Of a stretch of DNA of 64,000 nt, positions 1 through 64,000 are shown in pieces (position 1 is the first letter of the stretch; every line of letters starts with the position of its first letter). The stretch is from positions 196,041 to 260,040 of the forward strand of contig CBDBFU010000014.1 in NCBI GenBank assembly GCA_965205025.1, given 5' to 3'. Under the pieces are notes generated by a model. That model did no database searches. It was not told the origin of the DNA and saw nothing but the letters and a program-made list of their open reading frames with translations. The translations under genes were made by a program, and so were the position numbers. This stretch comes from Candidatus Poribacteria bacterium (GTDB lineage Bacteria; Poribacteria; WGA-4E; WGA-3G).

Positions 1-40
1 TTTTAATTACAAAATTATCACAATCACAGTAATTATTCCA

Positions 41-1564
41 TTAATTATCGAAATCAAATGAGACTTGCTGATCTACATTACCAAACGATAATAACTTTTT
101 GATCTTCCCCGGTTGTGCCCAATTACACTTGCCACTTCCATTAAGTTGACGAAGCAATTCAGGAATTTCTGGATTTTCAAGACCAGTTTTTATCCGTTGG
201 GCATCGTCTTTAGACCAGCACGGTATAAACGCATGCATCGCTTGATTCCCTTGCCACATCTGTCCATTTACATTATCTAAAACAATAGGAGTAAAGTGAC
301 TCTTGCCATAAGCTTGCCAAATCACTTTGTACGGTGCAAAAGAATAAGGACCAACACCCAACATTGCCCACCAATTACCTCTATTCATAGACGCTCGTAA
401 AAGAGTTCCTTTTCGTTCTTTTAATCTATCCTCACTACTAAGTAGATACTTCTTTAGTGTCTCATGTTTTTCGATTTGACTCCAAGACAAAGGTTTTCCT
501 GTATCTCGATTGTAGGGTAAGAGAATCCATTTATTAGGAACTGAATTCTCACCATGCCATATTTCCTTAGTTGCCAATGGAAACATAAATTCATCTGGAA
601 GGTTTTTTGGTTTCTCTTCAAAAATGAAAACACTGTTAGCTCCACATGTATTCACACCCTGGCGAGGTTTTTGCTCAGATGATAATTTAATATCAAAAAT
701 CTCTCCAGGAAGTATTTCATCAGCATTTTGTATAATTCGCCACGGATCGGTACGGTCTCTCAACGGTATAGCTTTATGTTCAACCCAATCGTCGTTCACC
801 TCCCTAAAATATCTAACAGGGAACTTCTGTGGTTTATCACTGATGAATCTGGCACAGCAATATCCAGTATTAACACCTTCAAATACCTTTGTCGTAGAGA
901 ATTCATAAACTGTATCCACAGCAAAATCTCTCTGGGAATTTGAGAGTATATCTGAACTCTTTGAAGAATAATCCCTAAATCCTCTATGAGCACCCTCACC
1001 AAAGAATAATGATGTAGGTATATAGAAATAAGCTGCTCCGTTTTCTTTTAACAGTCTTCCAAGGGCAACCTTTAATACCAATGCTGCAATATCTATCCGA
1101 GAAGATCCCAGCAACATACGTTGGGTATTTTCAACAAGTCCTTCCTGTATAAAATAAGGCTTTAAATGCTCTTTATAAGAATCTGGCAGGTCTCCGAAAT
1201 TTGCCCATGGAGGATTCCCTATAAGTATATCGTATTGTCTATGATGGCGTTGGGTTATGACATCCTGAAAGTGAATTTGCGAGGTAGGAAAGTCTACTGA
1301 GAATTCTGATTGTATGTTCCTCTTAAACTGGTTAAGGAGGGATGGAACCATCTCAATTAGCGTCAAACGAGACAATCGTTCTGTAGTTATGGGTACACCT
1401 TTCTCTTCGGCAATTTGCAACATTGCCAATGCAAATATCCCTTGTCCTGCTGTGGGGTCACATATTTGGGCACCATCAACCCAGGCTTCTATAATATTCC
1501 ACTTGTTGATAAGCCATTTTGCCCAGTTAAGCGGTGTGAAAACCAGTCCAATTTTTTTATTCAT
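41..1564 (-). CDS. N6-adenine DNA methyltransferase, gamma-class (Eco57I/TaqI-like N6_Mtase)
   Basis: 507 aa ORF; N-terminal 'GLVFTPLNWAKWL', motif I-like 'DPTAGQGIF' and motif IV 'GNPPW' (NPPY/F/W) about 100 aa downstream, the gamma-class order; C-terminal 250 aa is a plausible TRD. The gene abuts the window start, so any partner gene would lie off-window. Confidence 0.75.
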   Translation of the reverse strand: MNKKIGLVFTPLNWAKWLINKWNIIEAWVDGAQICDPTAGQGIFALAMLQIAEEKGVPITTERLSRLTLIEMVPSLLNQFKRNIQSEFSVDFPTSQIHFQDVITQRHHRQYDILIGNPPWANFGDLPDSYKEHLKPYFIQEGLVENTQRMLLGSSRIDIAALVLKVALGRLLKENGAAYFYIPTSLFFGEGAHRGFRDYSSKSSDILSNSQRDFAVDTVYEFSTTKVFEGVNTGYCCARFISDKPQKFPVRYFREVNDDWVEHKAIPLRDRTDPWRIIQNADEILPGEIFDIKLSSEQKPRQGVNTCGANSVFIFEEKPKNLPDEFMFPLATKEIWHGENSVPNKWILLPYNRDTGKPLSWSQIEKHETLKKYLLSSEDRLKERKGTLLRASMNRGNWWAMLGVGPYSFAPYKVIWQAYGKSHFTPIVLDNVNGQMWQGNQAMHAFIPCWSKDDAQRIKTGLENPEIPELLRQLNGSGKCNWAQPGKIKKLLSFGNVDQQVSFDFDN

Positions 1565-1882
1565 TCAATTGAGTAAATACCTTAACTAATGTGAGACTTT
1601 CTTGACTTCCATAATATGTATAGCAGGACGTAAACTGTGATGTAGACAAAGATAATCCAGTCCATACATACTTATAAAGTATATCAGAATAACAATTGTA
1701 TTACAAATACCATCAAAGTATATCAGTGGGTGTGTAAACTTTTTTTCACTTTACAACAATGTTTCTTATAAAAACGAATCGTTCGTACAGATAGAATTCT
1801 TCTTCTGTAGGAGAGAACTCCGACTCCCGACTCTTGCGTAATCCGTGATTCAGAAATAACACCTCTTTGTACCACAAACTTT

Positions 1883-1983
1883 ATGAGGATTAAGTAAATA
1901 TTTCGGTAATCCAGTCCATAAACTTATCGTAGGGGCAGGGTTAACCCGTCCGTATATTACCGATTTAATAAATTAATCTTCAT
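1883..1983. mobile_element. MITE-like element (family B variant) with imperfect TIRs ATGAGGATTAAGTAAATATTTCGGTAAT / ATTACCGATTTAATAAATTAATCTTCAT, inserted in the loop of a family-A hairpin
   Basis: Terminal inverted repeats read directly. Flanked by the two halves of the 'GTACCACAAACTT...TAGTTTGTGA' hairpin that is intact elsewhere (2364-2382, 3474-3492, 5418-5439, 63875-63901). Confidence 0.5.
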
Positions 1984-2338
1984 TTAGTTTGTGATCTTAC
2001 TCCTTCCCCTCTCCAAACACTCTTATCCGCGTAATCTGTGTAATCTGTGATGCAGACAACTCAAACATACATAAAAATAAACTAATCTCACAAAATTGAC
2101 ACCAAAGGTGACAATTATTTACACACCCGATCGCGCAGGGTGTGAAAGTATATGACATTAACAAGAAATAAAGGAAACCAATCAAAGAAAAAAAATGAAG
2201 AAAACACCAATCTCTTACAACTAATATACATATATCACAAAAACAGAAAAACATATTAATAATATTTGTAAAAATGAAAATAACGGTGTATAATATTATA
2301 TCGTTCAATATTTATAAACTAAAACTAATACCATTTCA

Positions 2339-2445
2339 AATTGAAAATGTCTCTTTTTTGTACCACAAACTTTCAGTTTGTGACTTGAAAAATGACTAAC
2401 ATAATAACCGCCTAATGAGACAATAATTTATAGAAATGGTATAAC
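2339..2445. repeat. about 105-bp dispersed direct repeat, copy 1 (contains family-A hairpin CACAAACTTTCAGTTTGTG)
   Basis: About 95% identical to 3448-3551 by eye alignment: 'AATTGAAAATGTCTCTTTTTTGTACCACAAACTTTCAGTTTGTGACTTGAAAAATGACTAACATAATAACCGCCTAATGAGACAATAATTTATAGAAATGGTA'. Confidence 0.7.
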
Positions 2446-3447
2446 ACTGTAAATAAGGATATAAGGCGGAAAGATAACAACACAAACTAACAACCAATAA
2501 CTAAAAACTATGAACTATAAGCTAATGACTCTCTATAAAGACGATCCTAATAACGAAGTTTCATATACGTCAAAAAAACATACCTTTTTAACCGTTGGGA
2601 ATCACAAAATCAGGAAGCACAACAATAACACAAAATCACAATTTTTCGAATTTCTTATAAAGTCAATTCAAAGTGGGATAAAGTCAGTCTATGACAGGGG
2701 TTATAGGGATAATTTACACCAATTTCAATGTCACACAGTGTGACAAAAAGTGTAACTTTTTTCATGTTTTCGATGCATAGAGAATGCAACAACAACATGA
2801 TCTACTGTCTGAGTATTTAGGATTAAATGTCTGGTTTTATACACTGTTTTTTGTCTGCATATTAGGATTAAATGTCTGGTTTTATGCATTTTAAACAATC
2901 ATAAATATAAGTTATTAAAGAATGTTCTCAAGACCAATATATGCCAATTATATACAAAGCCTAAAAGTAAAATAATGTCTCAATGATACCGATCAAATAC
3001 GTGAAATATGTGTAATTGGAGTTTTCTATATCAAGAATCCCTTACTCCAGAGGGGTACTATGTGTCTATAGAAAACAATATCGGAACAGTCTGGCACTCC
3101 AGCGGAGTGCTATGTCCCAATACACTTCGTATGAAAAACATATAAGTACTTAATACACACTTAAGTTATAGTTTAGTTAACGTATGTGATTCACGGAGAA
3201 TTGGTCTACTTTAAATTATAAACCCTTATAGAATAAGGCTTCGTAAAATTGCTCCGTGAAGGTTTCCGTGAAAGTGCAATCATCTCAAAACGATAAATAT
3301 TAACACTTTTGCCATTCACAATAGCCATACATCTAATATAATTATGAGATTGACAGATTACCTCCCAATAAATGATTGACAATGGCTAATATTAGATGTA
3401 ATAATTACGATACATTGTGGATGTGATGTTTATATTATACGATTTCT

Positions 3448-3551
3448 AATTGAAAATGTCTCTTTTTTGTACCACAAACTTTCAGTTTGTGACCTGAAAA
3501 ATGACTACCATAATAACCGTCTAATGAGACAATAATTTATAGAAATAGTAT
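3448..3551. repeat. about 105-bp dispersed direct repeat, copy 2
   Basis: Same sequence as 2339-2445 with about 5 substitutions; lies immediately upstream of the ThuA-like gene. Confidence 0.7.
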
Positions 3552-3590
3552 TAGATAGTAATTTTCTACATGAAAACCTTAAGGAGTTTT

Positions 3591-4394
3591 ATGTCAAGCA
3601 GAACAAGAATAGATTTTGTTGCAGGGGGTGCAAGTCATGGGAGTGGATCACATGAACACCCAGCTGGTTGTTCTTTCTTAGCTGATCAATTTAACAATTA
3701 TGTTGATGGCGTTGAAACTGTTGTTCATCAAGGATGGCCAACTGAATCAGATGTATTGGATGATACAGATGCTATCATTGTGTATTCAGATGGAGGTGGG
3801 GGTCATCTCAGCATTCCTCACCTCGATCAAATCTCTACATTGACAGGAAACGGTATCGGATTGGCAATGCTCCACTATGCCGTTGAAGTACCGAAGGGTG
3901 AACCTGGGGATTGCTTTTTGGAATGGATTGGTGGATATTTTGAGACACATTTATCAGTGAACCCACACTGGACTGCGGAATTTACATCTTTTCCAGTTCA
4001 TCCAATCACAAACGGCTTAGACCCGTTTGCGCTTGAGGATGAATGGTATTACCATATGCGTTTTCGCGATAATATGGAAGGTGTAACTCCTGTTCTAAGT
4101 GCTATAGCTCCTGAATCAACACTCACAAGACCAGATGGACCCCATAGTGGTAATCCACATGTAAGAAAGTCTGTTGCAAATGGAGAACCACAACATCTTG
4201 GATGGTGTAGAGAACGACCTGATGGTGGACGTGGATTTGGTTTTACAGGTGGACATTACCACAAGAACTGGGGGGAAGACCATCTCCGTAAGTTCATCCT
4301 TAATGCGATTGCATGGACTGCAAAAGTAGAGATTCCCACAGATGGCATAGATACTCCTTCACCATCAGAAGAAGAATTGAATTCATATTTATAA
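3591..4394 (+). CDS. ThuA-like (trehalose-utilisation family) class-I glutamine-amidotransferase-like protein
   Basis: ORF 3570..4394; better start at ATG 3591, which is preceded by AAGGAG. Motifs 'IIVYSDGGGGH' and 'LHYAVEVP', with length and composition typical of ThuA-family proteins. Family call from memory, moderate. Confidence 0.5.
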   Translation: MSSRTRIDFVAGGASHGSGSHEHPAGCSFLADQFNNYVDGVETVVHQGWPTESDVLDDTDAIIVYSDGGGGHLSIPHLDQISTLTGNGIGLAMLHYAVEVPKGEPGDCFLEWIGGYFETHLSVNPHWTAEFTSFPVHPITNGLDPFALEDEWYYHMRFRDNMEGVTPVLSAIAPESTLTRPDGPHSGNPHVRKSVANGEPQHLGWCRERPDGGRGFGFTGGHYHKNWGEDHLRKFILNAIAWTAKVEIPTDGIDTPSPSEEELNSYL

Positions 4395-4483
4395 TTAAAG
4401 GAAATTAGTGTTGAGCGTCAAAAAAGCAATTCGGTTAATTGTTTTAGGGGCACATATTAAGAAAATGTCTAAGGAGAGATAGT

Positions 4484-5338
4484 ATGGAGCAAGAACAACT
4501 TGATTATCTGTTTGATTTGCAAGGATATCTAATCTTAGAGAATGCGATTTCTGATGAAGATCTTGCAGAGATGAATGAGTGGATTGATAGACATTGGGAA
4601 TATGTTGAAACCCCTTGGGCTCCTGATTCTGATGATAATCGTATCCCGCGTTGGATAGGTAATATTGAAACACATACATATAATATTGAAAATGGTGTAA
4701 ACTTTCAGAATATCATTGAAGGTGGACGGGTATTTGAAAAGCTTATTGACCATCCTTCATGGATAAATCTGATTAGAAAATACATTCATGAAGTAAACGG
4801 TGTTTCGATCCATGAGAATTTTTTGAATGTACGGGGAGAAGGTGGTTTCATACATATACATTGTGGAGGTCATGTCCCACTTAGTTATCTAACTTTTCGA
4901 CAGATAAATACGGGTGAATGGTTGGTAGGACAGATAAATGTATTGATGGCTCTTAATGATATTGGTCCGGGGGATGGTGCTCCTGTATTAATTCCAGGGA
5001 GTCATAAGAGTGCAGAGATTCATCCGCGACTTAAGCATGATGGTAAGGGAATCGTTTATGATGGGATAACCGGTAAACCTGCTGGTACTGCATTTGCTAC
5101 CGAAGAAGTACATCTGAAGGCAGGGGATGTTGTAATGTTTACAGATGCTATTACACACGGTTCAGCCGAACGCACCAACCCTGGATTTCGTCGGTCGATT
5201 GTTTATAGATATTCACCCAGATATGTACGTGAACGTTTTGATTATCCACATTCCGATGAGTTGTTATCCCGTTTGACACCTGATCAGCGTAAGATAATTC
5301 AACCCATGTCTCCGAGACGTCCACCTCAGGTAGCATAG
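4484..5338 (+). CDS. phytanoyl-CoA dioxygenase (PhyH)-family Fe(II)/2OG oxygenase
   Basis: 284 aa; 'LIPGSHK' motif shared with the second PhyH-like gene at 21316..22191; His-rich 'FIHIHCGGH'; SD AAGGAGAG upstream of the ATG. Confidence 0.5.
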   Translation: MEQEQLDYLFDLQGYLILENAISDEDLAEMNEWIDRHWEYVETPWAPDSDDNRIPRWIGNIETHTYNIENGVNFQNIIEGGRVFEKLIDHPSWINLIRKYIHEVNGVSIHENFLNVRGEGGFIHIHCGGHVPLSYLTFRQINTGEWLVGQINVLMALNDIGPGDGAPVLIPGSHKSAEIHPRLKHDGKGIVYDGITGKPAGTAFATEEVHLKAGDVVMFTDAITHGSAERTNPGFRRSIVYRYSPRYVRERFDYPHSDELLSRLTPDQRKIIQPMSPRRPPQVA

Positions 5339-5417
5339 AGTAACGCCAGTTTGATAATAAATGACATCAGTTCAAGAACATATCCTTTCTTGAAGGGCAC
5401 CCCTTACTGTTCTTGTA

Positions 5418-5439
5418 CCACAAACTTTCCAGTTTGTGG
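5418..5439. repeat. family-A hairpin CCACAAACTTTCCAGTTTGTGG (REP-like; probable terminator of the upstream gene)
   Basis: Perfect 9-bp stem; same unit as 2364-2382, 3474-3492 and 63875-63901; preceded by a second hairpin TTCAAGAAC...TTCTTGAA. Confidence 0.6.
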
Positions 5440-5714
5440 TTTACGTACGCAAACTGGAAAGTTTATGCTACAATGGACTTTTATCAAACTCACTATGATG
5501 AATATGGAATTTGGACAGAATTAGATCAGGATTTCGCTGCAGCGGAGATGTTTAGAGTTTTAGAAAAAGAAGAGGTGGCAGCAGATAATGTCAATAGTTT
5601 TTCTTAAAAAATTAGGAAAATTACAGTCTAATCAGATGAATTTAATTGATATTTGTGTTAAAAATTGGCTTGGTTTGGATTGATGTGGAAATAAAGAAAG
5701 ATTCAATTATAAGT

Positions 5715-7205
5715 ATGAAGACTTCTAAAAAAAAACTATGGAGTGGACGATTTAGTGCTGATCCTACCACACAAACCATATCATTTTCACACTCCATAGA
5801 AGCCGATACACGCCTTATCGGATACGATATTTGGGGTAGTCAAGTTCATGCTATAATGCTTGAACGGCAAGGTATCATATCTGAAGATGATTTACAAGAA
5901 ATCTTACATTGGTTAGGAAGAGTAGAGGAAGAGTTTCAATCTGGCAACTTTACGCTTGATCCAAATAAAGAAGATGTCCACATGAATGTGGAGTCGTATC
6001 TGATTGAGAATGCTGGACGCGAATTTGGTGGTAAACTTCACACAGCCCGTTCCCGAAACGATCAAGTTCTTGTGGACGCACACCTTTATATCCGTGAAGA
6101 GATATTGAATGTTCTGCGCGGTATTACATCATTATGTGAAACTTTCTTGAATATAGCGAAAGCACATGTTGATACAGTGATGCCTGGATACACACATACT
6201 CAACATGCCCAACCCATTAGTCTCGGTTTTTGGGCGACAGCCTATGTAAGTATGTTTCTTAGAGACCAGAAACGATTATTGGCAGCCTACAAAATTGCCA
6301 ATACAAATCCACTCGGGGCATGTGCTTTAGCTGGAACAACCTTTCCAATTGATCGGCAATTTACAACCCAACTCCTCGGTTTTGACAACCCCCATGAACA
6401 TGCTCTTGATGTGATTAGTAGTCGAGATTTTATTGCCGAAACCCTTTTCGCTTTGTCAATGGTGATGGCGAATTTATCTCGTTTAAGTGAAGAGATTGTT
6501 TACTGGACTACTTTTGAATTTGGTATGGCAGCACTTGATGATGCTTATAGTTCCGGTAGTTCAATCATGCCTCAAAAGAAAAATGCTGACATCGCGGAAC
6601 TCACACGGGGACGGACAGGTCGTGTTTATGGTGCTTTAATGGATTTGTTAACAAATCTAAAGGGTTTACCTTTGGGATATAACCGTGATTTTCAAGAAGA
6701 TAAACCCCCATTATGGGAAGCGTTTGACATTGTAAATGCCTGTCTTGAGATATTACCGAATCTTCTTCAAACCACTGAATTCAAGACTGAACGGATGGCT
6801 GAATTGGTGAATGCAAATTTTGCAACTGCAACAGAATTAGCTAATTATCTGGTAAAGGAACATCATATAAGTTTTCGGGAGAGTCATGAGATTGTAGGTT
6901 GGCTTGTGGGTGAACTTGTGAGACAGGAATTGACATTTTCAGATTGGGAAGAAACCCACAGATTACTAAAACAGAAGGAAGTAAACATATCAATCCCGAA
7001 GTTGCAACAGATTTTAGATCCGGCATTGGCACTTCAGAATAACCAGAGTCTTGGAGGTACATCTCCTAAAGAGGTTAGTCGGATGATAGATAACTTTGAG
7101 AAACAATTGGATGATTTTGCAATGAATATCTATACAAGTCAGACAAAAATTGATGATGCATACAAGAAGACGATGCATGAAATTGAAAAGGTGTTTAACA
7201 GGTAG
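5715..7205 (+). CDS. argH: argininosuccinate lyase
   Basis: 'LWSGRFS' N-terminus and the lyase-1 signature 'GSSIMPQKKNADIAEL'. The ORF track starts at TTG 5646; ATG 5715 (MKTSKK) matches typical ArgH N-termini. Confidence 0.9.
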   Translation: MKTSKKKLWSGRFSADPTTQTISFSHSIEADTRLIGYDIWGSQVHAIMLERQGIISEDDLQEILHWLGRVEEEFQSGNFTLDPNKEDVHMNVESYLIENAGREFGGKLHTARSRNDQVLVDAHLYIREEILNVLRGITSLCETFLNIAKAHVDTVMPGYTHTQHAQPISLGFWATAYVSMFLRDQKRLLAAYKIANTNPLGACALAGTTFPIDRQFTTQLLGFDNPHEHALDVISSRDFIAETLFALSMVMANLSRLSEEIVYWTTFEFGMAALDDAYSSGSSIMPQKKNADIAELTRGRTGRVYGALMDLLTNLKGLPLGYNRDFQEDKPPLWEAFDIVNACLEILPNLLQTTEFKTERMAELVNANFATATELANYLVKEHHISFRESHEIVGWLVGELVRQELTFSDWEETHRLLKQKEVNISIPKLQQILDPALALQNNQSLGGTSPKEVSRMIDNFEKQLDDFAMNIYTSQTKIDDAYKKTMHEIEKVFNR

Positions 7206-7230
7206 AGAGAATTTACATAAGGAAAATAAA

Positions 7231-7944
7231 TTGAAAGATAGATTGATTGTGGCATTAGATTTAGATGATGGAGAAGATATTTTCTGGTTATCTCAAGAAC
7301 TCAAGGGGACAGTAGCATGGGTTAAGATTGGATTTCAGGCATTAATCTCACTTGGTACCGAAGCATTTGCTTGGTATAGTGAAAATCTATATAAGACATT
7401 TGTTGATCTCAAATACCATGATATTCCAAATACTGTCGCCAGAGATGTTGGAACAATGACTAAACACGGTGCCGATATGATAAATATGCATGCATCCGGT
7501 GGAATGGAGATGATGCAAACTGCACGAATCAGAGCTGAGAATGTTGCTCAGGATAGCAATATTGCCAAACCAATCCTATTAGGGGTAACTATTCTTACCA
7601 GTATTGATGAAGAAGGTTTTCAATCTCAATTTGGTTCAGAAAGACAACTATCGGAACAGGTGGTTTTCCTGGCAAAACAAGCAAAAGAAGCAGGTTTAGA
7701 TGGTGTTGTTGCATCTCCATTAGAGATTGAACCGATCCGAAAAGCCTGTGGGGATGATTTTGTGATTGTCACTCCTGGAATACGTCCAAGATGGGCAGAA
7801 ACTGGAGATCAAAAACGTATTACCACGCCTGCAGAAGCAATTAATAGGGGTGCGGATTTTATTGTTGTGGGGAGACCTATTATTGAAGCAGATGATCCGA
7901 TAGAGGCTGCAGAAAGAATCTTGGAGGAGATTAGAGGAGTATAA
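7231..7944 (+). CDS. pyrF: orotidine-5'-phosphate decarboxylase
   Basis: 'LIVALDLDD', 'VKIGFQA', 'DLKYHDIPNTV' (OMPdecase signature). The track ORF 7150.. overlaps argH; TTG 7231 has AAGGAAAATAAA upstream, so the start is uncertain. Confidence 0.8.
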   Translation: MKDRLIVALDLDDGEDIFWLSQELKGTVAWVKIGFQALISLGTEAFAWYSENLYKTFVDLKYHDIPNTVARDVGTMTKHGADMINMHASGGMEMMQTARIRAENVAQDSNIAKPILLGVTILTSIDEEGFQSQFGSERQLSEQVVFLAKQAKEAGLDGVVASPLEIEPIRKACGDDFVIVTPGIRPRWAETGDQKRITTPAEAINRGADFIVVGRPIIEADDPIEAAERILEEIRGV

Positions 7945-7947
7945 ATT

Positions 7948-9366
7948 ATGAATATTATCTGTATCTGTTTAGACACGTTTCGAGCGGATATAATTGGTCA
8001 AGGAAAGAAGTTTAGCCATGTTCAGACCCCTAACCTTGATGCGTTTGCTTCTGAGAGTGTTCGATTTACAAATGCCTTTGGTGAGGGACAACCTACACTA
8101 CAGATCCGCAGGGGGAATTTCACAGGAATGCGGAGTTTTCCGTGGAGATATAATTTTGACCGACGTGGCCATTGGCATCATGCACCCGGATGGCATAAAA
8201 TACCACCAGAACAAGATACTATTGCTGAGGTGTTGTTGGATCGTGGTTATTTAACTGCTCTCATTGCAGATACATACCACATGTTTAAACCGACGATGAA
8301 TTTCTCGCGGGGATTTGCACATTTTGATTTCATTCGTGGACAAGAATCAGATAATTGGAATAGTGGTGATCCGAGATTGATTGAGGATACTCTACGTAAC
8401 CATGTCAGTGAACCTATTAATTGGAAACGGCATGCAGGATTGGTAAACTACCTCCTATCTCAAAGGCATCGAAAAACAGAAGACGATTACAGTTGTGCGC
8501 GTGTATTTCGTTCTGCTGCTGATTGGCTACAGGATAATCATACGGTTGGACCATTTTTCCTATGGGTAGATAGTTTTGATCCACATGAGCCGTGGGATCC
8601 ACCAAAATCTTACGCGGACATCTATATGTCTGACTATACAGGTAAAGATTTTATTATGGGTGGTGCTTCATCAGAAGAGGAATTAGATAGGGTTGAAGCA
8701 CTCTATCTTGGTGAAGTGACTTTTGTTGATAAATGGGTTGGGGTATTATTAGATAAGATTGAATCACTTAACATCCGGAATGAAACCCTTGTTCTTGTGA
8801 TGTCTGACCACGGCACACAACTTCGGGATCACGGTAGTTTTGGCAAAGGTGCAAATAAACTACATCCCTTCAACACACAACTGAATCTGATGATACGACA
8901 TCCTGAAGGACCACATGACAAAGATATATCTGCGTTTGTGCAGAACCATGATCTTATGCCTACTTTACTAAATATGGTTGATATTCCGTGCGGATGGACT
9001 GATGGTGAGGATATGTGGCAGCTTGTTAAAGGAGAGAAAGCATATCTGCGTGAACGAATTATTACGGGTTGGGCAGGTTTTACAACAGGGAACGCTGTTG
9101 GTCGGGTAAGTGTTCGTGATAACCGCTGGAATTTCTGTACTTCTGTCGGGTACAAAGATGAGAAGGGTGATCAACTATTTGATGTACGAAACGATACTGA
9201 AGAAAAGAATAATATAGTGAATGATCACCCAGATATTGTTTCTGAACGACGTAGGGATGTAGAAGCATTGATAGGGCAGCCATTACCTGGACATTTTATA
9301 GAGGTATGTGATCCTGGACATGCTCCAATGCGGCAATGGCTACAGAAGAAGTTATCAGAGATGTAA
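7948..9366 (+). CDS. sulfatase-like / alkaline-phosphatase-superfamily hydrolase (non-canonical FGly region)
   Basis: 472 aa; N-terminal 'CICLDTFRAD', 'VMSDHGTQL', 'WVDSFDPHEPWDPP'. It lacks a canonical C-x-P-x-R FGly motif (has C-L-D-T-F-R), so a specific sulfatase call is not supported. Good SD (GAGGAG). Confidence 0.5.
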   Translation: MNIICICLDTFRADIIGQGKKFSHVQTPNLDAFASESVRFTNAFGEGQPTLQIRRGNFTGMRSFPWRYNFDRRGHWHHAPGWHKIPPEQDTIAEVLLDRGYLTALIADTYHMFKPTMNFSRGFAHFDFIRGQESDNWNSGDPRLIEDTLRNHVSEPINWKRHAGLVNYLLSQRHRKTEDDYSCARVFRSAADWLQDNHTVGPFFLWVDSFDPHEPWDPPKSYADIYMSDYTGKDFIMGGASSEEELDRVEALYLGEVTFVDKWVGVLLDKIESLNIRNETLVLVMSDHGTQLRDHGSFGKGANKLHPFNTQLNLMIRHPEGPHDKDISAFVQNHDLMPTLLNMVDIPCGWTDGEDMWQLVKGEKAYLRERIITGWAGFTTGNAVGRVSVRDNRWNFCTSVGYKDEKGDQLFDVRNDTEEKNNIVNDHPDIVSERRRDVEALIGQPLPGHFIEVCDPGHAPMRQWLQKKLSEM

Positions 9367-9396
9367 GAATTGTAAGAGAATTAGTTGAAGGATAAA

Positions 9397-11367
9397 TTAT
9401 CTATCAGCAATTCCCATATCTTCTAAATCCCAGAGTAGAAGTGTACCGTTATTACTGCCACTGACAAGAATTGATCCATCAGGTGAAAAGGTGAATTTAG
9501 TCGGTCCTGCACTTTCCTCTGTATTGAATTGATGATATAATGATCTTGTCTCCATATCATAAATTCTGATTACCCCACCGTGTAAGCCAGTGACCATACT
9601 CTTACCATCAGGTGAGATTTCTAATCCCTCTGATGTTCCTCTTGCATCAAGAAAGTCAGCAATGTTTTCTTTAGTATCTGTATCCCACAATTTTATTTCA
9701 CCATTCCAAAGAGCAGTCAATAGTTTATTATCTGGTGTAAAGGTTACTTCTTCAATTCCATTTTCTGCCTGAATAGGTAATGTTGTTTTTGTAAAATCAT
9801 CAAGATTCCACAAATTCACTGTACCATCTTCACTTCCACTTGCAAACCACTTCCCATCAGGTGAGAATGTAACAGATCTTACATCTTCAGTATGACCATC
9901 AAGTGTTTTATATAACTTTCGATTAGGTACATCCCACAAGAAAACTCTCCCACGCCAATGACCACTCCCCAGTAGTTTTTCGTCTGGAGAGAATGCTAAC
10001 GTTAAAACAAACTCACTATATTTTCCAAGTGGTGGATAGAATTTCTGAGTCTCAGCATCCCATAACCGTACCTCACCCCAACACCCAGAAGCCACTGTCT
10101 TTCCGTCTTTTGAAAATATCATGTCAAAAGCATACCAGGGTGGTTTTGTCTGTATGAATTTTTCTGAGATACCTGTTTCATCCATATTTGTCTGTGTTAT
10201 AATACCATCTGAACCACCACTTAGAAGGGTTGCACCGTTATTAATAAAACGTACATCTTTGACAGATCCAGTATGTCCATGAATTGTTAAAAGTTCTTTC
10301 CCAGTATTTACCTCCCACACCTTCGCTGTTCCATCATCACTACCACTTACCAGTTTTTCTCCATCAGCAGAAAAGTGTAGTGCCTTAACTGGAAGAGTGT
10401 GTCCTATAAAGGTACGTTTTATTAACCTATTAGTGTTTTTCCTTTTGTTATTACCTGTAAGTGAACGTAACATCTTGGCTAATGAAGGTGTATTATCTCT
10501 CTCTATATGTGGTGAAGGTTCAAGATGCCATAGATTAATTTTTCCTCCTGTATCACCACTTGCGAATGTATTTCCATCAGGAGAAAATACGATTTTCTCT
10601 ACATTGCGTGTATGACCATCGTATGTAAGTAATTCCTCTCCAGATTTAGTATCCCAGCTTTTAAGAGTTGTAGAACCACCAACAAGTATTTTACTATCTG
10701 GTGAAATAGCTAAAGCCCACCCCTCGTAAGGAATTGTATGGAGTTTTTCTTTGGTGAATGGATCCCATAAGAAAAGCTCGTTTCTTGCAGCACTTGCGAT
10801 GTAATTTGAATCAGATGATAATGCTAAACCGTTAAACAACCCTTCTTGTTCACCAGTAAACGATAACACTTCTCGACTTGATTCAATCTCCCACATATGG
10901 TATTCAACATTACGATTCCAACTTAAGCAAGTAAGTAGTCTACCATCTGGGGAAAATACCAAGGATTTTACACTCCCAATTCTTTCTTTCATTACCGTAA
11001 GGAGTTCACCTTTATTGACATCCCATAATTCTACTGCACCTCCTATAACCCAGTTTCCTATAGCGAGTGTGTTACCATCTGGGGCAAATGCAATACAATT
11101 TACATTCCGAACACCTCGTGGTTTTACCTTAAGGAGAGATATTTCAGTTCCCGTATGCGCGTCATAAATCCAAACACCTATATCCGAAGCCACTGCCAAC
11201 CGTGAACCGTCCGGAGACAATTTCATATCGTTGATTCCTCCTTTACCGATACGCATTATCGCTCCATCAGGTAAGTGCCATTGGTTATAATCTTGGACTT
11301 GACTGGTTGAATGGAATACAATGAATTGCATTAGTATGCAGGTTAGAATAAGAAAAGTCTTCTTCAT
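9397..11367 (-). CDS. secreted WD40-repeat beta-propeller protein
   Basis: 656 aa; N-terminal signal peptide MKKTFLILTCILMQFIVFHS; more than 10 WD40-like units with recurring 'SPDG', 'W(D/N)' and 'GH' patterns. Confidence 0.7.
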   Translation of the reverse strand: MKKTFLILTCILMQFIVFHSTSQVQDYNQWHLPDGAIMRIGKGGINDMKLSPDGSRLAVASDIGVWIYDAHTGTEISLLKVKPRGVRNVNCIAFAPDGNTLAIGNWVIGGAVELWDVNKGELLTVMKERIGSVKSLVFSPDGRLLTCLSWNRNVEYHMWEIESSREVLSFTGEQEGLFNGLALSSDSNYIASAARNELFLWDPFTKEKLHTIPYEGWALAISPDSKILVGGSTTLKSWDTKSGEELLTYDGHTRNVEKIVFSPDGNTFASGDTGGKINLWHLEPSPHIERDNTPSLAKMLRSLTGNNKRKNTNRLIKRTFIGHTLPVKALHFSADGEKLVSGSDDGTAKVWEVNTGKELLTIHGHTGSVKDVRFINNGATLLSGGSDGIITQTNMDETGISEKFIQTKPPWYAFDMIFSKDGKTVASGCWGEVRLWDAETQKFYPPLGKYSEFVLTLAFSPDEKLLGSGHWRGRVFLWDVPNRKLYKTLDGHTEDVRSVTFSPDGKWFASGSEDGTVNLWNLDDFTKTTLPIQAENGIEEVTFTPDNKLLTALWNGEIKLWDTDTKENIADFLDARGTSEGLEISPDGKSMVTGLHGGVIRIYDMETRSLYHQFNTEESAGPTKFTFSPDGSILVSGSNNGTLLLWDLEDMGIADR

Positions 11368-11541
11368 GATATGTTCCTCATATTTATTCTATTTGATTCG
11401 GTTTGGAAACCGAACCTATCGTTGTTTTTATTAAATTATAAGATGTGACATTCAATTCTTAGTATTTGATTACAATACAGTATAACATTATTCAGTAATA
11501 TTGATACAGTTTTCAACGTGACCTATAAATACTGGTTCATC

Positions 11542-12172
11542 GGTGTGTATAGAATTATATACCATAGGCGTCAATTTAGGAGAAAAAATGTTGTATCCCA
11601 GACCGGTAGGTGCGGTTTCCCAACCGCACTATTGGGCCTCAATTTTAGACTATGACTTTATTGGTTTTGAGTCCCGGGGAATGCCTAAATGGCATTCATA
11701 CCGTTGATTTGGTAGGGACGGAATGTCTATAGAAAAAGGATCAATTAACAAAATGAGTCCCGTAGGGACGGAATGTCTATAGAAGTGGTTATCACCAATA
11801 TCCCAAGCCCCGGTGAATGCCATAAGGCATTCATACCCGGTGAACGCCAAAAGGCGTTCATACCGTTGATTCCTTGATTCGCGGGGCGAAAGGTGTGTAG
11901 AAAACGTATAAACACAAAACACTAAGCCCCGGTGAATGACTAATGAAGATTAACTAAATATTTCGGTAATTCTAATTTTCCCAAACCCGGTAGGTGCGGT
12001 TTCCTAACCGCACTGGATCTTTCTCCAAAATTACCGAATTTAAAAATTAATCTTCATATGTCATTCATACCCGGTGAACGCCAAAAGGCGTTCATACCGT
12101 TGATTCCTTGATTCGCGGGGCGAAAGGTGTATCCCTAAATTGACGCCTATGGTGTGTATAGAATTATATACC
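11542..12172. mobile_element. composite non-autonomous element: 17-bp perfect TIRs (ATAGGCGTCAATTTAGG / CCTAAATTGACGCCTAT) enclosing nested palindromic units, flanked by a perfect 22-bp direct repeat GGTGTGTATAGAATTATATACC
   Basis: Direct repeat at 11542-11563 and 12151-12172; TIRs at 11564-11580 and 12134-12150. The interior holds hairpin families C (GGTGCGGTTTCC.AACCGCAC), D (GAATGCC..A..GGCATTC + ATACCGTTGATT), E (GTCCCGTAGGGAC + GGAATGTCTATAGAA) and F (GCCCCAGCGGGGC + GAAATGTGTGTAGAAAAC), plus a 114-bp family-B MITE (11944-12057) inserted inside a D hairpin that is itself inside an F hairpin. Confidence 0.6.
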
Positions 12173-12375
12173 TACCCAATGATAGATCTTTATATGTAAG
12201 ACACCGGTGTGCTATAAAGGGTACATACAACAGAAAAATCCAACGCATCTATGCAAGCTTCTCGGCAAGTCAAATAATTAGTTGTGTCAAAATTAATTGA
12301 TTATGGTATAGGTTTTTAGTATAATATCAAACAGGAAGATAACTCCAAAATTTTCATTATTTTAAGGAAAAGAAT

Positions 12376-13146
12376 ATGCAACGTAAAAGCTCCCGATCAA
12401 AATACTGTATGGGTGAACTGATTGAACGTGAAGATTTTTCTGAAGATTTAGCCGCCTTCAAATTCAAGACTGACCAAAAACTCCCGTTTATTCCTGGACA
12501 ATATGCTACCATCGGTTTTGAAGTGAATGAAAAGATTGTTCAACGACCCTATTCAATTGTATCATCACCTCACGAAGATTTTATGGAGGTGTTTGTAGAA
12601 TTGGTACCGGAAGGTGCTACAACTCCACTGTTTTGGGAATTGAAACTTGGCGATAGTGTTTTTATCAGGGATCGTCTTGTTGGGAAGTTTGTTATGGATG
12701 TGGATAGTGGTATGACCCGTCATGTTATGGCAGGAACAGTTACAGGGGCTGCTCCTTATATCAGTATTGCTCGGACGTTGAAGATTGAACAGGAACAGGG
12801 TAAATCGAACCCGCATGAGATTCTTACTATTGTTGGGGCAAGTCGTTCATGGGAACTTGGGTATTATATGGATGAGCTGAATGAACTTGCTGCTCAGGAG
12901 GAATGGTTTAGTTTTGTGCCTACTGTGAGCCGTCCCTGGGAAGATGAAAAGTGGGAAGGTGAGAGTGGACGTGCTGAAGATGTTATCCGTAAATATGGGG
13001 ACGAGATGGGGTATGATCATACGAATTCAGTTGTTTATGCGTGTGGACATCCACAGATGATTGAGAATTCCAAGGCTATTTGGTCACGTGCACGTTTCCC
13101 TGAGGAACGGATTAAAGAGGAGAAGTTTTTTGTAATTAAGGAGTAG
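12376..13146 (+). CDS. ferredoxin--NADP+ reductase-like FAD/NAD(P)-binding oxidoreductase
   Basis: 'RPYSIVSSP' (RxYS FAD motif), 'GTVTGAAPYISI' NAD(P)-binding region, 256 aa; SD AAGGAAAAG. Confidence 0.65.
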   Translation: MQRKSSRSKYCMGELIEREDFSEDLAAFKFKTDQKLPFIPGQYATIGFEVNEKIVQRPYSIVSSPHEDFMEVFVELVPEGATTPLFWELKLGDSVFIRDRLVGKFVMDVDSGMTRHVMAGTVTGAAPYISIARTLKIEQEQGKSNPHEILTIVGASRSWELGYYMDELNELAAQEEWFSFVPTVSRPWEDEKWEGESGRAEDVIRKYGDEMGYDHTNSVVYACGHPQMIENSKAIWSRARFPEERIKEEKFFVIKE

Positions 13147-13185
13147 GTTTGACGGAGAATTGTTAAAAGATTGCATGTTAAATAA

Positions 13186-13232
13186 ATAGCGGTAACTGAT
13201 GAATTGTGCTTCGGTTACCGCTTTCTTTTTAG
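13186..13232. terminator. bidirectional rho-independent terminator between convergent genes
   Basis: AGCGGTAAC...GTTACCGCT 9-bp stem followed by TTCTTTTT; A-rich on the other side. Confidence 0.55.
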
Positions 13233-13237
13233 TAATA

Positions 13238-15724
13238 CTATTTTACTTTTCTTAGTAAATCTCTAAGATAATTTGAAGGAACAGCGAAGTTGATATTTTG
13301 TGCGCGATTTACTTTTGCTTTCGGATCAACCCTATAGTATGCCAATGTAGCGATTCCCACGACATTACCTTTATTGTCTAATACAGCTCCACCACTACTC
13401 CCTGGTGAAATAGCAGCTGTCATTTGTAACCATTTGCTTTTTCCTGTATCTCTAATGCTACTTATTATACCATCTGAAACAGTTCCTTCTAATCCTTCAG
13501 GATTACCAACAGCATAGATTTTCTCACCTACTTCGACCAGATCGCTATTGGATAAAGATAATGGGTTTGTTGTTGCCCCAGAAACTCTTAGTATAGCAAG
13601 GTCATGTTCTATATCAGTTGCTTCTATGCTCTCTACCTTGAACCTAATAGTCGTATCTACTAATCTTGCCGTTATCAATGAAGATCCTTTAATAACATGG
13701 TAGTTTGTCGCAATTAAATCACGTCGTACAAAAAAGCCACTTCCTAAACCAACTACATCACCCTTCGCATTTAGTCTGTTGAGGAACACAGTTGACGACA
13801 GTGCTTCTTGAGCAATTTGTTGTCCAGTTAGTTGAAGGTTAGATTGTTTTGTTCTTGAATTATCGTTAGGTGTAATGTGTTTATTGGGTAAATCCTTTTC
13901 TTGCTGATGTAGACTCTCTTTAAGTTTGTCCATATTACAGATAAATATTGAACCGTTTTCACAACCAATAATCAATGATCTTTGATCCTTAGAAAAAACA
14001 ATTGAAGTTATTTCACTTGGGTATGGGAGTAATGATATTTGCCCCTTGCTTTCAAAATTCTGTTGATATTGAGCTAATAAAATCTGACCCTTTTTATTCC
14101 CTATGAGAAGTATTGAATCTTCATGTCGATATCCTAAAGCTGATATAGTACCGATTGGTCCTAAATCAATACCATTTCCTATTTCTCTTCCAGTTAAGGC
14201 ATCCCATTTCCTGAGAGTACCATTTTGTTCCCCACTGAATAATATGCTACCATCTGATGAAAATGTTAAAGATGTGATAGGGTGCTGTGCCCCTGTGAGT
14301 TTCTTTAACACTCTTTCAGTTTGAATATTAAATATATAGATGTTCCCGTCGGCACCACCTGTAGCGATCACAGAATTTCTTGGTGATATTGCTAAAGCTG
14401 AGATTCCATGCGGATTTCCATTAAATCTATGAGAAACAGTTGTCGTCTGAATTGAATTTTTGTTACTAAGAATTTTCTGTACTTCAGATAAAAACACAGT
14501 TCCATCATAGCTGCCTCCACTTGCGACATGTCTTCCATCATTAGAAAATATAACGGATTGGGTTAGATCAAAATGATCCCGTATTGTAGAAAGTTCGCTG
14601 CTTGTACCTGCATCCCATATTCTGAGTTTTCCATCTAAACCTGTACCACTTGCCCGAATACGATTATCTTCAGTATACACTAATGCTTTTATCCTACCAG
14701 TATGTCCAGAAATGTCAAACTTTTTCCTCTCTCCAATTACATCCCATACAAACACTGTTCCATCTGGACTTCCACTTACAATAATCTTACTATCAGATGA
14801 ACAGTCAAGTACAGAAACTTGGTCTTTATGGCCTTTTAATGGATTCTGTTGTTCGGTATATGTCTGTGTATTCCATATTCGTATTAACTTGTCAGCACTT
14901 CCAGTAACTAATGAATTACCATTGGATAGATAACTTACTGTATAGACTGGACTCTCATGTGAGATTGTAGAGTTGAGTTTCCCACCGACACCAACTAAAC
15001 TCCATACTCTAACCGTTTGGTCTGTACTGGCACTGACTAACTTTTTTCTGTCAGGCGAAAAAACTACCTGTTCAACAGGTTTTGTATGTTCAGTAAATAA
15101 GTAAATCTGATCACCTGTATTTGCATCCCATACTTGAATAGTTCCATTTACACTACCACCCGCTACTAATTGACTATCAGACGAGAAAGCAACAGTCAAC
15201 ACGGTATCTCTATATGGTAATAATTTCGATTCTATTCTATCCCTATGATGAGCAGGAAAATTTGCAAGATTCCATAGTCTAATATTGTTATCTGCACTGG
15301 CACTTGCAAGTTTTGATCCATCAGGAGAGTATGTTAAATCATATATTTTCTTATTATGTCCCCTAAGAGTGTTTTTTTCTATATCCTGGTTTCTTCTGAC
15401 AAGATTCCATAATCTTATGGTTCTATCTTGATGGGCTGCGGCTATGTACCGTCCATCAGGAGAATATGAGATAGCGTTTGCACCACCCATAATCCCTTCG
15501 AATCTATGCACTTCACGACCTGTCCTGCTATCATATATCCAAATACCAATTGTAGTTGCTACGGCAAATTGGTCCCCATTAGGAGAAAATTTTATATCCT
15601 GAATCCATCCTTTTCCTAAGCGTTCTTCAACGAAGGCTGGAAGATTATCTTGAGCAATTAAATGTGGTGTGATAATTAAAATGAGAACTTCACAGAATAA
15701 TAACAAATACAATAATTTCTTCAT
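13238..15724 (-). CDS. secreted WD40-repeat protein fused to a C-terminal trypsin-like (S1/HtrA-type) serine protease domain
   Basis: 828 aa; signal peptide MKKLLYLLLFCEVLILIITPHLIA; about 600 aa of WD40 units. The C-terminus has 'GSGFFVRRDLIATNYHVI' (His), a D, and 'GSSGGAVLDNKGNVVGIA' (GxSGG catalytic Ser), the trypsin_2 layout. No PDZ domain. Confidence 0.7.
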   Translation of the reverse strand: MKKLLYLLLFCEVLILIITPHLIAQDNLPAFVEERLGKGWIQDIKFSPNGDQFAVATTIGIWIYDSRTGREVHRFEGIMGGANAISYSPDGRYIAAAHQDRTIRLWNLVRRNQDIEKNTLRGHNKKIYDLTYSPDGSKLASASADNNIRLWNLANFPAHHRDRIESKLLPYRDTVLTVAFSSDSQLVAGGSVNGTIQVWDANTGDQIYLFTEHTKPVEQVVFSPDRKKLVSASTDQTVRVWSLVGVGGKLNSTISHESPVYTVSYLSNGNSLVTGSADKLIRIWNTQTYTEQQNPLKGHKDQVSVLDCSSDSKIIVSGSPDGTVFVWDVIGERKKFDISGHTGRIKALVYTEDNRIRASGTGLDGKLRIWDAGTSSELSTIRDHFDLTQSVIFSNDGRHVASGGSYDGTVFLSEVQKILSNKNSIQTTTVSHRFNGNPHGISALAISPRNSVIATGGADGNIYIFNIQTERVLKKLTGAQHPITSLTFSSDGSILFSGEQNGTLRKWDALTGREIGNGIDLGPIGTISALGYRHEDSILLIGNKKGQILLAQYQQNFESKGQISLLPYPSEITSIVFSKDQRSLIIGCENGSIFICNMDKLKESLHQQEKDLPNKHITPNDNSRTKQSNLQLTGQQIAQEALSSTVFLNRLNAKGDVVGLGSGFFVRRDLIATNYHVIKGSSLITARLVDTTIRFKVESIEATDIEHDLAILRVSGATTNPLSLSNSDLVEVGEKIYAVGNPEGLEGTVSDGIISSIRDTGKSKWLQMTAAISPGSSGGAVLDNKGNVVGIATLAYYRVDPKAKVNRAQNINFAVPSNYLRDLLRKVK

Positions 15725-15780
15725 ATTGTTCCTTGATTTATATCTATATTACATCCTATGTTTATTATGAATTCCTAAGA

Positions 15781-17733
15781 TTATTCAGTTATTGCATCTC
15801 TAAGTTGTATGGCAGACTCGTATGTAGCATCAATTTCTAACGCCATATTTACATGATGTAATGCATATTCAAAGGAATCCAACCCATAATACGCAATTGC
15901 TAAGTTAAAATATGCCTTCTTGTATTGGTTGTCTATTTCTATCGCATTCATTAGGGGTTTTATAGACTTTTCATATTCACCCTTATGGATATATGCGAAT
16001 CCTATCTTAGCGTGTATTCTTTTATCATTTCTATCCAGTTCAAGACATTTATTTAATTCATTTATCCCAATATCTAACATGTTCTTATCAATAAAACTTG
16101 ATCCACGGACATAATATCTGTCCTTTATGTCAGATAATAACAATTCTGCAATTTCTAATCCTGGCTTAGTCTCTAATGCTCTTTTAGCAAATGAAACTGC
16201 TTCCTCAAGTTCATCATTATTATAGTGAATTCGACCTTCTTCCACAAATATATCCTCTCTTGTAGGTTCAGGTTTAAGACCATTCTGATCAGAGATATTA
16301 TTTGATTTTCCTACTATACGTCTCTTTATTTCTTGCATTTCATTTAGCATTTCTAAGTTATCACTATAGGCACTTACTCTAAATCTTTTATCTGCAGTAT
16401 CTATTAAATTAATAATTATACTATATATGTCATTTGAATCATCCGTACCATCTGCGATATATGAATAAGCCTTAACTAAATGTAAATAAGAACTAATTAA
16501 ATCCATTCTTTCTATGTACATAGGATATGCATACTCACTAATAAGTATATTGAAATATTCAATTGATTCCTTATAATATTCTTTGTTATTGCCTCCAGCC
16601 ATGTAATAACAATAACCGCACCAATATAGTGCGTAGACTTTGTCATCAGACAATAAATCACTAATTGCCAATCGTTTAAATAGAGTAGCTGCTTCTAAGA
16701 ATTTACCATTAAAACGTAAGGAAGTTGCCTTACGGAAAAGATCTGAGTTATTAGTTTTTGGTCCTACAGTTTCATCCATATCTTCTGGAACAAAATATGT
16801 TTCTTTAGATTTATTGTCCAATAATTGTTTATATGTTGGGTTGTTAGTCCTATCAATTGCTAACTGATAGTATCTTCGTGCCTCAGGATAATTGCTCACA
16901 TCAGTATAGATATCAGCAATTAACTCATAAGCTTTAGATAAATACTGACTATTTGGGTTGTCTGTAATCGTTTTTAACACTAAAAATGCATCGAATGCCT
17001 TATCTTGTTTTTTTAACTCAACGGCTGTTTGATAAAGGGTTTCATCAGTGAGTTGTTTGTTCTCAGCATTTTCGTCCCTATCCACATTGACATTTTGAGT
17101 TTTATTATTTTCCACTAAAAGATTTGATAAACGGTGTTCTATATCAGTACGATAGTTTGTAGTTGGAAATTCATCAATTAGTCGGTTAAACGCAGCATGA
17201 GCTTCTTCATAGTTTCGTGGGTTAGAATTTATTATACCAATTTTATATAATGCTTCTTCAACTAATGAACTCTGAGGATATAGCCGAATAAAGTGAGAAT
17301 ATTTTTCATCAGCTTCCAAAGGCATTTTGTTCTTATATAATATTTCTGCCCATAAGAATGTAAGATTTGACTTATGTCGGATCTCATTAGTGTTTGATAT
17401 AGATTGTCGGATATGATTCAATGCAATCGGATAGTATTTCTGTCTGTTGAAATCACTAATTTCACCCAGTTTTTCATAACACAGTGCAATCTTATAATTT
17501 GCCAGGCCCGTGAAGTCGTTATCAATGAATTTAGGTCTTGCTCCGACTTTGTTGGAGGCTTTTATTGCTTTCTTATAGATCTTTATTGCTTCCTCGTATT
17601 TTCGAATTTCAAATAAATTTTCAGCATGATCATAATGTTTCTCGACTTTCTTTGCACTTCCTAAAACAAGAGGGGATAGTAAAGCAATTATTAATGCCAC
17701 TCCTCCAATTATTCCGAGAGTTTTTGTATCCAT
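15781..17733 (-). CDS. membrane-anchored TPR-repeat protein
   Basis: 650 aa; N-terminal TM 'LGIIGGVALIIALLSPLVLG'; multiple TPR-like A..Y...G patterns. Confidence 0.6.
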   Translation of the reverse strand: MDTKTLGIIGGVALIIALLSPLVLGSAKKVEKHYDHAENLFEIRKYEEAIKIYKKAIKASNKVGARPKFIDNDFTGLANYKIALCYEKLGEISDFNRQKYYPIALNHIRQSISNTNEIRHKSNLTFLWAEILYKNKMPLEADEKYSHFIRLYPQSSLVEEALYKIGIINSNPRNYEEAHAAFNRLIDEFPTTNYRTDIEHRLSNLLVENNKTQNVNVDRDENAENKQLTDETLYQTAVELKKQDKAFDAFLVLKTITDNPNSQYLSKAYELIADIYTDVSNYPEARRYYQLAIDRTNNPTYKQLLDNKSKETYFVPEDMDETVGPKTNNSDLFRKATSLRFNGKFLEAATLFKRLAISDLLSDDKVYALYWCGYCYYMAGGNNKEYYKESIEYFNILISEYAYPMYIERMDLISSYLHLVKAYSYIADGTDDSNDIYSIIINLIDTADKRFRVSAYSDNLEMLNEMQEIKRRIVGKSNNISDQNGLKPEPTREDIFVEEGRIHYNNDELEEAVSFAKRALETKPGLEIAELLLSDIKDRYYVRGSSFIDKNMLDIGINELNKCLELDRNDKRIHAKIGFAYIHKGEYEKSIKPLMNAIEIDNQYKKAYFNLAIAYYGLDSFEYALHHVNMALEIDATYESAIQLRDAITE

Positions 17734-17757
17734 ACTAACTCCTTATTCTTTCGGGAC

Positions 17758-20022
17758 TTAATCTATCGGGTCTGGACCGAGTACTCTTAATGTAAGATCT
17801 TTTTCTGCAATTGTTTTATTTTTACTATCAACCAATGTAATATTCAATTTATTACTTGATGTAACAGCTCTCGTATTAGATGTGATTTTTATATTTATAG
17901 TTTCATTCTTATTCTTGGTTATATTGAATCTATTATTGGGAATAGTAAATTGTAATCCTTTTATGGAATTAGGAGATATCCTCAAACTGATGTTTCTTGC
18001 TGTACTTCCACTATTTGCTATTTTTAGATTTAAACTATAATCCTGTCCAGAAAAGATTTGATTAGATGGTTTCCCATATCTATTTAGCAATGTAGTTTCA
18101 ATTGAAAGTTTGGGCTGAATTTGATTTTTAGAAGTTTTTCTGTTAGAACTAGTATTTGTATCTGAACTGTCCTTATTATGAACTGTCTGATTACTTTGAT
18201 TTTTTCCATCCGTTTGTTTACGATTTGAATCGAAGATATCAAAGAAAGTAAATACATCATACCGATATGCAATAAACAATCCAGCAAAAACTACTAAGAC
18301 TATAGAAGCATACAAAAGTACTTTCTTTCTCTTTTTGTCATTCTTTTCAACCTTTTGAATAAACTTTATCGTCTGAATGATATCCTGCGATGGTTTATGA
18401 TTAGGGTTAAGTGCTAATGCCTTTTCTGCTGCAAGTTTGGCATTAGTATAATCACCCATGGCAAGATAGGTGTCACCTAAACGAGAATGACCATCAATAT
18501 GGTTGGGATCAGTCTGAATAACCTTTTGGAATGAATCAACAGCTTGATCATATTGTTTTATATTTAGAAACACTAAACCCCGTTCCAATTCCTTATCTAT
18601 ATCAATATCTTCTTGAGGTACAATCTCATTTTTAACCTCTTCACCATCAGAATCTTCTGAACGTTCAACCTCTATCTCAGACAACAATTGTTTTGCGTCA
18701 GGTGAATTTTGATCAATCCGTAATACCTCTTGGACTGAACTTTCCGCTTCATCTAATTGCTGGTTCTGAAAGTATGCTTTTGCCAAACCAAGATGAGCAT
18801 CAGCATAATCAGATTTAAGATCTAAAGCATTCTGAAATTCGCTTATAGATTCGTCTATCTTACCGGCATCAAGGTATGCCATTCCAGTTGCATAATGTGC
18901 TTCATGTCTTGGTTGAGTTGTAGTTGTTGAATCTGTAGTTTTTGGTGTAGCATTTTGAGTTTCATCTGTAGTATCGTTAGAATCAGCTTTATATGTAGGA
19001 TCTATTGCTTCTAAAAGTGTCTTAGCAGGTTGATAATTTGGATCAATTGATAATGAATCTTTTGCAGCATTTCTTGCATTGTCAAGTTCACCTAAACCAA
19101 GGAATGTGAGTGCAAGACTATGATGTGCTTCCTTATTCCTTGGATCAAGTGATATAGTTTTTTGCAGATTATCTAATGCTCTAGGATAGCTCTCCAATTT
19201 CAAATGTGCTACTGCCAGATTATATTGTGCAGCAGTATAACCTGGATCAAGGGTAATGACATTCTGGAGTGAGGCTATTGCATCACTATAACGTTCATCT
19301 TTGAGAAATGTGATTCCATTGTTGTAATGTGTTTGTTTAATTGATTCTACAAGAGCATGAATTGGTTGGAATTTAGGATCAAGTCGAAGAGTCTCTATAG
19401 CAGCATTCGTTGCAGCTTCTAAATTCCCTAACTCTCTATGGGCACGAGCAAGGTAGTAGTGTGTTTCTATTTGATTAGGATTTCTAACGATTGCGTCATC
19501 AAGGTATTGAATGGCATCTTGATATTGTTTTATTTCAACAAAAGCATTTCCTATGAGATAATAGACATCGTCATAACTATTGTTAGATGAAATAGAGCTT
19601 TTTAATGAGTCAACTGCTTTCTCATAGTCCTTAAGACCCAGATAAGATCGACCAAGGTTATAATTCGTATCTTTATAATCAGAATCAAGTATTATAACTT
19701 TTTCAAATGTAGTGACTGCATCCTGATAGTTTTTACCTTCTAATAATGTAATACCATTTTCGTAATGTGTGGTTTTTATTGTTTCACTTATGTCTTTCAC
19801 TGAAGGATAATCAGGATTCAGTTTTAAAGCAGCAAGAATAGAGAGTTCGGCTTTGTACAGATCATTTAACTCCAAATAGGCGCGACCGAGTCCACAGTGA
19901 GCATCAATATAATCAGGATCCACTTGAATCACTGCTTCGAATTCTGGAATAGCCTCTTTATACTGTTGATCATTTAGATATGCGATGCCGAGATTGTAGC
20001 GTGCTTCTTTTATGGCATTCAT
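17758..20022 (-). CDS. TPR-repeat protein with a central TM helix and an Asn/Thr-rich C-terminal beta-domain
   Basis: 754 aa; about 12 TPR units ('YNLGIAYL...', 'GLGRAYLEL'); TM 'VLLYASIVLVVFAGLFIAY' near aa 560; the C-terminal 170 aa is a low-complexity N/T/S-rich domain. Confidence 0.6.
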   Translation of the reverse strand: MNAIKEARYNLGIAYLNDQQYKEAIPEFEAVIQVDPDYIDAHCGLGRAYLELNDLYKAELSILAALKLNPDYPSVKDISETIKTTHYENGITLLEGKNYQDAVTTFEKVIILDSDYKDTNYNLGRSYLGLKDYEKAVDSLKSSISSNNSYDDVYYLIGNAFVEIKQYQDAIQYLDDAIVRNPNQIETHYYLARAHRELGNLEAATNAAIETLRLDPKFQPIHALVESIKQTHYNNGITFLKDERYSDAIASLQNVITLDPGYTAAQYNLAVAHLKLESYPRALDNLQKTISLDPRNKEAHHSLALTFLGLGELDNARNAAKDSLSIDPNYQPAKTLLEAIDPTYKADSNDTTDETQNATPKTTDSTTTTQPRHEAHYATGMAYLDAGKIDESISEFQNALDLKSDYADAHLGLAKAYFQNQQLDEAESSVQEVLRIDQNSPDAKQLLSEIEVERSEDSDGEEVKNEIVPQEDIDIDKELERGLVFLNIKQYDQAVDSFQKVIQTDPNHIDGHSRLGDTYLAMGDYTNAKLAAEKALALNPNHKPSQDIIQTIKFIQKVEKNDKKRKKVLLYASIVLVVFAGLFIAYRYDVFTFFDIFDSNRKQTDGKNQSNQTVHNKDSSDTNTSSNRKTSKNQIQPKLSIETTLLNRYGKPSNQIFSGQDYSLNLKIANSGSTARNISLRISPNSIKGLQFTIPNNRFNITKNKNETINIKITSNTRAVTSSNKLNITLVDSKNKTIAEKDLTLRVLGPDPID

Positions 20023-20195
20023 TGTCTCGTTGAAATAGAGAAGAATCAGACAGAGTATATTTTGAACATTTTATTACAATATATGTAAATTATCAAGAAT
20101 GAAATCTAAAAGATGGCAATTATCTTGAAATGTAAAGTTGTTTTTGATAAACTTCCAATTTAGTAGACAAACTTTCTCATAAACGAGGTAAGAAA

Positions 20196-21248
20196 ATGGC
20201 AGAAAAAACATATCGTGTTGGAATTATCGGTTGTGGTGGTATGGGTAGATCACATACCGGTAATTGGAGAGGTACAGGTCGTGCAGAAGTTGTAACTGCA
20301 TCCGATATCAATGAAGAATCCGCAAAGAAATTCGCTGAAGACCAATCACTATCCTCATACTACACAGATTTTGAAGAAATGTGTGAAAAAGAGGAACTTG
20401 ATATCGTAAGTATCACTACTTGGCAAAGTGTCCGAGCAGAACCAACTATCGCTGCAGCAGAAAACGGTGTCGTCGGTGTTATTACGGAGAAACCGATGGC
20501 TGCTTCTGTTGGTGATGCACAAGATATGATGGATGCTTGTGAAAAGAATGGTACCAAACTGGTGGTTGGACACCAACGACGTTTCAGTCCACAAAATTGT
20601 GAAGCACGGAGACTAATCCAGGAAGGTGCTATTGGTCAACCGCAAGCGATGTTACGTCGGGATGGTCATGGTTTGCTAAATCGCGGAACACATGAAATTG
20701 ACGAGATGCGATATATTCTTGGTGATCCTGAACCTCAATGGCTTATTGCTCAAGTTGCACGAAAAACAGATCGTTGGGAACGTCGTGTAAGAACTGAAGA
20801 CCTTTGTATGGCGGAAATCTGCTTTGAAGGCGGTATACGTGGTGTTTATGAAAGTGATTTACCCGGTCCTGGACTCCGGGGTGATGCGGTTTATGGAGAT
20901 GATGGACAACTCCGCCGCGGAGAGAATGGAACGATAGAACTTCTGAATAGTAAAGCAGCAGGATGGCAAACAATCGAACCACGTCAAGGTGAACCGAACC
21001 AATTTACCGAAATGTTAGCGTGGATTGAAGGAGAAGTCGATGAGCATCGGAATGCTGGTAGACACGGTTTTTGTACAATCGAAATTCTGATGGCCTTCTA
21101 CGAATCTTTACGACTACAAGATGTTGTGACATTTCCAATGGAAACGCGGCCAAACCCACTTGATTTGTTGGTTGAAGGTGGAAAATTACCTGTTCATGTT
21201 GAAGGACGGTACGATATTCGTGCCCCGTTTCCTGAAGAGAACAAGTAA
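20196..21248 (+). CDS. Gfo/Idh/MocA-family NAD(P)-dependent oxidoreductase
   Basis: 'YRVGIIGCGGMGRSH' Rossmann N-terminus; 350 aa. Confidence 0.75.
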   Translation: MAEKTYRVGIIGCGGMGRSHTGNWRGTGRAEVVTASDINEESAKKFAEDQSLSSYYTDFEEMCEKEELDIVSITTWQSVRAEPTIAAAENGVVGVITEKPMAASVGDAQDMMDACEKNGTKLVVGHQRRFSPQNCEARRLIQEGAIGQPQAMLRRDGHGLLNRGTHEIDEMRYILGDPEPQWLIAQVARKTDRWERRVRTEDLCMAEICFEGGIRGVYESDLPGPGLRGDAVYGDDGQLRRGENGTIELLNSKAAGWQTIEPRQGEPNQFTEMLAWIEGEVDEHRNAGRHGFCTIEILMAFYESLRLQDVVTFPMETRPNPLDLLVEGGKLPVHVEGRYDIRAPFPEENK

Positions 21249-21287
21249 ACCTATCCTAACGGAACATACCAATACATACAATTTAGT

Positions 21288-21314
21288 AAAGGACGGTAAC
21301 CACCGTCCTTTTTC
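21288..21314. terminator. bidirectional rho-independent terminator
   Basis: AAAGGACGGTAACCACCGTCCTTTTT: 8-9 bp GC-containing stem, 4-nt loop, T-run. Confidence 0.65.
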
Positions 21315-21315
21315 A

Positions 21316-22191
21316 TTAACAATCTACATCTTTTCCATCACTACCATATACACCCATTCTATCCTGTGTAGATATCTCTTCAGAACTTGCAGGTTTATAA
21401 TGTAATTGTAGTGCTCTTCTACGTTTTGGAGTTTGATTTGCGGGACTTCCATGATGTGTTAATCCGTGCCAAAACAGACAGCCACCTGGTTGAAGTGGCA
21501 CAACTGTATCGCGAGCAACAGGAACATCAGTATCACAGATTTGCCAATCCCTTCGTTTGAAATGGATCATTGGACCTTCAATATGTGAACCGGGTATGAT
21601 GTGCATACAACCGTTTTCTGCTGTGGCTTCATCTAAGGCAATCCAAACACCAACAACAATTGTGCTTCTCTGAAGATTGAAGTATGCCAAATCTTGATGC
21701 CACGGTTTTTCTGATCCGAAAATAGGGGGTTTTACTAATGCCATATCTTGGAACAATACAGGTGTATCATCCATAATTCGTTGTAAAATACCGAGTAATC
21801 CTTGATGGTCAGCAATAGCATTCAGCCGAGGTTCGTGACTAACATAGTTGAATATTTTCCGAATAGCATCACGACGTTCGTCAGGATTCATCTCATCCTT
21901 AGCCTTTACAAGTTTAGGTTCAAATTGGATTGCTTTAAAGTCAGGATTGTTCCCATCCATCAGATATACCATACCTTCTAAAGCGGATTTTATTTCCTCC
22001 TGTGAAAAACCATCTTCAATTACAAGATATCCATGTTGATGAAAGTAGGCAATATCATCGTCTGTTACAGAGGAAAATCCACCTGTAATACTGTGAGCAA
22101 TAGTATCGAATCGGTATAGCTCCTCAGGATATGGTATAGGTGGGACAGTAGGATCGGTGTTTTGTGGATTAGTTGATGAATGTTGATTCAT
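21316..22191 (-). CDS. phytanoyl-CoA dioxygenase (PhyH)-family Fe(II)/2OG oxygenase
   Basis: 'FHQHGYLVIED', 'PWHQDLAYF' (HxD), 'IIPGSH'; 291 aa. Confidence 0.6.
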   Translation of the reverse strand: MNQHSSTNPQNTDPTVPPIPYPEELYRFDTIAHSITGGFSSVTDDDIAYFHQHGYLVIEDGFSQEEIKSALEGMVYLMDGNNPDFKAIQFEPKLVKAKDEMNPDERRDAIRKIFNYVSHEPRLNAIADHQGLLGILQRIMDDTPVLFQDMALVKPPIFGSEKPWHQDLAYFNLQRSTIVVGVWIALDEATAENGCMHIIPGSHIEGPMIHFKRRDWQICDTDVPVARDTVVPLQPGGCLFWHGLTHHGSPANQTPKRRRALQLHYKPASSEEISTQDRMGVYGSDGKDVDC

Positions 22192-22202
22192 AATAATACT
22201 CC

Positions 22203-23216
22203 TTAGATTTCACCACGACTTTCTTGGGCAAGTAAAGTCAAGAAGTGCTTAACGCGATTAACAGAATCTTGTGCACGTTCACGGGATGAAGAATCTCTTT
22301 CCTCATCTTCTACCCATCTTTGACGTTCTGGTAACCACTCCTCCTGTAGATATTGTAGTTGATTTTGAAAATGTGGATCCTCAGTTTCACTAACAAAATA
22401 CTCAATTATACCAAGTAAACCGTATTTGCGATTGATCTCCATATCATCTAATTCATTCACCATCTGAGTGAATAAATGTTGATTACGATCTTGTCTTGCT
22501 TGAGCAACTTCCCGCGCAGATTCGGTCAATAGATTGTCAACAAACTCCTGTTTGGAATTAATCCATCTGGGTAAATTTCTGACGTACTCTTCTAAATCCC
22601 AACTTCCACGTTGAAGTGCGAAGTATGCGTGAATATGGATGTTTCTGAAGAAACCTGTATAACCGACATTCGGATCCATAGTATCTGCATCATAAAGAAT
22701 TTGGTTCTCAATGTTTCCATAGAGGAGTTTGAAATTTTCTGCTGTAAGGTTCATCGGTTTAAGATGTGCTAACACTACAGCCGTCGCGGCTTCAACAAAT
22801 TCCTGTTCAAAGTCGTACATTTGTAGGATATTTTCAGTGATAACAGCACCCGATTCGTGATGAACTTTTCCATGAAGATTGTGCTTCTTGTATAGATCGG
22901 TAACTACATTCTGTCCTGCGGGTGTTAGCGTTTCATTAAGCCAGAAACCGTTGTGGTCGAGAATCCTTTTGCCATTGTCATCTGTAAGTATGACACCGTC
23001 ATAACGTTTTGTAATGTCGTGTAAAGTTCCTGCGATTTCCAATAGTTTTACATTACCATTTTCACGTCTTCCAAGTTCCATACTCATTGCTCGGACACGC
23101 ATAGTGTGGTTCCAGGTATAATGTCGCCATTGAAACCCTACTCGGTTGTGTTCCCAAAGATTAAATGTGTCATTGACCAGTGTTTCCAATTCACTCAAGA
23201 CTTGGTCGTAATTCAT
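22203..23216 (-). CDS. HD-domain metal-dependent phosphohydrolase
   Basis: 'HTMRV...AGTLHDITK' (H...HD) and downstream His/Asp residues; 337 aa. Confidence 0.5.
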   Translation of the reverse strand: MNYDQVLSELETLVNDTFNLWEHNRVGFQWRHYTWNHTMRVRAMSMELGRRENGNVKLLEIAGTLHDITKRYDGVILTDDNGKRILDHNGFWLNETLTPAGQNVVTDLYKKHNLHGKVHHESGAVITENILQMYDFEQEFVEAATAVVLAHLKPMNLTAENFKLLYGNIENQILYDADTMDPNVGYTGFFRNIHIHAYFALQRGSWDLEEYVRNLPRWINSKQEFVDNLLTESAREVAQARQDRNQHLFTQMVNELDDMEINRKYGLLGIIEYFVSETEDPHFQNQLQYLQEEWLPERQRWVEDEERDSSSRERAQDSVNRVKHFLTLLAQESRGEI

Positions 23217-23232
23217 AAAAACCTCGTTTCAT

Positions 23233-23988
23233 TTATTCACTATACTTAACTTTGACAAGTGATAAACCGTTCGCGGGAACTGATGGTCCAGCTTTAGATC
23301 TATCTCTTGCATCTACAATACTTTGGAATTGCGTGGTTGCATCTGTGATATTAAATTTTGGATCTTTTATACACTTTAAAATTGTTCCAACTATAGCTCG
23401 TACCATACCTCTTAAGAATGAATCCGCTTCAAATTCAAAAAAGATTAAATCCTCTCTTGTATGACAAAATGCTTTGAAAATATCACAGACAGGATTGCTT
23501 CTATCACTACCCGTTTTTTGAAAGGAAGAGAAATCGTGTTTACCTATTAAACATTTACATATTTCATTAGCGATTTCAATGTTTATGTTCGTAGAAAGAT
23601 GATGGCACGTTCTGTGTATGAGTGCAGAAGGAAATGATCTATTTAGTATTGTATACCTATAATACCTACTTATTGCACTAAACCTCGCATGAAATTCTGT
23701 ATCCACTTCAGTTGCATCAATCACAACGACGTCAGAAGGAAGAAAGGTATTTGTACCTGATTGGAAGGCTGCAATTGGAATTGACGAATTTGTCTGAAAG
23801 TTAGCAACTTGACCCTCTGCATGTACACCCGTATCTGTTCTTCCTGCTCCTATAATCTGTATTGACGAATTTGTCAATTGTCTGATTGCATCTTCAACAA
23901 CACCCTGAACTGTAGGTAGATTGGGTTGTATCTGCCACCCATGGTAATTAGTTCCATCATATTCGAGGACCAGTTTAATATTTCGCAT
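23233..23988 (-). CDS. truA: tRNA pseudouridine(38-40) synthase
   Basis: 'MRNIKLVLEYDGTNYHGWQIQ' and 'GAGRTDTGVHA' (catalytic Asp), the classic TruA N-terminus. Confidence 0.9.
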   Translation of the reverse strand: MRNIKLVLEYDGTNYHGWQIQPNLPTVQGVVEDAIRQLTNSSIQIIGAGRTDTGVHAEGQVANFQTNSSIPIAAFQSGTNTFLPSDVVVIDATEVDTEFHARFSAISRYYRYTILNRSFPSALIHRTCHHLSTNINIEIANEICKCLIGKHDFSSFQKTGSDRSNPVCDIFKAFCHTREDLIFFEFEADSFLRGMVRAIVGTILKCIKDPKFNITDATTQFQSIVDARDRSKAGPSVPANGLSLVKVKYSE

Positions 23989-24121
23989 TTTCTTACATAA
24001 AAGGTCTAAACCTAAACTGTATACAAAATATCATACCATTCTATAGGTGTCAATATGAATTATAGTTTTGAAATATGGTGCATGCAATCATTGTATATGA
24101 TACGATACTAATAGAATTTAA

Positions 24122-25231
24122 ATGAGAGGTAATTTAATAATGAGCCGTGTACGAATAGGTGTTATTGGTAGTGGTGCAATTGCGCAGGTACACCATTTGC
24201 CGAATCTTGCCCAGTTACATAGAGAATTTGAAGTACCCATAATTTGTGACTTATCTGAAAAGACTGTAGAAGCAGCTGCGAAGAGATTTAAAATTCCTGA
24301 ATATGTTACAGATTACCGTAAAATCTTAGATTCAAAGGTTGATGCTGTCTTATTATGTCATGGTGATCCAAAGACAGAAGTTGCTCTTGCTGCATTTGAA
24401 GCAGGAAAACATGTCTTCATTGAGAAACCTGTCTGTTTTTCATTACAAGAAATAGATGCCATGATTGCTGCTCAGAAAAAGGCTAACAAAATAGGACAGG
24501 CAGGTTATATGAAGGTACACGATCCTGCTTTTCAATATGCAAAAACTGAAGTTGATTCAATGGAGAGTTATCGGTTTGTACAAATTAACCATCTACATCC
24601 AAACAACAGATTACATCTGAGTCAATTTGACGTGGAAAGATATGATGACATTCCTGAAAATGCTTTTGAACCTGCACATACTGCTCGCAGACAGGCTGTA
24701 GCAGAAGCAATTGGTGATGTCTCACCAGAAGCAGAACGCGCGTTCTTCTTACTATCAGGAAGTATGATTCATGACCTATACAGTATGCGAGTGATGTTGG
24801 GATCACCATCTGAGGTAGTGAGTGCCGAAGTATGGTCAAATGGACAAGGTGTGAGTATCGTATTTGGATTTCCAAACGGTGCGCGTTGTATTGCTACCTG
24901 GGTTGATTTACCGGATCTGTGGGATTTCAAAGAAACATTAGAGATCTATGGTGATAATAAAAGGGTTGTTGTCTCCTATCCTACAGGATTTTCACGAGGT
25001 ATACTTTCTGAAGTGAATATACACGGAATTGATGCAGTAGGCACAACATATAGTAAAACTCCAGCGATTGAGTGGGAAAGTGCTTTTGTACGCGAATTAC
25101 GCCATTTTCATGCTTGTATTACCGAAGGTGTAGAATGCTATACTTCGATTGAATCTGCACGGAAGGATATTGAATTAATTATTAGTATTGTTAGGTGTTT
25201 TGTTGATAGATCTCCTATAACATGCAATTAA
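24122..25231 (+). CDS. Gfo/Idh/MocA-family oxidoreductase
   Basis: 'RIGVIGSGAIAQVHHLPNL', 'EKP' motif ('FIEKPV'); 369 aa. Confidence 0.7.
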   Translation: MRGNLIMSRVRIGVIGSGAIAQVHHLPNLAQLHREFEVPIICDLSEKTVEAAAKRFKIPEYVTDYRKILDSKVDAVLLCHGDPKTEVALAAFEAGKHVFIEKPVCFSLQEIDAMIAAQKKANKIGQAGYMKVHDPAFQYAKTEVDSMESYRFVQINHLHPNNRLHLSQFDVERYDDIPENAFEPAHTARRQAVAEAIGDVSPEAERAFFLLSGSMIHDLYSMRVMLGSPSEVVSAEVWSNGQGVSIVFGFPNGARCIATWVDLPDLWDFKETLEIYGDNKRVVVSYPTGFSRGILSEVNIHGIDAVGTTYSKTPAIEWESAFVRELRHFHACITEGVECYTSIESARKDIELIISIVRCFVDRSPITCN

Positions 25232-25236
25232 AAATG

Positions 25237-25274
25237 AAAGGGTGGACAATTCTGTTAAATTGTCCACCCTTTGT
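25237..25274. terminator. bidirectional rho-independent terminator (15-bp stem)
   Basis: AAAGGGTGGACAATT-CTGTTAA-AATTGTCCACCCTTT between convergent genes. Confidence 0.7.
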
Positions 25275-25287
25275 TGAAGATAGAGTA

Positions 25288-27390
25288 TTATTCTTCAATT
25301 ACTTCATCATCTATTGCCGGTTCAATTACTTCGTCATCTATTATTGGTTCAATGGGTTGAACTTCGACTTCAATTTCTGTGTCTCCAGTCACAATAAACC
25401 TATTTACGATGAATGGCAGACCAGTAATTGGTACTGGTAATGGTTCCTCAATTTCTTCCTGTAGTTCACCATCGTCAGGTAGTTCACCGTCTTCAGGTAG
25501 TTCACTGTCATCTGGCATTTCACCATCGTCAGGTAGTTCACCGTCTTCAGGTAGTTCACTGTCATCTGGCATTTCACCGTCCTCTGGGAGTTCACCATTA
25601 TCAGGTAGTTCACTGTCTTCACCTATATCAGGTTCTGGTAGGTTCTCGAACAATGTGGTAAAGAATTGTTCAAAGAAATTTTCAAAAAGTTCTTCGATTT
25701 CTGGATCGAGCATTTCAGGTTCATCCTCTAATGCAGCAAGCGTTACAAGGACTAATCCTTTATCATACTGACCATCTTTGAGTTGATATATCAGTTGATC
25801 TAAACTCTCTGGAGATGGAGCATTCTGTATACCAAAAGGATTGAAACCGAAAGTTGTCGCAGAGGTGACGGCTAAACGAGCTGGACCAGGTATGAAGTTT
25901 TCAGGTATTTGGAGTTTAACTTCTCTATACATCTTCCGATTTCTACCAGCAGCACTCCAATGTGGTAACATCTCAACGACAAAAGTTGCTTCTTCACCCT
26001 GTTTAATTTCACCAACAACATGAATATCAGTTATCTCTGTGTGTAGAATATATGGTATATCTATGAGAGATATCTTGACTTCATCAATGGTTGCTCTTTC
26101 AGCACCATTATAGAGAATATTGGATAATGGTTGAATTATTGATTTCATATTTTCCAATACAGCTTTAAACGGGTCTGGTGCGATTGTTCTGAATGATTCT
26201 GTATAGACAGTATCAGTTTCTTTAAAACTAATTGCGACATTGGCTTCAATTGTACCCGGACTAACTTCCATTCGAATTGAATCCAGTGTTGTAGCAACTA
26301 CAACTGGAATTGCCCATTCTTGACCATATGCTACCTCATGGTTTTTCTGAATAGGTACTTGACTGTTGACGGGTTTATAATACACAGTAACAGGAATCAT
26401 ATCAGGTAATTTACCAAGTTCACCTACAATACCAGGCCTAAGGTCTTTGGTAATTGTACCTATTGGATTCCCATAAGCAGAAGCAGATTTATATGCAATT
26501 TCTGTATTCGGAACTATTCCATCAACTACAGCTCTGTATACAGGGAGTGACACCTTGCCAGCACGAAACATGTCATGACCAAAGGCAACAAAATTCCCAT
26601 CATAAACCTGAGTGACAGTTCCAAAACCTATACTGTTTACAACATCACCGGTTGCGATTGCAACACCAATCATGTCACCCGCAGAAAGTTGTAATGTCGC
26701 ATTTGCTGGTGGGGCAACAGGAGCACCGCCTATCCTTGAGAAAAATTGCACAGAATCAAAATGTGTACCGCTAAGATGATCCGAAAGTTGTTGTAACCTG
26801 TTGTTGTCAACACCAGAGATTGTAACTGGAGTCTTCACTTTGGTAAAGGTCGCTTTTATTCCACCGCCTGGAGCAGCAGGTGGATTCAAAATATCACCAA
26901 AGGTTGTATGGTTAATGGTCGCTTCCATAGCTTCAATTGGTGTAACCAAAAATCTATATGGAGCTTTAGCCCAGGCGTCCCCATAAGCAAGAGCACCGAA
27001 CACTCTTCCTGGAGGTCCAACTGGACTACCCGACATACCTTGTGCAACTCCTCCCATTGCTGTCACTGCTTCGTCGGTAAGAACACATTCATAGAGTGGA
27101 AATCCAAATCCAGAAGGTTGAATTCTACGAAATTCAGCTTCAAAAGCTACTTTACTCGTTCCTTCAATGGCAGTAATTACTTCTATACGGGTCTTAGTTG
27201 CAAGTTTACTGACTTCAGCTTCATACATCGGTTCAAGCACTACTTCTCCAACCAAAGGTGCTCCATTAAATACATTTGATACATCAGCAATAGTTGGATT
27301 TTGAACTTCAGGTTGTTCTTCATCCTGAGAACAACCGAATTGTATTATAATTGCTAATGTAATAAAAGCTATAACAAAATATCGTTTCAT
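25288..27390 (-). CDS. lipoprotein with a putative SpoIVB-type (peptidase S55-like) serine-protease motif and a C-terminal acidic Pro-rich tandem-repeat tail
   Basis: 700 aa; signal plus lipobox-like 'LAIIIQFGC'; 'GMSGSPVG...GALAYG...PIEAM' resembles the SpoIVB 'GMSGSP' catalytic-Ser region (from memory, moderate); C-terminus '(ELPEDGELPDDGEMPDDS)n' then 'IEPIIDDEVIEPAIDDEVIEE'. Confidence 0.5.
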   Translation of the reverse strand: MKRYFVIAFITLAIIIQFGCSQDEEQPEVQNPTIADVSNVFNGAPLVGEVVLEPMYEAEVSKLATKTRIEVITAIEGTSKVAFEAEFRRIQPSGFGFPLYECVLTDEAVTAMGGVAQGMSGSPVGPPGRVFGALAYGDAWAKAPYRFLVTPIEAMEATINHTTFGDILNPPAAPGGGIKATFTKVKTPVTISGVDNNRLQQLSDHLSGTHFDSVQFFSRIGGAPVAPPANATLQLSAGDMIGVAIATGDVVNSIGFGTVTQVYDGNFVAFGHDMFRAGKVSLPVYRAVVDGIVPNTEIAYKSASAYGNPIGTITKDLRPGIVGELGKLPDMIPVTVYYKPVNSQVPIQKNHEVAYGQEWAIPVVVATTLDSIRMEVSPGTIEANVAISFKETDTVYTESFRTIAPDPFKAVLENMKSIIQPLSNILYNGAERATIDEVKISLIDIPYILHTEITDIHVVGEIKQGEEATFVVEMLPHWSAAGRNRKMYREVKLQIPENFIPGPARLAVTSATTFGFNPFGIQNAPSPESLDQLIYQLKDGQYDKGLVLVTLAALEDEPEMLDPEIEELFENFFEQFFTTLFENLPEPDIGEDSELPDNGELPEDGEMPDDSELPEDGELPDDGEMPDDSELPEDGELPDDGELQEEIEEPLPVPITGLPFIVNRFIVTGDTEIEVEVQPIEPIIDDEVIEPAIDDEVIEE
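25455..25630. repeat. in-frame 54-bp tandem repeat (about 3.3 copies) encoding an 18-aa acidic unit ELPEDGELPDDGEMPDDS
   Basis: Plus-strand unit GGCATTTCACCATCGTCAGGTAGTTCACCGTCTTCAGGTAGTTCACTGTCATCT repeats with few substitutions. Confidence 0.8.
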
Positions 27391-27743
27391 TACTTTCCCC
27401 TAATTAAAGTATATGAATAATTGAAATGAATTTCTTAATTAATTCATTATTTCTTTAAAAGTATTGAATTCAATAGTTGACTTTTAATTTGACAGACATA
27501 ATTCATCAAAAAATATAAAATCTTATTAATGAACCTTAATCCGATTCATAGATTAAGAATGGATTTTAAACGATATTATATATCTATGAGATATCTTGTT
27601 ATGTCAAATTAAAGTATTGTTTAAAAACATTACTCTGTAGATATTTCAAGAAATAATCTACAATAACTTAACCTAATTGATGGATACAAAATATTAATCT
27701 AATCAAAATATTAGATAGAATCCATGGTTGAATGCCTATAAAC

Positions 27744-28508
27744 CTACCAAGCAACCCAACCCCCATCAACAGCTATTGTCTGCCCTGTGACCCAATTGGC
27801 GGCATCTGATGCTAAGAACAGAACTGCACCGACAACTTCGTCTACTTCTCCAACCCTCCCCATTGGAATACGACGGACAACATCTTCGTAAAATTCTTTT
27901 CTTTGTAATAAGACATTTGCAAGGGGGGTACGTGTGAACGCGGGGGCAACTGCATTGACTGTTACATTATGTGGTGCCCATTCCACGGCAAGTCCTTTCG
28001 TTAATAATACCACACCACCTTTACTACCAGAATAAGCTGTACGTAAAGGACCTCCCACTAAACCCATAGTTGATGAGATATTTATTATTTTTCCACTTTC
28101 GCGTTCTATCATTGGTTTAACAAGAGTTTGTGTCAGGAAGAATAGACCTTTCATATTCAGATCATAGATTGCATCCCAATCTTCTTCTGTTAGTTCTAAT
28201 GCTGGTTTTGGACGGTTGGTACCAGCATTATTGACAAGTACATCAACTCTTCCCCAGATATTGATTGCAGCATGTGCACCATCAGATATAGATTTTAGAT
28301 CACTTACATCAAATACAACTGATTCTGCTTCTCCACCATTATCTTTTATCTCTGCAGCAACTTCGTCAAGATCAGATTGTGTCCTACTGTTTAAGATCAC
28401 TTTCGCACCCATTTGTGATGCTGCTAATGCTATTCCTTTACCTATTCCTTTACCAGAACCGGTAATCAGGATGACTTTATCTGTCAATTCAAATCCTGGA
28501 AATGCCAT
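27744..28508 (-). CDS. short-chain dehydrogenase/reductase (FabG-like)
   Basis: 'ITGSGKGIGKGIA' (TGxxxGIG), 'NNAG', and 'YSGSKGG' (YxxxK catalytic pair). Confidence 0.8.
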   Translation of the reverse strand: MAFPGFELTDKVILITGSGKGIGKGIALAASQMGAKVILNSRTQSDLDEVAAEIKDNGGEAESVVFDVSDLKSISDGAHAAINIWGRVDVLVNNAGTNRPKPALELTEEDWDAIYDLNMKGLFFLTQTLVKPMIERESGKIINISSTMGLVGGPLRTAYSGSKGGVVLLTKGLAVEWAPHNVTVNAVAPAFTRTPLANVLLQRKEFYEDVVRRIPMGRVGEVDEVVGAVLFLASDAANWVTGQTIAVDGGWVAW

Positions 28509-28709
28509 ACATTACTCTCCTATAAATGTAGATCCTTTTCTATAACTTTATATTCTAATTTTGAAAGAATTATAATTCACGCGAGTTCAATGAAAGAGAA
28601 ATGAGAAATTCAATTTCTGAACTCCTGCTATCACTGTGGACCGTGTTTAAATTATCTATCCTCAACTTACTTAATACTTTGTGGATATAAAATGAAGATT
28701 GCAGTTCCT

Positions 28710-29546
28710 CTAAGTTATTGCTAATTTTAGAGTGTTTTCTAATAACATTGCCCTAGTTAATGGTCCTACACCACCCGGTACAGGAGTAATAAACCCTGCA
28801 ACTTTTTGTACTTCATCAAATTTTACATCTCCTACAAGACGATCACTAATACTGTTAATACCTACATCAATGACAGTAGCATTTGGTTTTACCATATCTG
28901 CGGTGATAAATTCTGGCTTACCCACAGCGGCTATAAGGATATCTGCCTGTTTGGTTATCTCTGCTAAATTCATTGTCCGTGAATGGCAATAAGTCACCGT
29001 CGCATTCCTATTTAGTAGCATAATACCTATTGGTTTACCAACGAGATGACTTCTCCCTACACAAACTGCTTTTTTACCTTCAATCGGTAGACCCGTTAAC
29101 TCAATTAATCTAATAATACCTGTTGGAGTACAAGGAGTCACACCTTCACGATTAATAAATAGTTTGCCTAAATTAAGCGGGTTTAAGCCATCTGCGTCTT
29201 TTTCAGGAGGGATAGAATCAATAACAGTTTGCTCATCAATCTGTTCGGGTAGTGGCATTTGCACTAATAGTCCGTGTATGTTTTTTCGAGTACTTAAATC
29301 GGTTACTACCGTGATGAGTTCTTGTTGGGTAGTATTGGCTGGGAGATTGAGAACTTCAGAATGGAAATTAACCTTATCACAATCGCGTTGTTTGTGTTTT
29401 ATGTAGATCGTTGAAGCTGGATCCTCTCCAACTTGGATAACAGCGAGACCGGGAATTATGTTTAGTTTTTTAAGTTTCTTACGTATTTGGCTGCGGATAC
29501 TTTGAGCAAGACGAGTGCCATTTAATATTTCGGCTGACAATACCAT
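28710..29546 (-). CDS. folD: bifunctional methylenetetrahydrofolate dehydrogenase/cyclohydrolase
   Basis: 'PGLAVIQVGEDPASTIYIKHKQR', 'GRSHLVGKPIGIMLL', 'PVPGGVGPLT'. Confidence 0.9.
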   Translation of the reverse strand: MVLSAEILNGTRLAQSIRSQIRKKLKKLNIIPGLAVIQVGEDPASTIYIKHKQRDCDKVNFHSEVLNLPANTTQQELITVVTDLSTRKNIHGLLVQMPLPEQIDEQTVIDSIPPEKDADGLNPLNLGKLFINREGVTPCTPTGIIRLIELTGLPIEGKKAVCVGRSHLVGKPIGIMLLNRNATVTYCHSRTMNLAEITKQADILIAAVGKPEFITADMVKPNATVIDVGINSISDRLVGDVKFDEVQKVAGFITPVPGGVGPLTRAMLLENTLKLAIT

Positions 29547-29737
29547 TCCTCCGATGCACCTGTGAATATGTAAATGTCTTTAAAAAGTGATTAATCACAA
29601 CCCCTTTTAGTTCTTTACATTATACCAAATCAGTTTCGATTTGTCTATATATTGCTATTGATTTTAGCTATTGTCAACTTTGCCGGTCTCTCGATAGATC
29701 CTAATGTGTGAAATAATCAGATTTTGACATCCTCATA

Positions 29738-31714
29738 CTATTCAGAAGTGAGTCGTTTGATTCTGTCCTGTAGGAATTGGATTACTTGTTCAGCACTATG
29801 AATACCAAATGTTGATGCTTCGTCTAAGACTATCTGTATTAGAACATGATTATCTTCCAATGCTTTCTCAGCTTTACGGAAATACTCTATAGCTTTCTCT
29901 ATATCGTTGCTGTCCTGATACATGACTCCTAAGTAAATGTTTGCAGCAGCGAATCTGGGTGAATTGGGACGGTTTTTGATAAACCCTTCAAATGCATACC
30001 GAGCATCAGCGTAACGTTGGTCTTCATAATGTACTCTACCTATACGAAATTGTGCTCTATCAGCAAAACTATCATTATATCCACCAGGAAGATACAATTC
30101 ACGCTCTGGATAACCGATAGTCGTTTGATAGGCACGTAATGCTTCTTCATAACGTTGTAATCTTCGATAAATCTCCCCAACTTGATAGGTAGACATCATT
30201 GCCTGCAGTGTATTCTTATGTTGTTCTATCACAGTATTAAAAGTCTGAAGAGCTGTATTTGGTTTTTCAAGAACATCCGAATATATAACACCAATCCTGT
30301 AATATGCCTCAGCTGCATAAGTTGATTTTGGATTGTATTCAATTACCTTTCTATACCCATCTAATGCTTGCGAATAATCCAACAACTCACGTTCATAAAT
30401 CGTTGCAATTTGAAGCTGAGTTCTACTTTTTTCACCTATGTTTCGATTACTATCTGCAATATGTTCATTAAGCTTCTGTATAGTTGCCAGATGTTCATAG
30501 GATCGGAGTAACGAAGCAGCCTGTTTTGCATATTGGGTATCACGTTCATTGACAATTAAATCTCGTATAAGCGTTAATGCTTGATCATACTGACCATTAT
30601 CCCCATATCTATTGAGTCTATCGAATTTTTGTGAGGGGATCAGTTCTGTCAATGTATTTATCTTCTCTTGTAATAATTCATCCACTTCAGCAATACTTTT
30701 ATCGTACATGGCTACCTGTCCAAGATACATTGGATCAAGTGTAGGTAGGTATACGTGATGAAATATTTTATATGCATTTAATGCATTAGAATACTCTTGT
30801 AGTTCTTCATAACAAATACCTAATGAATAAAAGACTGCATGCATATTCCAGAAGTTCGGGTAATTGTCTACGATTGAATTGTATACTATTAATGCTTGTT
30901 TAAATTGTTTAGCATCTCTATGTAGATTCCCAATATGAAATAGACCTTCGGCAGCAAAATTACTTGTAGGATAATTCTGTGCGACTTTATGGTATTCAGA
31001 AATTGCCTGAGATAACTGATGTAAAGTTGTATGTCTTATATGAGCAATACGCCATTGAGCTTCAGCAGCTAATTTATCGTTTGGATGTTTTTCAAGTAAT
31101 TCTTGATATGTTTCAATAGCTTTTTCAGGTTGATTCAGTTGTGATTGTGTCCGATAAAGTTCTGCGATTTGAAAGAGAGCTACTACATGTATTGGTGTAC
31201 CTTTATATGTACGTAAAATCTCTCTTTGTATCATAAGATCTTTTAATGCCATGCGTATATCTCGGATTCGTTGTTGTCCGAGTTGATGAACAAACTGTGT
31301 ACTTGGAACCATATCAATCAGTGTACGAAAACTTGAAATAGCAAAATCATACTTACCCATCCGACTATATACATCACCTATCTTTATATATGCAAGAAGA
31401 ATCTCAGCGGTTGGTAAACCATCTGCTTCCATTTCAAGAATTGCTTTATATACATTAATAGCCTTAGGATATTGTTGTGTATAATTATAGTACAACTCTC
31501 CAAGTTGGTTGTAATATTGACTTCGTAATTCAACATTATTTGATTTCTCAACAAGTGTTTCTAACATTCTGATAGCATCTGTATACCTCTGCTGCTGAAT
31601 TAAATCCTTCACTTCCTCATTTTGGGCATTTGTTGGAGTTACAATGGAAATTTGCAGCACAAGAATACTGATTACATAAAAAAAATAGTTTGATATACTA
31701 TTTATCTTTTTCAC
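29738..31714 (-). CDS. secreted TPR-repeat protein
   Basis: 658 aa; signal 'ISILVLQISIVTPTNAQ'; numerous TPR units ('AEAQWRIAHI', 'AEGLFHIGNL', 'AEAYYRIGVIY'). Confidence 0.6.
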   Translation of the reverse strand: MKKINSISNYFFYVISILVLQISIVTPTNAQNEEVKDLIQQQRYTDAIRMLETLVEKSNNVELRSQYYNQLGELYYNYTQQYPKAINVYKAILEMEADGLPTAEILLAYIKIGDVYSRMGKYDFAISSFRTLIDMVPSTQFVHQLGQQRIRDIRMALKDLMIQREILRTYKGTPIHVVALFQIAELYRTQSQLNQPEKAIETYQELLEKHPNDKLAAEAQWRIAHIRHTTLHQLSQAISEYHKVAQNYPTSNFAAEGLFHIGNLHRDAKQFKQALIVYNSIVDNYPNFWNMHAVFYSLGICYEELQEYSNALNAYKIFHHVYLPTLDPMYLGQVAMYDKSIAEVDELLQEKINTLTELIPSQKFDRLNRYGDNGQYDQALTLIRDLIVNERDTQYAKQAASLLRSYEHLATIQKLNEHIADSNRNIGEKSRTQLQIATIYERELLDYSQALDGYRKVIEYNPKSTYAAEAYYRIGVIYSDVLEKPNTALQTFNTVIEQHKNTLQAMMSTYQVGEIYRRLQRYEEALRAYQTTIGYPERELYLPGGYNDSFADRAQFRIGRVHYEDQRYADARYAFEGFIKNRPNSPRFAAANIYLGVMYQDSNDIEKAIEYFRKAEKALEDNHVLIQIVLDEASTFGIHSAEQVIQFLQDRIKRLTSE

Positions 31715-31783
31715 AATAATACCTTGTTTCAGATGCCTTGTTTCAGATGCCTTGTTTCAGATGATTGTGTAGGATGGTATCAA

Positions 31784-32401
31784 TCAGAGTTCAGAATTAA
31801 CACTCTTGAGATGTTGATGTGCAACAATTGCCCAATCAGTGCCTTGTGCTTGATCTTTAACTCGATTCAGTTGACTAACTCTATCCCATTTATCGGAATT
31901 TCGTAGGTGTCGATTGCGGAGTACATCTTCCATATTGCGTTGTATCTCCTGATGCCTATACTCTTGTATCTTCAGATGTGCAGAATCAGTTACATTCTCT
32001 TCATAGGTTGACACATATTGAAAGGGATCAGTTAAAAGAAATGTAATTCCAATCACAGCAACAATAAACAGAGAAAATACTGCTGCTTTTTGTTGATATA
32101 TCAGAGTTAGTAGATTCGATACTCGTGCTGCTAAGTTTGAATGTTTTGTAGGTATAACTGTATTCTCAGCAGCGATGCGTTTGTAGAGTTTTGTCTGAAG
32201 GTTTTTTGGCATGCTAAGATTATGAGCGTAAACACCTTCAGCGTCATCAACAAGTTGAAGCACACGTTTATAGGAATTGACCATTCTTGTGCATTTATTA
32301 CAAGTCATTAAATGTACCTTATAATTATCCATTTTAGATGGATCAAATTCACCAAATACATAGTCAATAGCATGCGCCTCAGACATATTACATTTGGGCA
32401 T
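31784..32401 (-). CDS. zinc-finger (HxxxCxxC) anti-sigma factor with a single TM helix
   Basis: 'HLMTCNKCTRMV' ZAS-like motif near the N-terminus; TM 'AAVFSLFIVAVIGITFLL'; immediately downstream of, and co-directional with, the ECF sigma gene. Confidence 0.6.
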   Translation of the reverse strand: MPKCNMSEAHAIDYVFGEFDPSKMDNYKVHLMTCNKCTRMVNSYKRVLQLVDDAEGVYAHNLSMPKNLQTKLYKRIAAENTVIPTKHSNLAARVSNLLTLIYQQKAAVFSLFIVAVIGITFLLTDPFQYVSTYEENVTDSAHLKIQEYRHQEIQRNMEDVLRNRHLRNSDKWDRVSQLNRVKDQAQGTDWAIVAHQHLKSVNSEL

Positions 32402-32412
32402 ATAATTACCTC

Positions 32413-33006
32413 CTATATTTCATTGTTTTCCATTAATGGTCTTAATAGAGTCTGTAATTTCTTCATTGCACGGTGTAAATGAATTTTAACTGTTCCTTCC
32501 GCCATACCTAAAGTTTCTGCTACTTCTCTAATTGGTAAACCTTCATATCGAGTTAGCATAAATACTTCTTTTTGCTTTGATGAGAGTTCGTCCACAGCTT
32601 CACGAATAATACGTCCACGTTCAATATCTTCAACTTGTTTTTCGGGATTACTTGATAAATCTGTTGCTACGAGTTTTGTTTCTAATACCTCTTCATCTTC
32701 CAACACATAGACTGGATGTCGAGACTTAGACCTATGATAATCAATTGAAAGATTTGATGCAATGGTATATAACCAAGTTGAGAATTTTGCTTTCGGTTCC
32801 CATGAAGATAAAGCACGATAAGCTTTAAAAAAGACTTCAAGTGTTAGTTCTTCGGCATCTTCATAATTTCTTACTGATCGTAGGAGATAACCAAAGATTT
32901 TACGTTCATAACGTTTCATCAATTCATCAAATGCTCTTTGGCTTCCTGATTGGAATTGTTTAACGAGTATTTCATCATCTATTAATTTGTCCATATTATG
33001 TGCCAA
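32413..33006 (-). CDS. ECF (sigma-70 family group 4) RNA polymerase sigma factor
   Basis: Region 2 'FSTWLYTIASNLSIDYHR'; region 4 'FMLTRYEGLPIREVAETLGMAEGTVKIHLHRAMKKL'; 197 aa. Confidence 0.85.
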   Translation of the reverse strand: MAHNMDKLIDDEILVKQFQSGSQRAFDELMKRYERKIFGYLLRSVRNYEDAEELTLEVFFKAYRALSSWEPKAKFSTWLYTIASNLSIDYHRSKSRHPVYVLEDEEVLETKLVATDLSSNPEKQVEDIERGRIIREAVDELSSKQKEVFMLTRYEGLPIREVAETLGMAEGTVKIHLHRAMKKLQTLLRPLMENNEI

Positions 33007-33226
33007 TCTTTCGTTTTGATTCCATCATCATATTCATTTAACGGATAAGGGAATAATTAAGTTTACAGTATTTCCTTTTCATAAAGTAATTCTAAATTGG
33101 CAATTTGTGCTTCGATTTCAAGTATGGGTATAAATACATTAAAAACTGAAACATAATTAATTGTGTGGAAATATATTTGTAGTTTGGATAAAATAAAATT
33201 AGATGATTTTATTCGGAGGTATTAAG

Positions 33227-34258
33227 GTGGCAACTACACATAAAAATCCTCAAGGATCACCGTTAGTAATTCCTGCATCGGAAACCGCAGAAAATATGGT
33301 GAAAGTAGCAGTGGATTTTTTGGATGGATTACCAACAGAATTACGAGAGAAAGCATCTGAACCGTTTGACGGTAATGAAAGATTCCGTTGGCATTACATT
33401 CCTATTGAAATGTGGGAACGTCAAGGTGTATCATTACAGGAGTTGGATAGTAAACAAAAGGAATTAGCTTTTGCACTTATGGAAAGCGGTTTGAGTGCAA
33501 AAGGATATGAAAAAGCTCAAGCAATTATTAATTTAGAAACAACACTTGGTGAGATAGAAAAAGCGTCAGGAGATGGGAAACTTGAACGAAATCCTGAATA
33601 CTATTTTTTTACAATCTTTGGTGATCCAACTGGAAATGGGGCATGGGGATGGCGTACAGAAGGACACCATATTTCATTGAATTTTACAATTGTCAATCGA
33701 GAGCTTATTTCACCGAATCCTTTTTTCTTTGGGTCTAATCCTGCAGAAGTTCTACAAGGTGATAAAAAAGGACTACGAGTTCTCTTAGCTGAAGAAGATC
33801 TCGCACGTCAACTTCTCACAAGTTTTACACCGTACCAAAAGACTAATGCAGTTATAGATACGGAGGCACCATCAGATATACTCACAAGGAATGCTCCGAA
33901 AGTAGAGTTTGATGCTGTAGAGGGATTAGCTGTAGAAACAATGGAAACACATCAACGGGAACTGTTGATGCAGCTTCTTAATGAGTATATTGATAGGCTT
34001 CCTGATGAGATGGCTGAGATTGAACGACGAAAATTACGTGAAGGGAGTTTCAACGATATTCACTTTGCATGGGCTGGTGGAGAGGAAAGAAGAATGCCAC
34101 ATTATTATCGATTACATAGTCCATTCTTCTTCGTGGAATATGATAACACACAGAATGATGCCAATCATATCCACTCAGTATGGCGTCATATTGAAGATGA
34201 TTTTGGTGGGGATTTGCTTCGATTACACTACCATAAATCTAAACATCATAGTCATTAG
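33227..34258 (+). CDS. conserved hypothetical protein (possibly DUF3500-like)
   Basis: Track ORF 33203..34258; GTG 33227 follows GGAGG at 7 nt. Motifs 'WHYIPIEMWERQG' and 'WGWRTEGHHISLNF'. The family assignment is a recollection, not verified. Confidence 0.4.
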   Translation: MATTHKNPQGSPLVIPASETAENMVKVAVDFLDGLPTELREKASEPFDGNERFRWHYIPIEMWERQGVSLQELDSKQKELAFALMESGLSAKGYEKAQAIINLETTLGEIEKASGDGKLERNPEYYFFTIFGDPTGNGAWGWRTEGHHISLNFTIVNRELISPNPFFFGSNPAEVLQGDKKGLRVLLAEEDLARQLLTSFTPYQKTNAVIDTEAPSDILTRNAPKVEFDAVEGLAVETMETHQRELLMQLLNEYIDRLPDEMAEIERRKLREGSFNDIHFAWAGGEERRMPHYYRLHSPFFFVEYDNTQNDANHIHSVWRHIEDDFGGDLLRLHYHKSKHHSH

Positions 34259-34272
34259 TATTGACAAAAAAC

Positions 34273-34303
34273 AAAAAAGCCACCAAAAAGGTGGCTTTTT
34301 TGT
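34273..34303. terminator. bidirectional rho-independent terminator
   Basis: AAAAAAGCCACC-AAAAA-GGTGGCTTTTTT: perfect stem flanked by an A-run and a T-run, between convergent genes. Confidence 0.8.
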
Positions 34304-34328
34304 TTGTCATCTATATTCTATACAAAGA

Positions 34329-35186
34329 TTATTTAACGGATTTAATTGTACTCCAGGTAGTGGCTAATTTACCTGCGGGTTCAACTGGGGTAGGAGTGTT
34401 TGAGCTAAGCACAACGAGTCCAGTCTTTTCAGGATTTTTCCCATAGACAACAGCATGGGGGTACCAACCATCCCATCCCTTTTGTCCAGTTTGTCCGCCA
34501 CCCTTATCACCATCATTAACACAAATACCTAATCCAATTTCAAGTCCTGCAGTAAGTGAAATTGAAAGTCCAAAATTTGCAGGTGTGAATTTGAACTCAT
34601 AATATGTCTTCTTAGCGCCTTCATCTCTGACAATAGCAACATCATCTGCTTCGAGTCCAGGAGCACCATTGGTTCTTTCATTCTGTAGAAGGATATCTCC
34701 GTTATCATGTAGTCCAACGTTATAAAGAAAGAATGGTTGTCCACCAGCACGATTCCCACTCGGAACAACAGATAGTTGAGCACCATCACCATTCCAAGCA
34801 GCACCCGCAGCATGTTCATGTTCGTCATCTGTGACGCTTAGTGCCAGATATACTGCATCCGGATTCCAAGCAATCATGAAACATGTTGTATGATCATCAG
34901 CATCATTCCAAACACCTGTTTGGTATGTTTCAAATGTCTTTATGACACCACCGTTAGCTTCGAATTCAAGACCACAAAACGGAGAACCATCGGTACCAGT
35001 GACAGCGTCCATGACACCATCCCATTCATCAAGTTTACCGTCAATGGTCACATCTAATCCAGTAACAGCATTGTATACATCATGAGTTTCACTACGCCAT
35101 TGCGCATCTGCTATGTTTAATGTAAACAGGACTACGAAAATAGTAGTCATAATAAAAACGTATTTTTTCATAAAAGATTTCCTCAA
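34329..35186 (-). CDS. secreted CBM9/DOMON-like carbohydrate-binding-type protein, paralog 1 (C-terminal motif KLATTWSTIKSVK)
   Basis: Signal peptide MKKYVFIMTTIFVVLFTLNIADA; 'IDGKLDEWDG' (CBM9-like DGxLDExxW), 'DDEHEHAAGAAWNGDGAQL', 'GLGICVNDGDKGGGQ'. About 55% identical to the adjacent paralog. Confidence 0.55.
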   Translation of the reverse strand: MRKSFMKKYVFIMTTIFVVLFTLNIADAQWRSETHDVYNAVTGLDVTIDGKLDEWDGVMDAVTGTDGSPFCGLEFEANGGVIKTFETYQTGVWNDADDHTTCFMIAWNPDAVYLALSVTDDEHEHAAGAAWNGDGAQLSVVPSGNRAGGQPFFLYNVGLHDNGDILLQNERTNGAPGLEADDVAIVRDEGAKKTYYEFKFTPANFGLSISLTAGLEIGLGICVNDGDKGGGQTGQKGWDGWYPHAVVYGKNPEKTGLVVLSSNTPTPVEPAGKLATTWSTIKSVK

Positions 35187-35337
35187 TACAGAATTGACCT
35201 TAGGTCGTTATTTTGGTTAGTAGATTTGAAATTACATTATTAATATTCATTATGATATTTCTTCTTATGAAAGAATATCATCGTTTATTTATAGTAAATA
35301 AGTATTAGGCTTACTAATACTTATTTCAGACTAATAC

Positions 35338-36222
35338 TTATTTCAGGGATTTTATATTACCCCATGTGGTTGTTATTTTATTTATAGGATCAACGGCGAG
35401 GGTTTCATCTGTGAGAATTACCAAACCAGTTTTATCTGGATTTTTCCCATGGACAATAGAATGTGGATACCAACCTGACCAACCTTTTTGCCCACCTTGT
35501 CCAGCTGCTTTATCTCCATCGTTAACACATATTCCAAGTCCAAATTGTAACCCTTCTTTAAATGGATCTTTATACCCTAAATTATCTGGTGAAATTCTAA
35601 ATTCATAGTATGTCTTCTTTTTTACTTCATCACGTACAATTACAACATCTTCACCTCCAACAAGACCGGGATTCCCACGGGTTGTTTCATTTTGGAGTAA
35701 TAGGTTTTTGGCATCATCAGACAATCCAGCATTATAGAGTATATCGGTTCTGGCAGGTTGACGTTTCCCAGTAGGTTCAAAAGCGAGTTGTGCACCATCA
35801 CCATTCCATGCTGCTCCTGCTGCATGTTCATGTTCATCATCGGTGACATCCAAAGCAAGATAGACATACTCTGGGGTCCAAAGAATCATAAAACATGTTT
35901 CATGGTCGTCCGGACCTTTCCAATTTCCACCACCGTGTGCTTCAAAAACACCTTGTTCATTTTTAATGCCGCAGAAAGGTTTTCCATCAGTTCCTTTAAC
36001 TGCATCTAAAACACCATCCCAATCATCAAGATTTCCATCTATTTTTATGTCGGTGTCTGCTTGAAGAGCATTATATTTGTCATGTGTTGCATGCCGCCAT
36101 TGAGCATTTACTGATACACTTGTTATGAAAAATAATAGAATTATTATGTATGTAGACTTTCTCATTTCTTTATCTCCTATTTCAGATATATCTTTAAATA
36201 TATATAAGTATAACCTAAACAA
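35338..36222 (-). CDS. secreted CBM9/DOMON-like protein, paralog 2 (C-terminal motif KITTTWGNIKSLK)
   Basis: Signal 'IIILLFFITSVSVNA'; the same conserved blocks as 34329..35186 ('IDGNLDDWDG', 'DDEHEHAAGAAWNGDGAQL', 'GLGICVNDGDKAAGQ'). Confidence 0.55.
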   Translation of the reverse strand: MFRLYLYIFKDISEIGDKEMRKSTYIIILLFFITSVSVNAQWRHATHDKYNALQADTDIKIDGNLDDWDGVLDAVKGTDGKPFCGIKNEQGVFEAHGGGNWKGPDDHETCFMILWTPEYVYLALDVTDDEHEHAAGAAWNGDGAQLAFEPTGKRQPARTDILYNAGLSDDAKNLLLQNETTRGNPGLVGGEDVVIVRDEVKKKTYYEFRISPDNLGYKDPFKEGLQFGLGICVNDGDKAAGQGGQKGWSGWYPHSIVHGKNPDKTGLVILTDETLAVDPINKITTTWGNIKSLK

Positions 36223-36272
36223 AACCTAATAATTAAACGATTTTAACAGTGATTTATTTATTGAAAGTACTG

Positions 36273-37802
36273 TTAACGGTCTTCAAATGATCCAGCACCC
36301 TTGTCTCCACCTAAACAAAAGACATACCGTCCACTTGAACCAATGTATAGATTGCCATTAGCAATTACGGGTGAAGAAATGAACTTTAATCCATTTGAAA
36401 CAGAATTAGCATCATATATCCACTCAATGTCACCATCAGATAGATCCAGTGAGAATATTCTCCCGTCATAAGTTGCAGCGTAAACTGATTGTTCTGTTAC
36501 GGCTGGGGATGAAGCTACAACGGCATTTAGATCCACACTCCAATTTAATTCTCCATCTAAAGCACTGAGATTATAAACATGTCCATCTTTGGAACCAAAT
36601 ATCACCTGTTCGTTTTTAACGCAAATTGCTGACATCACAGCATCCCCAACTTCATATTCCCAAACTTTTTTACCGGTTTCCATATTTAATGCAATTACAC
36701 TACCTTTTGGAATTGGTGCACTTTCTGAAAAATTACCTCTACCGAGTCCAAAATAGATAATGTTGTCATAAGAACTTGGGCTACCCCAAACAGGATAGGC
36801 AGTGGGTGTAGACCAGATTTCCTTCCCCGTCATAGCATCTAAGGCATAGGTACGATATTCACCATAACCTGTACCAAAATAGACCTTCCCATCTTTAACT
36901 ATCGGTGCCATATCTGCATGAACAGCAGGAAAATGCCAAATCTCTTCACCTGCCAGAGCATCTAAACAATACACACCATCTCCACCAGCCGTAAAATAAA
37001 GTCTCCCTTGAATAATATATGGTGTGGATTCTACGTGACTTGCTGTCTTAAAACTCCAAATGGGATCACCTGTATTAGCATCAAGACAGCGGAGTCTACA
37101 CCCAGTATCATAGTGATAGCCTTCACCAATATATACCCGTCCTGCAACAACTGCTGGAGATGATATGATAGGGATATCAGAATCATGTTGCCAAATCAAC
37201 TTATTCGTTTCTATATCAATACAGTAAGTAGCACCGCTAACAGATAAGATCGCTCCATGTGTCGCACCTATAAATAGACGATTCCCAACTATTGCAGGTG
37301 ATGATGAGAGTTCTACTGCCATAGCTTCTTTGGATTTAAATATCCAATTAATGTTATTCGTTAAGGGACCAGGTAGATCGTCTAAATGTCCTGTACGATT
37401 AGCATTACCTCTAAATGTTGGCCAGGATTGTGTGTTGGTTACTAATTCTGTTTTCGATTTCTCAGGTTCTACTGTTATAGGGGGAGTTGGCTTGACATTC
37501 CTACCTACAAGTTGAAAGGTTAACACAGCTAAAATAACTAAAACTAAGATACTAATTAGTGAACCTATTTTGTTGGCGAAAACAAAATTACGTAGTCTAT
37601 AGAATAACATCTTTGTCGTATCACGTGCAAAAACAAGACTGGTTACGACAGCGATTCCAACAAAAGCAAGAATTTGAGGTATTATACTAAGTAGTGCAGA
37701 AAGAGGACCCAGTAGCTGGGGAATGACTGCATAAGCAGATGCTGTAAAACAGAAGAAAACTGAAACGATTATCAAAGGTATAAGTATTCTAATTCTGTTC
37801 AT
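36273..37802 (-). CDS. membrane-anchored PQQ-like beta-propeller repeat protein
   Basis: 2-3 N-terminal TM helices, then repeated 'G.(L/V)Y(F/I)G...G..Y(C/A)(L/I)D' units typical of PQQ/BamB-type propellers. Confidence 0.6.
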   Translation of the reverse strand: MNRIRILIPLIIVSVFFCFTASAYAVIPQLLGPLSALLSIIPQILAFVGIAVVTSLVFARDTTKMLFYRLRNFVFANKIGSLISILVLVILAVLTFQLVGRNVKPTPPITVEPEKSKTELVTNTQSWPTFRGNANRTGHLDDLPGPLTNNINWIFKSKEAMAVELSSSPAIVGNRLFIGATHGAILSVSGATYCIDIETNKLIWQHDSDIPIISSPAVVAGRVYIGEGYHYDTGCRLRCLDANTGDPIWSFKTASHVESTPYIIQGRLYFTAGGDGVYCLDALAGEEIWHFPAVHADMAPIVKDGKVYFGTGYGEYRTYALDAMTGKEIWSTPTAYPVWGSPSSYDNIIYFGLGRGNFSESAPIPKGSVIALNMETGKKVWEYEVGDAVMSAICVKNEQVIFGSKDGHVYNLSALDGELNWSVDLNAVVASSPAVTEQSVYAATYDGRIFSLDLSDGDIEWIYDANSVSNGLKFISSPVIANGNLYIGSSGRYVFCLGGDKGAGSFEDR

Positions 37803-37824
37803 TATTAGATCCCTCGTTATAATG

Positions 37825-38991
37825 TCATTTTATAGTTGCCACAGCAAAATGTATAAGGTTTTCAAGCATATAGCGATTCTTTGCAGCTTTTTCTTTACTA
37901 TTATTATGTAGGTTCGTTATCAGATACATACCTTTCCCATGTCGCAATTTAGCAACAACAATTTCCTTTCCATTGTTTGTTGTTGCAAGTATCTCAAATC
38001 TATCATTCCAACCGCTCCATGAATCATCAAGGGCAAGTTGTCCAGAACGAATACGGTGTGGTGTCTTAAATAATGAACCTGCTAAAGATGTGGACTTGAA
38101 ATCATTTCTGTGATTACTTTCAACCCCATTCAATTTATGTGGTAACCAACCAGTTTTACAAGGATTATCATCATCGCTGTCTTGTCCCGAAACAATGACA
38201 ATACCACCATTTTTTACAAATTCTTTTATTTTTTTCTCTTGATTGTCATTAAGCCTGTACCTCCCATCACGTCCAATAGATCTACATCCAATCCATAATA
38301 TTTCAGCATTACTGAGTCCAGGCAAATTACGATCAGTTGTTTGATGATAAGAAATCCATTGCTTATCTACTTTATTTATCTCCGAGATAATTGGAATTTC
38401 TGCCTGATATCTTTCATCATGAAAAAGATGTAACTGTATAGCATTTTTACCAAGCATCGCATTGAGTTCTTTTTGGAATTCTTGGGTTGAATCTCTTCGT
38501 GTGACTTGGTCTTTATTAAAGTATTTCTCAAAGTGTGTGAATCCCCACCAACCCCATTTTCCATTCTGTCTTGTGACTTGGGTTTGAAACCATTTTCCTC
38601 TTGTGTGTGCAAGACTATCAATTCTTCTATCATTTTTTAAATAAAAGATAATAATTGGTTCATCCACTTTTAGAAATTTGCTAATTTGGTCTCTGTGATC
38701 TTCCTCACCTTTATATACGTCAAACCTGATTTTGATCTCTTTGAAGTCACTTTTTCCTTTTAAATACTTCTCTACATTTACTGTGGCATTTTTTCGCTTA
38801 GTATTAACTTCTTTGACTGTGCCAAAAAGGACATTACTGCTTTCACCAATGATTTGGGGTACAGTATAACGCTTTGTAATATAAGCATTAGCGTTATTCT
38901 GTGAAAAGAGTAATGTAATTAGACATACTGCTATTAAATATAATAGAAATCTGTAATATGATAGTTTAGTATACTTACTTAATATATGCAC
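37825..38991 (-). CDS. hypothetical membrane-anchored protein; the C-terminal half is possibly a class-I glutamine-amidotransferase-like fold
   Basis: N-terminal TM 'FLLYLIAVCLITLLF'; 'KEFVKNGGIVIVSGQ' and 'GKGMYLITNL' vaguely ThuA/DJ-1-like; no confident family. Confidence 0.3.
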   Translation of the reverse strand: MHILSKYTKLSYYRFLLYLIAVCLITLLFSQNNANAYITKRYTVPQIIGESSNVLFGTVKEVNTKRKNATVNVEKYLKGKSDFKEIKIRFDVYKGEEDHRDQISKFLKVDEPIIIFYLKNDRRIDSLAHTRGKWFQTQVTRQNGKWGWWGFTHFEKYFNKDQVTRRDSTQEFQKELNAMLGKNAIQLHLFHDERYQAEIPIISEINKVDKQWISYHQTTDRNLPGLSNAEILWIGCRSIGRDGRYRLNDNQEKKIKEFVKNGGIVIVSGQDSDDDNPCKTGWLPHKLNGVESNHRNDFKSTSLAGSLFKTPHRIRSGQLALDDSWSGWNDRFEILATTNNGKEIVVAKLRHGKGMYLITNLHNNSKEKAAKNRYMLENLIHFAVATIK

Positions 38992-39075
38992 GGCATGTCT
39001 CCTGTAATATCTATATAGTGTGGAATAAAGTTATAGGTTATTAGAAGGTATGTTGGTAATAAATGGTAAATTAAT

Positions 39076-39396
39076 TTAGTCTAACTTCACAGCAGTACCA
39101 GTAGCTGTCACCATTAACATGCCATTACTACTTCCAAGTACCTGATAATCTATATCAATTCCTACTATTGCATCTGCATTCTGTTGTGATGCGATCTGTT
39201 CCATTTCCCGAATTGCAGTTTCACGTGCCTCGGTTAACTTACTCTCATAAGCTTCTGATCTCCCACCGATCATATCAGTTATACCCGCAAGAAAATCACG
39301 GACGATATTCGCACCCATAATTGTCTCACCAGTTACCAATCCCATGTATTCCACGATTTGTCTGCCTTCAATCGAATTTGTTGTCGTCGTAATCAT
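39076..39396 (-). CDS. YbjQ/UPF0145-family protein
   Basis: '[27 protein letters not shown]' is characteristic of YbjQ. Start taken at the internal ATG 39396, whose A is shared with the stop of the upstream gene (TAATG overlap). Confidence 0.7.
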
Positions 39397-40505
39397 TATT
39401 GTGCCTTCCCTCTTGCAGCGATATCCCAACAACATACTACAATGTTGTCTCGAATTCCATAAGACTTGTCATGTAAATTTACGGTAGTGCAACAATGTGT
39501 AGGTAATATTTCAAACTTATCTCCAGGTTTTAAGTTAATATCACCATTGGATACTTCAATTTTTCCATGTTCCTCGGAAAGTCCTACCAATTCAAGATTG
39601 GAAAAACCAATTGGTTGTGGATTGCCAAACTCAGTTGTCAGTACTTTCATTCCTGAATCTACAATAATACGATTCTGTTGGGGTCGACTTACAACTGTGG
39701 TAAGTACGGATAAAGCGTAATCGAATTTCTCACCTATTCCTTCTACTCCACTGTATGTTGAATCCATAAATACATACGAGCCTGCCTGTATTTCAGTCAT
39801 TTCAGGGATACGACTTGTTATATCAAATGTACCGGTTCCACCACCGCTCATTATATTTACAGGGATACCATTATTTTCAAGAAGATTCTTGGATTCAACC
39901 AAGTGTTGCATATCATTTTTTACTGCTTTTTCTCTATCAGCGCGCTCTGTTCTCGCTACTATATGACCTTCATACCCCATCAATCCTTCAAATTCTAAGT
40001 TTGGACTCTTACAAATCTGCTGTGCTAATTCAAGGGTAGGTTGTCCTGGTTCAACTCCACAACGGTTCATACCAATGTTAACTTCAATTAGAATCCTGAC
40101 TTTTACTCCTTTTGACTTTGCAGCATCAGAGATATTCTGCACATTATCGGAGTTATCAACTGCAACCATGATTTCTGATCGAGCTGCAAGGTTGATAAGT
40201 CTTTCTATTTTTTGGACACCAACTATCTGATTGGCAATCAGAACATCATGAATTCCTGTATCAACAACTGCTTCTGCTTCACCTAATTTTGCACATGTAA
40301 TTCCAATTGCACCAGCATCCAACTGTTTCTGAGCAATAATTGGGGTTTTATGTGTTTTTAGATGTGGTCTGAGATCTGTAGAAATACCAGAAAAATAATC
40401 CGCCATATTCTGGATATTACTTTCCAATATATCCAGATTAATTAATAGTGCTGGGGTATCTAATTCAGTCTTGTGTTTTCCAAGAAATGATTGAGTATCT
40501 GACAT
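39396..40505 (-). CDS. alanine-racemase-fold PLP enzyme (D-serine dehydratase DSD1 / D-threonine aldolase-like family)
   Basis: 'RPHLKTHK' PLP-lysine motif near the N-terminus; 369 aa; C-terminal beta-domain. Confidence 0.55.
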
Positions 40506-40515
40506 CTTCGTTCAG

Positions 40516-41469
40516 TTAAAGTTGTTTTACAGGATTTGATAATGTTCCGAAACCATCAATTTCTATTTTTACAATATCTCCGGCAGCCAAGGGAAGGTCG
40601 TTAGGTACGATTATACCTGTACCAGTTGTAACCACTGTTCCAAAGGGTATAGGGTTATCCCGCATCAGGAACTCAGAAAGTTGTTCAAATTTCCAATTAA
40701 TTTGTGAAGTATTAACTTCTCCTACGTATAATTCTTTTTCATCTCGAAGAATAGTACATTTCATCTGAAGGTTGTATGGATCATCCACTTCAGAAGTGGT
40801 TACAAACATTGGACCCAGCGCACAACAGCCAGCATATACTTTCGATTGCGGTAGGTATAACGGGTTGTCGCGTTCAATATCCCAGGCAGAGACATCATTG
40901 CAGAGAGTATAACCTAATATCTCACCATCCATACCAAGTATATATGCAAGTTCTGGTTCTGCTGCTGTAAGATTTGAATCACTACGTATACCTATATATC
41001 CGTTAGGTCCAACGCATCGAGGCGGTGTCGCTTTGAAAAATATCTCAGGTCTATCTGCATGATATACACGACTGTATATATCTTGTTCACTATCATCATC
41101 CCGCATATCAGCACTACGTTTATATGTAACACCACATCCCCAAACCTCAGGTGAATCTATGGGCGACAATAGATAGGGTAAATCATCTGCTGGTGAAATA
41201 TTTAACTTATCTAAGGTTAAACCCCCATCTTCTGATGATTCGGCTTCAGGTATCGGGTTTGTGGGAAATCTGATTGGTTTAGGTGTTGAAGTCTGTTCCT
41301 GTATATCTGCAAGCAATACACCTAAACTAACTCGTTCTTTATTAGCAAGTTCAAGAATTTCTAACACACCAGGTGATTCATCGCTTGTAACATCTATTAC
41401 TTCATTCTCACGGGTAACAATTCCTACACGTTTTCCTATACTTGGCAGATGAAATTGGATTAGTTTCAT
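40516..41469 (-). CDS. fumarylacetoacetate hydrolase (FAH)-family protein
   Basis: C-terminal 'TGTGIIVPNDLPLAAGDIVKIEIDGFGTLSN' is typical of the FAH fold. Confidence 0.65.
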   Translation of the reverse strand: MKLIQFHLPSIGKRVGIVTRENEVIDVTSDESPGVLEILELANKERVSLGVLLADIQEQTSTPKPIRFPTNPIPEAESSEDGGLTLDKLNISPADDLPYLLSPIDSPEVWGCGVTYKRSADMRDDDSEQDIYSRVYHADRPEIFFKATPPRCVGPNGYIGIRSDSNLTAAEPELAYILGMDGEILGYTLCNDVSAWDIERDNPLYLPQSKVYAGCCALGPMFVTTSEVDDPYNLQMKCTILRDEKELYVGEVNTSQINWKFEQLSEFLMRDNPIPFGTVVTTGTGIIVPNDLPLAAGDIVKIEIDGFGTLSNPVKQL

Positions 41470-41579
41470 GATACTCCGAACAAACAGTTATAAACATAAA
41501 GGTAATTAAAATACCATTTAACAAACTTTATATGTAACAAACTTTATATGCCGTATATTTAGACCTGTTTTTATATAAC

Positions 41580-42194
41580 CTATGATGAAGGAACCAGTAA
41601 TGATTTCTCAAGATATAATACGACTTCTTGGGCGGATTCAAGGATATCCAGTTGTGACGTGTCAATGACAACTTCTGCGTTATTAGGAGCTTCGTAGGGG
41701 GCACTGATACCAGTAAATTCCTTAATCTCACCTGAACGGGCTTTCTTATATAGTCCTTTTGGATCACGTTGTTCGCACACATCAAGAGGACAATCCACAT
41801 ATACTTCAACAAATCTATTTTCTGTTAGAAGGTCTCTTGCTTGATCTCGATCTGCGCGGTAAGGAGAAATAAATGCAGTCATGACAATTGTGCCAGCATC
41901 TACAAATAATTTTGCAACTTCTCCTACTCGTCGTATGTTTTCTTCTCTATCTTCTGGAGAAAAACCCAAATTCTTGTTTAATCCATGTCGAACATTATCA
42001 CCATCTAATACATAGGTATGGTGATTGCGTTCGTGTAATAGATGTGCTACTGTGTTTGCTAACGTTGATTTTCCTGATCCTGATAGTCCTGTAAACCAAA
42101 TTACACAACCCTTTTGGTTGAGTAGTTCCTCTCTATCTTCCATAGAGACAGTCATTTCATGCCATGTAATATTAGTTGCTCTCTGTTCTGCCAA
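41580..42194 (-). CDS. cysC: adenylyl-sulfate kinase
   Basis: '[17 protein letters not shown]...[18 protein letters not shown]' P-loop plus the APS-kinase N-terminus; 204 aa. Confidence 0.9.
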
Positions 42195-42730
42195 TCGATT
42201 TTCCCTCGTAAAATATTAAATTATTGCATGCAATATACATTATATAGTTGTCCTTATAATCACATCCTGTATAAATACATTTGATGTATAAGTATACCAG
42301 ATAGAATAGCGAAGTGCAAACTATATTTGAGAGTATTCAATATTTAACGAACTTAGTTACAACGCAGTGTACTATTAACATTTAGTGTTTTACATTTCAC
42401 ATACCCGTCCCGTTTGGGTTCAATTCTAAGACTTTCTGATACCTGAAAACTTCAAAGGTATGAGGGAACTCCTATTCCCAACTACAAACAGGCCACAATT
42501 CGGAGATCGCTCTTACATATATGAACATTTATGAAATGCAACAAAACTGCTGTCTAACTGATACAAAACGATACTAAGTAAATAATATTACTTGAATTTC
42601 GAATTATTGGTTTAGTTGTAATTAAATATGGTTATTTTGGCTTCTATTTTAATTTGGTTTTATAGATATATCATGTTATTATTTATTAACTATATAAGCA
42701 AGATATTATTATGTCATTTTGGAGGTATTT

Positions 42731-43195
42731 ATGGCAGAAAAAGGAAGCGCAGCTCCAGATTTTACTTTATCAGGATCAAATAATCAAGATGATACGGAAG
42801 TTTCATTAGGTGATTATAAAGGGAAGAAATTAGTAGTTTTATTTTATCCCCTTGATTTCTCACCAGTGTGTTCGGAACAGGTCCCCGATTTCAATGAGAA
42901 TTTAGAAGCAATTAGAGCAAAAGGTGCTGACGTAGTTGCTATAAGTCGAGATTCAACCTTTGCACACAAAGCATGGAGTGAAACCCTTGGTGGTGTAGAT
43001 TTTCCACTCCTTTCAGATATGAATCTTGAAGTATCAAAGAAATTTGGAATGGCACTTGAAGAAGTAGGTATTACAACTCGAGGTGTATTTATAATTGATC
43101 AATCTGGAAATATAGCATTTAAACACGTTGAAGATGCACCACCAGATAATACATTGACTGCTAAACAGGTTGTTGAAGAACTTGATAATTTGTAG
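42731..43195 (+). CDS. peroxiredoxin (AhpC/TSA / Bcp-type)
   Basis: 'FYPLDFSPVCSEQ' peroxidatic-Cys motif; ATG 42731 preceded by GGAGG. Confidence 0.85.
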   Translation: MAEKGSAAPDFTLSGSNNQDDTEVSLGDYKGKKLVVLFYPLDFSPVCSEQVPDFNENLEAIRAKGADVVAISRDSTFAHKAWSETLGGVDFPLLSDMNLEVSKKFGMALEEVGITTRGVFIIDQSGNIAFKHVEDAPPDNTLTAKQVVEELDNL

Positions 43196-43398
43196 GTCTT
43201 GCTACATCATGATAGGAAGGGATGGGTAATCTTAATTATCCGTCCTTTCTATATAGTCCACATACGACTTTATCAGAGAGTAGTATAATTCTAAAACTTC
43301 AGTCACATCCTGTCTTTAAACACCTATTTTATTATCTTTTCTATACTATCTATTTCTTGACAATCCACCCATGATATGGTATAATTCCTATGATGGGT

Positions 43399-43470
43399 GC
43401 GGGTGTAGCTCAGCGGTAGAGCATCAGCTTCCCAAGCTGAGGGTCGCGGGTTCAATTCCCGTCACCCGCT
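43399..43470 (+). tRNA. tRNA-Gly (anticodon CCC)
   Basis: Manual fold: acceptor GCGGGTG/CACCCGC, D-stem GCTC/GAGC, anticodon stem TCAGC/GCTGA with loop TTCCCAA, T-arm GCGGG-TTCAATT-CCCGT; CCA not encoded. Confidence 0.8.
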
Positions 43471-43498
43471 TGTAAGTCATAAAATCATTGAGGATATC

Positions 43499-44647
43499 AT
43501 GTCACAAAAAAGACGTATAATGAATGAAGAAATAAAACAAGAGGATAAGTTTATTGATCTTGTTTTTGCATGTTATTCATTCATAAAAGACAATGCTAAG
43601 ATAATTACGATTGTTACTGCAGTGGTAATTGTTGGAGTTGTTGGGTATATTGTCTATAATCAGAATCAGGAAAACACTTACGCTAAGGCATCCGCCCATT
43701 ATTCTGAAGCAATCACTACATATAAAGATGCAGAGAAAGATTTCTTAGACACATCTGCACCCACTGATGAAACTGAAAATAAGGAAGAAACTGAAAAACC
43801 TACATTTCCTGAAGCCGAAGAAAAACTTAAGGCGTTTTTCCAGAAATATCCTAATACTATATTTGCAGATAAAGCACGTTACCAATATGCCAAAAGTCTA
43901 TATTATCAAGAAAAATATCCTGAGGCACGGAATGAATTTCAGGTAGTAGTGGACAATCATAAAGCAGAAAATGAACTTATTGCATTGTATGCACAAAAGG
44001 CTATTGGCAACTGTTACGAACAAGAGAAAAACTACACTAAAGCAATTTCCGCCTATGAAGCAAATTCATTTCCGACAACCTCGAATCTCTCTACACAAAT
44101 TAGACAGTATGTCATAACTGGTGCAAAATTCAATCAAGCTCTCTGTTATGAAAAGCTCAATGAAATTGAAGATGCTAAAGTCGCATATCAAGATGTTATT
44201 GACGAATTTGAAAAAACAATACAGTCTGGTTTAGATCAGAAAAGTCATGATTTACTCAATCATGCAAAAGATGTAATCAGTGTTATTGAAGATTCAATAG
44301 ATCTAACACAAGCCACAAAATTAGAGACTGATGAGCTTTTCTTTGATGCACTTATAGCCTATACAGATGTAATACGGGATTACAAGGTATCAAAGGATAT
44401 TAGCCATGGGTTGCCAAAAGATATTCGTAAACGCATCAAAATTTACGAAGATTTAGCAACATCCTTTATTAAAAATGTACAATTAGCAAAGGAAGCAGAA
44501 AAAAATGAAAACCATAGTTCTGCATTGAATAGTTACAATCGAATTACAAACCTAACAGATTTAGGATTAAATAGAAATGTTTATGAACGCGCTCATCTGA
44601 ATTATGACCGTCTAAATCTTTCAGCACAAGTGGTGTCAAATGAATAA
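43499..44647 (+). CDS. membrane-anchored TPR-like protein (YbgF/CpoB-like architecture)
   Basis: TM 'IITIVTAVVIVGVVGYIVY' near the N-terminus, then TPR-like 'YQYAKSLYYQEKY', 'GNCYEQEKNYTKA', 'ALCYEKLNEIEDA'. Confidence 0.5.
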   Translation: MSQKRRIMNEEIKQEDKFIDLVFACYSFIKDNAKIITIVTAVVIVGVVGYIVYNQNQENTYAKASAHYSEAITTYKDAEKDFLDTSAPTDETENKEETEKPTFPEAEEKLKAFFQKYPNTIFADKARYQYAKSLYYQEKYPEARNEFQVVVDNHKAENELIALYAQKAIGNCYEQEKNYTKAISAYEANSFPTTSNLSTQIRQYVITGAKFNQALCYEKLNEIEDAKVAYQDVIDEFEKTIQSGLDQKSHDLLNHAKDVISVIEDSIDLTQATKLETDELFFDALIAYTDVIRDYKVSKDISHGLPKDIRKRIKIYEDLATSFIKNVQLAKEAEKNENHSSALNSYNRITNLTDLGLNRNVYERAHLNYDRLNLSAQVVSNE

Positions 44648-45647
44648 TTCAAGCTATAATATAATACAAACAAAAGTAAGAAATGCAATTTCATTAACTA
44701 TATTTTGTGTATTGCTGATTTTTCCACTGAATGTTTACGCTCAACCACAAGGTAGAATTGCGTATGCCGTATCTGGATTCAATGACAAAGTAGGTAGATT
44801 AGATTTTAATCTCCATATGACAACTTTCACACCAGATGGGGATTATAAGACCCTACCCTTAAACCAAACAGGAATGTATCCTGCTTGGGGACCAAAAGGG
44901 GATACTCTCTACTTCATTCAGCGCGCTGCCACCCAATCAGATGTATATTCAATAGATATCAATAACCCAAGGAATAAAACGAAACACACCCCTATTAGTG
45001 GGACATACAGATTCCTTGCAGTATCACCAAATGGTAAGAAGTTGGCATTTAACGGCTGGACAAATGAACAAAAACAACAAGACAACCAGATTTGGGTACT
45101 TGATATTGCTTCCGGTGAAATGGAAGTGATGACACAAATTCCTCATTTTGGTAGATCCTTCTTTTTTTGGGGCATTACTTGGTCACCAAATAGTAAACAA
45201 CTTGCCTTCTCTCTGGAAAGATCAGGTGGTTTAGATCAATTATACATATTAGATACTGAAACAAAAGAGATTGATATATTAACAGAACTAAATATTGATT
45301 TATATCCGGTATGGGCACCAGATGGGAAGAGTATTTTGTTCCGCAGATGGAATAGGGAATTTGATACCTTAACTACTATTGATGTTGAGACACGAGCCAT
45401 CAAACCTTTATTTGATGTTGATAAATTTACAGGTATGTGGACAGATTGGTCGTTTGACGGACAACAAATTATCTATTCTCGTTGGGGTGTTTTTTATCTT
45501 CATAATCTTGAAGATGGAAAGACTGAGCAATTGTTTGAAATTGAAGGTAGTATATTTGTGATTTCATGGTGGAAACATGAGGTATTACCTGTGGCACCAC
45601 GAGAAAAATTAGCTACCACATGGGGAACTGTAAAACAAAGGAATTGA
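44640..45647 (+). CDS. secreted TolB-like (PD40/WD40-like) beta-propeller protein (C-terminal motif KLATTWGTVKQRN)
   Basis: Signal 'ISLTIFCVLLIFPLNVYA'; repeated 'SP(N/D)GK.LAF' PD40-like units; 8-nt overlap with the upstream TPR gene. Confidence 0.55.
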   Translation: MNNSSYNIIQTKVRNAISLTIFCVLLIFPLNVYAQPQGRIAYAVSGFNDKVGRLDFNLHMTTFTPDGDYKTLPLNQTGMYPAWGPKGDTLYFIQRAATQSDVYSIDINNPRNKTKHTPISGTYRFLAVSPNGKKLAFNGWTNEQKQQDNQIWVLDIASGEMEVMTQIPHFGRSFFFWGITWSPNSKQLAFSLERSGGLDQLYILDTETKEIDILTELNIDLYPVWAPDGKSILFRRWNREFDTLTTIDVETRAIKPLFDVDKFTGMWTDWSFDGQQIIYSRWGVFYLHNLEDGKTEQLFEIEGSIFVISWWKHEVLPVAPREKLATTWGTVKQRN

Positions 45648-45974
45648 CTGTTTCTCTATTTACTGATAAAACAAACCCAGAATTAGTTCGGAAGTATAGT
45701 GGCACAAATCTGAATGTTCTGTGAACAAAAATTAACACTTTAAAATACTCCGTATAAAATAACAAATTAAATCAAATTCTTATCTGATTAAAGCTTGTAT
45801 TTCCCTCATGGTGAATATGAATCTACATTGAAGAGATAAGGTGTCCGCCTTTAAAAGTGTAGGTAATGGTTGGGTTAAGTTAATTAGGATAGAATTGTTT
45901 TGGAATTTCATTTACTTAGGAGTTTCCATAAATACATCGCCTTAATAGTATTTAGACAATGAAAGGTTACACCG

Positions 45975-48425
45975 ATGATTCCTATCGTAGAACAAGCCTT
46001 AGAATACGATAAAGTCAAAGTACTCCTAAAAAAATATACTGTCTCAGAGCTGGGAAATACGCGGATAGATAATCTTACCCCCTCTAAATCTCTGGACTTG
46101 ATTCGTTATGAATTGACATTATGTTCTGAGGTAAAGAAATTTCAAGAACGCTGCGGAGACCTTCCATTAGCTGGACTAACAGATATAGCTAAAACGCTTA
46201 CCCATGCATCTAAAACAGGTACCATTTTAGATCCAGAAGAATTCCTAAACATAACAAGAGTTGCTCAACTCCCCTCTCAAATAAAGCAAAAAACCTATAA
46301 TCAAAACACAGAAGAATTCCCATACTTATTTGAAATTGTTAGATCACTTCCAAAGTTTGATGAGCTTGTTGACTCTATCAACAATTGTATTAGTTCTGAA
46401 GGTATTTTACTTGACCGTGCAAGTAAAGAACTACGTTCTATCCGGCAAAGACTCAGAAAGATACGTAGTAACATTCATGATAAGTTAGAGACAATTCTTC
46501 GCTCACCAGATCATCAAAAATCCATTCAAGAATCTGTCATAACATCACGAAATAATCGTTTTGTTATTCCAATTAAGCAAGATGCAAGGGCATTTTTCAA
46601 TGGAGTTGTCCAGGGACAATCCACCAGTGGTGCAACGTACTTTATTGAACCATTATCCGTTGTTGAAATGAATAACTCCTTACATGATGCAACTGAAACT
46701 GAACAACGTGAAATTCGACGGATATTACTTGAATTAACTGACCAATTACGAGAACAATTACCAGAACTTGAGCAAGCACTTAATATACTTGGAGATCTTG
46801 ATTTCTTATCAGCAAAAGCACGTTTTAGTCAAGAACTCAATGCCATTGAACCAAAAATAAATAAAAACGGGAATGTCAATCTAAGAAAAGCACGGCATCC
46901 GCTATTGGAATTTCAAACACGTCAAAATCGAGAAACGATACAGAAGAAAACTGATGATTCAATTATATCTGATGAAAAAGATAGATCAAGATTACCAAAA
47001 CGGGTGATTCCAACTAATATTCATATTGGACGAGATTTTAATACACTCGTTATTACAGGACCAAATACCGGTGGAAAAACTGTAGTCTTAAAAACCGTGG
47101 GTTTACTATGTATGATGGTACAGTCTGGTCTCCACATTCCTGCAGCAGCAAATAGTGAGTTGCCAATTTTTGATCATATCTTTGCCGATATTGGTGATGA
47201 CCAAGGGATTGAACATAATCTAAGCACTTTCTCCTCACATATATCCAAAATAGCAAAAATGTTGAAAGAAATTGAAGAATCGGAGTCAACCCATTCCTTA
47301 GTACTGTTAGATGAAATCGGCGCAGGAACAGACCCTACAGAAGGTACAGCCATCGGCATGGCTATCCTCTCATGGCTATCTGAAAGAGATGTTAGAACCA
47401 TTGTTACTACCCATTATGGTGCTCTCAAGGCATTTACACATACACATCATAAAATGGAAAACGCATCTATGGAGTTTGATTCAACTACACTCAGTCCTAC
47501 ATATCGTTTGAGAATTGGGGTGCCTGGGAGTAGCAACGCAATTAAGATTGCTGAACAACTCGGTCTACCTAACAGTATTCTTACAACCGCTGAAACCTTT
47601 TTTGGCAATCATAATATTGCTGTCGAAGATCTATTAATGGAATTACAGGAGACACAACAGGATTTAGAAACAAAACGTAAGGAACTGCAAGAAAAGATCC
47701 ATCTCTCAGAATCAGAACATCAGAAATATAAAGAACTAATTGAATCACTTAATTCGGAACATAAGACACTCCAAGAAAAGGCTGAAAAGGAAGCGTTCGA
47801 AATCATCTCATCCGCTCGAAAAACTGTTGATAATGTCGTATCTGACATTCGACGTGAACAAGCCTCCAAAGAAAGCATTCGGGAGGCATTTAACAAAATT
47901 GAAAACGCGAAAAAACAGCTTAAACCTGCCCCTCCTGTAATACCTCAGACAAAGAAAATACCCATTCTACAAATTGGAGACAAAGTACGAATAATTAAAC
48001 TAAACCGATTCGGTGAGGTAACTGCTATTGCTAAACAAGGACAAACCCCTATACGTATCAGTGTCGGTAAAATGCAGATGAATCTTTCATATAACGATAT
48101 AGACAATGTAGTATCTAAGAAAGAAGCACGACATCTTACCCCATCTGTTCTTGAGTTACAACATAGCAAAGCTAATCAAGTAAAAGAAGAACTTTGTATT
48201 CATGGTATGCTTGTTAAAGAAGGATTAGATATTACTGATAAATATTTGGATGATGCTTACCTTGCCGGATTATTAAAGGTCAGAATTCTTCATGGAAAAG
48301 GTACAGGGGCATTAAGAAATGCAGTACATCAAGTGTTAAACGAAAACCCTCATGTAGGTAATTATGAATATGCCCCGCCAAGTGAAGGTGGCGAAGGTGT
48401 TACAGTCGTAAAATTCAAAGAATGA
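45975..48425 (+). CDS. mutS2: endonuclease MutS2 (MutS domain V ATPase plus C-terminal Smr domain)
   Basis: Walker A 'VITGPNTGGKTVVLKTVGL', 'LVLLDEIGAGTDP', and a C-terminal Smr 'LHGKGTGALR'; 816 aa. Confidence 0.9.
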   Translation: MIPIVEQALEYDKVKVLLKKYTVSELGNTRIDNLTPSKSLDLIRYELTLCSEVKKFQERCGDLPLAGLTDIAKTLTHASKTGTILDPEEFLNITRVAQLPSQIKQKTYNQNTEEFPYLFEIVRSLPKFDELVDSINNCISSEGILLDRASKELRSIRQRLRKIRSNIHDKLETILRSPDHQKSIQESVITSRNNRFVIPIKQDARAFFNGVVQGQSTSGATYFIEPLSVVEMNNSLHDATETEQREIRRILLELTDQLREQLPELEQALNILGDLDFLSAKARFSQELNAIEPKINKNGNVNLRKARHPLLEFQTRQNRETIQKKTDDSIISDEKDRSRLPKRVIPTNIHIGRDFNTLVITGPNTGGKTVVLKTVGLLCMMVQSGLHIPAAANSELPIFDHIFADIGDDQGIEHNLSTFSSHISKIAKMLKEIEESESTHSLVLLDEIGAGTDPTEGTAIGMAILSWLSERDVRTIVTTHYGALKAFTHTHHKMENASMEFDSTTLSPTYRLRIGVPGSSNAIKIAEQLGLPNSILTTAETFFGNHNIAVEDLLMELQETQQDLETKRKELQEKIHLSESEHQKYKELIESLNSEHKTLQEKAEKEAFEIISSARKTVDNVVSDIRREQASKESIREAFNKIENAKKQLKPAPPVIPQTKKIPILQIGDKVRIIKLNRFGEVTAIAKQGQTPIRISVGKMQMNLSYNDIDNVVSKKEARHLTPSVLELQHSKANQVKEELCIHGMLVKEGLDITDKYLDDAYLAGLLKVRILHGKGTGALRNAVHQVLNENPHVGNYEYAPPSEGGEGVTVVKFKE

Positions 48426-48443
48426 GAACTCATAGAAGAAAAA

Positions 48444-50291
48444 ATGGCAACTAACCAATATATTCCACCAGAAGTTATAGATGAAATTCGTACCAGCAAT
48501 AATATTGTGGATGTAATCTCCGATTGTGGGGTACAATTAAAACAGGCTGGTAGGAATTATCAGGCACTATGTCCATTTCACGATGAGAAAACACCATCCT
48601 TTTCTGTTTCTCCTGAAAAACAGATTTTCTACTGTTTTGGTTGTCAAACTGGCGGTAATGTCATAAGTTTTGTACAAAAACATGAAGGGAAAAACTTCAT
48701 TGAAACAATAAAATGGCTGGCAGACCGGGCAAACATCTCATTACCTGAACGGGATTCAAAATCAAATGAGAGACAAAAAAAAATAAATGCTCTAAGTGAA
48801 CTAAATACATTTGCAATTAAATATTATCATGAACTCCTACGCACCGGTCAACATAGCCAACAAGCACGTGAATATCTAAAGAACCGGGGTGTAATTTCAC
48901 AGACGATTAATCAATTCCAACTCGGCTATGCAAAACAACAGAGACAAGACTTTGTTAAAGCTGCAAAACACGAAGGATATACAATACAGCAATTATTAGA
49001 TGTTGGATTAATTAAAAATGAAGACTATGGTCCACAGGATAGGTTTTGGAATCGGATTCTATTTCCAATCCATAATGCACAAGGCAACCCAGTCGGATTC
49101 GGAGGCAGATCATTATCAGAAGAACACCAACCCAAATATCTTAATTCTCCCGCTACAGTCTTGTATGACAAGAGTAAAATCCTATACAACCTTGATAAGG
49201 CGAGACAATCTATATCAAGAAAACAGTCAGCACTTCTCGTTGAGGGTTATATGGATGTATTAATGCTACATCAACATGGGATTGAGAATGTAATTGCATC
49301 ATCAGGTACATCTCTGAGTCAACAGCACGCATCTCTCTTGAGTCGGTATACTCCAGAAGTCGTAATTGTTTTTGATGGAGACAACTCAGGTCTTCAGGCT
49401 GCTCAACGTGGTCTACACTGTTTAGTCGCTGAAGGTATCCGTGTACGTATTGCCTTAGTTCCTGAAGGCGACGATCCTGATTCTTTTGTGAAAGAACATG
49501 GTGCTGATGAATTTGATAATCTCATTGGTAATGCTATAAACCTAATTGAATTTCAGATACAATCTGCCATACAAGGAAATAATATTCGTAATCCAGAAGT
49601 TAAAACCCAGGTATTGAAGGATACATGTGAGATACTTGTTAATATTCAGAATCGAGTTGAGCGTACCGAGTATGTGAAATATGCAGTAAGAGAGCTTGAT
49701 GTAGACGAAGGATTAATTTGGAGAGAATTGCGCGAGTTAGGCTTGAAAGATACACCCATCCCTCGACAGGGTTCCCAACAAAAGATAAATCAAAAAAAAC
49801 TATCACCACGCGAACAAATTGAACTACAATTCGTCCAATCCTTAATCCAATCTCCTGAACATGTATCTACTGTTAGACACGAATTTGATATCAATGATAT
49901 ACAAGATCCTATTCTTGCAAACATCGCTCAAATACTATGGGATGCAGCTGAAACAAATGAAGAAATTGATATACAACAGGTCCTTAATACTATTGAAGAT
50001 GAAAAACTAAGTGGTTTTATAACCAACGCACTTCTGAACAAGAAGGATATTCCCAACTACCATACACGGATTCAAGGGTGTATTGTCAAGTTGAAAGCTT
50101 ACCTAATTCAAGATATTGAGCAACAAGTGAGAAAATCATCACAAGCAGATGATAATGATCTTGATACTCTCAAGGAATTAGTTAACATTTCAAATAGAAG
50201 AAAAAATTATGTTCAAGAGAAGCAATCTGAACAAAAGGAAAATAACAACAAGTCTGAGATAGCAACGGACACACCAGTAAATTCTAAGTAA
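48444..50291 (+). CDS. dnaG: DNA primase
   Basis: Zinc ribbon 'CPFHDEKTPSFSVSPEKQIFYCFGCQTGGNVISF', RNA-polymerase domain, Toprim 'LVEGYMDV...DGDNSG'. Confidence 0.9.
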   Translation: MATNQYIPPEVIDEIRTSNNIVDVISDCGVQLKQAGRNYQALCPFHDEKTPSFSVSPEKQIFYCFGCQTGGNVISFVQKHEGKNFIETIKWLADRANISLPERDSKSNERQKKINALSELNTFAIKYYHELLRTGQHSQQAREYLKNRGVISQTINQFQLGYAKQQRQDFVKAAKHEGYTIQQLLDVGLIKNEDYGPQDRFWNRILFPIHNAQGNPVGFGGRSLSEEHQPKYLNSPATVLYDKSKILYNLDKARQSISRKQSALLVEGYMDVLMLHQHGIENVIASSGTSLSQQHASLLSRYTPEVVIVFDGDNSGLQAAQRGLHCLVAEGIRVRIALVPEGDDPDSFVKEHGADEFDNLIGNAINLIEFQIQSAIQGNNIRNPEVKTQVLKDTCEILVNIQNRVERTEYVKYAVRELDVDEGLIWRELRELGLKDTPIPRQGSQQKINQKKLSPREQIELQFVQSLIQSPEHVSTVRHEFDINDIQDPILANIAQILWDAAETNEEIDIQQVLNTIEDEKLSGFITNALLNKKDIPNYHTRIQGCIVKLKAYLIQDIEQQVRKSSQADDNDLDTLKELVNISNRRKNYVQEKQSEQKENNNKSEIATDTPVNSK

Positions 50292-50310
50292 TATAAAGGA
50301 GAACTAAGCA

Positions 50311-51918
50311 GTGGACTTAGAAACAACCCACCCACTTGATATAACGGAATCGGATAACAGCGATCAAATTGAAATAGATGAGTTAATCGATTTACCCCCA
50401 GGGGAAGTAAGTGAACGGGAGGACCTCATTAAGGTCTATTTACGCGATATGGGAAAAATACCGTTGCTTGATAAAGATATGGAGATCGAATTGTCTCAAC
50501 AAATTGAGATGGGTCACCATCAAGTACAAGAAGCAACATTCACAACGCGATTGGCAATTGCCGAGGTAAGAAAACTATTATATAAGATCATAATTGCCAA
50601 AAAACGTGCTTCTGATCTCATTGATATGAGAATTTCAAGCAATTCCACGCGCGATAAAGAACGGAAACTTCGTAATAAGGTAGAGAAGACTATGCGTGTG
50701 ATTGAAGAACTGGAATTGGAGTATCTTGATGCTGCGAAAAAATCCATCAATGACAATTCTCAGGTGGAACTCCCAACGATAGGAAATCACTCTACATTTT
50801 TAAAGCACATTGAACAACTGAAGATTGACCGTGAAGAAATAAGTAAAATCTCCGGTCAAGTAAAAGATGTGGAACGAAACATAAGTGACCGTGAACAAGC
50901 TATTTTACGCCTTCAAAGTGAACATAAGATCTCTCCCGAATGGTCAAATGGCAGGATTGATGTCAAATTGAAGGAGTTTAAATCTGATGCTGCCAAACAA
51001 GCATATATACAAATTGTACGATATGAACGTGAAATACAGCAATATCTCAACACAATAGGCATATCACGGGATTCCCTCCATAGTATTACAAAACAGATTT
51101 GTTTAGGAGAAGCAAATGCCCAAGATGCTAAAATGGCAATTGTTGAAGCAAATCTTCGATTAGTCGTTAGTATCGCAAAGAAATATAGACATCAAGCTCC
51201 TGGACTTGAATTTCTTGATTTAATTCAAGAAGGCAACATAGGATTAATGCGGGCTGTAGATAAATTCGACTATCAAAGAGGATTTAAGTTCAGTACTTAT
51301 GCAACATGGTGGATTCGTCAGAGCATTACTCGTGCCATTGCTGACCAAGGACGAACAATACGGATACCTGTACATATGCACGAAAGAATCAATAAAATGC
51401 GACGGGCAGAACGCTCATTACTTCAAGAAATAGGTCGAAGACCTACACCCGAAGAAATTGCTGATGATATGGGAATACCACCAGAAAAAGTAAGAGAAGT
51501 ATTAAGAATTGTTCCTGAAACAGTTTCGCTGGAAACACCTATCGGTGATGACGACGATGATAGTCAATTAGGGGATTTTATTGAGGATGTAAGCGTTTTA
51601 TCCCCTTCCACTGAGGCAGAACTCAGTATCCTAAAAGAACGTATACAAGAAGCACTCATTGATCTTTCTGAAAGAGAACGTGAAGTTATTGTTCTTAGGT
51701 TTGGCATTGAAGATGATTCCAATAATCCTCTGTTGTCTGAGCATACACGTCAACGGATAGAAGAATTATGTATCACTACTGGATATCCTAAGACACTTGA
51801 AGAAGTGGGTGAGGTATTTGCTGTTACACGAGAACGTATACGCCAAATTGAGGCGAAAGCACTCCGAAAACTACGCCATCCTGTTCGGAGCCATCGACTT
51901 CGTGGATTCATTGAGTAG
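50311..51918 (+). CDS. rpoD: primary RNA polymerase sigma factor (sigma-70)
   Basis: Region 2 '[42 protein letters not shown]', region 3/4 'IRIPVHM', 'VLRFG...[29 protein letters not shown]'; an extra Asp-rich stretch and about 30 aa inserted in region 4.1; sits in the dnaG-rpoD operon context. Confidence 0.9.
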
Positions 51919-52007
51919 TCATGTATCAGATACTTTGTAGAATCCAACGGATTATTTTATAAAATTCTTGAATTTTAATTATATGGAAGGTATAATTAAG
52001 ATACTAA

Positions 52008-52081
52008 GGGTCCATAGCTCAGTGGTCAGAGCCGTCGGCTCATAACCGACTGGTCCCTAGGTTCGAGTCCTAGTGGGCCCA
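52008..52081 (+). tRNA. tRNA-Met (anticodon CAT; elongator Met versus lysidine-Ile2 is not distinguishable by eye)
   Basis: Acceptor GGGTCCA/TGGGCCC (one G-U), D-arm GCTC-AGTGGTCA-GAGC, anticodon stem GTCGG/CCGAC with loop CTCATAA, T-arm CTAGG-TTCGAGT-CCTAG. It lacks the three G-C pairs of an initiator anticodon stem. Confidence 0.8.
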
Positions 52082-52093
52082 TTCTTCTTTTTA

Positions 52094-52166
52094 GGGGCGT
52101 TAGCTCAGGGGTACGAGCGCTACCTTCACACGGTAGAAGTCACTGGTTCAAATCCAGTACGCCCCA
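52094..52166 (+). tRNA. tRNA-Val (anticodon CAC)
   Basis: Acceptor GGGGCGT/ACGCCCC, D-arm GCTC-AGGGGTAC-GAGC, anticodon stem CTACC/GGTAG with loop TTCACAC, T-arm ACTGG-TTCAAAT-CCAGT. Confidence 0.8.
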
Positions 52167-52223
52167 TTATCAAGAAAACACCCCAATTACCCACTTACTA
52201 TATCTATTTACCCAACAATAACT

Positions 52224-52664
52224 ATGCATGAGCATGAACCCCGTTGGATACAACGTGCAAACAGTTTTAAGAGAGCATTAGCTCAATTGAAATCGGCTGT
52301 TAAACTAAGGGAACAACGTGAACTTTCAGATTTAGAATCACAAGGCTTAATACAAAGGTTTGAATTTACACATGAACTCGCTTGGAAAACTCTGAAAAAT
52401 TTCCTTGAATCTAAAGGTTTGATGAATTTATACGGTTCACGAGACACAACACGGGCAAGAGATGACTTTAGGAATGGATCTGATATTGATTTGACGTTGT
52501 ATGGTGGGGATGAACTAACACACACTGTTGTTTCTCAAATTTCAATTGACCTTGACGATCAATTGCTACCGTATACCATTGATTTATCTATTTTTAAGAA
52601 TCTTCGTAATCCTGAAATGATTAAAGAAATTGAACGCATTGGAAAAATATTCTACAGAAGATAA
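52224..52664 (+). CDS. fused HI0074-like nucleotidyltransferase-substrate-binding domain plus minimal nucleotidyltransferase (MNT) domain
   Basis: N-terminal half 'WIQRANSFKRALAQL...FEFTHELAWKTLKNFLESKG' (HI0074/NTase_sub_bind-like); C-terminal half 'YGS-x13-DIDL' fits the MNT hG[GS]x9-13DhD motif and 'PYTIDLSIF'. Normally these are two separate toxin/antitoxin-like proteins. Confidence 0.55.
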   Translation: MHEHEPRWIQRANSFKRALAQLKSAVKLREQRELSDLESQGLIQRFEFTHELAWKTLKNFLESKGLMNLYGSRDTTRARDDFRNGSDIDLTLYGGDELTHTVVSQISIDLDDQLLPYTIDLSIFKNLRNPEMIKEIERIGKIFYRR

Positions 52665-52808
52665 CGTGAGTTTGATAATAGGTTTATGAACTTCATTTTA
52701 TCTAAAATATTACTCTCATAGACCCGGTAGGTGCGGTTTCCTAACCGCACTGAATTCAAAAATTTGAGTTTTCAAACTCACGTAGAAGATAGATTGTTAA
52801 GGTCATAA

Positions 52809-53579
52809 ATGCAAGAATTCAAAATTGGAAATCACACATATACATCAAGGCTCTTAATCGGCACAGCAGGATATCCGAATTTCCAGATCATGACAGAAGC
52901 AATCTTGGCAAGTGGAGCAGAAATAGCTACTGTTTCGATGCGTAGAGTTAAATTTACTGATTCATCTGAAGAGAATCTATTTACACTTCTAAGTGAACGA
53001 GGAATTACAATACTCCCAAATACTGCTGGGTGTTTTACTGCCAAGGATGCAATCTTAACTGCACAGCTTGCACAAGAAGCACTTGCAACCTCATTGATTA
53101 AACTCGAAGTAATAGGTGATGATCAGACACTATTCCCAGATGTTGAGCAACTACTCTCTGCTGCGGACACTCTTGTAAAGGATGGATTTACTGTTCTCCC
53201 CTATTGCAATGATGACCCTATTACATGTAAGAAATTAGAAGACCTTGGCTGTGTAGCAGTTATGCCGTTAGGTGCACCCATTGGTTCTGGAATGGGGATT
53301 CGAAACCCATATAACATACAAATAATACGTGATAGTGTCAATGTTCCACTTATTGTCGATGCGGGGGTCGGAACAGCATCAGATGCAGCAATCGCAATGG
53401 AATTAGGATGCGATGGTGTATTACTCAACACTGCTGTTGCCAAAGCACACCGACCTGTCCTTATGGCAGAAGCCATGAAGAAAGCTGTAGAAGCTGGCCG
53501 TGCTGCATTCTTAGCAGGACGTATTCCTCGGAAACTCTATGCTACTGCTTCAAGTCCACAAGATGGATTGATAGAGTAA
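52809..53579 (+). CDS. thiG: thiazole synthase
   Basis: '[10 protein letters not shown]', 'IKLEVIGDD', '[28 protein letters not shown]'. Confidence 0.9.
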
Positions 53580-53634
53580 AATTCTGTAAATCATATTCAC
53601 CCAATCTATGGTACAATAAAGTATTAGAAATTAG

Positions 53635-54855
53635 ATGAAAAAAACTACCCTTCCTATTCTGATAGGGATCGCTGTATACACACTCCTGTTTTCCCCATTT
53701 TCGCAACCCACGGATGCACAATTACAAGATCAATTTGGACAAGATCTACAACAGCTTGTGCCACCAACCCCACCAAAGACTGATACAGCTAAACTCACTA
53801 TTGATCCAAATATAACAAATACCTTTAATAATCACATTGAGCTTGGATTGAGTGTTGACCCATACACAAGTAGTCTTGCTGGGCAAGAAAATCCACAGCT
53901 AATTGGGTTAATAAATCGGTTTGGTGTAAACTTTCAAGGTGATTTACCGATTGTAGATAAGAAATTGATGCTAAAATTATCTTATTCTCCGCAATATGAA
54001 AACTATAATGGAGCAGAAGGAAAACTTGATGAATTTGATGCATTTACAGACAGGTCTCTCACTGAGTTAAGCTATAGTCCATTTTCAAATTCTCCTGAAA
54101 TTACATTTTCACACAACCTTAAACGTCTGAAACGAACATTACCTGTCTATAATAATACTGATCGTCAGATAGGACTAAGGTTCGGTCGTTTATTTGAATA
54201 CAACTTTCGTATTCATAGATTTGATGATGAATCTGAACTAAGAGAGGATTTCCTTCTTATTGGTTCAACCAGCCATAGAGCAACAACCCGTTTACAGTTT
54301 GGTTTACTCAGACAGATGATTGGAAAGGTTGAGTATTCGATTGAAAATGCCCGATACCAGACAAATCTAAATAATCTAATATTAGGTATTTCTGGTCTGG
54401 AAGAAGGGGAAATAAGGGGTGATTGGAGACATGCTGGTAGTATAGAATTGTTACAGGTAATCACGAAACGAATTGTATTTCAGGAAGAGGTTAACCTATT
54501 TAATAACCGTTCTAATGTAGATTTTTTTAATTTTCAAAGCACAGAAGCTGCATTTAGTACATTCTATAAGTTAGATACAGAAGATTGGGTTCGAATACGC
54601 CTTTCTCGGCTTTGGGTCGTTTTTGAACACAGAGGAATACGGGATGCAGAAGGTGCTATTATGGAGAATGCAGGAAATCGGAGTGATAGACAATTCAGTA
54701 TAAATACACAAACAAATTGGCAATTCTACGATAATATCTCACTAAATTTAGATTACAAATATACCTATAATGATTCGAATCAGATTGATCCGTTATACAG
54801 TTTTTTAGACTATCAACATAGTATATTAAGCGTAACATTACGCGGTAGTTATTAA
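53635..54855 (+). CDS. putative outer-membrane beta-barrel protein
   Basis: Signal 'LPILIGIAVYTLLFSPFSQPTDA'; alternating amphipathic strands; C-terminal aromatic end '...LRGSY'. Confidence 0.45.
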   Translation: MKKTTLPILIGIAVYTLLFSPFSQPTDAQLQDQFGQDLQQLVPPTPPKTDTAKLTIDPNITNTFNNHIELGLSVDPYTSSLAGQENPQLIGLINRFGVNFQGDLPIVDKKLMLKLSYSPQYENYNGAEGKLDEFDAFTDRSLTELSYSPFSNSPEITFSHNLKRLKRTLPVYNNTDRQIGLRFGRLFEYNFRIHRFDDESELREDFLLIGSTSHRATTRLQFGLLRQMIGKVEYSIENARYQTNLNNLILGISGLEEGEIRGDWRHAGSIELLQVITKRIVFQEEVNLFNNRSNVDFFNFQSTEAAFSTFYKLDTEDWVRIRLSRLWVVFEHRGIRDAEGAIMENAGNRSDRQFSINTQTNWQFYDNISLNLDYKYTYNDSNQIDPLYSFLDYQHSILSVTLRGSY

Positions 54856-54914
54856 AATCAAATCATCATCCCACCCAATTTCCTCAACAAACTCTGTTGA
54901 ATCAATAATTATAG

Positions 54915-56450
54915 TTATCTCTCTCGTTGTCCTTTATAGAGTTTTAACCTTCCTTTAGCATCTATCAGACTATAACATGCTTCAATTTCCTTAGAAACCT
55001 TCTCTGTATTAGGATCACCCCACAATAATAGATAATCAACATTGTCAGCATAATCACATAAATCAATCTGTTCTGATCGCCAATGGACAGTCTGTACCCA
55101 TTCCTTTTCATCGGTTGGTGTTTCAAATGTGGGTTTGAAGTGAACAGGAAAATAGTCAAACTGAACTTCATAGTTTCCAAGATTGATACAGCCGTTATCA
55201 AGACAATAATAATTGGCACCATTGACAAAAATGCCTACTCTTAAGGACTCTCCACCAGAGTCAAACTGTAAAGGAAGAATAACACTATTATCCTCAACTT
55301 TCTCAACGAAAGCATTGAATTCATCTAATTCAGTGTTTAGTTTTTTACAGAGTATACCAATATAGGTGATATTAACTATTGCCAACATTGTTACTGCTAC
55401 TGTAAATACTCTCTTCCAACTACGATTCTCACTTAATCTGAAACATGCAAACAAAGACAACATTGATAGAATCAACAATCTGTCGTTTACCCATCCACCG
55501 GGACCAACGTTATTAGGTAGGATTAGATATAGACCGAACAGGACAACAAATAGAATCAAGAATAGTTTCTGTCCTGTATTCTCCTTGAAGAATTCCATTC
55601 TGCTTTTCCAAAAAGTAAAAATAGTAAGAAAAAGTAAAAATGCAAAAACACAATATGCTATCCAAGATTGATTTTGATTATATGCGACTAACACCTTTAA
55701 ACCGACAAGATTTTCCAATAAACCACCTATTCTTCCAAAATCAATATCTGGGAGTCTACCAGATAATAAATCGGATGTTGGCAAATATACCAAAAACATT
55801 AATGCAGCAGGTAGAACTGAACATCCGGTAAGCAAGATCTTTTTAAAGTTACGTCTATAGTGGACTACGGTGAGCAATGCAATCGAGAATAGAACAAAGG
55901 CATACGAAATCAAATGTGCAAAGTAGGTTATCAGTATTAATAGATTGATATAGATAATTTTTCTCGTATCCAAATTATCCTTGTATTTCCACCAGAACCC
56001 TAATGCTAAGAAAAACAGTGGAACACTCACTGCAAAGTTGTAGAAACCCATTAAGAGAAGATAGTTATAGATGAAGGTAAAACTCAGAATTACTAACGAA
56101 TTCTGGTTTGGTCTCACAGCATTTAGAAAATAATGAATAGATACTGGGAAAAGGATAACATATAGACTCAAGAAAACCTTCTCTGCATATAATGGTGAGA
56201 AGATATACATTAATAATGTCAACGATATATGTGATAACCAGTTAGGGAATGGGAACCAATGAATGTCGTAGTAATCACCAAACTCAAAATCAGGATTATT
56301 ATAATCTGTAATTATGTGTGAGTTATAGACATGGCTTATACCATCTTGTGTAGGGAAGTAGGTGAAAAGCCAAATTGGTAATAGATAGAAAAATATCAGT
56401 GTACCAATTAGCAAATTTGATTTCGTGTAATACCTTGAAAGATCTTTCAT
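54915..56450 (-). CDS. polytopic integral membrane protein (about 12 TM) with a C-terminal soluble domain; function unknown
   Basis: Hydrophobic segments throughout the first 390 aa; possibly a glycosyl/oligosaccharyl-transferase-like (GT-C) topology, with no motif-level support. Confidence 0.4.
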   Translation of the reverse strand: MKDLSRYYTKSNLLIGTLIFFYLLPIWLFTYFPTQDGISHVYNSHIITDYNNPDFEFGDYYDIHWFPFPNWLSHISLTLLMYIFSPLYAEKVFLSLYVILFPVSIHYFLNAVRPNQNSLVILSFTFIYNYLLLMGFYNFAVSVPLFFLALGFWWKYKDNLDTRKIIYINLLILITYFAHLISYAFVLFSIALLTVVHYRRNFKKILLTGCSVLPAALMFLVYLPTSDLLSGRLPDIDFGRIGGLLENLVGLKVLVAYNQNQSWIAYCVFAFLLFLTIFTFWKSRMEFFKENTGQKLFLILFVVLFGLYLILPNNVGPGGWVNDRLLILSMLSLFACFRLSENRSWKRVFTVAVTMLAIVNITYIGILCKKLNTELDEFNAFVEKVEDNSVILPLQFDSGGESLRVGIFVNGANYYCLDNGCINLGNYEVQFDYFPVHFKPTFETPTDEKEWVQTVHWRSEQIDLCDYADNVDYLLLWGDPNTEKVSKEIEACYSLIDAKGRLKLYKGQRER

Positions 56451-56629
56451 AATTTATCCCTTTAGATACGTAAATCCTCTCACGCGACTGATTCTACTTT
56501 CATCTTACCATATTTCTACATTTTAATAATCAACGAATTGATTCTATCACATTCCTATCCTACTGGATAGTCCACGCTAAATTTACAAGTTGTCTTTTTC
56601 GATAGAAGCAATCATACAAAAACCATTAC

Positions 56630-57150
56630 CTCGTCCCGGTAGGTGCGGTTTCATGTAGATTAAGAAAATATTTCGGTAATTCTAATTTTCCCAAACACGG
56701 TAGGTGCGGTTTCCCGGGGAATGCCTTATGGCATTCATACCGTTGATTCACCACGGGGAATGCTAAATAGCATTCATACCGTTGATTTGGATCTTTCTTT
56801 AAAATTACAGAATTTAAAAATTAATCTACATCTAACCGCACTATTAGCGTCAATTTTAGACTATGATTTTATTGGTATTGAGTCCCATAGGGACGGAATG
56901 TTTATAGAAAATGTGTATATCCCATAATTGAGTCCCGGGGAATGCCTAAATGGCATTCATACCCGGTGAACGCCAAAAGGCGTTCAACCGTTGATTCCTT
57001 GATTTGGTAGGGACGGAATGTATATAGAAGTCGTTATCAGCTAATATCCTAAGCCCCAGCGGGGCGAAATGTTTGTAGAAAACGGTTAAACCCACTAACA
57101 AAGCCCCAGCGGGGCGAAATGTGTATCCTGAAATTGATGCTTATGGTTTG
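56630..57150. repeat. cluster of nested palindromic units (C, B-MITE 56653-56830, D, E, F1-19nt-F2 composite)
   Basis: The family-C hairpin 'CCGGTAGGTGCGGTTTC | CTAACCGCACT' is split by a 178-bp B-MITE (TIR ATGTAGATTAAG / CTTAATCTACAT) that itself carries two D-type hairpins. Further downstream are E units (GTCCCATAGGGACGGAATGT) and AAGCCCCAGCGGGGCGAAATGT..TAGAAAAC + 18 nt + AAGCCCCAGCGGGGCGAAATGTGTATCC. Confidence 0.65.
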
Positions 57151-57411
57151 TAAACTTGTTGTCACAAGGGAGGGAGATTAAGCATAATAGTGTATCTATC
57201 TGACTATGGGAAACCTGAAGGGAGGGAACACTGATACCCAATTAAAAACGTATCATGATTCGAAGAACGTACCTTCAAGTGATTCATGCCAAAAACTTTA
57301 CACACCCCATGTAACATGTAACCCTAAATCTTGCTATTATCATCAAACTGTGCTAACATTGCTCAATATGCAGAATCTTGTTTCCCAGATTTCGATATAA
57401 GGAGATTGTCA

Positions 57412-58746
57412 ATGACATTAGATCAGGTAAAACAGATAATTCAAGAGAAAGGCATAGAGTTCTTCCTATGCTCTTTCGTTGAGATGAGCGGTGCACCAAA
57501 GGCAAAAGTCATTCCAGCAACCCATCTTGAGAATATGGCGAATGAAGGTGCGGGTTTTGGTGGGTTTGCCGCTGGTGAAATAGGACAGTCTCCACATGAT
57601 CCAGAGATGGCAAGTATTCCGGATTTTAACTCACTCACTGTTGTTCCGTGGAAGGATAAATTAGCTTGGGTGGCAGGCGATATGTACGTAGAAGGAGAAT
57701 CTTGGCACTATTGTCCACGGACTATTCTAAAAAAGCAATTGGCGAAAGCACATGAATTAGGCTATACCTTCAATGTTGGAATAGAAGCGGAATTTATGTT
57801 GTTAAAACAGGATGAGAATGGAAATTATATCCCGTGGGATACACTTGATACAATGGATAAACCCTGTTATGACCTTAAAGCCTTGTATCGAAATCTTGAT
57901 ATGATGACAACTCTGATAAAATACATGCAAGAACTGGGATGGGAACCTTATGCAAACGATCATGAAGATGGAACATGTCAATATGAACTAAATTGGACAT
58001 ATTCAGATGCTTTAACAACCGCAGATAGACACACATTTTTTAAATGGATGGTCAAAACAGTAGCAGAGGAAAGCGGTCTATTGGCAACCTTTATGCCAAA
58101 ACCATTTTCAAACCTTACAGGAAACGGCGCACATTTCCATATGAGTCTATGGGACGAGGATAATCAGAAAAACCTCTTCTTAGATGAAGATGACCCGTAT
58201 GGTCTTTCACAACTTGGATATTGGTTTACTGGAGGTATCCTTCATCATGCAAGTGCATTGACAGCTGTCACGAATCCTCTTGTAAATAGCTACAAACGCT
58301 TAGTACGAAAAAAACCCCGATCTGGTTCAACATGGGCACCAGTCTATGTCACCTATGGTGCCAATAACCGAACCCAAATGATCCGAATTCCTGCAGAAGG
58401 ACGAATTGAAAATCGATTAGGCGATGGTGCAGCGAATCCGTATCTCGCAGCAACAGTTCTTCTCGCCGCAGGATTAAATGGTATCAAAAATAAGATTGAT
58501 CCGGGTGAGGCAAATGAAGATAACCTTTATGAAATATCCGATCTTGAAATGGAATTTAGAGGGATCTATTCACTTCCTTCCACATTGTTTGAAGCAGTAG
58601 ATTTTCTTGAAGAAGACGAAATTATAAGGAAATCCCTTGGACCGGAATATGCTGACTATTTCATTGAAGTCAAACGGGAAGAATGGCATAACTACAATTC
58701 AAGTGTCAGTCAATGGGAAACCGACAATTATCTAACAGTATATTAA
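57412..58746 (+). CDS. glutamine synthetase family protein (GlnA/GS type I-like catalytic domain; could be a gamma-glutamyl-amine synthetase)
   Basis: 'FMPKPFSNLTGNGAHFHMSLWD', 'NPYL' and 'GxGxHxHxS' GS catalytic motifs; start at ATG 57412 with TAAGGAGATTGTCA upstream (the track ORF starts further upstream, without an SD). Confidence 0.8.
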   Translation: MTLDQVKQIIQEKGIEFFLCSFVEMSGAPKAKVIPATHLENMANEGAGFGGFAAGEIGQSPHDPEMASIPDFNSLTVVPWKDKLAWVAGDMYVEGESWHYCPRTILKKQLAKAHELGYTFNVGIEAEFMLLKQDENGNYIPWDTLDTMDKPCYDLKALYRNLDMMTTLIKYMQELGWEPYANDHEDGTCQYELNWTYSDALTTADRHTFFKWMVKTVAEESGLLATFMPKPFSNLTGNGAHFHMSLWDEDNQKNLFLDEDDPYGLSQLGYWFTGGILHHASALTAVTNPLVNSYKRLVRKKPRSGSTWAPVYVTYGANNRTQMIRIPAEGRIENRLGDGAANPYLAATVLLAAGLNGIKNKIDPGEANEDNLYEISDLEMEFRGIYSLPSTLFEAVDFLEEDEIIRKSLGPEYADYFIEVKREEWHNYNSSVSQWETDNYLTVY

Positions 58747-58750
58747 ATAT

Positions 58751-58974
58751 ACTATAGTTTGGACAATTTCTGAAAGGTGTTTCACCTATTTTTAAAGTGT
58801 TTCTGGTTATTAACCACGTTTCTTACGACAGTCCAACTCTGAGAAAAACAAACTTAGATGCACCTAACAGTAGCCCCAGCGGGGCGAAATGTGTGTAGAA
58901 ACACCATACATCCAAGATCCAAGCCCCAGCGGGGCGAAATGTGTATCGCTAAAAACTGTCCAAACTATAGTAAA
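58751..58974. mobile_element. MITE-like element with 15-16-bp TIRs (CTATAGTTTGGACAA / CTGTCCAAACTATAG) carrying an F1-19nt-F2 palindromic composite
   Basis: TIRs read directly at 58751-58768 and 58953-58974. The interior holds AGCCCCAGCGGGGCGAAATGTGTGTAGAAAC + ACCATACATCCAAGATCCA + AGCCCCAGCGGGGCGAAATGTGTATCGC. It sits between the glutamine synthetase gene and the R-M promoter. Confidence 0.5.
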
Positions 58975-59143
58975 TATAATCTAATGTATAACGGAAACCC
59001 ACACTAATACAAACTCACCCAATTCAATTTTAGTCAATCTCCATAGAAAGAATCGGTATTCATCAATTTTAGTAAATTTATGAATTTATCAATGTAACTA
59101 TAAGAGTTCTTAAACTGTTAATTACGATAACTTATCTTGTATC

Positions 59144-59172
59144 TTGACAATTGCAAATCTGAGTGTTATACT
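59144..59172 (+). promoter_or_regulatory. near-consensus sigma-70 promoter (TTGACA - 17 bp - TATACT) driving the MTase gene
   Basis: TTGACA at 59144-59149, exact 17-bp spacer, TATACT at 59167-59172. The first ATG of the track ORF (59137) lies upstream of this promoter, so translation more likely starts at ATG 59230 (AGGA 7 nt upstream). Confidence 0.6.
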
Positions 59173-59229
59173 CACTTTGTCCAAGAAAAATCCTTCCAAA
59201 ACTATCCTAATTTCATAGTAGGACTTAAA

Positions 59230-60655
59230 ATGTTGCTAAATCTCAAACAAGCAAGTCAATGGGCATCAGACTATCTGAATAAATCCGTCACCACAGCTAA
59301 CATCACTTATCTAATTCAATACGGAAAGATTGACACTATTTCCAATAATGGATCTAAACTAATTCCTTTAGATAGTCTTAAAGAATATTATAGTCAATAT
59401 TGTCGAGAAATGCGTTGGAAAAACGAACTCGGTGAAGACCTTAATTGGGAATTATCTTTCGAAAAATATAAGGAAGCAGAGACTACTAAACATGTCCACC
59501 GTCTACATCCATATAAAGGTAAATTTATACCTCAGTTGGTAGAATATTTTTTAGATCAACATACAGACAACTTTAAGAATGATATATATTTCCAACCAGG
59601 GGATGTTGTGCTTGATCCATTTTGTGGAAGTGGAACAACCTTAGTCCAAGCAAATGAATTAGGTTTACACGCGATAGGCATAGACATTTCTGTTTTTAAT
59701 TCATTCATTAGTAATGCAAAAGTTGAGAATTTCAACCTAACGAAATTGTATGAGGAATCAAAAAAAATAACATCCGCTCTTAAAGTAAAAGTGGCATCCT
59801 CAAATATAGTTGATTTTGATACTAAACTATCCGATATCTTGACAAAATTTAATAATGAGTATTTTCCAATATCCTTCAAAAAACGAGTCAGGAATGGTGA
59901 AATTAATCAAAAGAAATATGGAGCAGAAAAAGAAGCTGCATTTTTAAATACATATCAAAAACTTATAACAGAGTTTGAAATTGATATTCAAATGCCCACT
60001 GATTCAGCACGCTTTATGAAAAAATGGTATCTTCCACGGGTAAAAGCAGAGATAGAATTTGTCTATAATGAAATATGTAAGGTGGAAGATATATCTATAA
60101 AAAACGCTCTAATGCTTATTCTAAGTCGTACTATTCGTTCATGTAGAGCAACAACCCACGCAGATTTAGGCACATTACGGAATCCAGTTACCACAACTTA
60201 CTTTTGTAGAAAACATGGTAAAGTTTGTAAACCACTTTTTTTCAATTTTAGGTTGGTGGGAACGGTATTGTAAGGATAGTATTGAACGATGGAATGAATA
60301 TGGAAAGTTAAAGACGGATACACATCAATATTGTTTAACTGGGGATTCTCGTACAATAAACATCCTAACCATGTTAGAACAGACTAATAAGAAATTAGCA
60401 GAAATTGTTCAGAATAGACGAATAAAAGGTATTTTTACAAGTCCACCTTATGTTGGTTTGATTAATTACCACGAACAACATGCTTATGCTTATGATCTTT
60501 TTGGATTTAAAAGGTTAGACGAATTAGAGATTGGACCTCTCTTTAAAGGAAAGGGTAAAGATGCAAGAGAATCTTATGTCCAAGGTGTCTCAGAAGTTCT
60601 TAGGAACTGTAAACGATTCTTAGCAGATGATTATAATGTCTTTATCGTAGCCTAA
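59230..60655 (+). CDS. alpha-class DNA methyltransferase (N6A or N4C; motif I DPFCGSGTT ... motif IV SPPY), interrupted by a +1 frameshift at a T7 homopolymer (60236-60242)
   Basis: Track ORFs 59137..60273 and 60215..60655 are two frames of one gene. The second frame is open from 60170 and contains 'TSPPYVGLINY'. The only overlap region contains TTTTTTT, and one T fewer (T6) would fuse the frames. This is either phase variation, a sequencing indel, or a recent pseudogene. Confidence 0.6.
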
Positions 60656-60810
60656 TGATAAGTTTAACTTGTATCCAACAATTGCCGAATTAGCTGATAT
60701 GAAGATAATAGATCAACACAAACGTCCGGTCCTAAACCGTACTGAGAAAAATAGAGACACAGCCTATTCGGAGACGATATTTCATTTGAAAGATAATCAG
60801 GTTTGAAGAA

Positions 60811-61581
60811 ATGCTATTACAAAGACGCGAAATGATTAAAGAAAAGATAAAGGAGTGTCTGCGTGATAAATTTCGAGAATATAATCCGGAAACAGACAAT
60901 ATGCCTTTTCATTATCGACTACTCGGAAGAGATAGGATGGCTTTATACTCGTTCATTCATTCAATCAATACCAAATTCGGAATTTCATTTTATGAACCAG
61001 TTGCAATTGCTTTGGCAAAAGAAAGGTTTAAAATAGCAGACACACAAGTTAAACCTGGAGACAAGATAAGTCTTGAAGCACATCAAAGAATACAGACAAT
61101 AATGAACGGGTTAAGTACTGCAGAAAGAAATCCGAACAAGTCATTAGAAATTCAAGAGATAAGGGAAGTCTGTACTTCAGGAAAATTAGAAGACGTTAAA
61201 CTCACTAAAGTTGATGTCTGGTTAGAAACAGATGAAGGTGAATTGTTTCTAATTGACTTTAAAACTGTAAAACCTAACAAAGGTGATTTTCAGAAATTTA
61301 AGAGGACATTACTTGAATGGAGCGCTGCTGAATTAGCAAGAAATCCGGATGGTGTTGTTAATGCTTTAATCGGCATACCATACAATCCTTATGAACCGAA
61401 ACCATATCAACGATGGACTCTTAAGGGTATGTTTGATCTTAAACATGATATATTGATAGCAGAAGATCTATGGGATTTTATTGGTGGACAAGGAAGTTAT
61501 GATGCATTATTGAATGCATTTGAACAAGCAGGGATAGAGTTAAGAAATGAAATTGATGAGTATTTTGCAAATTTTAAATGA
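60811..61581 (+). CDS. putative type II restriction endonuclease (PD-(D/E)xK candidate) partnered with the upstream MTase
   Basis: 256 aa, no other family signal. 'LTKVDVWL...ELFLIDFKTVK' fits a hD ... hhh(D/E)xK core. The size and position downstream of an MTase suggest an R-M pair. Resemblance to the TdeIII family is only a vague recollection. Confidence 0.4.
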   Translation: MLLQRREMIKEKIKECLRDKFREYNPETDNMPFHYRLLGRDRMALYSFIHSINTKFGISFYEPVAIALAKERFKIADTQVKPGDKISLEAHQRIQTIMNGLSTAERNPNKSLEIQEIREVCTSGKLEDVKLTKVDVWLETDEGELFLIDFKTVKPNKGDFQKFKRTLLEWSAAELARNPDGVVNALIGIPYNPYEPKPYQRWTLKGMFDLKHDILIAEDLWDFIGGQGSYDALLNAFEQAGIELRNEIDEYFANFK

Positions 61582-61608
61582 AAATACAAGTTCATTACTC
61601 AATTTAAC

Positions 61609-62352
61609 ATGGAGGACATTATGTCTCAGATAAAATCAGTATTCTTATGGGAAAACCAACGACGGTATATTCGAGAAGCAATAGATGAAGGCACCCTCAA
61701 AGGAGCAATTATACCAACAGGTAGTACAGAACAACACAATGAACACTTGGCAATGTATCACGATACACAAAGTGCAGTCTATGTATCTAAATTGGTCGCT
61801 GAAAAATTGTATCCAAAGGTTGTTGTAACTACACCATTGGCAATTGGGGTTTCAGAACACTGGATGGACCATAAAGGCACACTTACACTTCGCGCGGAAG
61901 TCTTTGGTGAAGTACTATACGATGTAGCTGACAGTATGCGGCGCCACGGAATAGAAAACATATTGATTGTAAATGGCCATGCAGGGAATGCAGGTCCAGT
62001 AACCCAACGATTGGATAGGTATAGAGAAAAACTTGGAATCAACATAGCGTTTCATTCATACTGGGAAGCATATACCAGTGAGTTAGTACAAGAACAGATG
62101 GAATCTGGAGTATGTCCCGGCCATGCTGCAGAATTTGAAACGGCTTTTGCCCTCGCAGCATTTGCAGAAAACGTTGATTGGGATGGGGTTGATTATGATA
62201 GTGCTAAACTAACAATTTCAAACGAAGGACAGGCTCAATCTGATAGAGAATACCATCATCAAGCGAAACTTGCTACAACTGAAAAAGGTCAGGTAATGAT
62301 TGATGTAGCAGTTGATTGGGTTGCTAAAAAAATGCAGAATTTGATGTCATAG
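61609..62352 (+). CDS. creatininase-family amidohydrolase (creatinine amidohydrolase / MftE-like)
   Basis: 'IIPTGSTEQHNEHLAMYHDT' and 'IVNGHAGN' metal-binding motifs; 247 aa. Confidence 0.7.
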   Translation: MEDIMSQIKSVFLWENQRRYIREAIDEGTLKGAIIPTGSTEQHNEHLAMYHDTQSAVYVSKLVAEKLYPKVVVTTPLAIGVSEHWMDHKGTLTLRAEVFGEVLYDVADSMRRHGIENILIVNGHAGNAGPVTQRLDRYREKLGINIAFHSYWEAYTSELVQEQMESGVCPGHAAEFETAFALAAFAENVDWDGVDYDSAKLTISNEGQAQSDREYHHQAKLATTEKGQVMIDVAVDWVAKKMQNLMS

Positions 62353-62377
62353 ATTATATAAAACTTTGTTCATTATG

Positions 62378-62408
62378 AAAGGCGCGTATATTATGCGCGC
62401 CTTCTTAT
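62378..62408. terminator. rho-independent terminator after the creatininase gene; a second GGGGG/CCCCC hairpin at 62448-62480 serves the convergent gene
   Basis: AAAGGCGCGTATA-T-TATGCGCGCCTT + CTTAT; then CCCCCTGATAAGGGGG...GGGGGTTTCTTTAATT. Confidence 0.6.
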
Positions 62409-62529
62409 ACCATTTCTATTTAAATAGTTCACATTACGAATACTCTTAGTAGTCCCCCTGATAAGGGGGATTTAGGGGGTTTCTTTAATTAATAATGGGC
62501 GATCATTATTTAGAAATGGTATTATATTT

Positions 62530-63321
62530 CTAATGACCCTCAAGTGCCTTTCGAAGACCATCACCGTGCTCACGCCACCATCCATATAAGATTGAAATAT
62601 CTGTTCCTATACAGAAATGTCTTACACCCATATCGAGAAATCGTTTTGCCCCATCAGCACTACCAATTTCCGCACGAGGGGGTACACCCATCTCTAAAGC
62701 TGTTTTAAATACTTTCATCTCTGTATCTTGGATTTCTTGTGAACCCCGCTGACCTACCTTCCCAATACTCATAGAATAATCTGATCCACCCCACTGAATC
62801 ATATCTACGCCATCAACAGATAACACCTCTTCAAGATTCTCAACTGTTCCTTTCTTCTCAATCATAATGACTACGACAACATCTCTTAAGGCTTGTACGT
62901 ATTCCGGACCACCACCATATCCCATATACGAAAAACGCCTTGTCGCAACACCATAACTACCCCCATCTTCAGGCGTATCTGCTCTTGTTATCTTTACACA
63001 TTCTTTTACATCATCAACATTTTGACAATCCGCATAGAGAACACTTTGGAAACCGGATCCGATAGCGCGTTGAGCAATGAATCCGCGCGGCTCCTGGTCA
63101 ACTTTGATCATTGTTGAAATGTTATGTAGTTCTGCTGCTCTACACAGATTATCCAAATCGTGGAGATCAAAGGGTCCGTATTCTCCTACAAATTCTACAT
63201 AATCATACATTCCTGTATGACCTATGGCTTCAACAATTGAGGGCCATGTCGTATGAATATGTGTTCCGACAGTAGGTTTGTCAGCATTGAGTAATTCTCG
63301 AAAGGTATTTTCTCTCATCAA
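62530..63321 (-). CDS. HpcH/HpaI-family aldolase
   Basis: 263 aa (beta/alpha)8-like; 'MIKVDQEPRGFIAQRAIGSGFQSVLYADC', 'FCIGTDISILYGW'. Family call at moderate confidence. Confidence 0.5.
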   Translation of the reverse strand: MMRENTFRELLNADKPTVGTHIHTTWPSIVEAIGHTGMYDYVEFVGEYGPFDLHDLDNLCRAAELHNISTMIKVDQEPRGFIAQRAIGSGFQSVLYADCQNVDDVKECVKITRADTPEDGGSYGVATRRFSYMGYGGGPEYVQALRDVVVVIMIEKKGTVENLEEVLSVDGVDMIQWGGSDYSMSIGKVGQRGSQEIQDTEMKVFKTALEMGVPPRAEIGSADGAKRFLDMGVRHFCIGTDISILYGWWREHGDGLRKALEGH

Positions 63322-63398
63322 TCTTCCTTTTCTATAATAATACCATTTCTGGTAATTAAAGTCTCATTAATAGAATCTCTTTAATGTAGCACAAACTG

Positions 63399-63741
63399 TA
63401 TGAAGATTAACTTTTTAAATCGGTAATTCTAATTCCACAGACCCGGTATGCGGGGAATGCTAAATAGCATTCATACCGTTGATTTCTTGAGTCCCGTAGG
63501 GACGGAATGTCTATAGCAAAGGTATATATCCACATAATTGAGTCCCGTAGGGACGGAATGTGTATTGAAGTCGTTATCGCCAATATCCTAAGCCCCAGCG
63601 GGGCGAAAGGTGTGTAGAAAACGTACTAAACCACTAAACCTAAGCCCCGGTGAATGCCATAAGGCATTCATACCGTTGATTTGCGGGGCGAAAGGTGTAT
63701 CCTTAACCCGTATAATACCGAATTAATATATTAATCTTCAT
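63399..63741. mobile_element. family-B MITE (TIR TATGAAGATTAAC / TTAATCTTCATTTA) carrying nested D, E, E, F1, F(D-split) units, inserted into a family-A hairpin; the matching empty site is at 63875-63901
   Basis: Flanks 'GTAGCACAAACTG' (63386-63398) and 'GTTTGTGCAG' (63743-63752) are the two halves of the intact hairpin 'GTAGCACAAACTTTCCAGTTTGTGCAC' found 120 bp downstream (63875-63901). Confidence 0.6.
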
Positions 63742-64000
63742 TTAGTTTGTGCAGTATTTCAAGCCATGCATAAAAAATGTTGATGGGATAAACATTTTTA
63801 GAAATGGTATAACGCCAGTTTGATAATAAATATGTCAGCTCGATAAATAGTATTTTGTCCTGAGAATAGTCTTTGTAGCACAAACTTTCCAGTTTGTGCA
63901 CTCTGGTGTAAACTAAAAGTTTGGGTTACAATGTGTCTTATCAAACTCACGTCATAATAATTAAACGATCTACAACTTGTGATAGTAAAAATCTAATGGT

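Follow-up and report, generated by a model that had tools for sequence, protein, structure and literature searches.

Background

What is encoded by a block of three co-directional genes in which two large TPR membrane proteins accompany an exported WD40 protein fused to a serine protease, and is proteolysis the central function of such a block? Poribacteria are abundant, uncultivated bacteria of sponges and the ocean. They have many WD40 and TPR proteins, termed 'eukaryote-like', the discussion of which has centred on interaction with the host and has not been tied to defined systems (PMC3909097). The locus considered here lies in a 64,000-nucleotide stretch of a Candidatus Poribacteria contig, referred to as the window. 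The analysis, which relied on sequence comparison and predicted structures, suggests that the block is an operon for a membrane-anchored scaffold and that the protease is an optional, exchangeable part of it.

Organization of the locus

The three open reading frames, designated A, B and C, were confirmed at the positions assigned by the first-pass annotation (Table 1). That annotation had described the block as co-directional and tightly spaced, which proved accurate, and had placed the WD40-protease fusion at its head, which did not; all three genes are on the minus strand, so that the order of transcription is A, then B, then C and the fusion is the last gene.

Table 1. Coordinates of the features of the A-B-C region in the window
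Feature	Position	Strand	Description
Gene A, 754 aa	17758..20022	-	N-terminal TPR array and single TM helix, then low-complexity linker and β-rich domain at the C-terminus
TM helix of A, aa 568-586	18265..18321	-	Hydropathy 2.54; KKRKK just before
C-terminal extracytoplasmic domain of A, aa ~641-754	17761..18102	-	Predicted; β-rich, from alignment
Gene B, 650 aa	15781..17733	-	N-terminal TM anchor (predicted), then all-helical TPR solenoid
TM helix of B, aa 3-23	17665..17727	-	Conserved motif (R/K)xWGIIGGVALxLALLSPLVLG
Gene C, 828 aa	13238..15724	-	Signal peptide and WD40 double propeller, joined by a linker to an HtrA-type serine protease without PDZ
Predicted signal peptide of C, aa 1-24, ...LIA/QD	15653..15724	-	Hydrophobic N-terminal helix 2-22
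WD40 region of C, aa 32-597	13934..15631	-	13-14 blades, two propellers of ~seven blades
Helix (aa 598-610) and disordered linker (aa 611-633) of C	13826..13933	-	Between propellers and protease
HtrA-type protease of C (S1C-like, Pfam Trypsin_2), aa 634-828	13241..13825	-	Profile matches, alignments
Triad codons of C	H676 13697..13699; D708 13601..13603; S777 13394..13396	-	
Recombination-replaced segment relative to closest relative	13211..14161	-	Last propeller blades, linker, protease, stop codon
Stem-loop	13179..13222	-	9-bp stem AGCGGUAAC/GUUACCGCU, then UAUUUAUUU; between convergent C and FNR-like gene
Promoter-like site TTGATA-17-TAAAAT	20068..20096	-	10/12 consensus matches; 173-nt divergent intergenic region upstream of A
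WD40 double-propeller paralogue with signal peptide, 656 aa	9397..11367	-	No protease; frequent, non-obligatory neighbour

In the window, 24 nt separate A from B and 56 nt separate B from C; AAGGAG precedes B and AAGGAA precedes C. Over 41 loci the A-B gap ranged between -8 and +18 nt, and values of -1 or -4, corresponding to an overlap of stop and start codons, were common. A site scan found no terminator-like site in either gap. The block is delimited upstream by a divergent gene, the identity of which varies between lineages while the trio nonetheless stays intact, and downstream by a hairpin and a convergent FNR-like gene that is 85-99% identical throughout the phylum. The hairpin (-16.7 kcal/mol, z = -4.1), which none of 200 shuffled sequences matched in folding energy, is likely to be a bidirectional terminator. 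The promoter-like site upstream of A is a weak call, since the scan of the region returned 36 sites compared to the 34.2 expected from shuffled sequences and was thus not enriched. A search of the whole window against Rfam yielded three tRNAs only, none inside the A-B-C region. From this arrangement we infer that A, B and C are co-transcribed as one operon. The B-C spacer is as long as 700-860 nt in some lineages, and there C may have its own promoter.

The WD40-protease protein

The N-terminus of C has the properties of a Sec-type signal peptide. Ala24 was invariant in the alignment of C homologues and was mostly followed by Q/D-D, suggesting cleavage after this residue. The alternative that C is a lipoprotein was rejected, as there is no lipobox at Cys11, a residue that the homologues do not conserve. 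The AF2 model of C had a pLDDT of 83.0 and a pTM of 0.66. The WD40 region scored 278.6 bits against the Pfam WD40 profile, with 10 repeats called, and its 50 β-strands were arranged in groups of four in the model. The top Foldseek matches for this region were tandem propellers, 2ymu (E 3e-39) and Aip1 (1nr0), the latter described as 'two seven-bladed propellers'. The Pfam profile, the model and the structural matches all identify a WD40 double β-propeller. The linker that follows was modeled with a pLDDT of only 29-35 over residues 611-630 and is highly variable among homologues. The exact sequence of C had no record in an exact-sequence look-up.

The C-terminal domain matched Trypsin_2 (PF13365) at residues 661-791 with an E value of 4.8e-29 and a score of 102.4 bits, compared to a cut-off of 27.6, over the full profile (1-144). 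The motifs TNYHVI (H676), HDLAIL (D708) and GSSGG (S777) aligned with TNNHV, DLAV and GNSGG of DegP/DegQ, for which the solved structures 5y28 and 6z05 were used (E ~4e-22), and none of the three residues varied among 16 homologues with identities of 46-83%. The possibility that the domain lacks the catalytic triad when aligned to HtrA or trypsin was thereby set aside, and the protease is predicted to be catalytically competent. No PDZ domain was found among the best 25 Pfam matches listed, and in the alignments with DegP/DegQ chains C ends where the protease domain of those chains ends. Thus, Pfam and the structure alignments bear out the original description of C as about 600 residues of WD40 repeats followed by an S1-type protease without PDZ. 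The scores against the curated NCBIfam HtrA models (Do family, DegS, DegQ, HhoA/B) were far under the cut-off, for instance 118.8 vs 416.2 for TIGR02037 and 93.6 vs 422.95 for DegS, as were those against MamE (82.9 vs 800) and MamO (26.6 vs 800).

The first-pass annotation considered this architecture uncommon. It was, however, carried by all of the best 120 clusters that the protein search listed at 90% identity, and neither in Poribacteria nor in the protease subfamily is it rare. Fusions with TPR or WD40 domains, in either order, are frequent in this subfamily, and one of the clusters of protease-domain relatives holds a Poribacteria protein.

The two TPR proteins

The TPRs of A extend from residue 1 to about residue 560 (Pfam TPR_1, 230 bits, 8 repeats) and are followed by a single TM helix and an Asn/Ser/Thr-rich tail. 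The position of the helix, ~130-160 residues before the C-terminus, and the charges of its flanks were kept in ~45 orthologues, the net charge being mostly +5 to +8 on the N-terminal side and ~0 on the C-terminal side. This distribution indicates that the TPR array is cytoplasmic and the tail outside. The C-terminal domain is probably an Ig-like β-sandwich. It gave sub-threshold Ig-like matches only, in Pfam (Ig_VWA7, FixG_C, CARDB, DUF11) and to a designed Ig domain among the PDB sequences, and for this reason no curated family was assigned. A search of 5.8 billion proteins with the last 220 residues returned no homologue at E<=0.001. Pfam, hydropathy and alignment agree with the initial view of A as a protein with TPRs on one side of a TM helix and an Asn/Thr-rich β-domain on the other.

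The description of B as a TM-anchored TPR protein was likewise upheld by Pfam, hydropathy and the AF2 model (pLDDT 84.6), in which a helix spanning residues 3-23 precedes ~30 helices. Foldseek matched the model with generic TPR scaffolds (TM ~0.2). The motif of the N-terminal helix was near-invariant in ~48 orthologues, with I8, G10, G11, L14, A17, L18, L19 and S20 at least 90% conserved, whereas the remainder of B was just 28-40% identical. In view of this phylum-wide conservation the helix is best read as a functional membrane anchor and not as a cleaved signal peptide. The flanking charges are ~0 on both sides, so the orientation is not readable from them; the TPR domain is presumably periplasmic, and were it cytoplasmic, B would be unable to bind C. 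The signal peptide of C and the TM helices of A and B are all conserved, which makes an envelope location of the trio likely.

Conservation and co-variation of the trio

The trio was obtained from Candidatus Poribacteria genomes only, and 77 of the 79 genome loci belong to this group, as do those full-length B homologues and C homologues that bear a source name. The order A, B, C was kept in 41 of 54 species-level loci. In two others (L049 and L052) the trio is adjacent as C-A'-B in another neighbourhood, and one (L056) has C-A' only. The expectation that the three-gene arrangement is co-conserved in related genomes therefore held throughout the phylum, including loci with a rearranged order. 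On the chromosome the locus occupies a fixed position with housekeeping flanks, not a variable island; the gene order is conserved over the whole region in Poribacteria and includes the FNR-like gene, a sulfatase, OMP decarboxylase and a lyase. The operon was present in sponge- and coral-derived assemblies and also on a TARA metagenome scaffold, presumably from ocean water.

B and the WD part of C had strongly correlated pairwise distances (Spearman 0.83), compared to 0.35-0.58 for either one against the TPR part of A or the FNR-like gene. Protease distances did not co-vary with any other part, the value against the outer domain of A being a weak 0.35 (22 taxa). In MSPOR6 (L053), a block from beyond residue 450 of A, through B, to C has been replaced as a unit, with 52-65% DNA identity in the block and 82-95% in the flanks. 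These comparisons identify B and the WD40 double propeller as the putative co-evolving, conserved core, while the correlation of their distances can reflect a shared recombination history instead of physical contact.

The protease as an exchangeable cassette

The fusion was found in 30 of the 54 species-level loci, and in 21 its position is occupied by a clean orthologue with WD40 only, so that the protease domain is absent from ~40% of the species-level C orthologues. The WD40-only orthologues are scattered over at least four branches of the tree. One further locus has a protease remnant (L033) and another an insertion (L021).

Comparison with the nearest relative (L085) showed that the protease is also exchanged. 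The DNA identity was 99-100% over B and the WD40 part of C and fell to 63-78% over the replaced segment. Mismatches per 60 nt numbered 0-2 over B and most of C, 20-25 in the segment and 1 after the stop codon; the recombination breakpoints are sharp. The most divergent islands between the two loci were this segment and the extracytoplasmic linker of A. The amino acid identity in P0001 was 96% in the WD part and 68% in the protease part, and over 115 sequences the identities of the two parts to the window were uncorrelated (r = 0.15). The alleles in the listed clusters were all Trypsin_2 and had an invariant core in common. The catalytic domain of C behaves as a recombining cassette, detachable from a remainder that persists when the domain is lost. 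Proteolysis as the core of the module, a view implied by the first-pass annotation, was abandoned, the domain being absent in ~40% of species, disrupted in others and exchanged between near-identical strains. The best reading of these patterns is that the scaffold is the conserved function and the protease a dispensable accessory.

Interpretation

The explanation that we favor, with a probability of roughly 0.5, is that A, B and C form a Poribacteria operon encoding an inner-membrane-anchored TPR/WD40 scaffold complex with an optional protease. A would cross the membrane once, with its long TPR array in the cytoplasm and its small Ig-like domain outside. B would be held in the membrane by its conserved N-terminal helix, to which the TPR solenoid is attached, and C, exported by its signal peptide, would dock on B through the double propeller. 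In some lineages, including that of the window, C also carries an HtrA-type protease, predicted to be competent for catalysis, on a flexible linker and, lacking PDZ, would depend for targeting and positioning on the propellers and TPR partners, not on recognition of C-termini. The three proteins presumably interact physically, and the nature of the substrates is likewise presumed. Of the earlier proposal of an envelope-associated scaffold/protease module distinct from housekeeping proteolysis, the scaffold and the envelope site are retained, but the central role of proteolysis is not, as the domain is often missing.

Three known modes of action were weighed against this scaffold reading. The one that survives best, although it is unlikely, is regulated proteolysis of the DegS/RseA type, in which C is a site-1 protease with WD40 propellers in place of the PDZ sensor. 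A periplasmic cue would lead C to cut the extracytoplasmic tail of A, and the TPR platform of A would be freed or re-organised. The protease of C is nearest to domains of the DegP/DegQ/DegS type, A crosses the membrane once and has a small outer domain behind a disordered juxtamembrane linker of low complexity, and the two islands of divergence from the nearest relative fit a co-adapting enzyme-substrate pair. However, the linker, being of low complexity, may just evolve fast, and the distances of the protease and the outer domain of A are only weakly correlated. Moreover, Pfam found no anti-sigma domain in A, only TPR matches, and no PDZ in C, the annotated neighbours include no ECF sigma factor or site-2 protease gene, and the ~40% of species without the protease still keep A, B and the WD part. 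The sole sigma factor found in the window was an RpoD-like gene (50311..51918).

Next in rank, and also improbable, is a conflict or host-interface system in which the propellers and TPRs serve as sensors or adhesins toward phage, host or competitors and the protease is a polymorphic effector under diversifying selection, comparable to polymorphic toxins or to repeat proteins with a trypsin domain in bacterial immunity. The sharply bounded swapping and repeated loss of the C-terminal cassette would be expected of such an effector; relatives of the protease very often have TPR or WD40 repeats attached, in either order, and the protease of RT-Protease defence genes was matched at the level of the domain. 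Published conflict systems pair trypsin-like effectors with repeat sensors (PMC8195603), and a role in host interaction has been proposed for the 'eukaryote-like' WD40/TPR proteins of Poribacteria (PMC3909097). Against this, no NTPase/STAND, TIR, caspase or adaptor domain was found in the trio by Pfam, C is followed by the convergent, highly conserved FNR-like gene and not by an immunity-like gene, the chromosomal position between housekeeping genes is fixed, the cassette alleles all belong to one family with a common invariant core, and the operon extends beyond sponge- and coral-derived assemblies to the TARA scaffold.

Ordinary periplasmic quality control, with C as one HtrA paralogue, the TPR genes unrelated and the synteny due to descent, ranks lowest of the three: the HtrA-type fold and triad and the region-wide conservation of gene order agree with it, but a housekeeping protease would not be lost in ~21 of 54 species with the propellers retained or swapped between strains that are 99-100% identical, C falls far short of the cut-off of all HtrA equivalog and subfamily models, PDZ is absent, the trio stays adjacent after relocation and B co-varies with the WD part. 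An equally doubtful idea is that the trio is an undescribed, Poribacteria-specific trans-membrane device, in which an HtrA protease with a WD40 sensor would act on the tail of A or on targets held by B and so couple the periplasm to the cytoplasmic TPR platform; swapping of the protease and the A linker at strain level would then represent mutual adaptation, or an arms race against factors of host or phage.

The A-B-C locus offers a module that can be tested throughout a phylum, with a fixed order, a predicted topology and a co-varying pair of components, and C is a natural experiment on HtrA proteases, with propellers replacing the PDZ regulatory domain. If the scaffold reading is true, a bacterial example would be added to the envelope-organising WD40/TPR assemblies.

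Comparison with known systems

In prolyl oligopeptidase/DPP-IV and tricorn protease, a β-propeller and a serine peptidase are likewise present in one chain, and the propeller presumably gates substrates. The catalytic domain of these enzymes is an α/β-hydrolase or of the tricorn type, with the propeller capping the active site, whereas C has a chymotrypsin/HtrA fold on a ~25-residue disordered linker. A further likeness is to HtrA, DegP, DegQ and DegS (MEROPS S1C); the protease of C aligns over ~170 residues with DegP/DegQ structures (E ~1e-22) and has His-Asp-Ser in TNxHV, DLA and GxSGG motifs as well as an export signal peptide. It differs from this family in the absence of PDZ, in its C-terminal location behind ~600 residues of WD40 propellers, in falling under the cut-off of every curated HtrA model and in being a dispensable, recombining cassette.

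In the Campylobacter jejuni flagellar scaffold, the periplasmic TPR proteins PflA and PflB are combined with the HtrA-derived PflC, which has a structural role and has lost the catalytic triad while keeping two PDZ domains (PMC12222027). The model of B weakly matched the PflA/PflB chains of 9hmf (TM ~0.2), but in C the triad is invariant and PDZ is absent, and there are no flagellar genes near the trio. A specific kinship of B with PflA/PflB was rejected, the match being generic TPR similarity.

The Tol-Pal and BAM systems (TolB, BamB, CpoB/YbgF, BamD) also bring together periplasmic propeller and TPR proteins with a membrane-spanning partner. The propellers of the trio are WD40 double propellers and not of the TolB or BamB type, and the genes next to it include no TolQRA, Pal or BamA. 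B scored 53.9 bits against BamD (cut-off 81.4) and 50.4 against YbgF (cut-off 90.1). All NCBIfam matches to MamA, MamE, BamD, YbgF, PilW, GltE, FlcA and BatC were below the cut-off and were dismissed as generic TPR or protease similarity. A magnetosome MamA/MamE/MamO set was also discarded, A reaching 187 bits against MamA as the sum of 5 repeats, with a cut-off of 200.

The conflict systems described by Kaur, Iyer, Burroughs and Aravind (PMC8195603) resemble the trio in combining a trypsin-fold peptidase with super-structure-forming repeats in a variable make-up. They are cytoplasmic and centred on STAND or other NTPases and adaptor domains, whereas C has a signal peptide and the trio, which has no NTPase, lies at a syntenic chromosomal locus. 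The matches to PADLOC defence systems, such as that of the protease part to RT-Protease_XI (65.6 bits), were at the domain level only and were not accepted. Polymorphic toxins share with C a conserved N-terminal part and a recombining C-terminal effector domain and are distinguished from it by the lack, in the trio, of an immunity gene after C and of unrelated effector folds among the alleles.

The neighbouring WD40 paralogue

The 656-residue paralogue is 25% identical to the propeller part of C (E 1e-49) and has a similar signal-peptide-like N-terminus; its score against TolB was 27.7 compared to a cut-off of 343. Its exact sequence (P0258) also had no record in the exact-sequence look-up. 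A second secreted WD40 protein does lie nearby, as the first-pass annotation reported, but downstream of C and past the convergent FNR-like gene, not upstream of the fusion. In relatives, an additional WD40 gene is located between the FNR-like gene and the second one for WD40; a search of the palindrome-rich spacer of the window found no remnant of it. The paralogue itself occurs within 10 kb in many loci and is absent near others.

Organization of the locus

The three genes, designated A, B and C, lay head to tail on the minus strand (see table), so the order of transcription is A, B, C and the WD40-protease fusion is the last gene of the block, not the first as the first-pass annotation had implied. 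The window was chromosomal DNA (~37% G+C) with housekeeping genes elsewhere (MutS2, DnaG, an RpoD-like sigma factor, TruA and three tRNAs). The A-B gap was 24 nt long and had AAGGAG before the start codon of B; the B-C gap was 56 nt long and had AAGGAA before that of C. A scan of the window detected no terminator-like site in either gap. A promoter-like TTGATA-17-TAAAAT, located 45 nt 5' of A, offers weak evidence of an operon signal, and a stable hairpin with a U-run (-16.7 kcal/mol, z -4.1) was found 3' of C. Two further proteins encoded in the window were a TPR protein that, like B, had many TPR_6 and BamD-like repeats, and one of 700 aa that weakly matched the SpoIVB/S55 peptidase.

Coordinates of the features in the window and in homologous loci (L numbers) from other genomes
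Feature	Sequence	Position	Strand	Size	Remarks
Gene A	window	20022..17758	-	754 aa	TPR/TM protein
Gene B	window	17733..15781	-	650 aa	TM-anchored TPR protein
Gene C	window	15724..13238	-	828 aa	WD40-protease fusion
FNR-like oxidoreductase	window	12376..13146	+	256 aa	FAD_binding_6, NAD_binding_1
Spacer	window	11389..12172		1 kb	REP-like palindromes
Second WD40 gene	window	9397..11367	-	656 aa	paralogue of the C propellers
Further palindrome copy	window	52730..52751
TPR protein	window	29738..31714	-	658 aa	resembles B
Peptidase-like protein	window	25288..27390	-	700 aa
PhyH family gene	window	21316..22191	-		Pfam
Second PhyH family gene	window	4484..5338	+		synteny
Counterpart of window 20022..13238	L053	5659..11686
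Insertion in protease domain	L021	12277..12873		about 600 nt
Palindromes	L033	11846..12253
C, A', B	L049	8052..15451			rearranged
C, A', B	L052	6514..13948			rearranged
C, A'	L056	8139..13206			rearranged
Extra gene(s)	L001	13817..15619
Extra gene(s)	L087	13763..15574

Domain structure of the three proteins

The first-pass annotation described C as an 828-aa fusion of WD40 repeats with an S1-type protease lacking a PDZ domain, and this was borne out by Pfam: the WD40 repeats scored 278.6 bits, numerous propeller families matched the stretch from aa 40 to about 600, Trypsin_2 matched aa 661-791 (102.4 bits vs a cut-off of 27.6), and there was no PDZ domain among the 25 best matches listed. In NCBIfam, the C-terminal part was nearest to the Do/DegP, HhoA/B and DegS models, at scores far under their cut-offs (best 118.8 vs 416.2 bits). 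Among solved structures, the last 217 residues matched DegP, DegQ and HtrA chains (E about 4e-22), with the motif pairs TNYHV/TNNHV, HDLAIL/DLAVIR and GSSGG/GNSGG. H676, D708 and S777 were invariant in an alignment of 16 sequences (46-83% identity), together with about 35 other protease-domain positions. The triad, which aligned with the DegP/DegQ motifs, is therefore intact, and the objection that it might be missing does not apply. The catalytic domain would be expected to work like an HtrA domain; the PDZ domain and the family score that delimit the curated HtrA families are both lacking in C, which is currently annotated only as a 'trypsin-like peptidase domain-containing protein'.

The AlphaFold2 model of C (pLDDT 83.0, pTM 0.66) consisted of an N-terminal helix (aa 2-22), 50 β-strands in groups of four (aa 32-597), a helix (aa 598-610), a disordered segment (aa 611-633, pLDDT about 30) and a protease fold (aa 634-828). 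The best Foldseek matches were tandem seven-bladed propellers: 2ymu (E 3e-39), Aip1 (1nr0) and Utp proteins. All homologues of the alignment shared an N-terminus in which MKK is followed by a hydrophobic stretch and A-Q-D, with A24 invariant, and we infer that this N-terminus is a Sec signal peptide.

In A, the TPRs extended from residue 1 to about 560 (TPR_1, 230 bits), an N-terminal signal sequence was absent, and a single hydrophobic helix (aa 568-586) was preceded by KKRKK. In about 45 orthologues, this helix was about 130-160 residues from the C-terminus and was flanked by a net charge of mostly +5 to +8 on the N-side and about 0 on the C-side, so that the positive-inside rule predicts a cytoplasmic TPR array and a tail outside. 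The tail comprised a low-complexity linker, either N/S/T/K-rich or proline-rich, and a domain of about 115 residues whose alignment had the alternating pattern typical of β-sandwiches. The domain gave only sub-threshold matches, to Ig-like families and one designed Ig domain, and the tail had zero matches among 5.8 billion proteins searched, so 'Ig-like' is to be read as a likely fold without a family assignment. The earlier picture of A, with TPRs on one side of a TM helix and a β-type domain on the other, agrees with these results, as does that of B as a TM-anchored TPR protein. In B, an N-terminal helix was followed by about 30 helices forming a TPR solenoid (AF2 pLDDT 84.6), the structural matches of which were generic. 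The helix motif, (R/K)xWGIIGGVALxLALLSPLVLG, was almost invariant phylum-wide, while the rest of B was 28-40% identical. To our knowledge, such conservation is not seen in cleaved signal peptides, so we take the helix to be a functional membrane anchor; it is possibly also a helix-helix contact site. The flanking charges do not decide its orientation. Both TPR proteins are currently annotated only as 'tetratricopeptide repeat protein'.

Distribution and conservation

A full-length search with C returned 5505 proteins at E<=1e-10. The best 120 of these were nearly all full-length (about 800-870 aa, 42-94% identity), all had Trypsin_2, and the few source names among them were 'Candidatus Poribacteria bacterium'. 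A scan of one genome per GTDB species yielded 231 relatives, from which 79 loci were kept, 77 of them in Poribacteria; the remaining two, in Leucothrix and a MAG, were weak matches to the propeller part only. Since family-specific peptide patterns were used, the scan shows presence throughout Poribacteria, and distant relatives may still exist elsewhere. Named full-length B homologues came from Poribacteria only. A literature search found no published description of the putative operon.

When ORFs were called in all loci and compared with the proteins of the window, the order A-B-C with short gaps was found in 41 of the 54 species-level loci having a C orthologue, so a lack of co-conservation, the other objection anticipated in the first-pass annotation, can be set aside. 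Most of the other 13 had a short contig, a split A gene or a rearranged order. The A-B gaps had a median of 10 nt (range -8 to +18), the stop codon of A often overlapping the start codon of B; for the B-C gaps the median was 151 nt (range -4 to 784). The gene upstream of A was always divergent and its identity depended on the lineage (a Gfo/Idh/MocA oxidoreductase in the window, prephenate dehydrogenase elsewhere), while the gene downstream of C was usually the convergent FNR-like gene. The FNR-like protein was 84-99% identical across Poribacteria species, compared with 30-50% for its neighbours, and the constraint on it appears unusually strong for this kind of enzyme.

The rearranged order C, a shorter A (A') and B occurred in an unrelated neighbourhood in L049 and L052; L056 had C and A' only. 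These clusters were located behind conserved 785-aa and 559-aa ORFs, which might represent further partners. In the close relatives L001 and L087, one or two extra genes lay between the FNR-like and second WD40 genes, encoding a WD40 protein of 346 or 603 aa and, in L001, also a 250-aa ORF. The palindrome cluster at the same position in the window contained no detectable remnant of the extra WD40 gene(s).

Pairwise distance matrices were compared for 22 taxa with all parts present. The Spearman coefficient was 0.83 for B vs the WD part of C, 0.35-0.58 for B or the WD part vs the TPR part of A or the FNR-like gene, and 0.35-0.46 for the protease part vs all other parts; the outer domain of A tracked its TPR part (0.73). 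Adjacency alone is insufficient to explain the B/WD correlation because the protease adjoins the WD part and the tail of A adjoins B. Most simply, B and the propellers would be partners that have co-adapted and probably interact; a shared recombination history is an alternative cause. Such a pairing, with C carrying a putative signal peptide, suggests that the TPR domain of B faces the periplasm.

Loss and exchange of the protease domain

The fusion was present in 30 of the 54 loci. In 21 others the C orthologue was clean, 586-643 aa long, and ended just past the second propeller, with no protease-like ORF within 10 kb. The L027 orthologue was ended by the contig edge, L058 was a full-length gene with a frameshift, and L033 retained only protease residues 709-828, preceded by 880 nt of inserted sequence crowded with REP-like palindromes. 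In L021, a complete chromosome assembly counted among the 30 fusions, an insertion split the protease domain. The protease-less genes formed one large clade and at least four scattered branches in a tree of the WD40 part, a pattern that indicates repeated loss of the domain. What is conserved in C is the propeller protein, not the enzyme. In the 'envelope-associated scaffold/protease module' proposed earlier, the protease, missing from the 21 clean orthologues, does not belong to the core.

The identities of the WD part and the protease part to the window were uncorrelated in 115 full-length homologues (r = 0.15), the closest relative being 96% identical in the propellers vs 68% in the protease and the next 93% vs 59%. 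The DNA of L085 had 0-2 mismatches per 60 nt over 3 kb (B and most of C), climbing to 20-25 per 60 nt from about 14161 down to 13211 of the window and returning to 1 per 60 nt directly past the stop codon; L086 and L087 showed the same drop in identity. A second, smaller divergence island in L085 lay in the extracytoplasmic linker of A. In L053 (MSPOR6), the DNA identity was 82-95% in the flanks vs 52-65% from about residue 450 of A through B to the end of C, the protease was absent, and the FNR-like and second WD40 proteins were 99% and 84% identical to those of the window. This block is an allelic replacement of roughly 5 kb with one breakpoint inside gene A. The protease domain itself behaves as a recombination cassette. 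As the invariant catalytic core was the same in all alleles of the 16-sequence alignment, these are probably functional variants, not decay products.

Proposed arrangement and alternatives

The reading that we favor, with a probability of roughly one half, is a scaffold with an optional protease, in which we infer the physical interactions and everything that concerns substrates. A, B and C would form an assembly anchored in the inner membrane. Translational coupling of their genes would set a fixed ratio of A to B, and the two may associate through their TM helices, A supplying a TPR platform in the cytoplasm and a small domain outside, and B a periplasmic TPR solenoid that would hold the double propeller of C. 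The protease, where present, would be carried on a 25-residue flexible linker and cut proteins that the propellers and TPRs bring near it. HtrA proteases normally rely on PDZ domains (DegP, DegS) both to sense substrates and to be controlled allosterically; the protease of C has none, so control would have to come from its partners. Because the enzyme is lost or swapped while the rest stays, it would add to or tune the module, not define it.

The two divergence islands of L085, in the A linker and the protease, would also fit signalling of the DegS/RseA type, with C cutting the tail of A. This is unlikely, since no anti-sigma domain was detected in A, neither an ECF sigma factor nor a site-2 protease was among the annotated neighbours, and the reading cannot hold for the 40% of species without the protease. 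Rather improbable is a conflict or host-interface role: neither an NTPase nor an immunity gene was found, and the locus keeps a fixed, syntenic position on the chromosome and also occurs on a TARA metagenome scaffold, taken as an ocean-water sample, although such a role would account for the cassette behavior and echoes published trypsin-plus-repeat conflict systems (PMC8195603) and the host interaction proposed for Poribacteria repeat proteins (PMC3909097). Plain protein quality control, the least probable reading, is hard to square with protease loss, protease swapping, sub-threshold family scores and persistent linkage.

The nearest conceptual parallels are 1) prolyl oligopeptidase and tricorn, which likewise combine a propeller and a peptidase, but have a different catalytic fold and a propeller that caps, and 2) the Campylobacter periplasmic flagellar scaffold, in which the TPR proteins PflA and PflB act with the HtrA-derived PflC, its triad lost (PMC12222027). 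The locus represents a variation on a known theme: an HtrA-type domain with propellers replacing the PDZ domain, within a three-gene, probably envelope-associated module that appears specific to the phylum and whose cassette dynamics are unusual. The evolutionary behavior of the protease cassette in these uncultivated bacteria is striking and testable.

Protease relatives and repeat elements

The last 228 residues of C were searched exhaustively against 1.84 billion cluster representatives, giving 795 clusters at E<=1e-30. Among the best 149 of these, 13 also matched the WD40 region of the window and about 50 the TPR region of A, with the protease at either end or in tandem copies. One relative was confirmed to have Trypsin_2 ahead of WD40, the reverse order, and at least one repeat-fused cluster held a Poribacteria protein. 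Repeat and Trypsin_2 fusions are thus a common theme of this PDZ-less subfamily, and the description of the architecture as uncommon should be qualified.

The spacer separating the FNR-like gene from the second WD40 gene was packed with short REP-like palindromes, such as GGTGCGGTTTCC(C/T)AACCGCAC and GAACGCCAAAAGGCGTTC, and a 76-nt direct repeat. The former palindrome occurred four times in the window vs 0 expected and was present in nine other Poribacteria loci (L008, L010, L033, L055, L062, L071, L072, L079 and L084); in L033 the palindromes lie in the insert that destroyed the protease domain. They look like a phylum-wide family of small repeat elements tied to local rearrangement.

The window also had two PhyH (phytanoyl-CoA dioxygenase) family genes within 20 kb, one confirmed by Pfam and the other assigned from the syntenic gene of relatives; among the supplementary tables listed by Kamke et al. 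2014 are some on the distribution and the clusters of phyH genes in Poribacteria.

Follow-up and report, generated by a model that had tools for sequence, protein, structure and literature searches.

A short C-terminal motif on unrelated secreted proteins of Poribacteria is a candidate for an undescribed sorting or anchoring signal

The window considered here, a 64,000-nucleotide stretch of a Candidatus Poribacteria genome, encodes three predicted secreted proteins with a common C-terminal tail, hereafter the tag. The genes, their tags and signal-peptide-like N-termini (the latter read by eye from the translations, heuristically), and one adjoining gene are as follows:

34329..35186 (-): gene 1, from ORF and translation a tag-bearing, CBM9_1-like secreted protein of 285 aa
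34332..34388 (-): gene 1 tag, PVEPAG-KLATTWSTIK-SVK, 19 codons; K codon from 34370, stop at 34329..34331
35103..35186 (-): gene 1 signal-peptide-like N-terminus, …FTLNIADA before QW
35338..36222 (-): gene 2, a secreted CBM9_1-like paralog of gene 1; ORF of 294 aa, with the true start likely at Met20 (36165)
35341..35397 (-): gene 2 tag, AVDPIN-KITTTWGNIK-SLK; DNA pattern match at 35350..35379
36100..36165 (-): gene 2 signal-peptide-like N-terminus, MRKSTYIIILLFFITSVSVNA before QW
43499..44647 (+): context gene for a membrane-anchored TPR_21 / YbgF-like TPR protein (Pfam TPR_21, E=1.3e-12)
44640..45647 (+): gene 3, a tag-bearing, secreted, six-bladed TolB-like PD40 propeller of 335 aa
44640..44741 (+): gene 3 signal-peptide-like N-terminus, …LLIFPLNVYA before QP
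45588..45644 (+): gene 3 tag, PVAPRE-KLATTWGTVK-QRN; DNA pattern match at 45606..45635

The first-pass annotation had reported three ORFs with a common C-terminal motif, and the translations agree: the products end in …PVEPAGKLATTWSTIKSVK (gene 1), …AVDPINKITTTWGNIKSLK (gene 2) and …PVAPREKLATTWGTVKQRN (gene 3), each reading K[LI][AT]TTW[GS]x[IV]K plus three residues. A six-frame regular-expression scan of the window located TTW[GSA] at these three sites only, each exactly 10 residues ahead of the stop, and no further copy was found. A DNA pattern for the motif matched twice, against 0.00 matches expected from 100 shuffles; the TTWS copy of gene 1 was missed because the pattern demands G after W. 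Genes 1 and 2 are indeed paralogs, as had been proposed, with 57% identity between proteins that both match Pfam CBM9_1 (E=1.1e-7 for gene 1), and the tandem pair is syntenic with one further locus (L038). Gene 3, previously described as an unrelated TolB-like propeller, matches PD40 in Pfam and TolB in Foldseek, and the tail region is the sole part that its product shares with that of gene 1. The signal peptides claimed for all three are likewise apparent by eye, as signal-peptide-like N-termini with AxA-type sites (ADA-QW, VNA-QW and VYA-QP).

From its sequence, the gene 3 propeller looks like a conserved ortholog, and all 85 Poribacteria-like homologs recovered at full length (P0001-P0085) keep the tag, as does a fragment (P0086). 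The TPR gene upstream, which scores 44 bits against the NCBIfam model tol_pal_ybgF, under that model's cutoff, shares 8 nt with the propeller gene; the two therefore probably form one operon. Synteny shows the same pairing in three further Poribacteria genomes (L001, L064 and L110). Paired with a YbgF/YfgM-like TPR protein, the propeller looks periplasmic and not surface-exposed, which argues against a pure export signal.

The AF2 model of the gene 3 product, based on a 65-sequence alignment, has a mean pLDDT of 86.6, exceeding 90 in the propeller, and contains a helix at residues 3-31 in the N-terminal region. Its best Foldseek match is TolB (TM 0.70), and TolB-colicin peptide complexes are among the top matches. 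Tail residues 315-335 are modelled with pLDDT below 50, include a short low-confidence helix (328-331), and are neither packed on nor docked to the propeller. In the same alignment there is little or no variation at L316, V318, P320, K323, L324, T326, T327, W328 and K332. The tail lacks a transmembrane segment and, although it is the best-conserved segment, disorder is predicted for it; tight conservation combined with predicted disorder is what marks a motif that is bound in trans.

The motif was also written as a degenerate DNA pattern and searched against one genome per species (185,579 species, 596 Gb), and at least 130 matches at no fewer than 118 loci were returned, where our own arithmetic, assuming equal base frequencies, anticipates some 13 by chance in 596 Gb. 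Each of the 130 genomic matches listed is in frame, with a stop 11-22 codons further on. Among the matches listed, the tail is nearly specific to the sponge-associated phylum Poribacteria, to which the labels of 107 of the 118 loci refer, the others being nine unclassified MAGs and two with other labels. Two or more tagged genes occur at 41 of the 118 loci listed, and the window itself has three in 64 kb. A viral collection yielded four matches, all in frame and all genuine C-terminal tails. One phage contig, with a family-B DNA polymerase, a UvsX-like recombinase and a DnaB-like helicase, codes for a LamG protein that has both a signal peptide and the tag, from which it follows that the tag is portable and is read in trans.

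The consensus is φ-[AP]-V-[ED]-P-x-[GD]-K-L-[AT]-T-T-W-[GAS]-x-[IVLM]-K, followed by 1-6 mostly basic residues. A shared tail of 13 residues had been proposed from the window; the shared tail stands, while the conserved unit is longer and takes in the upstream [AP]-V-[ED]-P, giving about 20 residues (17-22) in all, as in …AVEPxxKLxTTWGxIKxxx. T+4 and W+5 are conserved in 100% of tails, T+3 in 97% and the flanking K residues in 95% and 98%, and positions left free by the search pattern are conserved as well: -5 is V in 95% of tails, -6 is A or P in 79% and -3 is P in 66%. At -4, E or D stands in 58%. Beyond the last K there are 1 to 12 residues (mode 3) with a mean net charge of +0.84 and 25% Arg; most tails end in R, Q, K or D, and 19 of 149 have F or Y as the last residue. 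At third codon positions the information content of the motif is 0.04-0.15 bit, compared with 2 bits at first and second positions. Selection therefore acts on the peptide and not on the DNA. The 3' flanking DNA shows no conservation, and the tail is maintained across genomes of 34-65% GC. The +6 position alternates between G, S and A inside a single genome and even inside a single locus, which fits one recognition factor tolerant of small residues better than it fits lineage-specific variants.

When signal peptide and tail are removed, the tagged ORFs form at least 17 unrelated clusters. Pfam assigns about 10 families among them, including Laminin_G_3, F5_F8_type_C, 3keto-disac_hyd (DUF1080), CBM9_1, PD40, Kelch, DUF4960 and LTD+He_PIG, with a Sialidase-like CBM among the sub-threshold matches; for several clusters the Pfam search returned no match. 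The motif is thus carried C-terminally by many unrelated families and not by one paralog family. The first-pass annotation had also suggested a check for signal-peptide enrichment, and the outcome was favourable: a hydrophobic, signal-peptide-like N-terminus was called, by a crude and permissive heuristic and not on the basis of a trained predictor, in 140 of 141 tagged ORFs (99%) versus 191 of 442 untagged neighbours (43%; Fisher p=3e-40). A lipobox-like site occurs in only three of the 141.

Homologues of the CBM9-like domain in the window carry PEP-CTERM or IPTL-CTERM straight after the same domain boundary (…GLxTL…), TIGR02595 (PEP-CTERM) scoring above cutoff in six proteins and TIGR04174 being the IPTL-CTERM model, while the named Poribacterial members have the TTWG tail instead. 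Searches of the tail with Pfam and NCBIfam models gave no match, and the recovery of PEP-CTERM and IPTL-CTERM in these homologues by the same NCBIfam search serves as a positive control, so that the initial impression of a tail unlike known tags was upheld. A search of the available literature likewise found no mention of it. On sequence grounds, the earlier interpretation as a candidate targeting signal is supported. A receptor or processing enzyme was sought in the neighbourhoods of tagged genes at the loci listed and no candidate emerged; no untagged family is consistently adjacent there, and the recurrent neighbours (PhyH, GFO/IDH oxidoreductases, TPR, ASPIC/UnbV and sulfatases) are generally abundant Poribacterial families.

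We consider the tail to be best explained, with a probability of roughly 0.6, as an undescribed short linear C-terminal sorting or anchoring motif that has no membrane-spanning segment and is read by an envelope factor. Under this proposal, Sec would export the tagged protein and the N-terminal signal peptide would be removed, leaving in the periplasm a soluble folded domain, in most cases a lectin-like or carbohydrate-binding β-sandwich or a propeller, whose tail is flexible and exposed. One conserved envelope factor would then read the T-T-W core and the flanking K…K, and would either move the protein across the outer membrane or keep it at that membrane or at the cell surface. What is recognised would be a soluble peptide, docked probably as a peptide or a β-strand, and cleavage near V-E-P might or might not follow. 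Many tagged proteins presumably share one recognition factor. We infer the single receptor, the place where tagged proteins end up (at the surface or on the outer membrane's periplasmic face) and any cleavage of the tail. Chances appear about even that Poribacteria possess a new envelope sorting system, in which a new receptor or transpeptidase would recognise, as a soluble peptide, an AVEPxxKLxTTWGxIK signal lacking a transmembrane segment, with the tagged TolB-like propeller and its TPR partner as candidate receptor, lectin-like proteins numbering on the order of a hundred per genome as clients, and exploitation by Poribacterial phages.

A cationic Trp segment such as K-L-x-T-T-W-G-x-I-K-x-x-R might instead bind anionic lipid, LPS or peptidoglycan as a peripheral anchor in need of no receptor, in the manner of the periplasmic penicillin-binding proteins PBP5 and PBP6, which have C-terminal amphipathic anchors. 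The positive charge and Arg content beyond the motif, the conserved flanking K residues, the invariant W, the low-confidence helix in the gene 3 model, the placement, by our reasoning, of L+1, W+5 and I+8 on one helix face, and the lack of a protein partner in the neighbourhoods of the loci listed are all compatible with such an anchor. It would, however, have just three hydrophobic side chains, among Thr and Gly residues, which form helices poorly. A generic affinity for membranes would also allow many substitutions, whereas T+3, T+4 and W+5 are near-invariant or invariant over hundreds of paralogs at 34-65% GC and the upstream V-[ED]-P is conserved too. Conservation of T, W and V-[ED]-P points to a stereospecific binding site, and we regard the receptor-free anchor as unlikely. 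Quite improbable, in our estimation, is a processing or degradation signal with no localising role, whereby a periplasmic endopeptidase or tail-specific protease would cut at or near V-E-P and so mature, activate or turn over the protein. The exposed, predicted disordered tail and the cleavage-site-like [AP]-V-[ED]-P three residues upstream of the core, reminiscent of the PEP of PEP-CTERM, would suit such an enzyme. However, most carriers consist of one small binding domain that has no evident need to be activated, a degron on a large number of secreted proteins confers no clear benefit, the 1 to 12 residues between motif and C-terminus are a misfit with PDZ-type recognition of the terminal carboxylate, and homologues have sorting tags, not propeptides, at this position.

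The resemblance of V-E-P to VPEP, the true PEP-CTERM at the same position in the CBM9-like homologues and the basic residues after the motif could also indicate a degenerate PEP-CTERM on which an exosortase-family enzyme still acts. We deem this very unlikely: there is no hydrophobic transmembrane stretch in the roughly ten, mostly polar, residues from VEP to the basic end, TIGR02595 misses the tails even at E≤10 and yet matches the homologues, and both P at -3 and E or D at -4 are conserved far from completely (66% and 58%). Finally, tandem arrays of tagged genes are frequent and recombination within them could copy 3' ends, so that the tail might be no functional tag, only a chance similarity, an intramolecular strand or a translated DNA repeat (mobile cassette or terminator). 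This reading is effectively refuted by the in-frame C-terminal position of 130 of 130 genomic matches listed, the near-random third codon positions beside an unconserved 3' flank, and the shuffle test, and it sits poorly with the same position in four of four viral matches and with a tail that occurs on at least 17 unrelated folds and that AF2 does not pack on the propeller.

A receptor-read sorting or anchoring motif may be set against several known systems. The tail shows several general features of C-terminal sorting signals, standing at the C-terminus of proteins with secretion signals, in unrelated families, several per genome and within a restricted phylogeny. PEP-CTERM/IPTL-CTERM, LPXTG, GlyGly-CTERM and MYXO-CTERM similarly occupy the extreme C-terminus of Sec-exported, unrelated and mostly lectin- or adhesin-like proteins, and such tripartite signals share with the tail many proteins per genome and a limited taxonomic range. 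Lacking a membrane-spanning segment, the tail cannot act as they do, and its polar core means that a membrane-embedded enzyme of the sortase type cannot read it in the usual way. PEP-CTERM comes closest, with a V-E-P element, a basic end and the same position in the CBM9-like homologues, but the tail has a conserved polar T-T-W-G core in place of a transmembrane helix; identity with PEP-CTERM is rejected on the short polar stretch after V-E-P and the absence of a TIGR02595 match at E≤10. TIGR04174 gave no match to the tail, and an LPXTG/sortase signal is rejected given the sequence L-[AT]-T-T-W-G, the lack of a transmembrane helix and the lack of an NCBIfam match.

The T9SS CTD (TIGR04183/TIGR04131) is likewise C-terminal, without a transmembrane segment, and borne by Sec substrates of a didermic bacterium with lectin-like or propeller cargo. 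It is, however, a folded β-sandwich of 70-100 residues, and the tail, at 17-22 predicted disordered residues (pLDDT below 50 in gene 3) with no NCBIfam or Pfam match, is not such a domain. Poribacteria encode proteins with T9SS-type CTDs, and T9SS structural genes have been reported absent from them (Kamke 2014, PMC3909097); we noted one such CTD protein (L094, 701..2389), and no ORF in our sample has both a T9SS-type CTD and the tail. Nor is the tail an outer-membrane β-signal for BAM, given an aromatic end in only 19 of 149 tails and the solubility of its carriers, which are β-sandwich or propeller domains (another gene of the window, 53635..54855, encodes a putative outer-membrane protein with the ordinary ending …LRGSY), or a PDZ/tail-specific-protease ligand, the 1-12 sequence-variable residues after the motif having no fixed register.

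For Sec substrates of didermic bacteria, we know of no other sorting signal that is about 20 residues long and lacks a transmembrane segment. Parallels in format are encapsulin cargo-loading peptides and the peroxisomal PTS1 read by PEX5 TPR domains, in which some 10-20 conserved residues on a flexible linker bring unrelated cargo to one non-covalent receptor; the T-T-W-G-x-I-K core also has what we take to be a superficial likeness to encapsulin motifs of the L-T-V-G-S-L-K type. The tail is not known to be linked to an encapsulin or a TPR receptor. These systems are cytoplasmic, whereas 99% of tail carriers are signal-peptide-like at the N-terminus, and an encapsulin or microcompartment targeting peptide, which needs cytoplasmic cargo, is rejected on this basis. 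Within the cell envelope, the TolB boxes, which carry a DG[ST]GW-like motif and form N-terminal parts of colicins or of Pal partners, resemble the tail as disordered, Trp-containing peptides rich in Gly, Ser and Thr, and gene 3, the sole tagged protein that resembles a conserved ortholog, is itself a TolB-like propeller.

Three open reading frames (ORFs) in the window end in a common tail, as the first-pass annotation had claimed in proposing a candidate C-terminal targeting signal; the tail is of about 20 residues, AVEPxxKLxTTWGxIKxxx:

34329..35186, minus strand: tagged CBM9_1-like ORF, C-terminus ...PVEPAGKLATTWSTIKSVK
35338..36222, minus strand: tagged CBM9_1-like ORF, paralog of the former, C-terminus ...AVDPINKITTTWGNIKSLK
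44640..45647, plus strand: tagged PD40 propeller ORF, C-terminus ...PVAPREKLATTWGTVKQRN

A six-frame regex scan of the 64 kb found TTW[GSA] at these three ORF ends only, and the distance from the start of TTW to the stop is exactly 10 residues in all three. The two minus-strand proteins are indeed paralogs (57% identity, with Pfam CBM9_1 in both), while the propeller, assigned to PD40 by Pfam, is similar to them in the tail alone. The N-termini of all three run from basic to hydrophobic to AxA-type, in agreement with the signal peptides ascribed to them. A degenerate DNA pattern encoding K-[LI..]-[ATV..]-T-T-W-G-x-[IVM]-K matched the window twice, against 0.00 matches expected from 100 shuffles.

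Beyond the window, the tail was kept in all 85 full-length propeller homologs recovered by sequence search (P0001-P0085, 53-95% identity), as LPVEPxxKL[AVT]TTW[GS]x[IVL]K followed by 2-7 variable residues, and likewise in the fragment P0086. In every case where the source names an organism, these homologs bear the label Candidatus Poribacteria. The DNA pattern was also scanned against one genome per species for 185,579 bacterial and archaeal species, where it matched at least 118 loci; by our own estimate, which assumes equal base frequencies, about 13 matches would arise by chance in 596 Gb. The 118 loci listed are labelled as Poribacteria (107), unclassified metagenome-assembled genomes (MAGs; 9), Pseudomonadota (1), and Deltaproteobacteria (1), and 130 of the 130 matches listed lie in frame, 11-22 codons ahead of a stop. 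A profile search with a doubled tail returned 81 short fragments only (28-77 aa), the named ones all being Poribacterial, and these were uninformative as to new cargo classes.

The sole non-Poribacterial labels among the matches listed belong to two metagenome bins, L021 (Pseudomonadota, RHO2_bin_21, from a sponge) and L050 (Deltaproteobacteria), which may represent mis-binned Poribacterial contigs; L021 has two adjacent tagged genes of families otherwise unique. A further locus, L048 (CAYYPK010000012.1, unclassified MAG SRP200020_co5_420), has a GC content of 64.7%, compared with 34.5-55.2% in the Poribacteria-labelled loci. Its Kelch protein ends in …AEKLTTTWGAMKRR and is adjoined by several PD40 paralogs, and the tag may here extend to an unnamed related lineage. 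The contig of locus L119 carries a distant propeller homolog (P0097, tail …LLTTMWGEVKAP) and, at 11099..16223, two large proteins in which sigma-70 regions 2 and 4 are fused to Kelch or BNR-type β-propellers, and after these ABC-2 permeases.

Of 2.9 million viral contigs, four were matched by the same pattern, each at the C-terminal tail of a LamG-like protein with a signal peptide; the pattern thus gave no false positives in the viral set. On one of these contigs (L122, IMGVR_UViG_3300032360_000003, 66,974 bp), the LamG-like protein with its signal peptide and tag (…GLKIEPKNKLVTTWGEMKKWK) is encoded at 8629..9552, and a family-B DNA polymerase, a UvsX-like recombinase, and a DnaB-like helicase are encoded as well (PHROGs). 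The other three (L120, L121, and L123) carry close relatives of this LamG gene. L122 would seem to be a phage that infects low-GC Poribacteria and borrows the sorting tag of its host.

Selection acts on the peptide and not on the DNA. Third codon positions within the motif hold 0.04-0.15 bit, the DNA beyond the stop is not conserved, and the tail is retained over loci ranging from 34% to 65% GC; a DNA-level element is ruled out by this codon-position information. Positions which the pattern left free, numbered relative to the motif K, are conserved too: V at -5 in 95% of tails, A/P at -6 in 79%, P at -3 in 66%, G/D at -1 in 64%, and E/D at -4 in 58%. The functional unit is therefore better written as φ-[AP]-V-[ED]-P-x-[GD]-K-L-[AT]-T-T-W-[GAS]-x-[IVLM]-K. 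A further 1-12 residues (mode 3; 25% Arg; mean net charge +0.84) come after it, and the G, S, or A after W interchanges within one genome, in the window itself as well as among neighbouring genes of many loci.

The proteins which carry the tail are diverse. Stripped of signal peptide and tail, 110 complete tagged ORFs fell into 17 clusters with no detectable mutual similarity, so that the tail is not the property of one paralog family. Laminin_G_3 forms the largest cluster (72 members); other Pfam assignments are F5_F8_type_C, 3keto-disac_hyd (DUF1080), CBM9_1, PD40, Kelch, and DUF4960, together with a Sialidase-like CBM (a weak match) and a 1,611-aa protein with LTD and He_PIG, while several clusters had no Pfam match. 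The expected enrichment for signal peptides was pronounced, a hydrophobic N-terminal segment being present in 140 of 141 tagged ORFs versus 191 of 442 untagged ORFs of the same loci (Fisher p=3e-40). With a median length of 266 aa and a lipobox-like site in 3/141 tagged ORFs only, the typical carrier is a small binding module which is exported by Sec, is not lipidated, and lacks any other anchor. Tandem arrangements of tagged genes are frequent, two or more such genes occurring in 41 of the 118 loci listed. The carriers are named hypothetical proteins by NCBI, and one Poribacterial CBM9-like member is annotated as a cohesin-domain protein.

In P0212 / P0367 (455 aa, Poribacterial, NCBI cohesin-domain), roughly 200 N-terminal residues come before the CBM9-like domain and the tag. 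Poribacterial WD40 proteins at L094 (701..2389) and L099 (1..2247) combine a dockerin-like segment with a T9SS-type C-terminal domain (…NYPNPFNPETWIPF…VYFYTL…). The cohesin and dockerin proteins hint at a cellulosome-like assembly whose scaffold would be anchored by the tail.

The position of the tail is shared with known sorting signals. An exhaustive HMMER search with a CBM9-like protein of the window as query recovered 502 representatives at E≤0.001, the best 150 of which were inspected. Among these 150, members of the Poribacterial type carry the TTWG tail directly after the domain boundary ...GLVxL..., or a diverged form of it (KLATSWGAIK, KLTVSWGSLK, KFTITWGEIK, and KATVLWGALK, the last from a hot-spring MAG labelled Poribacteria). 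At the same boundary, others of the 150 have VPEP, then a hydrophobic helix, then RRR, and one has VPTVSEWG followed by a helix. NCBIfam called PEP-CTERM (TIGR02595) above cutoff in six of these homologues, and IPTL-CTERM (TIGR04174) as well. These endings show that evolution puts bona fide sorting signals exactly where Poribacteria put the tail. The same calls provide the positive control for the tail, on which the two collections were negative: neither Pfam (2025) nor NCBIfam 20.0 (June 2026) holds a model that matches it, and bare tails (37-38 aa) gave no match against either collection at E≤10, or against PDB sequences. The earlier view of the motif as a candidate undescribed tag is thereby supported.

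In an AF2 model built with a 65-sequence alignment, the propeller has pLDDT >90 and residues 315-335, which are among the most conserved alignment columns, have pLDDT <50; the prediction thus does not place the tail against its own domain. Strong conservation in a segment predicted to be disordered is what one usually sees in short linear motifs to which another molecule binds. The propeller lacks the TolB N-terminal domain and is closest to the TolB propeller (TM 0.70, ~21% identity), with TolB-colicin peptide complexes among its top matches. Single-sequence AF2 of the CBM9-like protein gave a useless model (pLDDT 35).

Several known classes of C-terminal element were ruled out. The tripartite signals of the sortase, exosortase, and rhombosortase type, whose architecture is described in the literature, fail since the tail has no hydrophobic stretch, and a type IX C-terminal domain (CTD) since the tail is of 17-22 residues and predicted to be disordered. 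Separate Poribacterial proteins do carry T9SS-type CTDs, noted by Kamke et al. 2014 (PMC3909097), who found no T9SS genes; these CTDs thus form a second orphan C-terminal module beside the tail. A BAM β-signal is excluded by the lack of an aromatic end and by carriers which are not β-barrels, a PDZ-type ligand by the varying distance from motif to C-terminus, an encapsulin or microcompartment targeting peptide by the export of the carriers, and a velcro strand closing the propeller by the unmodelled tail in AF2 and its presence on non-propeller folds. A streptide-like K…W crosslinked peptide, a sortase LAXTG signal, a TonB box, and Lpp-like terminal-Lys attachment were each rejected on architectural grounds: the carriers have a signal peptide and a large folded domain, a transmembrane segment is lacking, the motif does not match, and the last residue varies.

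The most economical reading is that the tail serves sorting or anchoring, as a motif recognised in trans. Following export by Sec, the tail would be exposed, and one conserved envelope factor would recognise it by its invariant T-T-W and the lysines on either side, and would then move the protein across the outer membrane or retain it there. Destination, identity of the reader, and V-E-P as a possible cleavage site are what we infer. A specific reader is suggested by the stereochemically strict conservation of the tail, the large number of tagged proteins in a genome, presumably served by one reader, the swapping of the tail with known sorting signals in CBM9-like homologues, and the acquisition by phage of a tagged, signal-peptide-bearing LamG gene. 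Strict conservation also speaks against a cationic Trp anchor acting without any receptor, which we regard as unlikely; a cleavage or degradation signal, at odds with the nature of the cargo, is slightly less likely again. That the tail is a degenerate PEP-CTERM is improbable, as it fails on both architecture and family model. Chance, a structural strand, or a DNA element can be dismissed almost entirely, being refuted by the in-frame C-terminal position, the codon-position information, the AF2 model, and the shuffles.

Clustering all ORFs of the 118 loci listed for a dedicated partner of the sorting motif recovered only abundant Poribacterial families, and no peptidase, Omp85-type, or sortase-type neighbours were found in these loci. 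In the window, the gene of a TPR_21 / YbgF-like membrane-anchored protein (43499..44647) overlaps the propeller gene (44640..45647) by 8 nt. This overlap is kept in three loci (L001, L064, and L110), as is the order peroxiredoxin, TPR, propeller, MutS2; L053 has the propeller and MutS2 part. The YbgF/YfgM-like TPR gene and the propeller gene are translationally coupled, and together they may constitute a Tol-Pal-like or YfgM/BamB-like module in reduced form. The propeller is the one tagged protein which looks like a conserved ortholog. TolB propellers bind disordered Trp-containing peptides, consistent with the TolB-colicin structural matches, and some type IX components carry the signal that they process. 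Given such peptide binding, the ortholog status, and the coupling to the TPR gene, the pair could by analogy be part of the reading machinery, and is our candidate reader.

The tagged CBM9-like genes lie among the following features:

29738..31714: secreted protein, 658 aa
31784..32401: putative anti-sigma factor
32413..33006: ECF-type sigma factor
33203..34258: DUF3500 gene, adjoining the tagged CBM9-like genes
36273..37802, same strand as the CBM9 pair and directly upstream: PQQ/BamB-like β-propeller with N-terminal hydrophobic segments
37825..38991, same strand, upstream of the CBM9 pair: secreted protein, 388 aa, no Pfam/NCBIfam match

The block from the 658-aa protein to the CBM9 pair (29738..36222) is also present in L038, where the two CBM9 genes are again kept as a pair, which points to control by a sigma factor of envelope signalling. 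Gaps of 22-50 nt indicate that the genes at 36273..38991 may be co-transcribed with the tagged genes.

Poribacteria are uncultured, dominant symbionts of sponges, and a role in capturing glycans and in host contact is ascribed to their numerous LamG, CBM, and propeller proteins; the mode of their display thus bears directly on sponge-symbiont biology. Being nearly specific, the motif is of practical use as a sequence marker: contigs can be recognised by it as Poribacterial, phages can be linked to hosts in this phylum, and those proteins of a proteome that are exported or displayed can be predicted. In the literature searched, the motif was not described in any paper found. C-terminal sorting tags are well known as a kind, and time and again a new machinery for secretion or anchoring has been found by way of them (sortase, exosortase, rhombosortase, the type IX system, and myxosortase), while this tail is new. 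Sortase-type signals all need a transmembrane segment, whereas the Poribacterial tail has none, which implies a different reader; as the tail is also far shorter than the type IX domain, that reader is likely another kind of machine.

Follow-up and report, generated by a model that had tools for sequence, protein, structure and literature searches.

An HEPN-MNT reading frame upstream of thiG in Candidatus Poribacteria is probably a deletion-fused remnant of a type VII toxin-antitoxin module

HepT and MntA of Shewanella constitute a type VII toxin-antitoxin (TA) system (Yao et al. 2020, PMC7641770), and members of the same two families are known from H. influenzae, namely HI0073 (MNT, PDB 1NO5) and HI0074 (HEPN, PDB 1JOG). 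The closest solved relative of both halves of the protein described here is the HEPN-MNT type VII pair lpg2920/lpg2921 of L. pneumophila (PDB 8XDJ, 8XEH, 8XEO; Jin et al. 2024, PMC11586414). In its HEPN protein, the RX4HXY motif (R98, H103, Y105) belongs to the loop between alpha4 and alpha5 and includes Y105 as the residue that is AMPylated, the proposed RNase site consists of Q44 and E47 in helix alpha2, R73 mediates tetramer as well as MNT contacts, and the dimer interface is chiefly formed by alpha1 and alpha2 (PMC11586414). Single-chain forms can be functional, as described for FhepTA (SO_1440, 276 aa), a fused MNT-HEPN protein (2026, PMC13000451). FhepTA carries MNT followed by HEPN, both complete and joined by a short linker, as well as the RX4H motif with its Tyr; it is subject to self-oligoAMPylation of a Tyr beside the RNase motif, and its family is found on mobile elements (PMC13000451).

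Here, we analyzed a 64-kb stretch of Candidatus Poribacteria DNA (the window), in which an earlier note had pointed out a single 146-aa ORF with HEPN and MNT sequences downstream of a tRNA-Met/tRNA-Val pair. Both the ORF and the tRNA pair are present as described (Table 1). We propose, with a probability of about 0.85, that the ORF is a deletion-fused remnant of a two-gene type VII TA module that is non-toxic and probably inactive.

Table 1. Features of the window around the chimeric ORF
Feature	Position	Strand	Evidence or content
Putative promoter, sigma-70-like, TTGAAT-17-TATAAT	51968-51996	+	10/12 matches, best promoter-like site of the region
tRNA-Met (CAT)	52008-52081	+	ARAGORN; Rfam RF00005, 64.1 bits
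tRNA-Val (CAC)	52094-52166	+	ARAGORN; Rfam RF00005, 65.8 bits
Chimeric ORF, 146 aa	52224-52664	+	HEPN (HepT-like) residues 1-~78, in frame with MNT (MntA-like) residues ~37-106
HEPN-derived part	52224-52456	+	residues 1-78; helices alpha1, alpha2 and start of alpha3
Deletion junction, CACGGGC	52450-52456	+	counterpart of the 7-bp direct repeat CACGTGC
MNT-derived part	52457-52664	+	G-loop end, DxD (D87, D89), strands beta2-beta4, helices alpha2-alpha3
Target-site duplication, left copy, AGAAGATA	52656-52663	+	8 bp
MITE-like insertion, 120 bp	52664-52783		12-bp terminal inverted repeats ACGTGAGTTTGA, internal hairpins
Target-site duplication, right copy, AGAAGATA	52784-52791	+
thiG (thiazole synthase, 256 aa)	52809-53579	+	PF05690 on orthologues

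Two family matches, two incomplete domains

Both halves of the ORF showed significant matches to their families, the HEPN half to PF08780 (E = 4.7e-20, 72.3 bits versus a cut-off of 31.8) and the MNT half to the Polbeta family PF18765 (E = 8.9e-09, 35.8 bits versus a cut-off of 26.9). The strings on which the two-domain claim had been based are also present (FEFTHELAWKTLKNFLE at residues 46-62, PYTIDLSIF at residues 116-124). The claim thus holds for both family identities, and it does not hold for the completeness of either domain. Compared to the L. pneumophila structures, the similarity extends over residues 5-85 for HEPN (E = 2e-20) and over residues 69-145 for MNT (8XEH_E, E = 2.7e-10). 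Unlike the L. pneumophila pair, the window has one ORF, in which HEPN residues 79-141 (RX4HXY loop, alpha3-alpha5) and MNT residues 1-36 are deleted.

The HEPN half is 89% identical to the intact orthologue P0004 over residues 1-85. It covers positions 1-70 of the 126 positions of PF08780, all of which are covered by P0004 (1-126/126); the HI0074-like helix bundle noted previously is therefore incomplete, with two and a bit of the five helices left. TIGR01987, which together with PF08780 detects the N-terminal half, scored 40.3 bits and remained under its cut-off of 55.8, so that the ORF is an incomplete member, unlike HI0074 itself. The structure of HI0074 (1JOG) was a weak match to the predicted model of the window protein (rank 11). 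Profile coverage, TIGR01987 score and model match all argue against a complete five-helix HEPN domain. The RX4HXY motif (R-x4-H-x-Y) is absent from the ORF; in P0004 it reads R98-NLTP-H103-T-Y105 and lies inside the segment that is deleted in the window. Numbered in common with L. pneumophila, Q44, E47 and R73 are kept in the window protein, whereas R98, H103 and Y105, as numbered in P0004, are gone. Since Q44, E47 and R73 are kept, the statement that the catalytic site was deleted is true for RX4HXY, not under the model of PMC11586414.

Residues 78-146 correspond to an MNT/MntA nucleotidyltransferase without its first 36 residues, with the native alpha1, beta1 and GS lost. This half shares 85-86% identity with P0008 and P0009 over residues 69-146. 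The intact P0011 reached 67.5 bits against Polbeta, in comparison to the value given above for the window, and the scores of the window ORF for PF01909 (18.1 bits, cut-off 21) and NF047752 (19.2, cut-off 60) were under threshold. The nominal PF18765 coverage (4-90/93) is misleading, as residues 58-77 derive from the HEPN gene; their resemblance to the MNT "hhLYGSR" strand is due solely to LYGSR being encoded in both genes. The catalytic Asp residues D87, D89 and D120 are all present, and the GS dipeptide is now provided by the HEPN-derived LYGS. The spacing reported previously as YGS-x13-DIDL is actually GS-x14-DxD (S72 to D87); the G-loop of the window protein thereby reads G71-S72-x14-D87-x-D89, versus GSX10DXD in the L. 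pneumophila MNT (PMC11586414). Where the survey detected the motif, GS-x10-DxD was the form in most sequences, and x14 was seen in no other. A complete Pol-beta-like fold, with alpha1 and a four-stranded sheet, was not found in the ORF.

A second HEPN or MNT gene was not detected anywhere in the 64-kb window (tblastn). Two ORFs at 60215-60655 (146 aa) and 60811-61581 (256 aa) equal the chimera and thiG in length by coincidence; they represent a split N6/N4 methyltransferase and a neighboring gene, and they have no HEPN/MNT similarity.

The ancestral gene pair and its deletion

Orthologous metagenome contigs of Candidatus Poribacteria share the neighbors of the ORF (mutS2-dnaG-rpoD-tRNA-Met-tRNA-Val ... 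thiG) and have HEPN (141 aa) and MNT (103-106 aa) as distinct genes that overlap, with HEPN coming first. Separate genes were found at this exact position in L001-L004, L009 and L010, which answers the question of two genes that had been raised for this ORF and bears out the suggestion of a degenerate TA remnant. In L001-L003, HEPN is located at 6001-6426 and MNT at 6413-6733. Like the L. pneumophila pair, the Poribacteria genes overlap and encode the short MNT type without the C-terminal alpha4 helix. HEPN precedes MNT in every intact locus and likewise in 50 of 50 two-domain proteins surveyed. This is the native gene order of the subfamily, and not the reverse of the usual order, as had been assumed.

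In DNA alignment A1, a single clean gap sets the window apart from L001-L003, corresponding to a deletion of 292 bp between flanks that are collinear with the orthologues. Each of the two intact genes contains a single copy of the sequence CACGTGC (in L001, 6227-6233 for HEPN and 6519-6525 for MNT, 292 bp apart). When we simulated a deletion from CACGTGC to CACGTGC in L001, a 441-nt ORF with the length of the window ORF was obtained, and the junction ...GSRDTTRARDD... was matched. We rejected the 7-bp repeat as a deletion hotspot, since chance alone should give about 16 repeated 7-mers in a gene pair of 733 bp; we read the repeat as a mark of the mechanism, not as evidence of a special site. 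At the same locus, L005 has a different deletion of 324 bp, which left a 34-codon HEPN stub out of frame together with an intact MNT. This deletion is independent of that in the window. The chimeric ORF is still open and has acquired neither a stop nor a frameshift since the deletion. Judged from these alignments, it arose recently by deletion from a standard HepT/MntA-type pair.

A conserved fused family was looked for by a full HMMER scan of 1.84 billion representatives and by a second homologue search seeded with P0121. The exact 146-aa protein is absent from every other public assembly, and no close full-length homologue of the chimera was detected, the best match being 66% identical with a different junction. 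About 25 other truncated chimeras exist in public data, each with its own junction (HEPN profile end 36-135, MNT profile start 9-67), several of them joined at the shared GSR motif. Every comparable chimera has intact two-gene relatives at 90% identity or more, and P0121, the most similar architecture, likewise has separate genes as its nearest relatives, one for MNT (97%) and one for HEPN (92%). Given the scattered junctions and the separate genes as nearest relatives of each chimera, we rejected a conserved fused family. Within the reach of these searches, the window fusion is a one-off and not a conserved architecture. Full-length HEPN-MNT single chains of the same subfamily and the same order do occur in metagenomes (P0123, 246 aa; P0128, 245 aa; P0272, 243 aa) and derive from gene pairs of this kind that became fused. 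Proteins of this type keep PF08780 1-124, Polbeta 1-88, RX4HXY and GSx10DxD, features that are missing from the window protein, which is shorter by about 100 residues.

The thiG neighborhood and a MITE-like insertion

The HEPN-MNT unit has thiG as its constant downstream neighbor across Poribacteria (window thiG versus the L007 fragment: 86% aa identity). In most loci examined, the unit lies 12-33 nt upstream of thiG, whatever stands further upstream, and in L013 and L014 the called thiG start is about 135 nt downstream of it. The tRNA-Met was found at the same place in L001, L005 and L009, whereas other Poribacteria have the arrangement thiO-thiS-HEPN-MNT-thiG without tRNAs there. The pair travels with thiG and not with the tRNAs. 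This speaks against the tRNA integration hotspot that had been proposed, as does the lack of an att repeat and of an integrase: the tRNA-Val 3' end has no second copy in the window, even at up to 3 mismatches, and no integrase is encoded among the neighbors (mutS2, dnaG, rpoD, thiG).

The palindromic unit noted downstream of the ORF was confirmed as a hairpin (GGTGCGGTTTCCTAACCGCAC, 52730-52750), and it is now placed inside a 120-bp MITE-like insertion. The element shares inverted-repeat ends, an 8-bp target duplication, empty orthologous sites and strong secondary structure with MITEs and REP-like hairpin elements (fold of -41.2 kcal/mol, z = -8.3). The empty site in L001-L005 consists of a single copy, AGAAGATAG, with 16 nt from the MNT stop to the thiG ATG. 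In the window, the TAA stop codon of the ORF is completed by the first A of the element. Within the window, the hairpin GGTGCGGTTTCCTAACCGCAC has two further copies at 11609 and 11993 (0 expected by chance), and two further elements with the same ends as the 120-bp insertion are located at ~5344-5494 and ~63813-63951. Unlike in a typical MITE family, these two elements share the ends only and differ in their interiors, and the parent transposase was not identified here. This genome has an active MITE-like family whose ends and target duplication are defined.

The sigma-70-like site upstream of the tRNA genes is invariant across all five aligned loci (A1 columns 70-105). It is the putative promoter of the tRNA pair and, from its position, may also start transcription of the ORF and thiG. 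Between the ORF and thiG no intrinsic terminator was found, the hairpins of the MITE-like element being without a T tract, and an Rfam search at the gathering threshold found three tRNAs only, with neither a TPP riboswitch nor any further known RNA near thiG. Co-transcription of the ORF with thiG appears likely to us.

A different explanation, which we regard as doubtful, is that the ORF has stayed open because it is translated as a leader for thiG and not because of its product. In that case, thiG would be transcribed from upstream of the TA unit, and toxin-inactivating deletions would be tolerated only if the promoter and the 3' thiG junction are preserved, with in-frame survivors being favored because continued translation avoids transcriptional polarity on thiG. 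The short distance to thiG in most loci is consistent with such a role, as are the absence of any terminator-like site from tRNA-Val to thiG and of a strong promoter-like site directly before thiG, and the occurrence of several in-frame remnants at this position (the window, P0001, P0003 and probably P0002). However, the remnant in L005 persists although it is out of frame, one in three deletions is in frame by chance, and retrieval by protein similarity favors in-frame survivors. Additionally, the structured 120-bp element between the window ORF and thiG argues against tight translational coupling.

Formation of the chimera and its possible activity

The deletion-fused remnant can be accounted for by the following course of events. 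The ancestral upstream gene would have encoded a HEPN RNase toxin (HepT/HI0074 family) and the overlapping downstream gene an MNT adenylyltransferase antitoxin (MntA/HI0073 family). The 292-bp deletion, with its end points in the repeat CACGTGC (translated as -T-R-A- in the toxin but as -S-R-A- in the antitoxin), took out HEPN codons 79-141 and MNT codons 1-36. As the genes were in different frames and the loss is 3n+1, the two remaining parts came in frame and formed one 146-aa ORF. The homology of both halves, the ancestral two-gene state, the deletion with its junction and its independence of other deletions are shown by the comparisons above, and we infer microhomology-mediated deletion or illegitimate recombination as the route. 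A tract of the window at ~52281-52453 is nearly identical to the L001-like sequence; it may be an isolated import that ends at the junction, which would favor illegitimate recombination facilitated by homology, or one of many ordinary recombination tracts. The product has lost the RX4HXY loop of the toxin, including the Tyr that is AMPylated by the antitoxin, over half of the five-helix bundle, and the first helix and strand of the antitoxin, and its GS-to-DxD catalytic loop is lengthened from 10 to 14 residues. Located between the upstream promoter and thiG, the relic is probably still transcribed and translated. Loss of activity of the chimera is suggested by its truncated sequence, which makes residual activity unlikely.

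An active product was nevertheless considered. The HEPN alpha1-alpha2 hairpin could serve as a dimerization or targeting module on a working nucleotidyltransferase core, possibly as an antitoxin working in trans, which would dock on paralogous HepT toxins encoded elsewhere in the genome and either AMPylate or block them. We judge this to be improbable. It is consistent with the intact, in-frame ORF, with the retention of DxD and the third Asp and of the HEPN-gene LYGS where the MNT's own LYGS was, and with the retention of Q44, E47 and R73, the HEPN dimer interface being mainly alpha1/alpha2 (PMC11586414). Further, the substitutions specific to the window in the MNT part, 7 non-synonymous (all conservative) to 8 synonymous, are below the neutral expectation of about 3.6:1, indicating that much of the window branch was under purifying selection, although this count spans time before and after the deletion and cannot date selection relative to it.

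In the AlphaFold2 (AF2) model, pLDDT exceeds 90 for the N-terminal hairpin, in favor of an active product. In contrast, residues 1-72 superpose on half of the L. pneumophila HEPN 8XDJ at 1.0 A (72 of ~134 residues), the C-terminal half matches the MNT 8XEO only at 6.9 A rmsd, strand beta1 is not formed, the sheet has two strands versus four in the native MNT fold, and pLDDT is 62-66 across residues 70-90. With both domains truncated and a pTM of 0.49, the model consists of two loosely related pieces, which argues against the compact single chain with an intramolecular HI0073-HI0074-like complex that had been suggested. A first AF2 run with the 12-sequence alignment A5 (mean pLDDT 56.8) was not used in this fold comparison, and the 48-sequence alignment A3 was dropped as input because MAFFT had forced HEPN C-terminal halves onto MNT columns.

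An active single chain is also at odds with the G-loop of 14 residues instead of the usual 10 and with the uniqueness of the allele, which belongs to no conserved family and differs in its junction from every comparable chimera. The window protein shares both domain superfamilies with FhepTA; it differs in carrying HEPN before MNT, both truncated, in lacking the motif and the Tyr, and in being a one-off, so that it does not qualify as a FhepTA-type protein. Since the acceptor Tyr is lost, FhepTA-like self-regulation (PMC13000451) would be impossible. A cognate HEPN toxin as neighboring substrate for the MNT part is lacking as well, the acceptor region of the toxin being deleted and no other HEPN or MNT gene being present in the window.

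Finally, the deletion could stem from an error of assembly or sequencing in an organism that really has two intact genes, which we consider very improbable: the source is probably a metagenome-assembled or draft genome and no other public assembly contains the exact protein, but a repeat of 7 bp does not make assemblers collapse the sequence, the reading frame runs on through a clean junction between collinear flanks, and comparable but different deletions occur in independent assemblies (L005, P0001, P0003, P0121).

The deletion-fused remnant is mainly a correction, as the annotation "NTase_sub_bind + Polbeta in one protein" invites the reading of a new fused architecture. Beyond this, the TA pair has been passed on vertically as part of the thiamine (thiS-thiG) cluster throughout Candidatus Poribacteria, an unusual mode of inheritance for a module that is supposed to be mobile. 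The toxin of the pair was knocked out independently at least two times at the same locus in sister lineages. A more far-reaching idea from the sequences, which we think is quite unlikely to be correct, is that the chimera acts in trans as an "anti-addiction" antitoxin, its hairpin docking the still catalytic MNT core onto paralogous HepT. If true, selection would have favored the repeated HEPN(N)-MNT(C) collapse (~25 independent cases) as a way to disarm type VII TA modules, including the one embedded in the Poribacteria thiS-thiG operon. Together with the recurring chimeras in metagenomes, the independent knock-outs provide a natural series for studying the decay of type VII TA modules.

Origin of the chimeric ORF

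The observation in the earlier note of a 146-aa ORF with a HEPN-like (HI0074-type) part followed by an MNT-like (HI0073-type) part, behind a tRNA-Met/tRNA-Val pair, was essentially correct. Both halves matched their families in Pfam searches. PF08780 (NTase_sub_bind, the HI0074/HEPN family) aligned to residues 10-78 (E=4.7e-20) with profile positions 1-70 of 126 only, and PF18765 (Polbeta, minimal nucleotidyltransferase) aligned to residues 58-146 (E=8.9e-09). The NCBIfam models TIGR01987 (40.3 bits, cut-off 55.8) and MntA NF047752 (19.2 bits, cut-off 60) detected the ORF below their curated cut-offs. All motifs read earlier are present, with a GS-to-DxD spacing of 14 residues instead of 13.

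The top database matches were separate, unfused Candidatus Poribacteria proteins, namely a 141-aa HEPN (P0004, 89% identity over query residues 1-85) and MNT proteins of 101-106 aa (P0008, P0009, and P0011, 83-86% identity over residues 69-146). The contigs encoding P0004 (L001-L004) share with the window the gene order mutS2, dnaG, rpoD (535 aa), tRNA-Met, tRNA-Val, followed there by HEPN (6001-6426) and MNT (6413-6733), which overlap by 14 nt in different frames, thiG (256 aa), and a 406-aa gene. Two loci from an NCBI Poribacteria assembly (L009 and L010) are arranged identically. The two halves were thus once two genes, which the earlier note itself had named as evidence against its single-chain reading.

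Aligned with L001-L003 at the DNA level, the window is collinear save for a single gap on its side. In L001, CACGTGC occurs in HEPN at 6227-6233 (ACA ACA CGT GCC, T-T-R-A) and again, 292 bp apart, in MNT at 6519-6525 (GGA TCA CGT GCA, G-S-R-A). In silico removal of this interval resulted in a 441-nt ORF, equal in length to the window ORF and with the identical junction peptide ...LYGSRDTTR-ARDD...; at the junction (52450-52456), the window reads CACGGGC. The collinear alignment and the simulated deletion together show that the ORF arose by a 292-bp deletion within a two-gene HEPN-MNT pair. This event took out HEPN residues 79-141 and MNT residues 1-36, bringing the two frames together because 292 = 3n+1.

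Directly left of the junction, HEPN nucleotides 57-230 showed 1/173 differences to L001 and none at 57 third positions, compared to a divergence of 7-11% in rpoD, thiG, and the 406-aa gene and of 11.9% (25/210 nt) in the MNT-derived part. The intact loci L001 and L009 differ by 12.1% in this segment and by 18.7% in the HEPN 3' half, indicating mild general conservation only; scaled from these values, about 11 differences would be expected (Poisson P(<=1) ~2e-4). The simplest reading would be that this tract was imported recently by recombination from a lineage resembling L001. The right end of the import could be concealed in the deleted interval or could be the deletion junction itself; the latter would amount to homology-facilitated illegitimate recombination, anchored by homology on the left and joined by microhomology on the right.

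Coordinates of the features (window positions unless a locus is named)
Feature	Position	Strand	Remark
tRNA-Met(CAT)	52008-52081		upstream of ORF; ARAGORN, Rfam
tRNA-Val(CAC)	52094-52166		upstream of ORF
Chimeric ORF, 146 aa	52224-52664	+	ATG to TAA, uninterrupted
Near-identical tract	~52281-52453; L001 6058-6230		abuts deletion junction
MITE-like element, 120 bp	52664-52783		between ORF stop codon and thiG; absent from five orthologous loci (L001-L005)
thiG	52809-53579		downstream of ORF
HEPN-MNT upstream of thiG	L006 5001-5333; L007 2059-2544; L011-L014 4001-4755; window 52224-53579		window interval includes thiG

Truncated domains and recurrence of chimeras

Legionella pneumophila HEPN carries RX4HXY in the alpha4-alpha5 loop, where Y105 is poly-AMPylated by MNT, and MNT carries GSX10DXD within its beta1-beta2 loop (PMC11586414). 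Intact P0004 has R98-x4-H103-x-Y105, numbered as in L. pneumophila HEPN (8XDJ), the closest solved homologue. Missing from the chimera are, on the HEPN side, the RX4HXY loop, alpha4, alpha5, and the greater part of alpha3 and, on the MNT side, alpha1 and beta1. Because both genes encode LYGSR, by coincidence, the HEPN-derived LYGS71-72 occupies the place of MNT's own GS. The resulting catalytic loop, GSx14DxD, is four residues longer than GSx10DxD; among surveyed sequences in which the motif was found, the spacing was x10 in most and x14 in no other. MNT D87, D89, and D120 are kept, as are HEPN Q44, E47, and R73. Jin et al. proposed that Q44/E47 form, across the dimer, an RNase site dependent on Mg and that R73 is the key contact for the tetramer and MNT (PMC11586414), and we regard retention of these three residues as the main caveat against calling the toxin catalytically dead.

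The AlphaFold2 model (34-sequence alignment; mean pLDDT 84.4, pTM 0.49) comprised two long helices (7-31 and 36-63, pLDDT > 90), a weak segment at 70-90 (pLDDT 62-66), and only two beta strands. Using Foldseek, residues 1-72 superposed on half of 8XDJ at 1.0 A, and the C-terminal half fitted the MNT structures 8XEO/8XEH_E at 6.9 A only. Nothing in the model pointed to an HI0073-HI0074-like complex within one chain, and with this pTM and MNT fit the suggested single-chain assembly is not borne out.

The exact protein has no other record in the databases searched. The best full-length match, P0001 (161 aa, 66% identity), has a different junction (...EVWMD/NGSDIDL...), and P0002 (198 aa) and P0003 (110 aa) each have their own. 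On the sister contig L005, which matches the window in gene order and in several variants, this locus has instead undergone a deletion of 324 bp. What remains there (5898-6306) is a HEPN stub of 34 codons followed by out-of-frame sequence (57-aa ORF in all) and a complete 101-aa MNT, by its sequence an orphan antitoxin. Neither allele is derivable from the other, so there were at least two independent losses of the toxin.

Scanning all 1.84 billion representatives gave 2346 relatives. Among 388 retrieved sequences, both domains occurred in 50, and HEPN preceded MNT in all 50 as well as in the intact two-gene loci; the order is therefore not the reversed one claimed earlier. About 25 of the 50 are truncated chimeras, whose junctions fall at many different positions in either domain. 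P0121 (144 aa, junction YGSR/AKGNY) is closest to our chimera in architecture, and the sequences most closely related to it are an MNT (97%) and a HEPN (92%) encoded separately, so it is likewise a recent accident. We therefore rejected a conserved fused family; judged by their sequences, the truncated chimeras are recurring decay products.

About 20 of the 50 are full-length proteins of 228-291 aa, and RX4HXY and GSx10DxD are both kept in most of them. These single-chain metagenome clusters (e.g., P0122, P0123, P0128, P0272, P0275, and P0280) could be genuine fused toxin-antitoxin (TA) proteins or frameshift artefacts. In the fusions known to be functional, FhepTA (276 aa), both domains are complete and stand in the order opposite to that of the chimera and of these full-length proteins (PMC13000451).

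A compact single-chain HI0073/HI0074 switch is thus unsupported, given the truncated domains, missing RX4HXY, GSx14DxD loop, and scattered chimera junctions. The fallback offered in the earlier note, a degenerate TA remnant, proved right in view of the intact orthologous loci and the 292-bp deletion. We conclude that the chimera belongs, in decayed form, to the known type VII HepT/MntA family; residual function seems improbable.

Flanking elements and linkage to thiG

In L001-L005, 16 nt separate the MNT stop from the thiG ATG. The 120-bp element of the window ends in perfect terminal inverted repeats of 12 bp, ACGTGAGTTTGA, and is flanked by an 8-bp duplication of its target, AGAAGATA (52656-52663 and 52784-52791). 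Its interior is strongly structured (-41.2 kcal/mol, z = -8.3), and its first A restores the ORF stop codon (TAA vs TAG in the orthologues). Two further elements (~5344-5494 and ~63813-63951) share its ends (..AGTTTGATAATA ... TTATCAAACTCACG) and have a different interior hairpin. The palindromic unit described downstream does exist as a hairpin, but it is part of this MITE-like insertion, which is unrelated to the TA module.

The hairpin GGTGCGGTTTCC(C/T)AACCGCAC has three copies in the window (11609-11629, 11993-12013, and 52730-52750). Further short palindromic units at 11660-11900, e.g., GGTGAATGCC...GGCATTCATACC and GTAGGGACGGAATGTCTATAGAA repeats, suggest a cluster of REP-like elements at 11.6-12.0 kb. 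Elsewhere, overlapping ORFs at 59137-60273 (378 aa) and 60215-60655 (146 aa) correspond to the 524-aa N6/N4 DNA methyltransferase of L005, which suggests that a frameshift has divided this gene in the window, whether as a pseudogene or by sequence error; the 256-aa ORF that follows may be the cognate restriction enzyme.

The constant neighbour of the HEPN-MNT pair is thiG, starting 12-33 nt downstream in most loci. In more distant Poribacteria (L006, L007/L008, and L011-L014), tRNAs are absent from the surroundings and the pair lies within thiO-thiS-HEPN-MNT-thiG, the arrangement of most lineages; in the window's clade it lies behind rpoD-tRNA-Met-tRNA-Val, its upstream side having been rearranged. 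No repeat copy of the tRNA-Val 3' end was found within the window and no integrase among the neighbouring genes. A tRNA integration hotspot, as envisaged earlier, is therefore not supported. Since thiG is constant and the tRNAs are not, the pair has long resided upstream of thiG and has been inherited vertically.

The window tRNA-Met has one extra C (GGTCCCTAGG vs GGTCCTAGG) relative to the L001-L005 copies and is still called by ARAGORN and Rfam; the tRNA-Met/tRNA-Val spacer is hypervariable among loci.

The sole strong promoter-like site (TTGAAT-17-TATAAT, 51968-51996) lies ahead of the tRNAs and is invariant in all five aligned loci, with no terminator-like site between tRNA-Val and thiG. 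Transcription of thiG through the remnant is plausible and, if true, would explain the remnant's persistence. More notable than the chimera, though peripheral to it, are the MITE, the toxin deletions that arose repeatedly and independently, and the phylum-wide thiS-[TA]-thiG linkage; it is unusual for a TA module to stay linked to a thiamine-biosynthesis gene by vertical inheritance over the long term.

Follow-up and report, generated by a model that had tools for sequence, protein, structure and literature searches.

The TnpA proteins of IS608 and ISDra2 and the TnpA_REP of E. coli belong to the HUH enzymes; as dimers, they bind to hairpins of single-stranded DNA (ssDNA) and cleave at short nearby motifs. 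In IS608 and ISDra2, the Y1 dimer binds two hairpins, and insertion occurs into ssDNA beside a short motif, without target duplication. Modular repeats of another kind are the BOX elements of Streptococcus pneumoniae (boxA-boxB(n)-boxC), in which a variable number of internal units of ~45-50 bp lies between end modules that pair; we know of no Y1 transposase link for these elements. Small dispersed repeats (SDR) of Nostoc punctiforme were reportedly described by Elhai and colleagues in 2008.

REP/REPIN-RAYT systems (Nunvar 2010; Bertels & Rainey 2011, PMC3116915; Ton-Hoang 2012) consist of short, high-copy extragenic palindromes with compensated, family-specific stems, which cluster round single-copy Y1 HUH genes with inverted copies on either side and are present or absent at orthologous sites. 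Their core spans 20-40 nt, GTAG/CGTC abuts the stem, the inverted doublet (REPIN) is the form thought to be mobile, and the associated protein carries the class 2 RAYT signature. Atypical REPs without GT[AG]G have been reported for some subclasses (Quentin et al. 2018, PMC6006769). The same study described TnpA_Y1 subclass 1.2, a low-copy relative of the IS200 transposase without IS properties that was scored as "REP: no"; its members are ~150 aa long, carry the motifs DH[IV]H, WQ and Y---Q--HH, and occur mostly in Cyanobacteria and Bacteroidetes. TIRYTs/TIRtrons (Di Nocera et al. 2013, PMC3733652) are RAYT-like genes flanked by longer inverted repeats, some doubly palindromic, and Acidobacteria are prominent among their hosts.

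Here, we analyzed a repeat in a 64-kb stretch of Poribacteria DNA, which is referred to in full as the window. With a probability of roughly 0.7, it is best explained as a head-to-tail doublet of REP-like, selfish, non-autonomous mobile intergenic units that have spread through Poribacteria.

Repeat units and nested elements in the window

The doublet that was flagged for study lies on the + strand. Its first unit, F1 (58871-58902, TAGCCCCAGCGGGGCGAAATGTGTGTAGAAAC), is a full repeat unit composed of a 13-nt palindromic core, GCCCCAGCGGGGC, and a tail, GAAATGTGTGTAGAAAC. It is separated by a variable segment of 18 nt (58903-58920, ACCATACATCCAAGATCC), homologous to the same MITE segment in other Poribacteria genomes, from the terminal unit, F2 (58921-58946, AAGCCCCAGCGGGGCGAAATGTGTAT), in which the core is followed by GAAATGTGTAT without the AGAAAAC continuation. 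The first unit thus runs on as ...GTNTAT|AGAAAAC, and the last one ends at ...GTGTAT. This layout is that of the preliminary description, whose boundaries for the variable segment (58897-58915) were off by ~6 nt.

A search with the 19-mer AAGCCCCAGCGGGGCGAAA, allowing up to 3 mismatches, detected five sites in the window (57051, 57101, 58871, 58921 and 63590), all on the + strand, against 0 expected from 100 dinucleotide shuffles of the window; the 13-nt palindromic core found the same five sites. Intact copies were paired at exactly 50 nt (57051/57101 and 58871/58921). Each unit combines a hairpin (G+C-rich stem of 5 bp, loop of 3 nt) with a tail of the consensus G-R-A-A-K-GT-N-T-R-TAG-A-A-A-C, after which come ~17-20 less constrained bases, such that one hairpin occurs every 50 +/- 1 nt. 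In total, 14 units were counted at five intergenic loci of the window, and these motif counts and coordinates bear out the recurrent composite that had been reported at the same loci. Self-comparison of the window showed that every repeat-bearing stretch, including all five loci, is intergenic; intergenic regions, divergent ones included, are enriched in copies, and the five loci occupy unrelated contexts. The + strand carries every GCCCC-type unit (8), every GTCCC-type unit and every copy (10) of a mini-element designated S (see below). The GC and AT skews of the window track gene strand, without indicating replication direction, and so provide no link between this uniform orientation and the lagging strand.

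The flagged doublet forms the right end of a 223-bp element on the + strand, the D MITE (58750-58972, ends ACTATAGTTTGGACAATT / AACTGTCCAAACTATAGT), which is small, non-coding and multicopy and has 17-20-bp inverted ends, as expected of a MITE. Ten copies of this family, 197-434 bp in length, were found in Poribacteria loci. Seven members from different Poribacteria genomes could be aligned end to end, including the inter-hairpin segment (CCATATCCCCAAGG...), which is therefore inherited and not an acquired spacer. In one further locus (L091), a 497-aa gene lies between two inverted D MITEs; it was considered as a transposase and rejected, as its product is an AAA_21/AbiEii-like ATPase.

Three other copies represent the 3′ half of a four-unit array, in which two GTCCCGTAGGGAC units are followed by two GCCCCAGCGGGGC units. 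Such arrays were located at 11669-12132, 56880-57126 and 63489-63700, in each case with two GAGTCCCGTAGGGACGGAATGTCTATAGAA units first, on the same strand and with a period of ~50 nt. The linker between units 2 and 3 is conserved across the three loci, which indicates that the four-unit array was copied as one piece. Two of the arrays are flanked by inverted ATAGGCGTCAATTTAGG-type ends, the third by M MITE ends (ATGAAGATTAAC.../...TTAATCTTCAT), and altogether four of the five window copies are inside elements bounded by inverted repeats. The doublet is therefore a module of larger nested repeats, a level of organization that the preliminary description had missed.

In the composite upstream of glnA (56636-57146, + strand, as are all features below), a P hairpin is interrupted by an M MITE (56653-56831); the other parts are a degenerate inverted end (56843-56859), a four-unit array and a right inverted end, CCTGAAATTGATGCTTATGG (57127-57146). 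The 5′ half of its array consists of two GTCCC-type units (56880-57030), namely H1 at 56880-56912 and H1′ at 56930-57030, the latter with its loop split by two S elements; the 3′ half is the second intact doublet of the window, F1 - 17 nt - F2 (57051-57126). The composite at 11540-12175 encloses its array in a 25-nt inverted repeat (TATATACCATAGGCGTCAATTTAGG and its complement), and S elements interrupt its units (H1, 11669-11736; H2, 11805-11905; H2′, 11924-12132); within one of these S elements lies an M MITE (11941-12059), which in turn harbours a P hairpin. In the third composite (63400-63741), the array is found between the inverted ends of an M MITE that occupies the loop of a GCACAAACT...AGTTTGTGC hairpin; its units are H1 (63489-63518), H1′ (63540-63565), H2 (63590-63622) and H2′ (63642-63700), the last being split by S. 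Finally, a diverged doublet of the same design (3044-3120) has longer stems (TACTCC/GGGGTA and GCACTCC/GGAGTGC) and the tail CTATGTGTCTATAGAAAAC.

The S mini-elements are ~35 nt long (GGTGAATGCC...CCGTTGATT, at 11805-12132 and 63642-63700) and show the pattern GAATGCC...GGCATTCATACCGTTGATT. At 11805-12132 and 63590-63700, AAGCCCC and GCGGGGCGAAA are pulled apart by elements in the hairpin loops, and the extra length of these two loci is due to such insertions. We infer that the loops of single-stranded hairpins are targets of still smaller elements.

Hairpin conservation and distribution of the units

Conservation of the stem was assessed in 56 distinct sequences that were picked by the tail motif alone, so that the hairpin was not a selection criterion. 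A perfect 5-bp hairpin was present at the expected register in 33 of them, compared to 0-1 at eight other registers, and five stem variants were represented. In the alignment of the 56 sequences, 77.5% of cells were paired versus 63.5% in shuffles, and 34 cells had changes on both sides versus 12 in shuffles. Neither value was reached in any of 500 shuffles, and slid registers scored lower. These data support selection on the stem-loop through compensatory changes, and covariation does not tell DNA from RNA. Compensatory substitutions, for which the preliminary description had proposed to look as support for an RNA, thus exist and are equally expected for a DNA hairpin.

The doublets also fold better than their shuffles (z of -2.4 to -3.2). 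The palindromic core also allows a direct doublet to form one 12-bp stem around the spacer (predicted -15 kcal/mol, z = -3.2), which makes the contrast between direct and inverted doublets less sharp than in classical REPs. GAAATG, and not a T run, comes after the hairpins on the + strand; the combination of hairpin and T run typical of intrinsic terminators was not found there, and a terminator-like score was obtained only at 57115-57103 on the - strand.

A collection scan with a 17-nt GCCCC-type core plus GAAA yielded at least 115 loci, and its GCCCC-type 17-mer seed biases the taxonomic spread of these loci. Among the matches listed, the full unit (hairpin plus GAAAKGTGT) was restricted to Poribacteria. 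There it was seen at over 20 Candidatus Poribacteria loci, predominantly in doublets with a spacing of 49-52 nt and also as single units and longer arrays, in agreement with the earlier expectation that the composite should be conserved outside the window. With dozens more units in these other Poribacteria loci, the repeats are short, palindromic, extragenic and repeated, like REPs. Copy number in arrays varied from 1 to 9 with a fixed period. In one locus (L018), an array of 6 + 3 copies had identical inter-hairpin segments, which points to tandem amplification. Over all loci compared, 45 distinct doublets were identified with a spacing of 49-53 nt (nearly all 49-51) and with the stems GCCCC, GTCCC, GTTCC, GCTCC, GCACC, GCCTC, ATCCC and GCCCT.

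Units of the same design were also detected outside Poribacteria, in Verrucomicrobia, Bacteroidota, Acidobacteriota and Planctomycetota. Two Verrucomicrobia loci (L054 and L084) contain a palindromic element of ~190 nt, which reads GTCCCGTAGGGAC-nnn-ATGTTTATAG, 22 nt, AAGCCCCAGCGGGGCGAAAT, a centre and the mirror image; sequences from Chitinophagaceae, Hymenobacter, Acidobacteriota and Phycisphaerae follow the same plan. Inverted forms outside the window were seen in six loci (L018, L011, L054, L084, L080 and L035). A literature search found no paper with these motif strings, none that links Poribacteria to such repeats, and nothing specific on RAYT with the other phyla.

Orthologous sites and neighbouring Y1 transposase genes

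The GlnA protein of the window has one 100% identical match and is 89% identical to proteins named Candidatus Poribacteria, and four syntenic loci (L116-L119, GlnA 89-93% identical) were used to compare orthologous sites. The spacer upstream of glnA is ~960 nt in the window compared to 288-433 nt in the relatives. The composite at 56636-57146 is absent in L117, L118 and L119, whereas in L116 inverted ends of the same kind enclose other cargo. Downstream, none of L116-L119 has the 223-bp D MITE; it is missing in all three of the relatives with R-M genes, where the flanking sequence is kept. The flanks of this element are A+T-rich, and alignment of the empty site in the relatives stopped short of base resolution. 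The promoter-like TTGACA-17-TATACT of the methylase gene lies outside the D MITE and is conserved in relatives without the element. Absence of both glnA-flanking copies at syntenic loci of relatives indicates that they are recent insertions and not conserved regulators. Both copies thus show the presence/absence at orthologous sites that is typical of REP mobility, and the differences observed involve whole elements. A host function is unnecessary to explain the copies beside the glnA and R-M genes. The earlier suggestion that they act as insulators, terminators or regulators of these genes is contradicted by the relatives, which lack the copies and retain the promoter-proximal sequence.

Clustering of ORFs from the 115 motif-selected loci listed revealed a single, small family that recurs beside the hairpins in different phyla, Pfam Y1_Tnp, with the HUH motif and the Tyr conserved. 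By tblastn, a Y1_Tnp protein was found within ~600 nt of the motif in 7 loci. Homologues of this protein are abundant and bear the JGI name "REP element-mobilizing transposase RayT". In alignment A1, the associated proteins (153-180 aa) share DH[IV/T]H, WQ and YI--Q--HH; the motifs DH[IV]H, WQ and Y---Q--HH assign them to TnpA_Y1 subclass 1.2. In L076, the Y1 gene is preceded by a head-to-tail array (AAGCCTCAGCGAGGCGAAATCATAATAGAAAA + ~17 nt), and in L051 a 50-nt array lies 200 nt from the Y1 gene.

An independent test was based on 80 metagenome loci selected by the Y1 protein alone, in which units (5-bp G+C-rich stem, 3-nt loop, G[AG][AC]A) were sought within 1.5 kb. Units were present in 45 of the 80 loci, with 106 units observed versus 1.15 expected from first-order Markov controls, and their stems included GTCCC-GTA, GCCCC-AGC and GCTCC-GTA. 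Most same-strand neighbours (18 of 21 spacings) were 48-52 nt apart. L153 has six units with a 51-nt period, the last of which ends 8 nt before the ATG, and L176 has a doublet, GCGCCAGCGGCGCGACATGTTTATAGCAA - 20 nt - AAGCCCCAGCGGGGCGGCATG, on both sides of the Y1 gene (by parts, GCGCCAGCGGCGC GACATGTTTATAGCAA - 20 nt - AAGCCCCAGCGGGGC GGCATG). In addition, a perfect hairpin was found within 60 nt upstream of 55% of Y1 genes (1.4% in shuffles) and within 150 nt downstream of 74% (3.1% in shuffles), a test that is strand-blind, since the hairpin of a perfect palindrome can be read from either strand; statements on orientation near Y1 genes rest on the tail-requiring scan of the 80 loci.

Y1 genes flanked by repeats of this design thus occur in other phyla, in the 7 motif-selected and 45 protein-selected loci. 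No Y1 gene was detected by Pfam in the 49 ORFs of at least 120 aa in the window, nor by tblastn and HMM search in ~35 Poribacteria loci (~280 kb), and none of the 80 Y1 metagenome loci contained Poribacteria-type repeats. As no Y1 gene was found in the Poribacteria DNA examined, a cognate enzyme in this phylum is presumed.

Candidate mechanism and alternative explanations

In the proposed mechanism, a dimer of the Y1 enzyme would bind the two hairpins of a doublet in ssDNA, as IS608 TnpA does, would cut close to the tail's conserved TAT|AG, and would copy units to new sites. This scheme is extrapolated from the IS608/ISDra2 TnpA and E. coli TnpA_REP enzymes. The predicted junction lies after ...GTNTAT and before AGAAAAC. 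Each unit would close with the motif that precedes the start of the next, and repeated insertion or slippage could then give rise to arrays: addition of a 50-nt unit after the motif regenerates the motif, which accounts for the fixed period and for a last unit that stops at ...GTGTAT. Doublets of the window genome, including the flagged copy, would also ride passively inside inverted-repeat MITEs. The paired protein-binding site considered in the preliminary description comes close to this explanation, with two identical hairpins as presumptive sites for a dimeric Y1 HUH enzyme.

More tentatively, and with odds that we place somewhat below even, the phased units may be the missing REP-type substrates of TnpA_Y1 subclass 1.2. 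Under this proposal, units with near-identical cores (GCCCCAGCGGGGC, GTCCCGTAGGGAC) in at least five phyla would multiply head to tail in 50-nt steps, and would have bloomed in Poribacteria together with elements of ~35 nt that insert specifically in 3-nt loops, to as many as four levels of nesting.

Since most window copies lie inside inverted-repeat elements, their movement could come entirely from other transposases, and the doublets would then be passive cargo of D, O and M MITEs moved by DDE-type enzymes, with no role of the hairpins in mobility. Conservation of the whole 223-bp element around the flagged copy in at least seven Poribacteria genomes, the enclosure of two four-unit arrays by ATAGGCGTCAATTTAGG-type ends and of one by M ends, and the whole-element nature of the presence/absence differences are consistent with this idea, which we nevertheless consider unlikely: doublets or arrays occur in at least three unrelated inverted-repeat frames or in none (L101, L110, L112 and L064), arrays hold between 1 and 9 copies while their period stays fixed, Y1 genes of other phyla have such units on their flanks, and no transposase with matching ends, including an IS with D MITE ends, was seen in the loci compared. 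A small structured RNA, or a cis-regulatory RNA or DNA element (terminator, insulator or mRNA stabilizer) for adjacent genes, would fit the covarying stems and the better-than-shuffled folding, and classical REPs can stabilize upstream mRNA or attenuate transcription (Di Nocera 2013, PMC3733652). However, the units had no Rfam match, either at gathering thresholds or at E <= 10, the glnA-flanking copies are missing at orthologous sites while the TTGACA-17-TATACT of the methylase is conserved outside the element, the + strand hairpins have no T run, and the five copies in 64 kb share no genomic context. Neither a curated family match nor a conserved position with its own promoter and terminator was found, and the small structured RNA gene proposed earlier is thus improbable, as is a regulatory element.

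A further possibility is that the host has adopted the units for the binding of a nucleoid or topology protein, in the manner of E. coli BIMEs with IHF and gyrase, the 50-nt phasing corresponding to ~5 helical turns. A spacing that stays at 50 +/- 1 nt in different phyla and with different stems and the enrichment in intergenic regions, divergent ones included, would be expected in this case, but positions are not conserved between relatives, no candidate protein was found, and unit-wise insertion or duplication explains the phasing equally well; we regard such a role as quite improbable, slightly more so than an RNA or regulatory one. An orphan or degenerate mini-CRISPR array of two repeats and one spacer can be practically dismissed. 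Like CRISPR arrays, the doublets alternate a stem-loop repeat of ~30 nt with short variable segments and have a degenerate, truncated last repeat, yet this likeness is superficial: the segments are only 17-20 nt long, show homology from copy to copy and from genome to genome, and do not differ within longer arrays; the 64 kb contain five dispersed loci; and the genes with which the units associate encode Y1 transposases, not Cas proteins. No Cas domain was detected in the 49 window ORFs of at least 120 aa, no CRISPR-DR family matched the units at E <= 10, and no unique foreign spacers of ~26-72 nt were found. The view of the preliminary description that the composite is conserved and is not an array of acquired spacers therefore holds, and the nearby cas genes that it named as contrary evidence were not found in the window. 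Comparison with TIGR-Tas arrays, CAST mini-arrays, retron msd and integron attC was likewise set aside, as the period and copy number of the units and their lack of partner genes do not fit. The analysis clears a sponge-symbiont genome of a false lead towards CRISPR or regulation; such units will mislead CRISPR finders and assemblers, and for annotation they account for much of the inflated intergenic space in Poribacteria.

The units share several properties with REP/REPIN-RAYT systems: short, high-copy extragenic palindromes with compensated, family-specific stems, presence or absence at orthologous sites and, for units of this design in other phyla, clustering round single-copy Y1 HUH genes with inverted copies on either side. 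Inverted doublets also occur here (L018, L054 and L084). Nevertheless, the design differs from that of known REPs by its short core, conserved tail and strict 50-nt direct phasing. The core is 13 nt long with a 5-bp stem; no GTAG/CGTC lies directly at the palindrome end, and instead TAG occurs in the tail GAAAKGTNTRTAG, on the 3′ side of the stem and 10-14 nt away from it. Canonical GTAG REPs also exist in Poribacteria genomes. A head-to-tail arrangement with a fixed 50-nt period is most frequent, and the window contains head-to-tail copies and no inverted doublet as repeated form, in contrast to the REPIN. The associated protein has the motifs of subclass 1.2 and not the class 2 RAYT signature. 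These features make up a REP design unlike the REPIN paradigm. The hairpin-adjacent proteins share motifs, size (~150 aa) and low copy number with subclass 1.2 as published (PMC6006769), but their genes are flanked by phased hairpin units and were also found in Acidobacteriota. The units thus offer a concrete candidate DNA substrate for a widespread and uncharacterized group of Y1 HUH proteins.

Other systems show partial likeness. TIRYT/TIRtron repeats, like the present units, are moderately abundant repeat families (PMC3733652), but, in a comparison by published motif, their shared GGGGWSAS does not fit GGGGCGAA. IS200/IS605 elements and their miniature derivatives (PATEs) likewise have sub-terminal hairpins on one strand and in one orientation; here, however, 17-20 nt and no transposase gene lie between the hairpins, and the copies form phased arrays. 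BOX elements are likewise modular and intergenic with a repeated unit of ~45-50 bp, and their sequences are unrelated.

The preference of some of the smallest apparent mobile elements for hairpin loops as landing sites bears on how ssDNA transposition shapes intergenic DNA. The S mini-elements resemble the SDR of Nostoc punctiforme in that both are ~27-36 nt long, form hairpins and are nested in other repeats; the two are from different phyla, and the likeness is by description only. Cyanobacterial SDR/Nostoc repeats were dropped as the identity of the window repeats, as GlnA and the DNA repeats point to Poribacteria.

Mini-elements and nested hairpins

The S mini-elements, about 33-36 nt in size, follow the repeat consensus GG[G/T]GAATGCC-N4-5-GGCATTCATACCGTTGATT and occur at 11676-11711, 11812-11880, 12072-12114, 56715-56790, 56937-57006, 63451-63484 and 63649-63682. 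All copies in the window (10 of 10) lie on the plus strand, each with CC(C) immediately 5′, and their stems covary (GAATGCC, GAACGCC and GAATGCT). These elements are placed in the 3-nt loops of the GTCCC-type (H1) and GCCCC-type (H2) REP-like hairpin units. The four-unit array is present in three copies, which differ in their set of S-filled units; therefore, S insertions in the arrays are independent and loop-specific. Outside the window, S mini-elements were detected in five Poribacteria loci (L009, L018, L045, L079 and L112). In character they somewhat resemble Elhai's small dispersed repeats.

Copies of the M MITE (1893-1983, 11941-12059, 56653-56831 and 63400-63741), with ends ATGAAGATTAAC.../...TTAATCTTCAT, were each located inside the loop of another hairpin: one in an S stem-loop, one in the P hairpin (GGTGCGGTTTCC-AACCGCAC) and two in copies of the K hairpin, CACAAACT-N4-AGTTTGTG, of which intact examples lie at 2364, 3473, 5419 and 63879. 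The cargo at the MITE centre differs from copy to copy, and nesting reaches four levels within 11924-12132.

Flanking repeats and additional REP families

Elements with ATAGGCGTCAATTTAGG-type inverted ends were found in the window (end regions 11540-11580 and 12134-12175), at 3240-3680 of L018 and in L032. On either side they carry a direct repeat of about 20 nt that starts with GGTG, is able to form a hairpin by itself and is too long to be an ordinary target duplication. For instance, the window copy reads GGTGTGTATAGAATTATATACC, L032 has the P hairpin in this position and L018 has GGTGTATAGCACATCGTCAAC.

Canonical GTAG-tagged REPs (e.g., CTGTAGGAGGGGATTCCGATCCCCGA and GTAGGGGCGGGGTCTCCCCGCCC) are also present in these genomes, at 1806-1840 and 1929-1955 of the window, at 2610-2790 of L116 and in L032, L106 and L018. 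Several REP families are thus present in Poribacteria, possibly with separate Y1 (IS200-like HUH) transposases. In L091 (2049-4100), a gene for a 497-aa AAA_21/AbiEii-like ATPase lies between two oppositely oriented D-type MITEs, an arrangement that may represent a composite mobile unit with a defence-type gene.

The glnA neighbourhood and other genes

The N6/N4 DNA methylase (59240-60810 region) has a length of 523-524 aa in orthologous loci. In the window its reading frame is broken up into a pair of ORFs that overlap (59137-60273 and 60215-60655); the split form is either a frameshifted pseudogene or a sequencing error. It adjoins an intact TdeIII-type endonuclease gene (60811-61581). In L119, the syntenic locus of one relative (4336-4379, versus 58747-61608 in the window), a creatininase gene directly follows glnA, so this restriction-modification pair (methylase and TdeIII) is likewise an insertion, one that only some lineages carry.

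Upstream of glnA, the approximately 150 nt between the composite element and the conserved leader (57147-57295) had no counterpart in any of the four syntenic loci; within this spacer lie repeats of GGGAGGGA as well as a promoter-like sequence, TTGTCA-18-CATAAT. Elsewhere, two paralogous ORFs lie side by side (34329-35186 and 35338-36222), neither with a Pfam match, and an 18/54-nt coding tandem repeat (25454-25621) is present within a 700-aa ORF (25288-27390).
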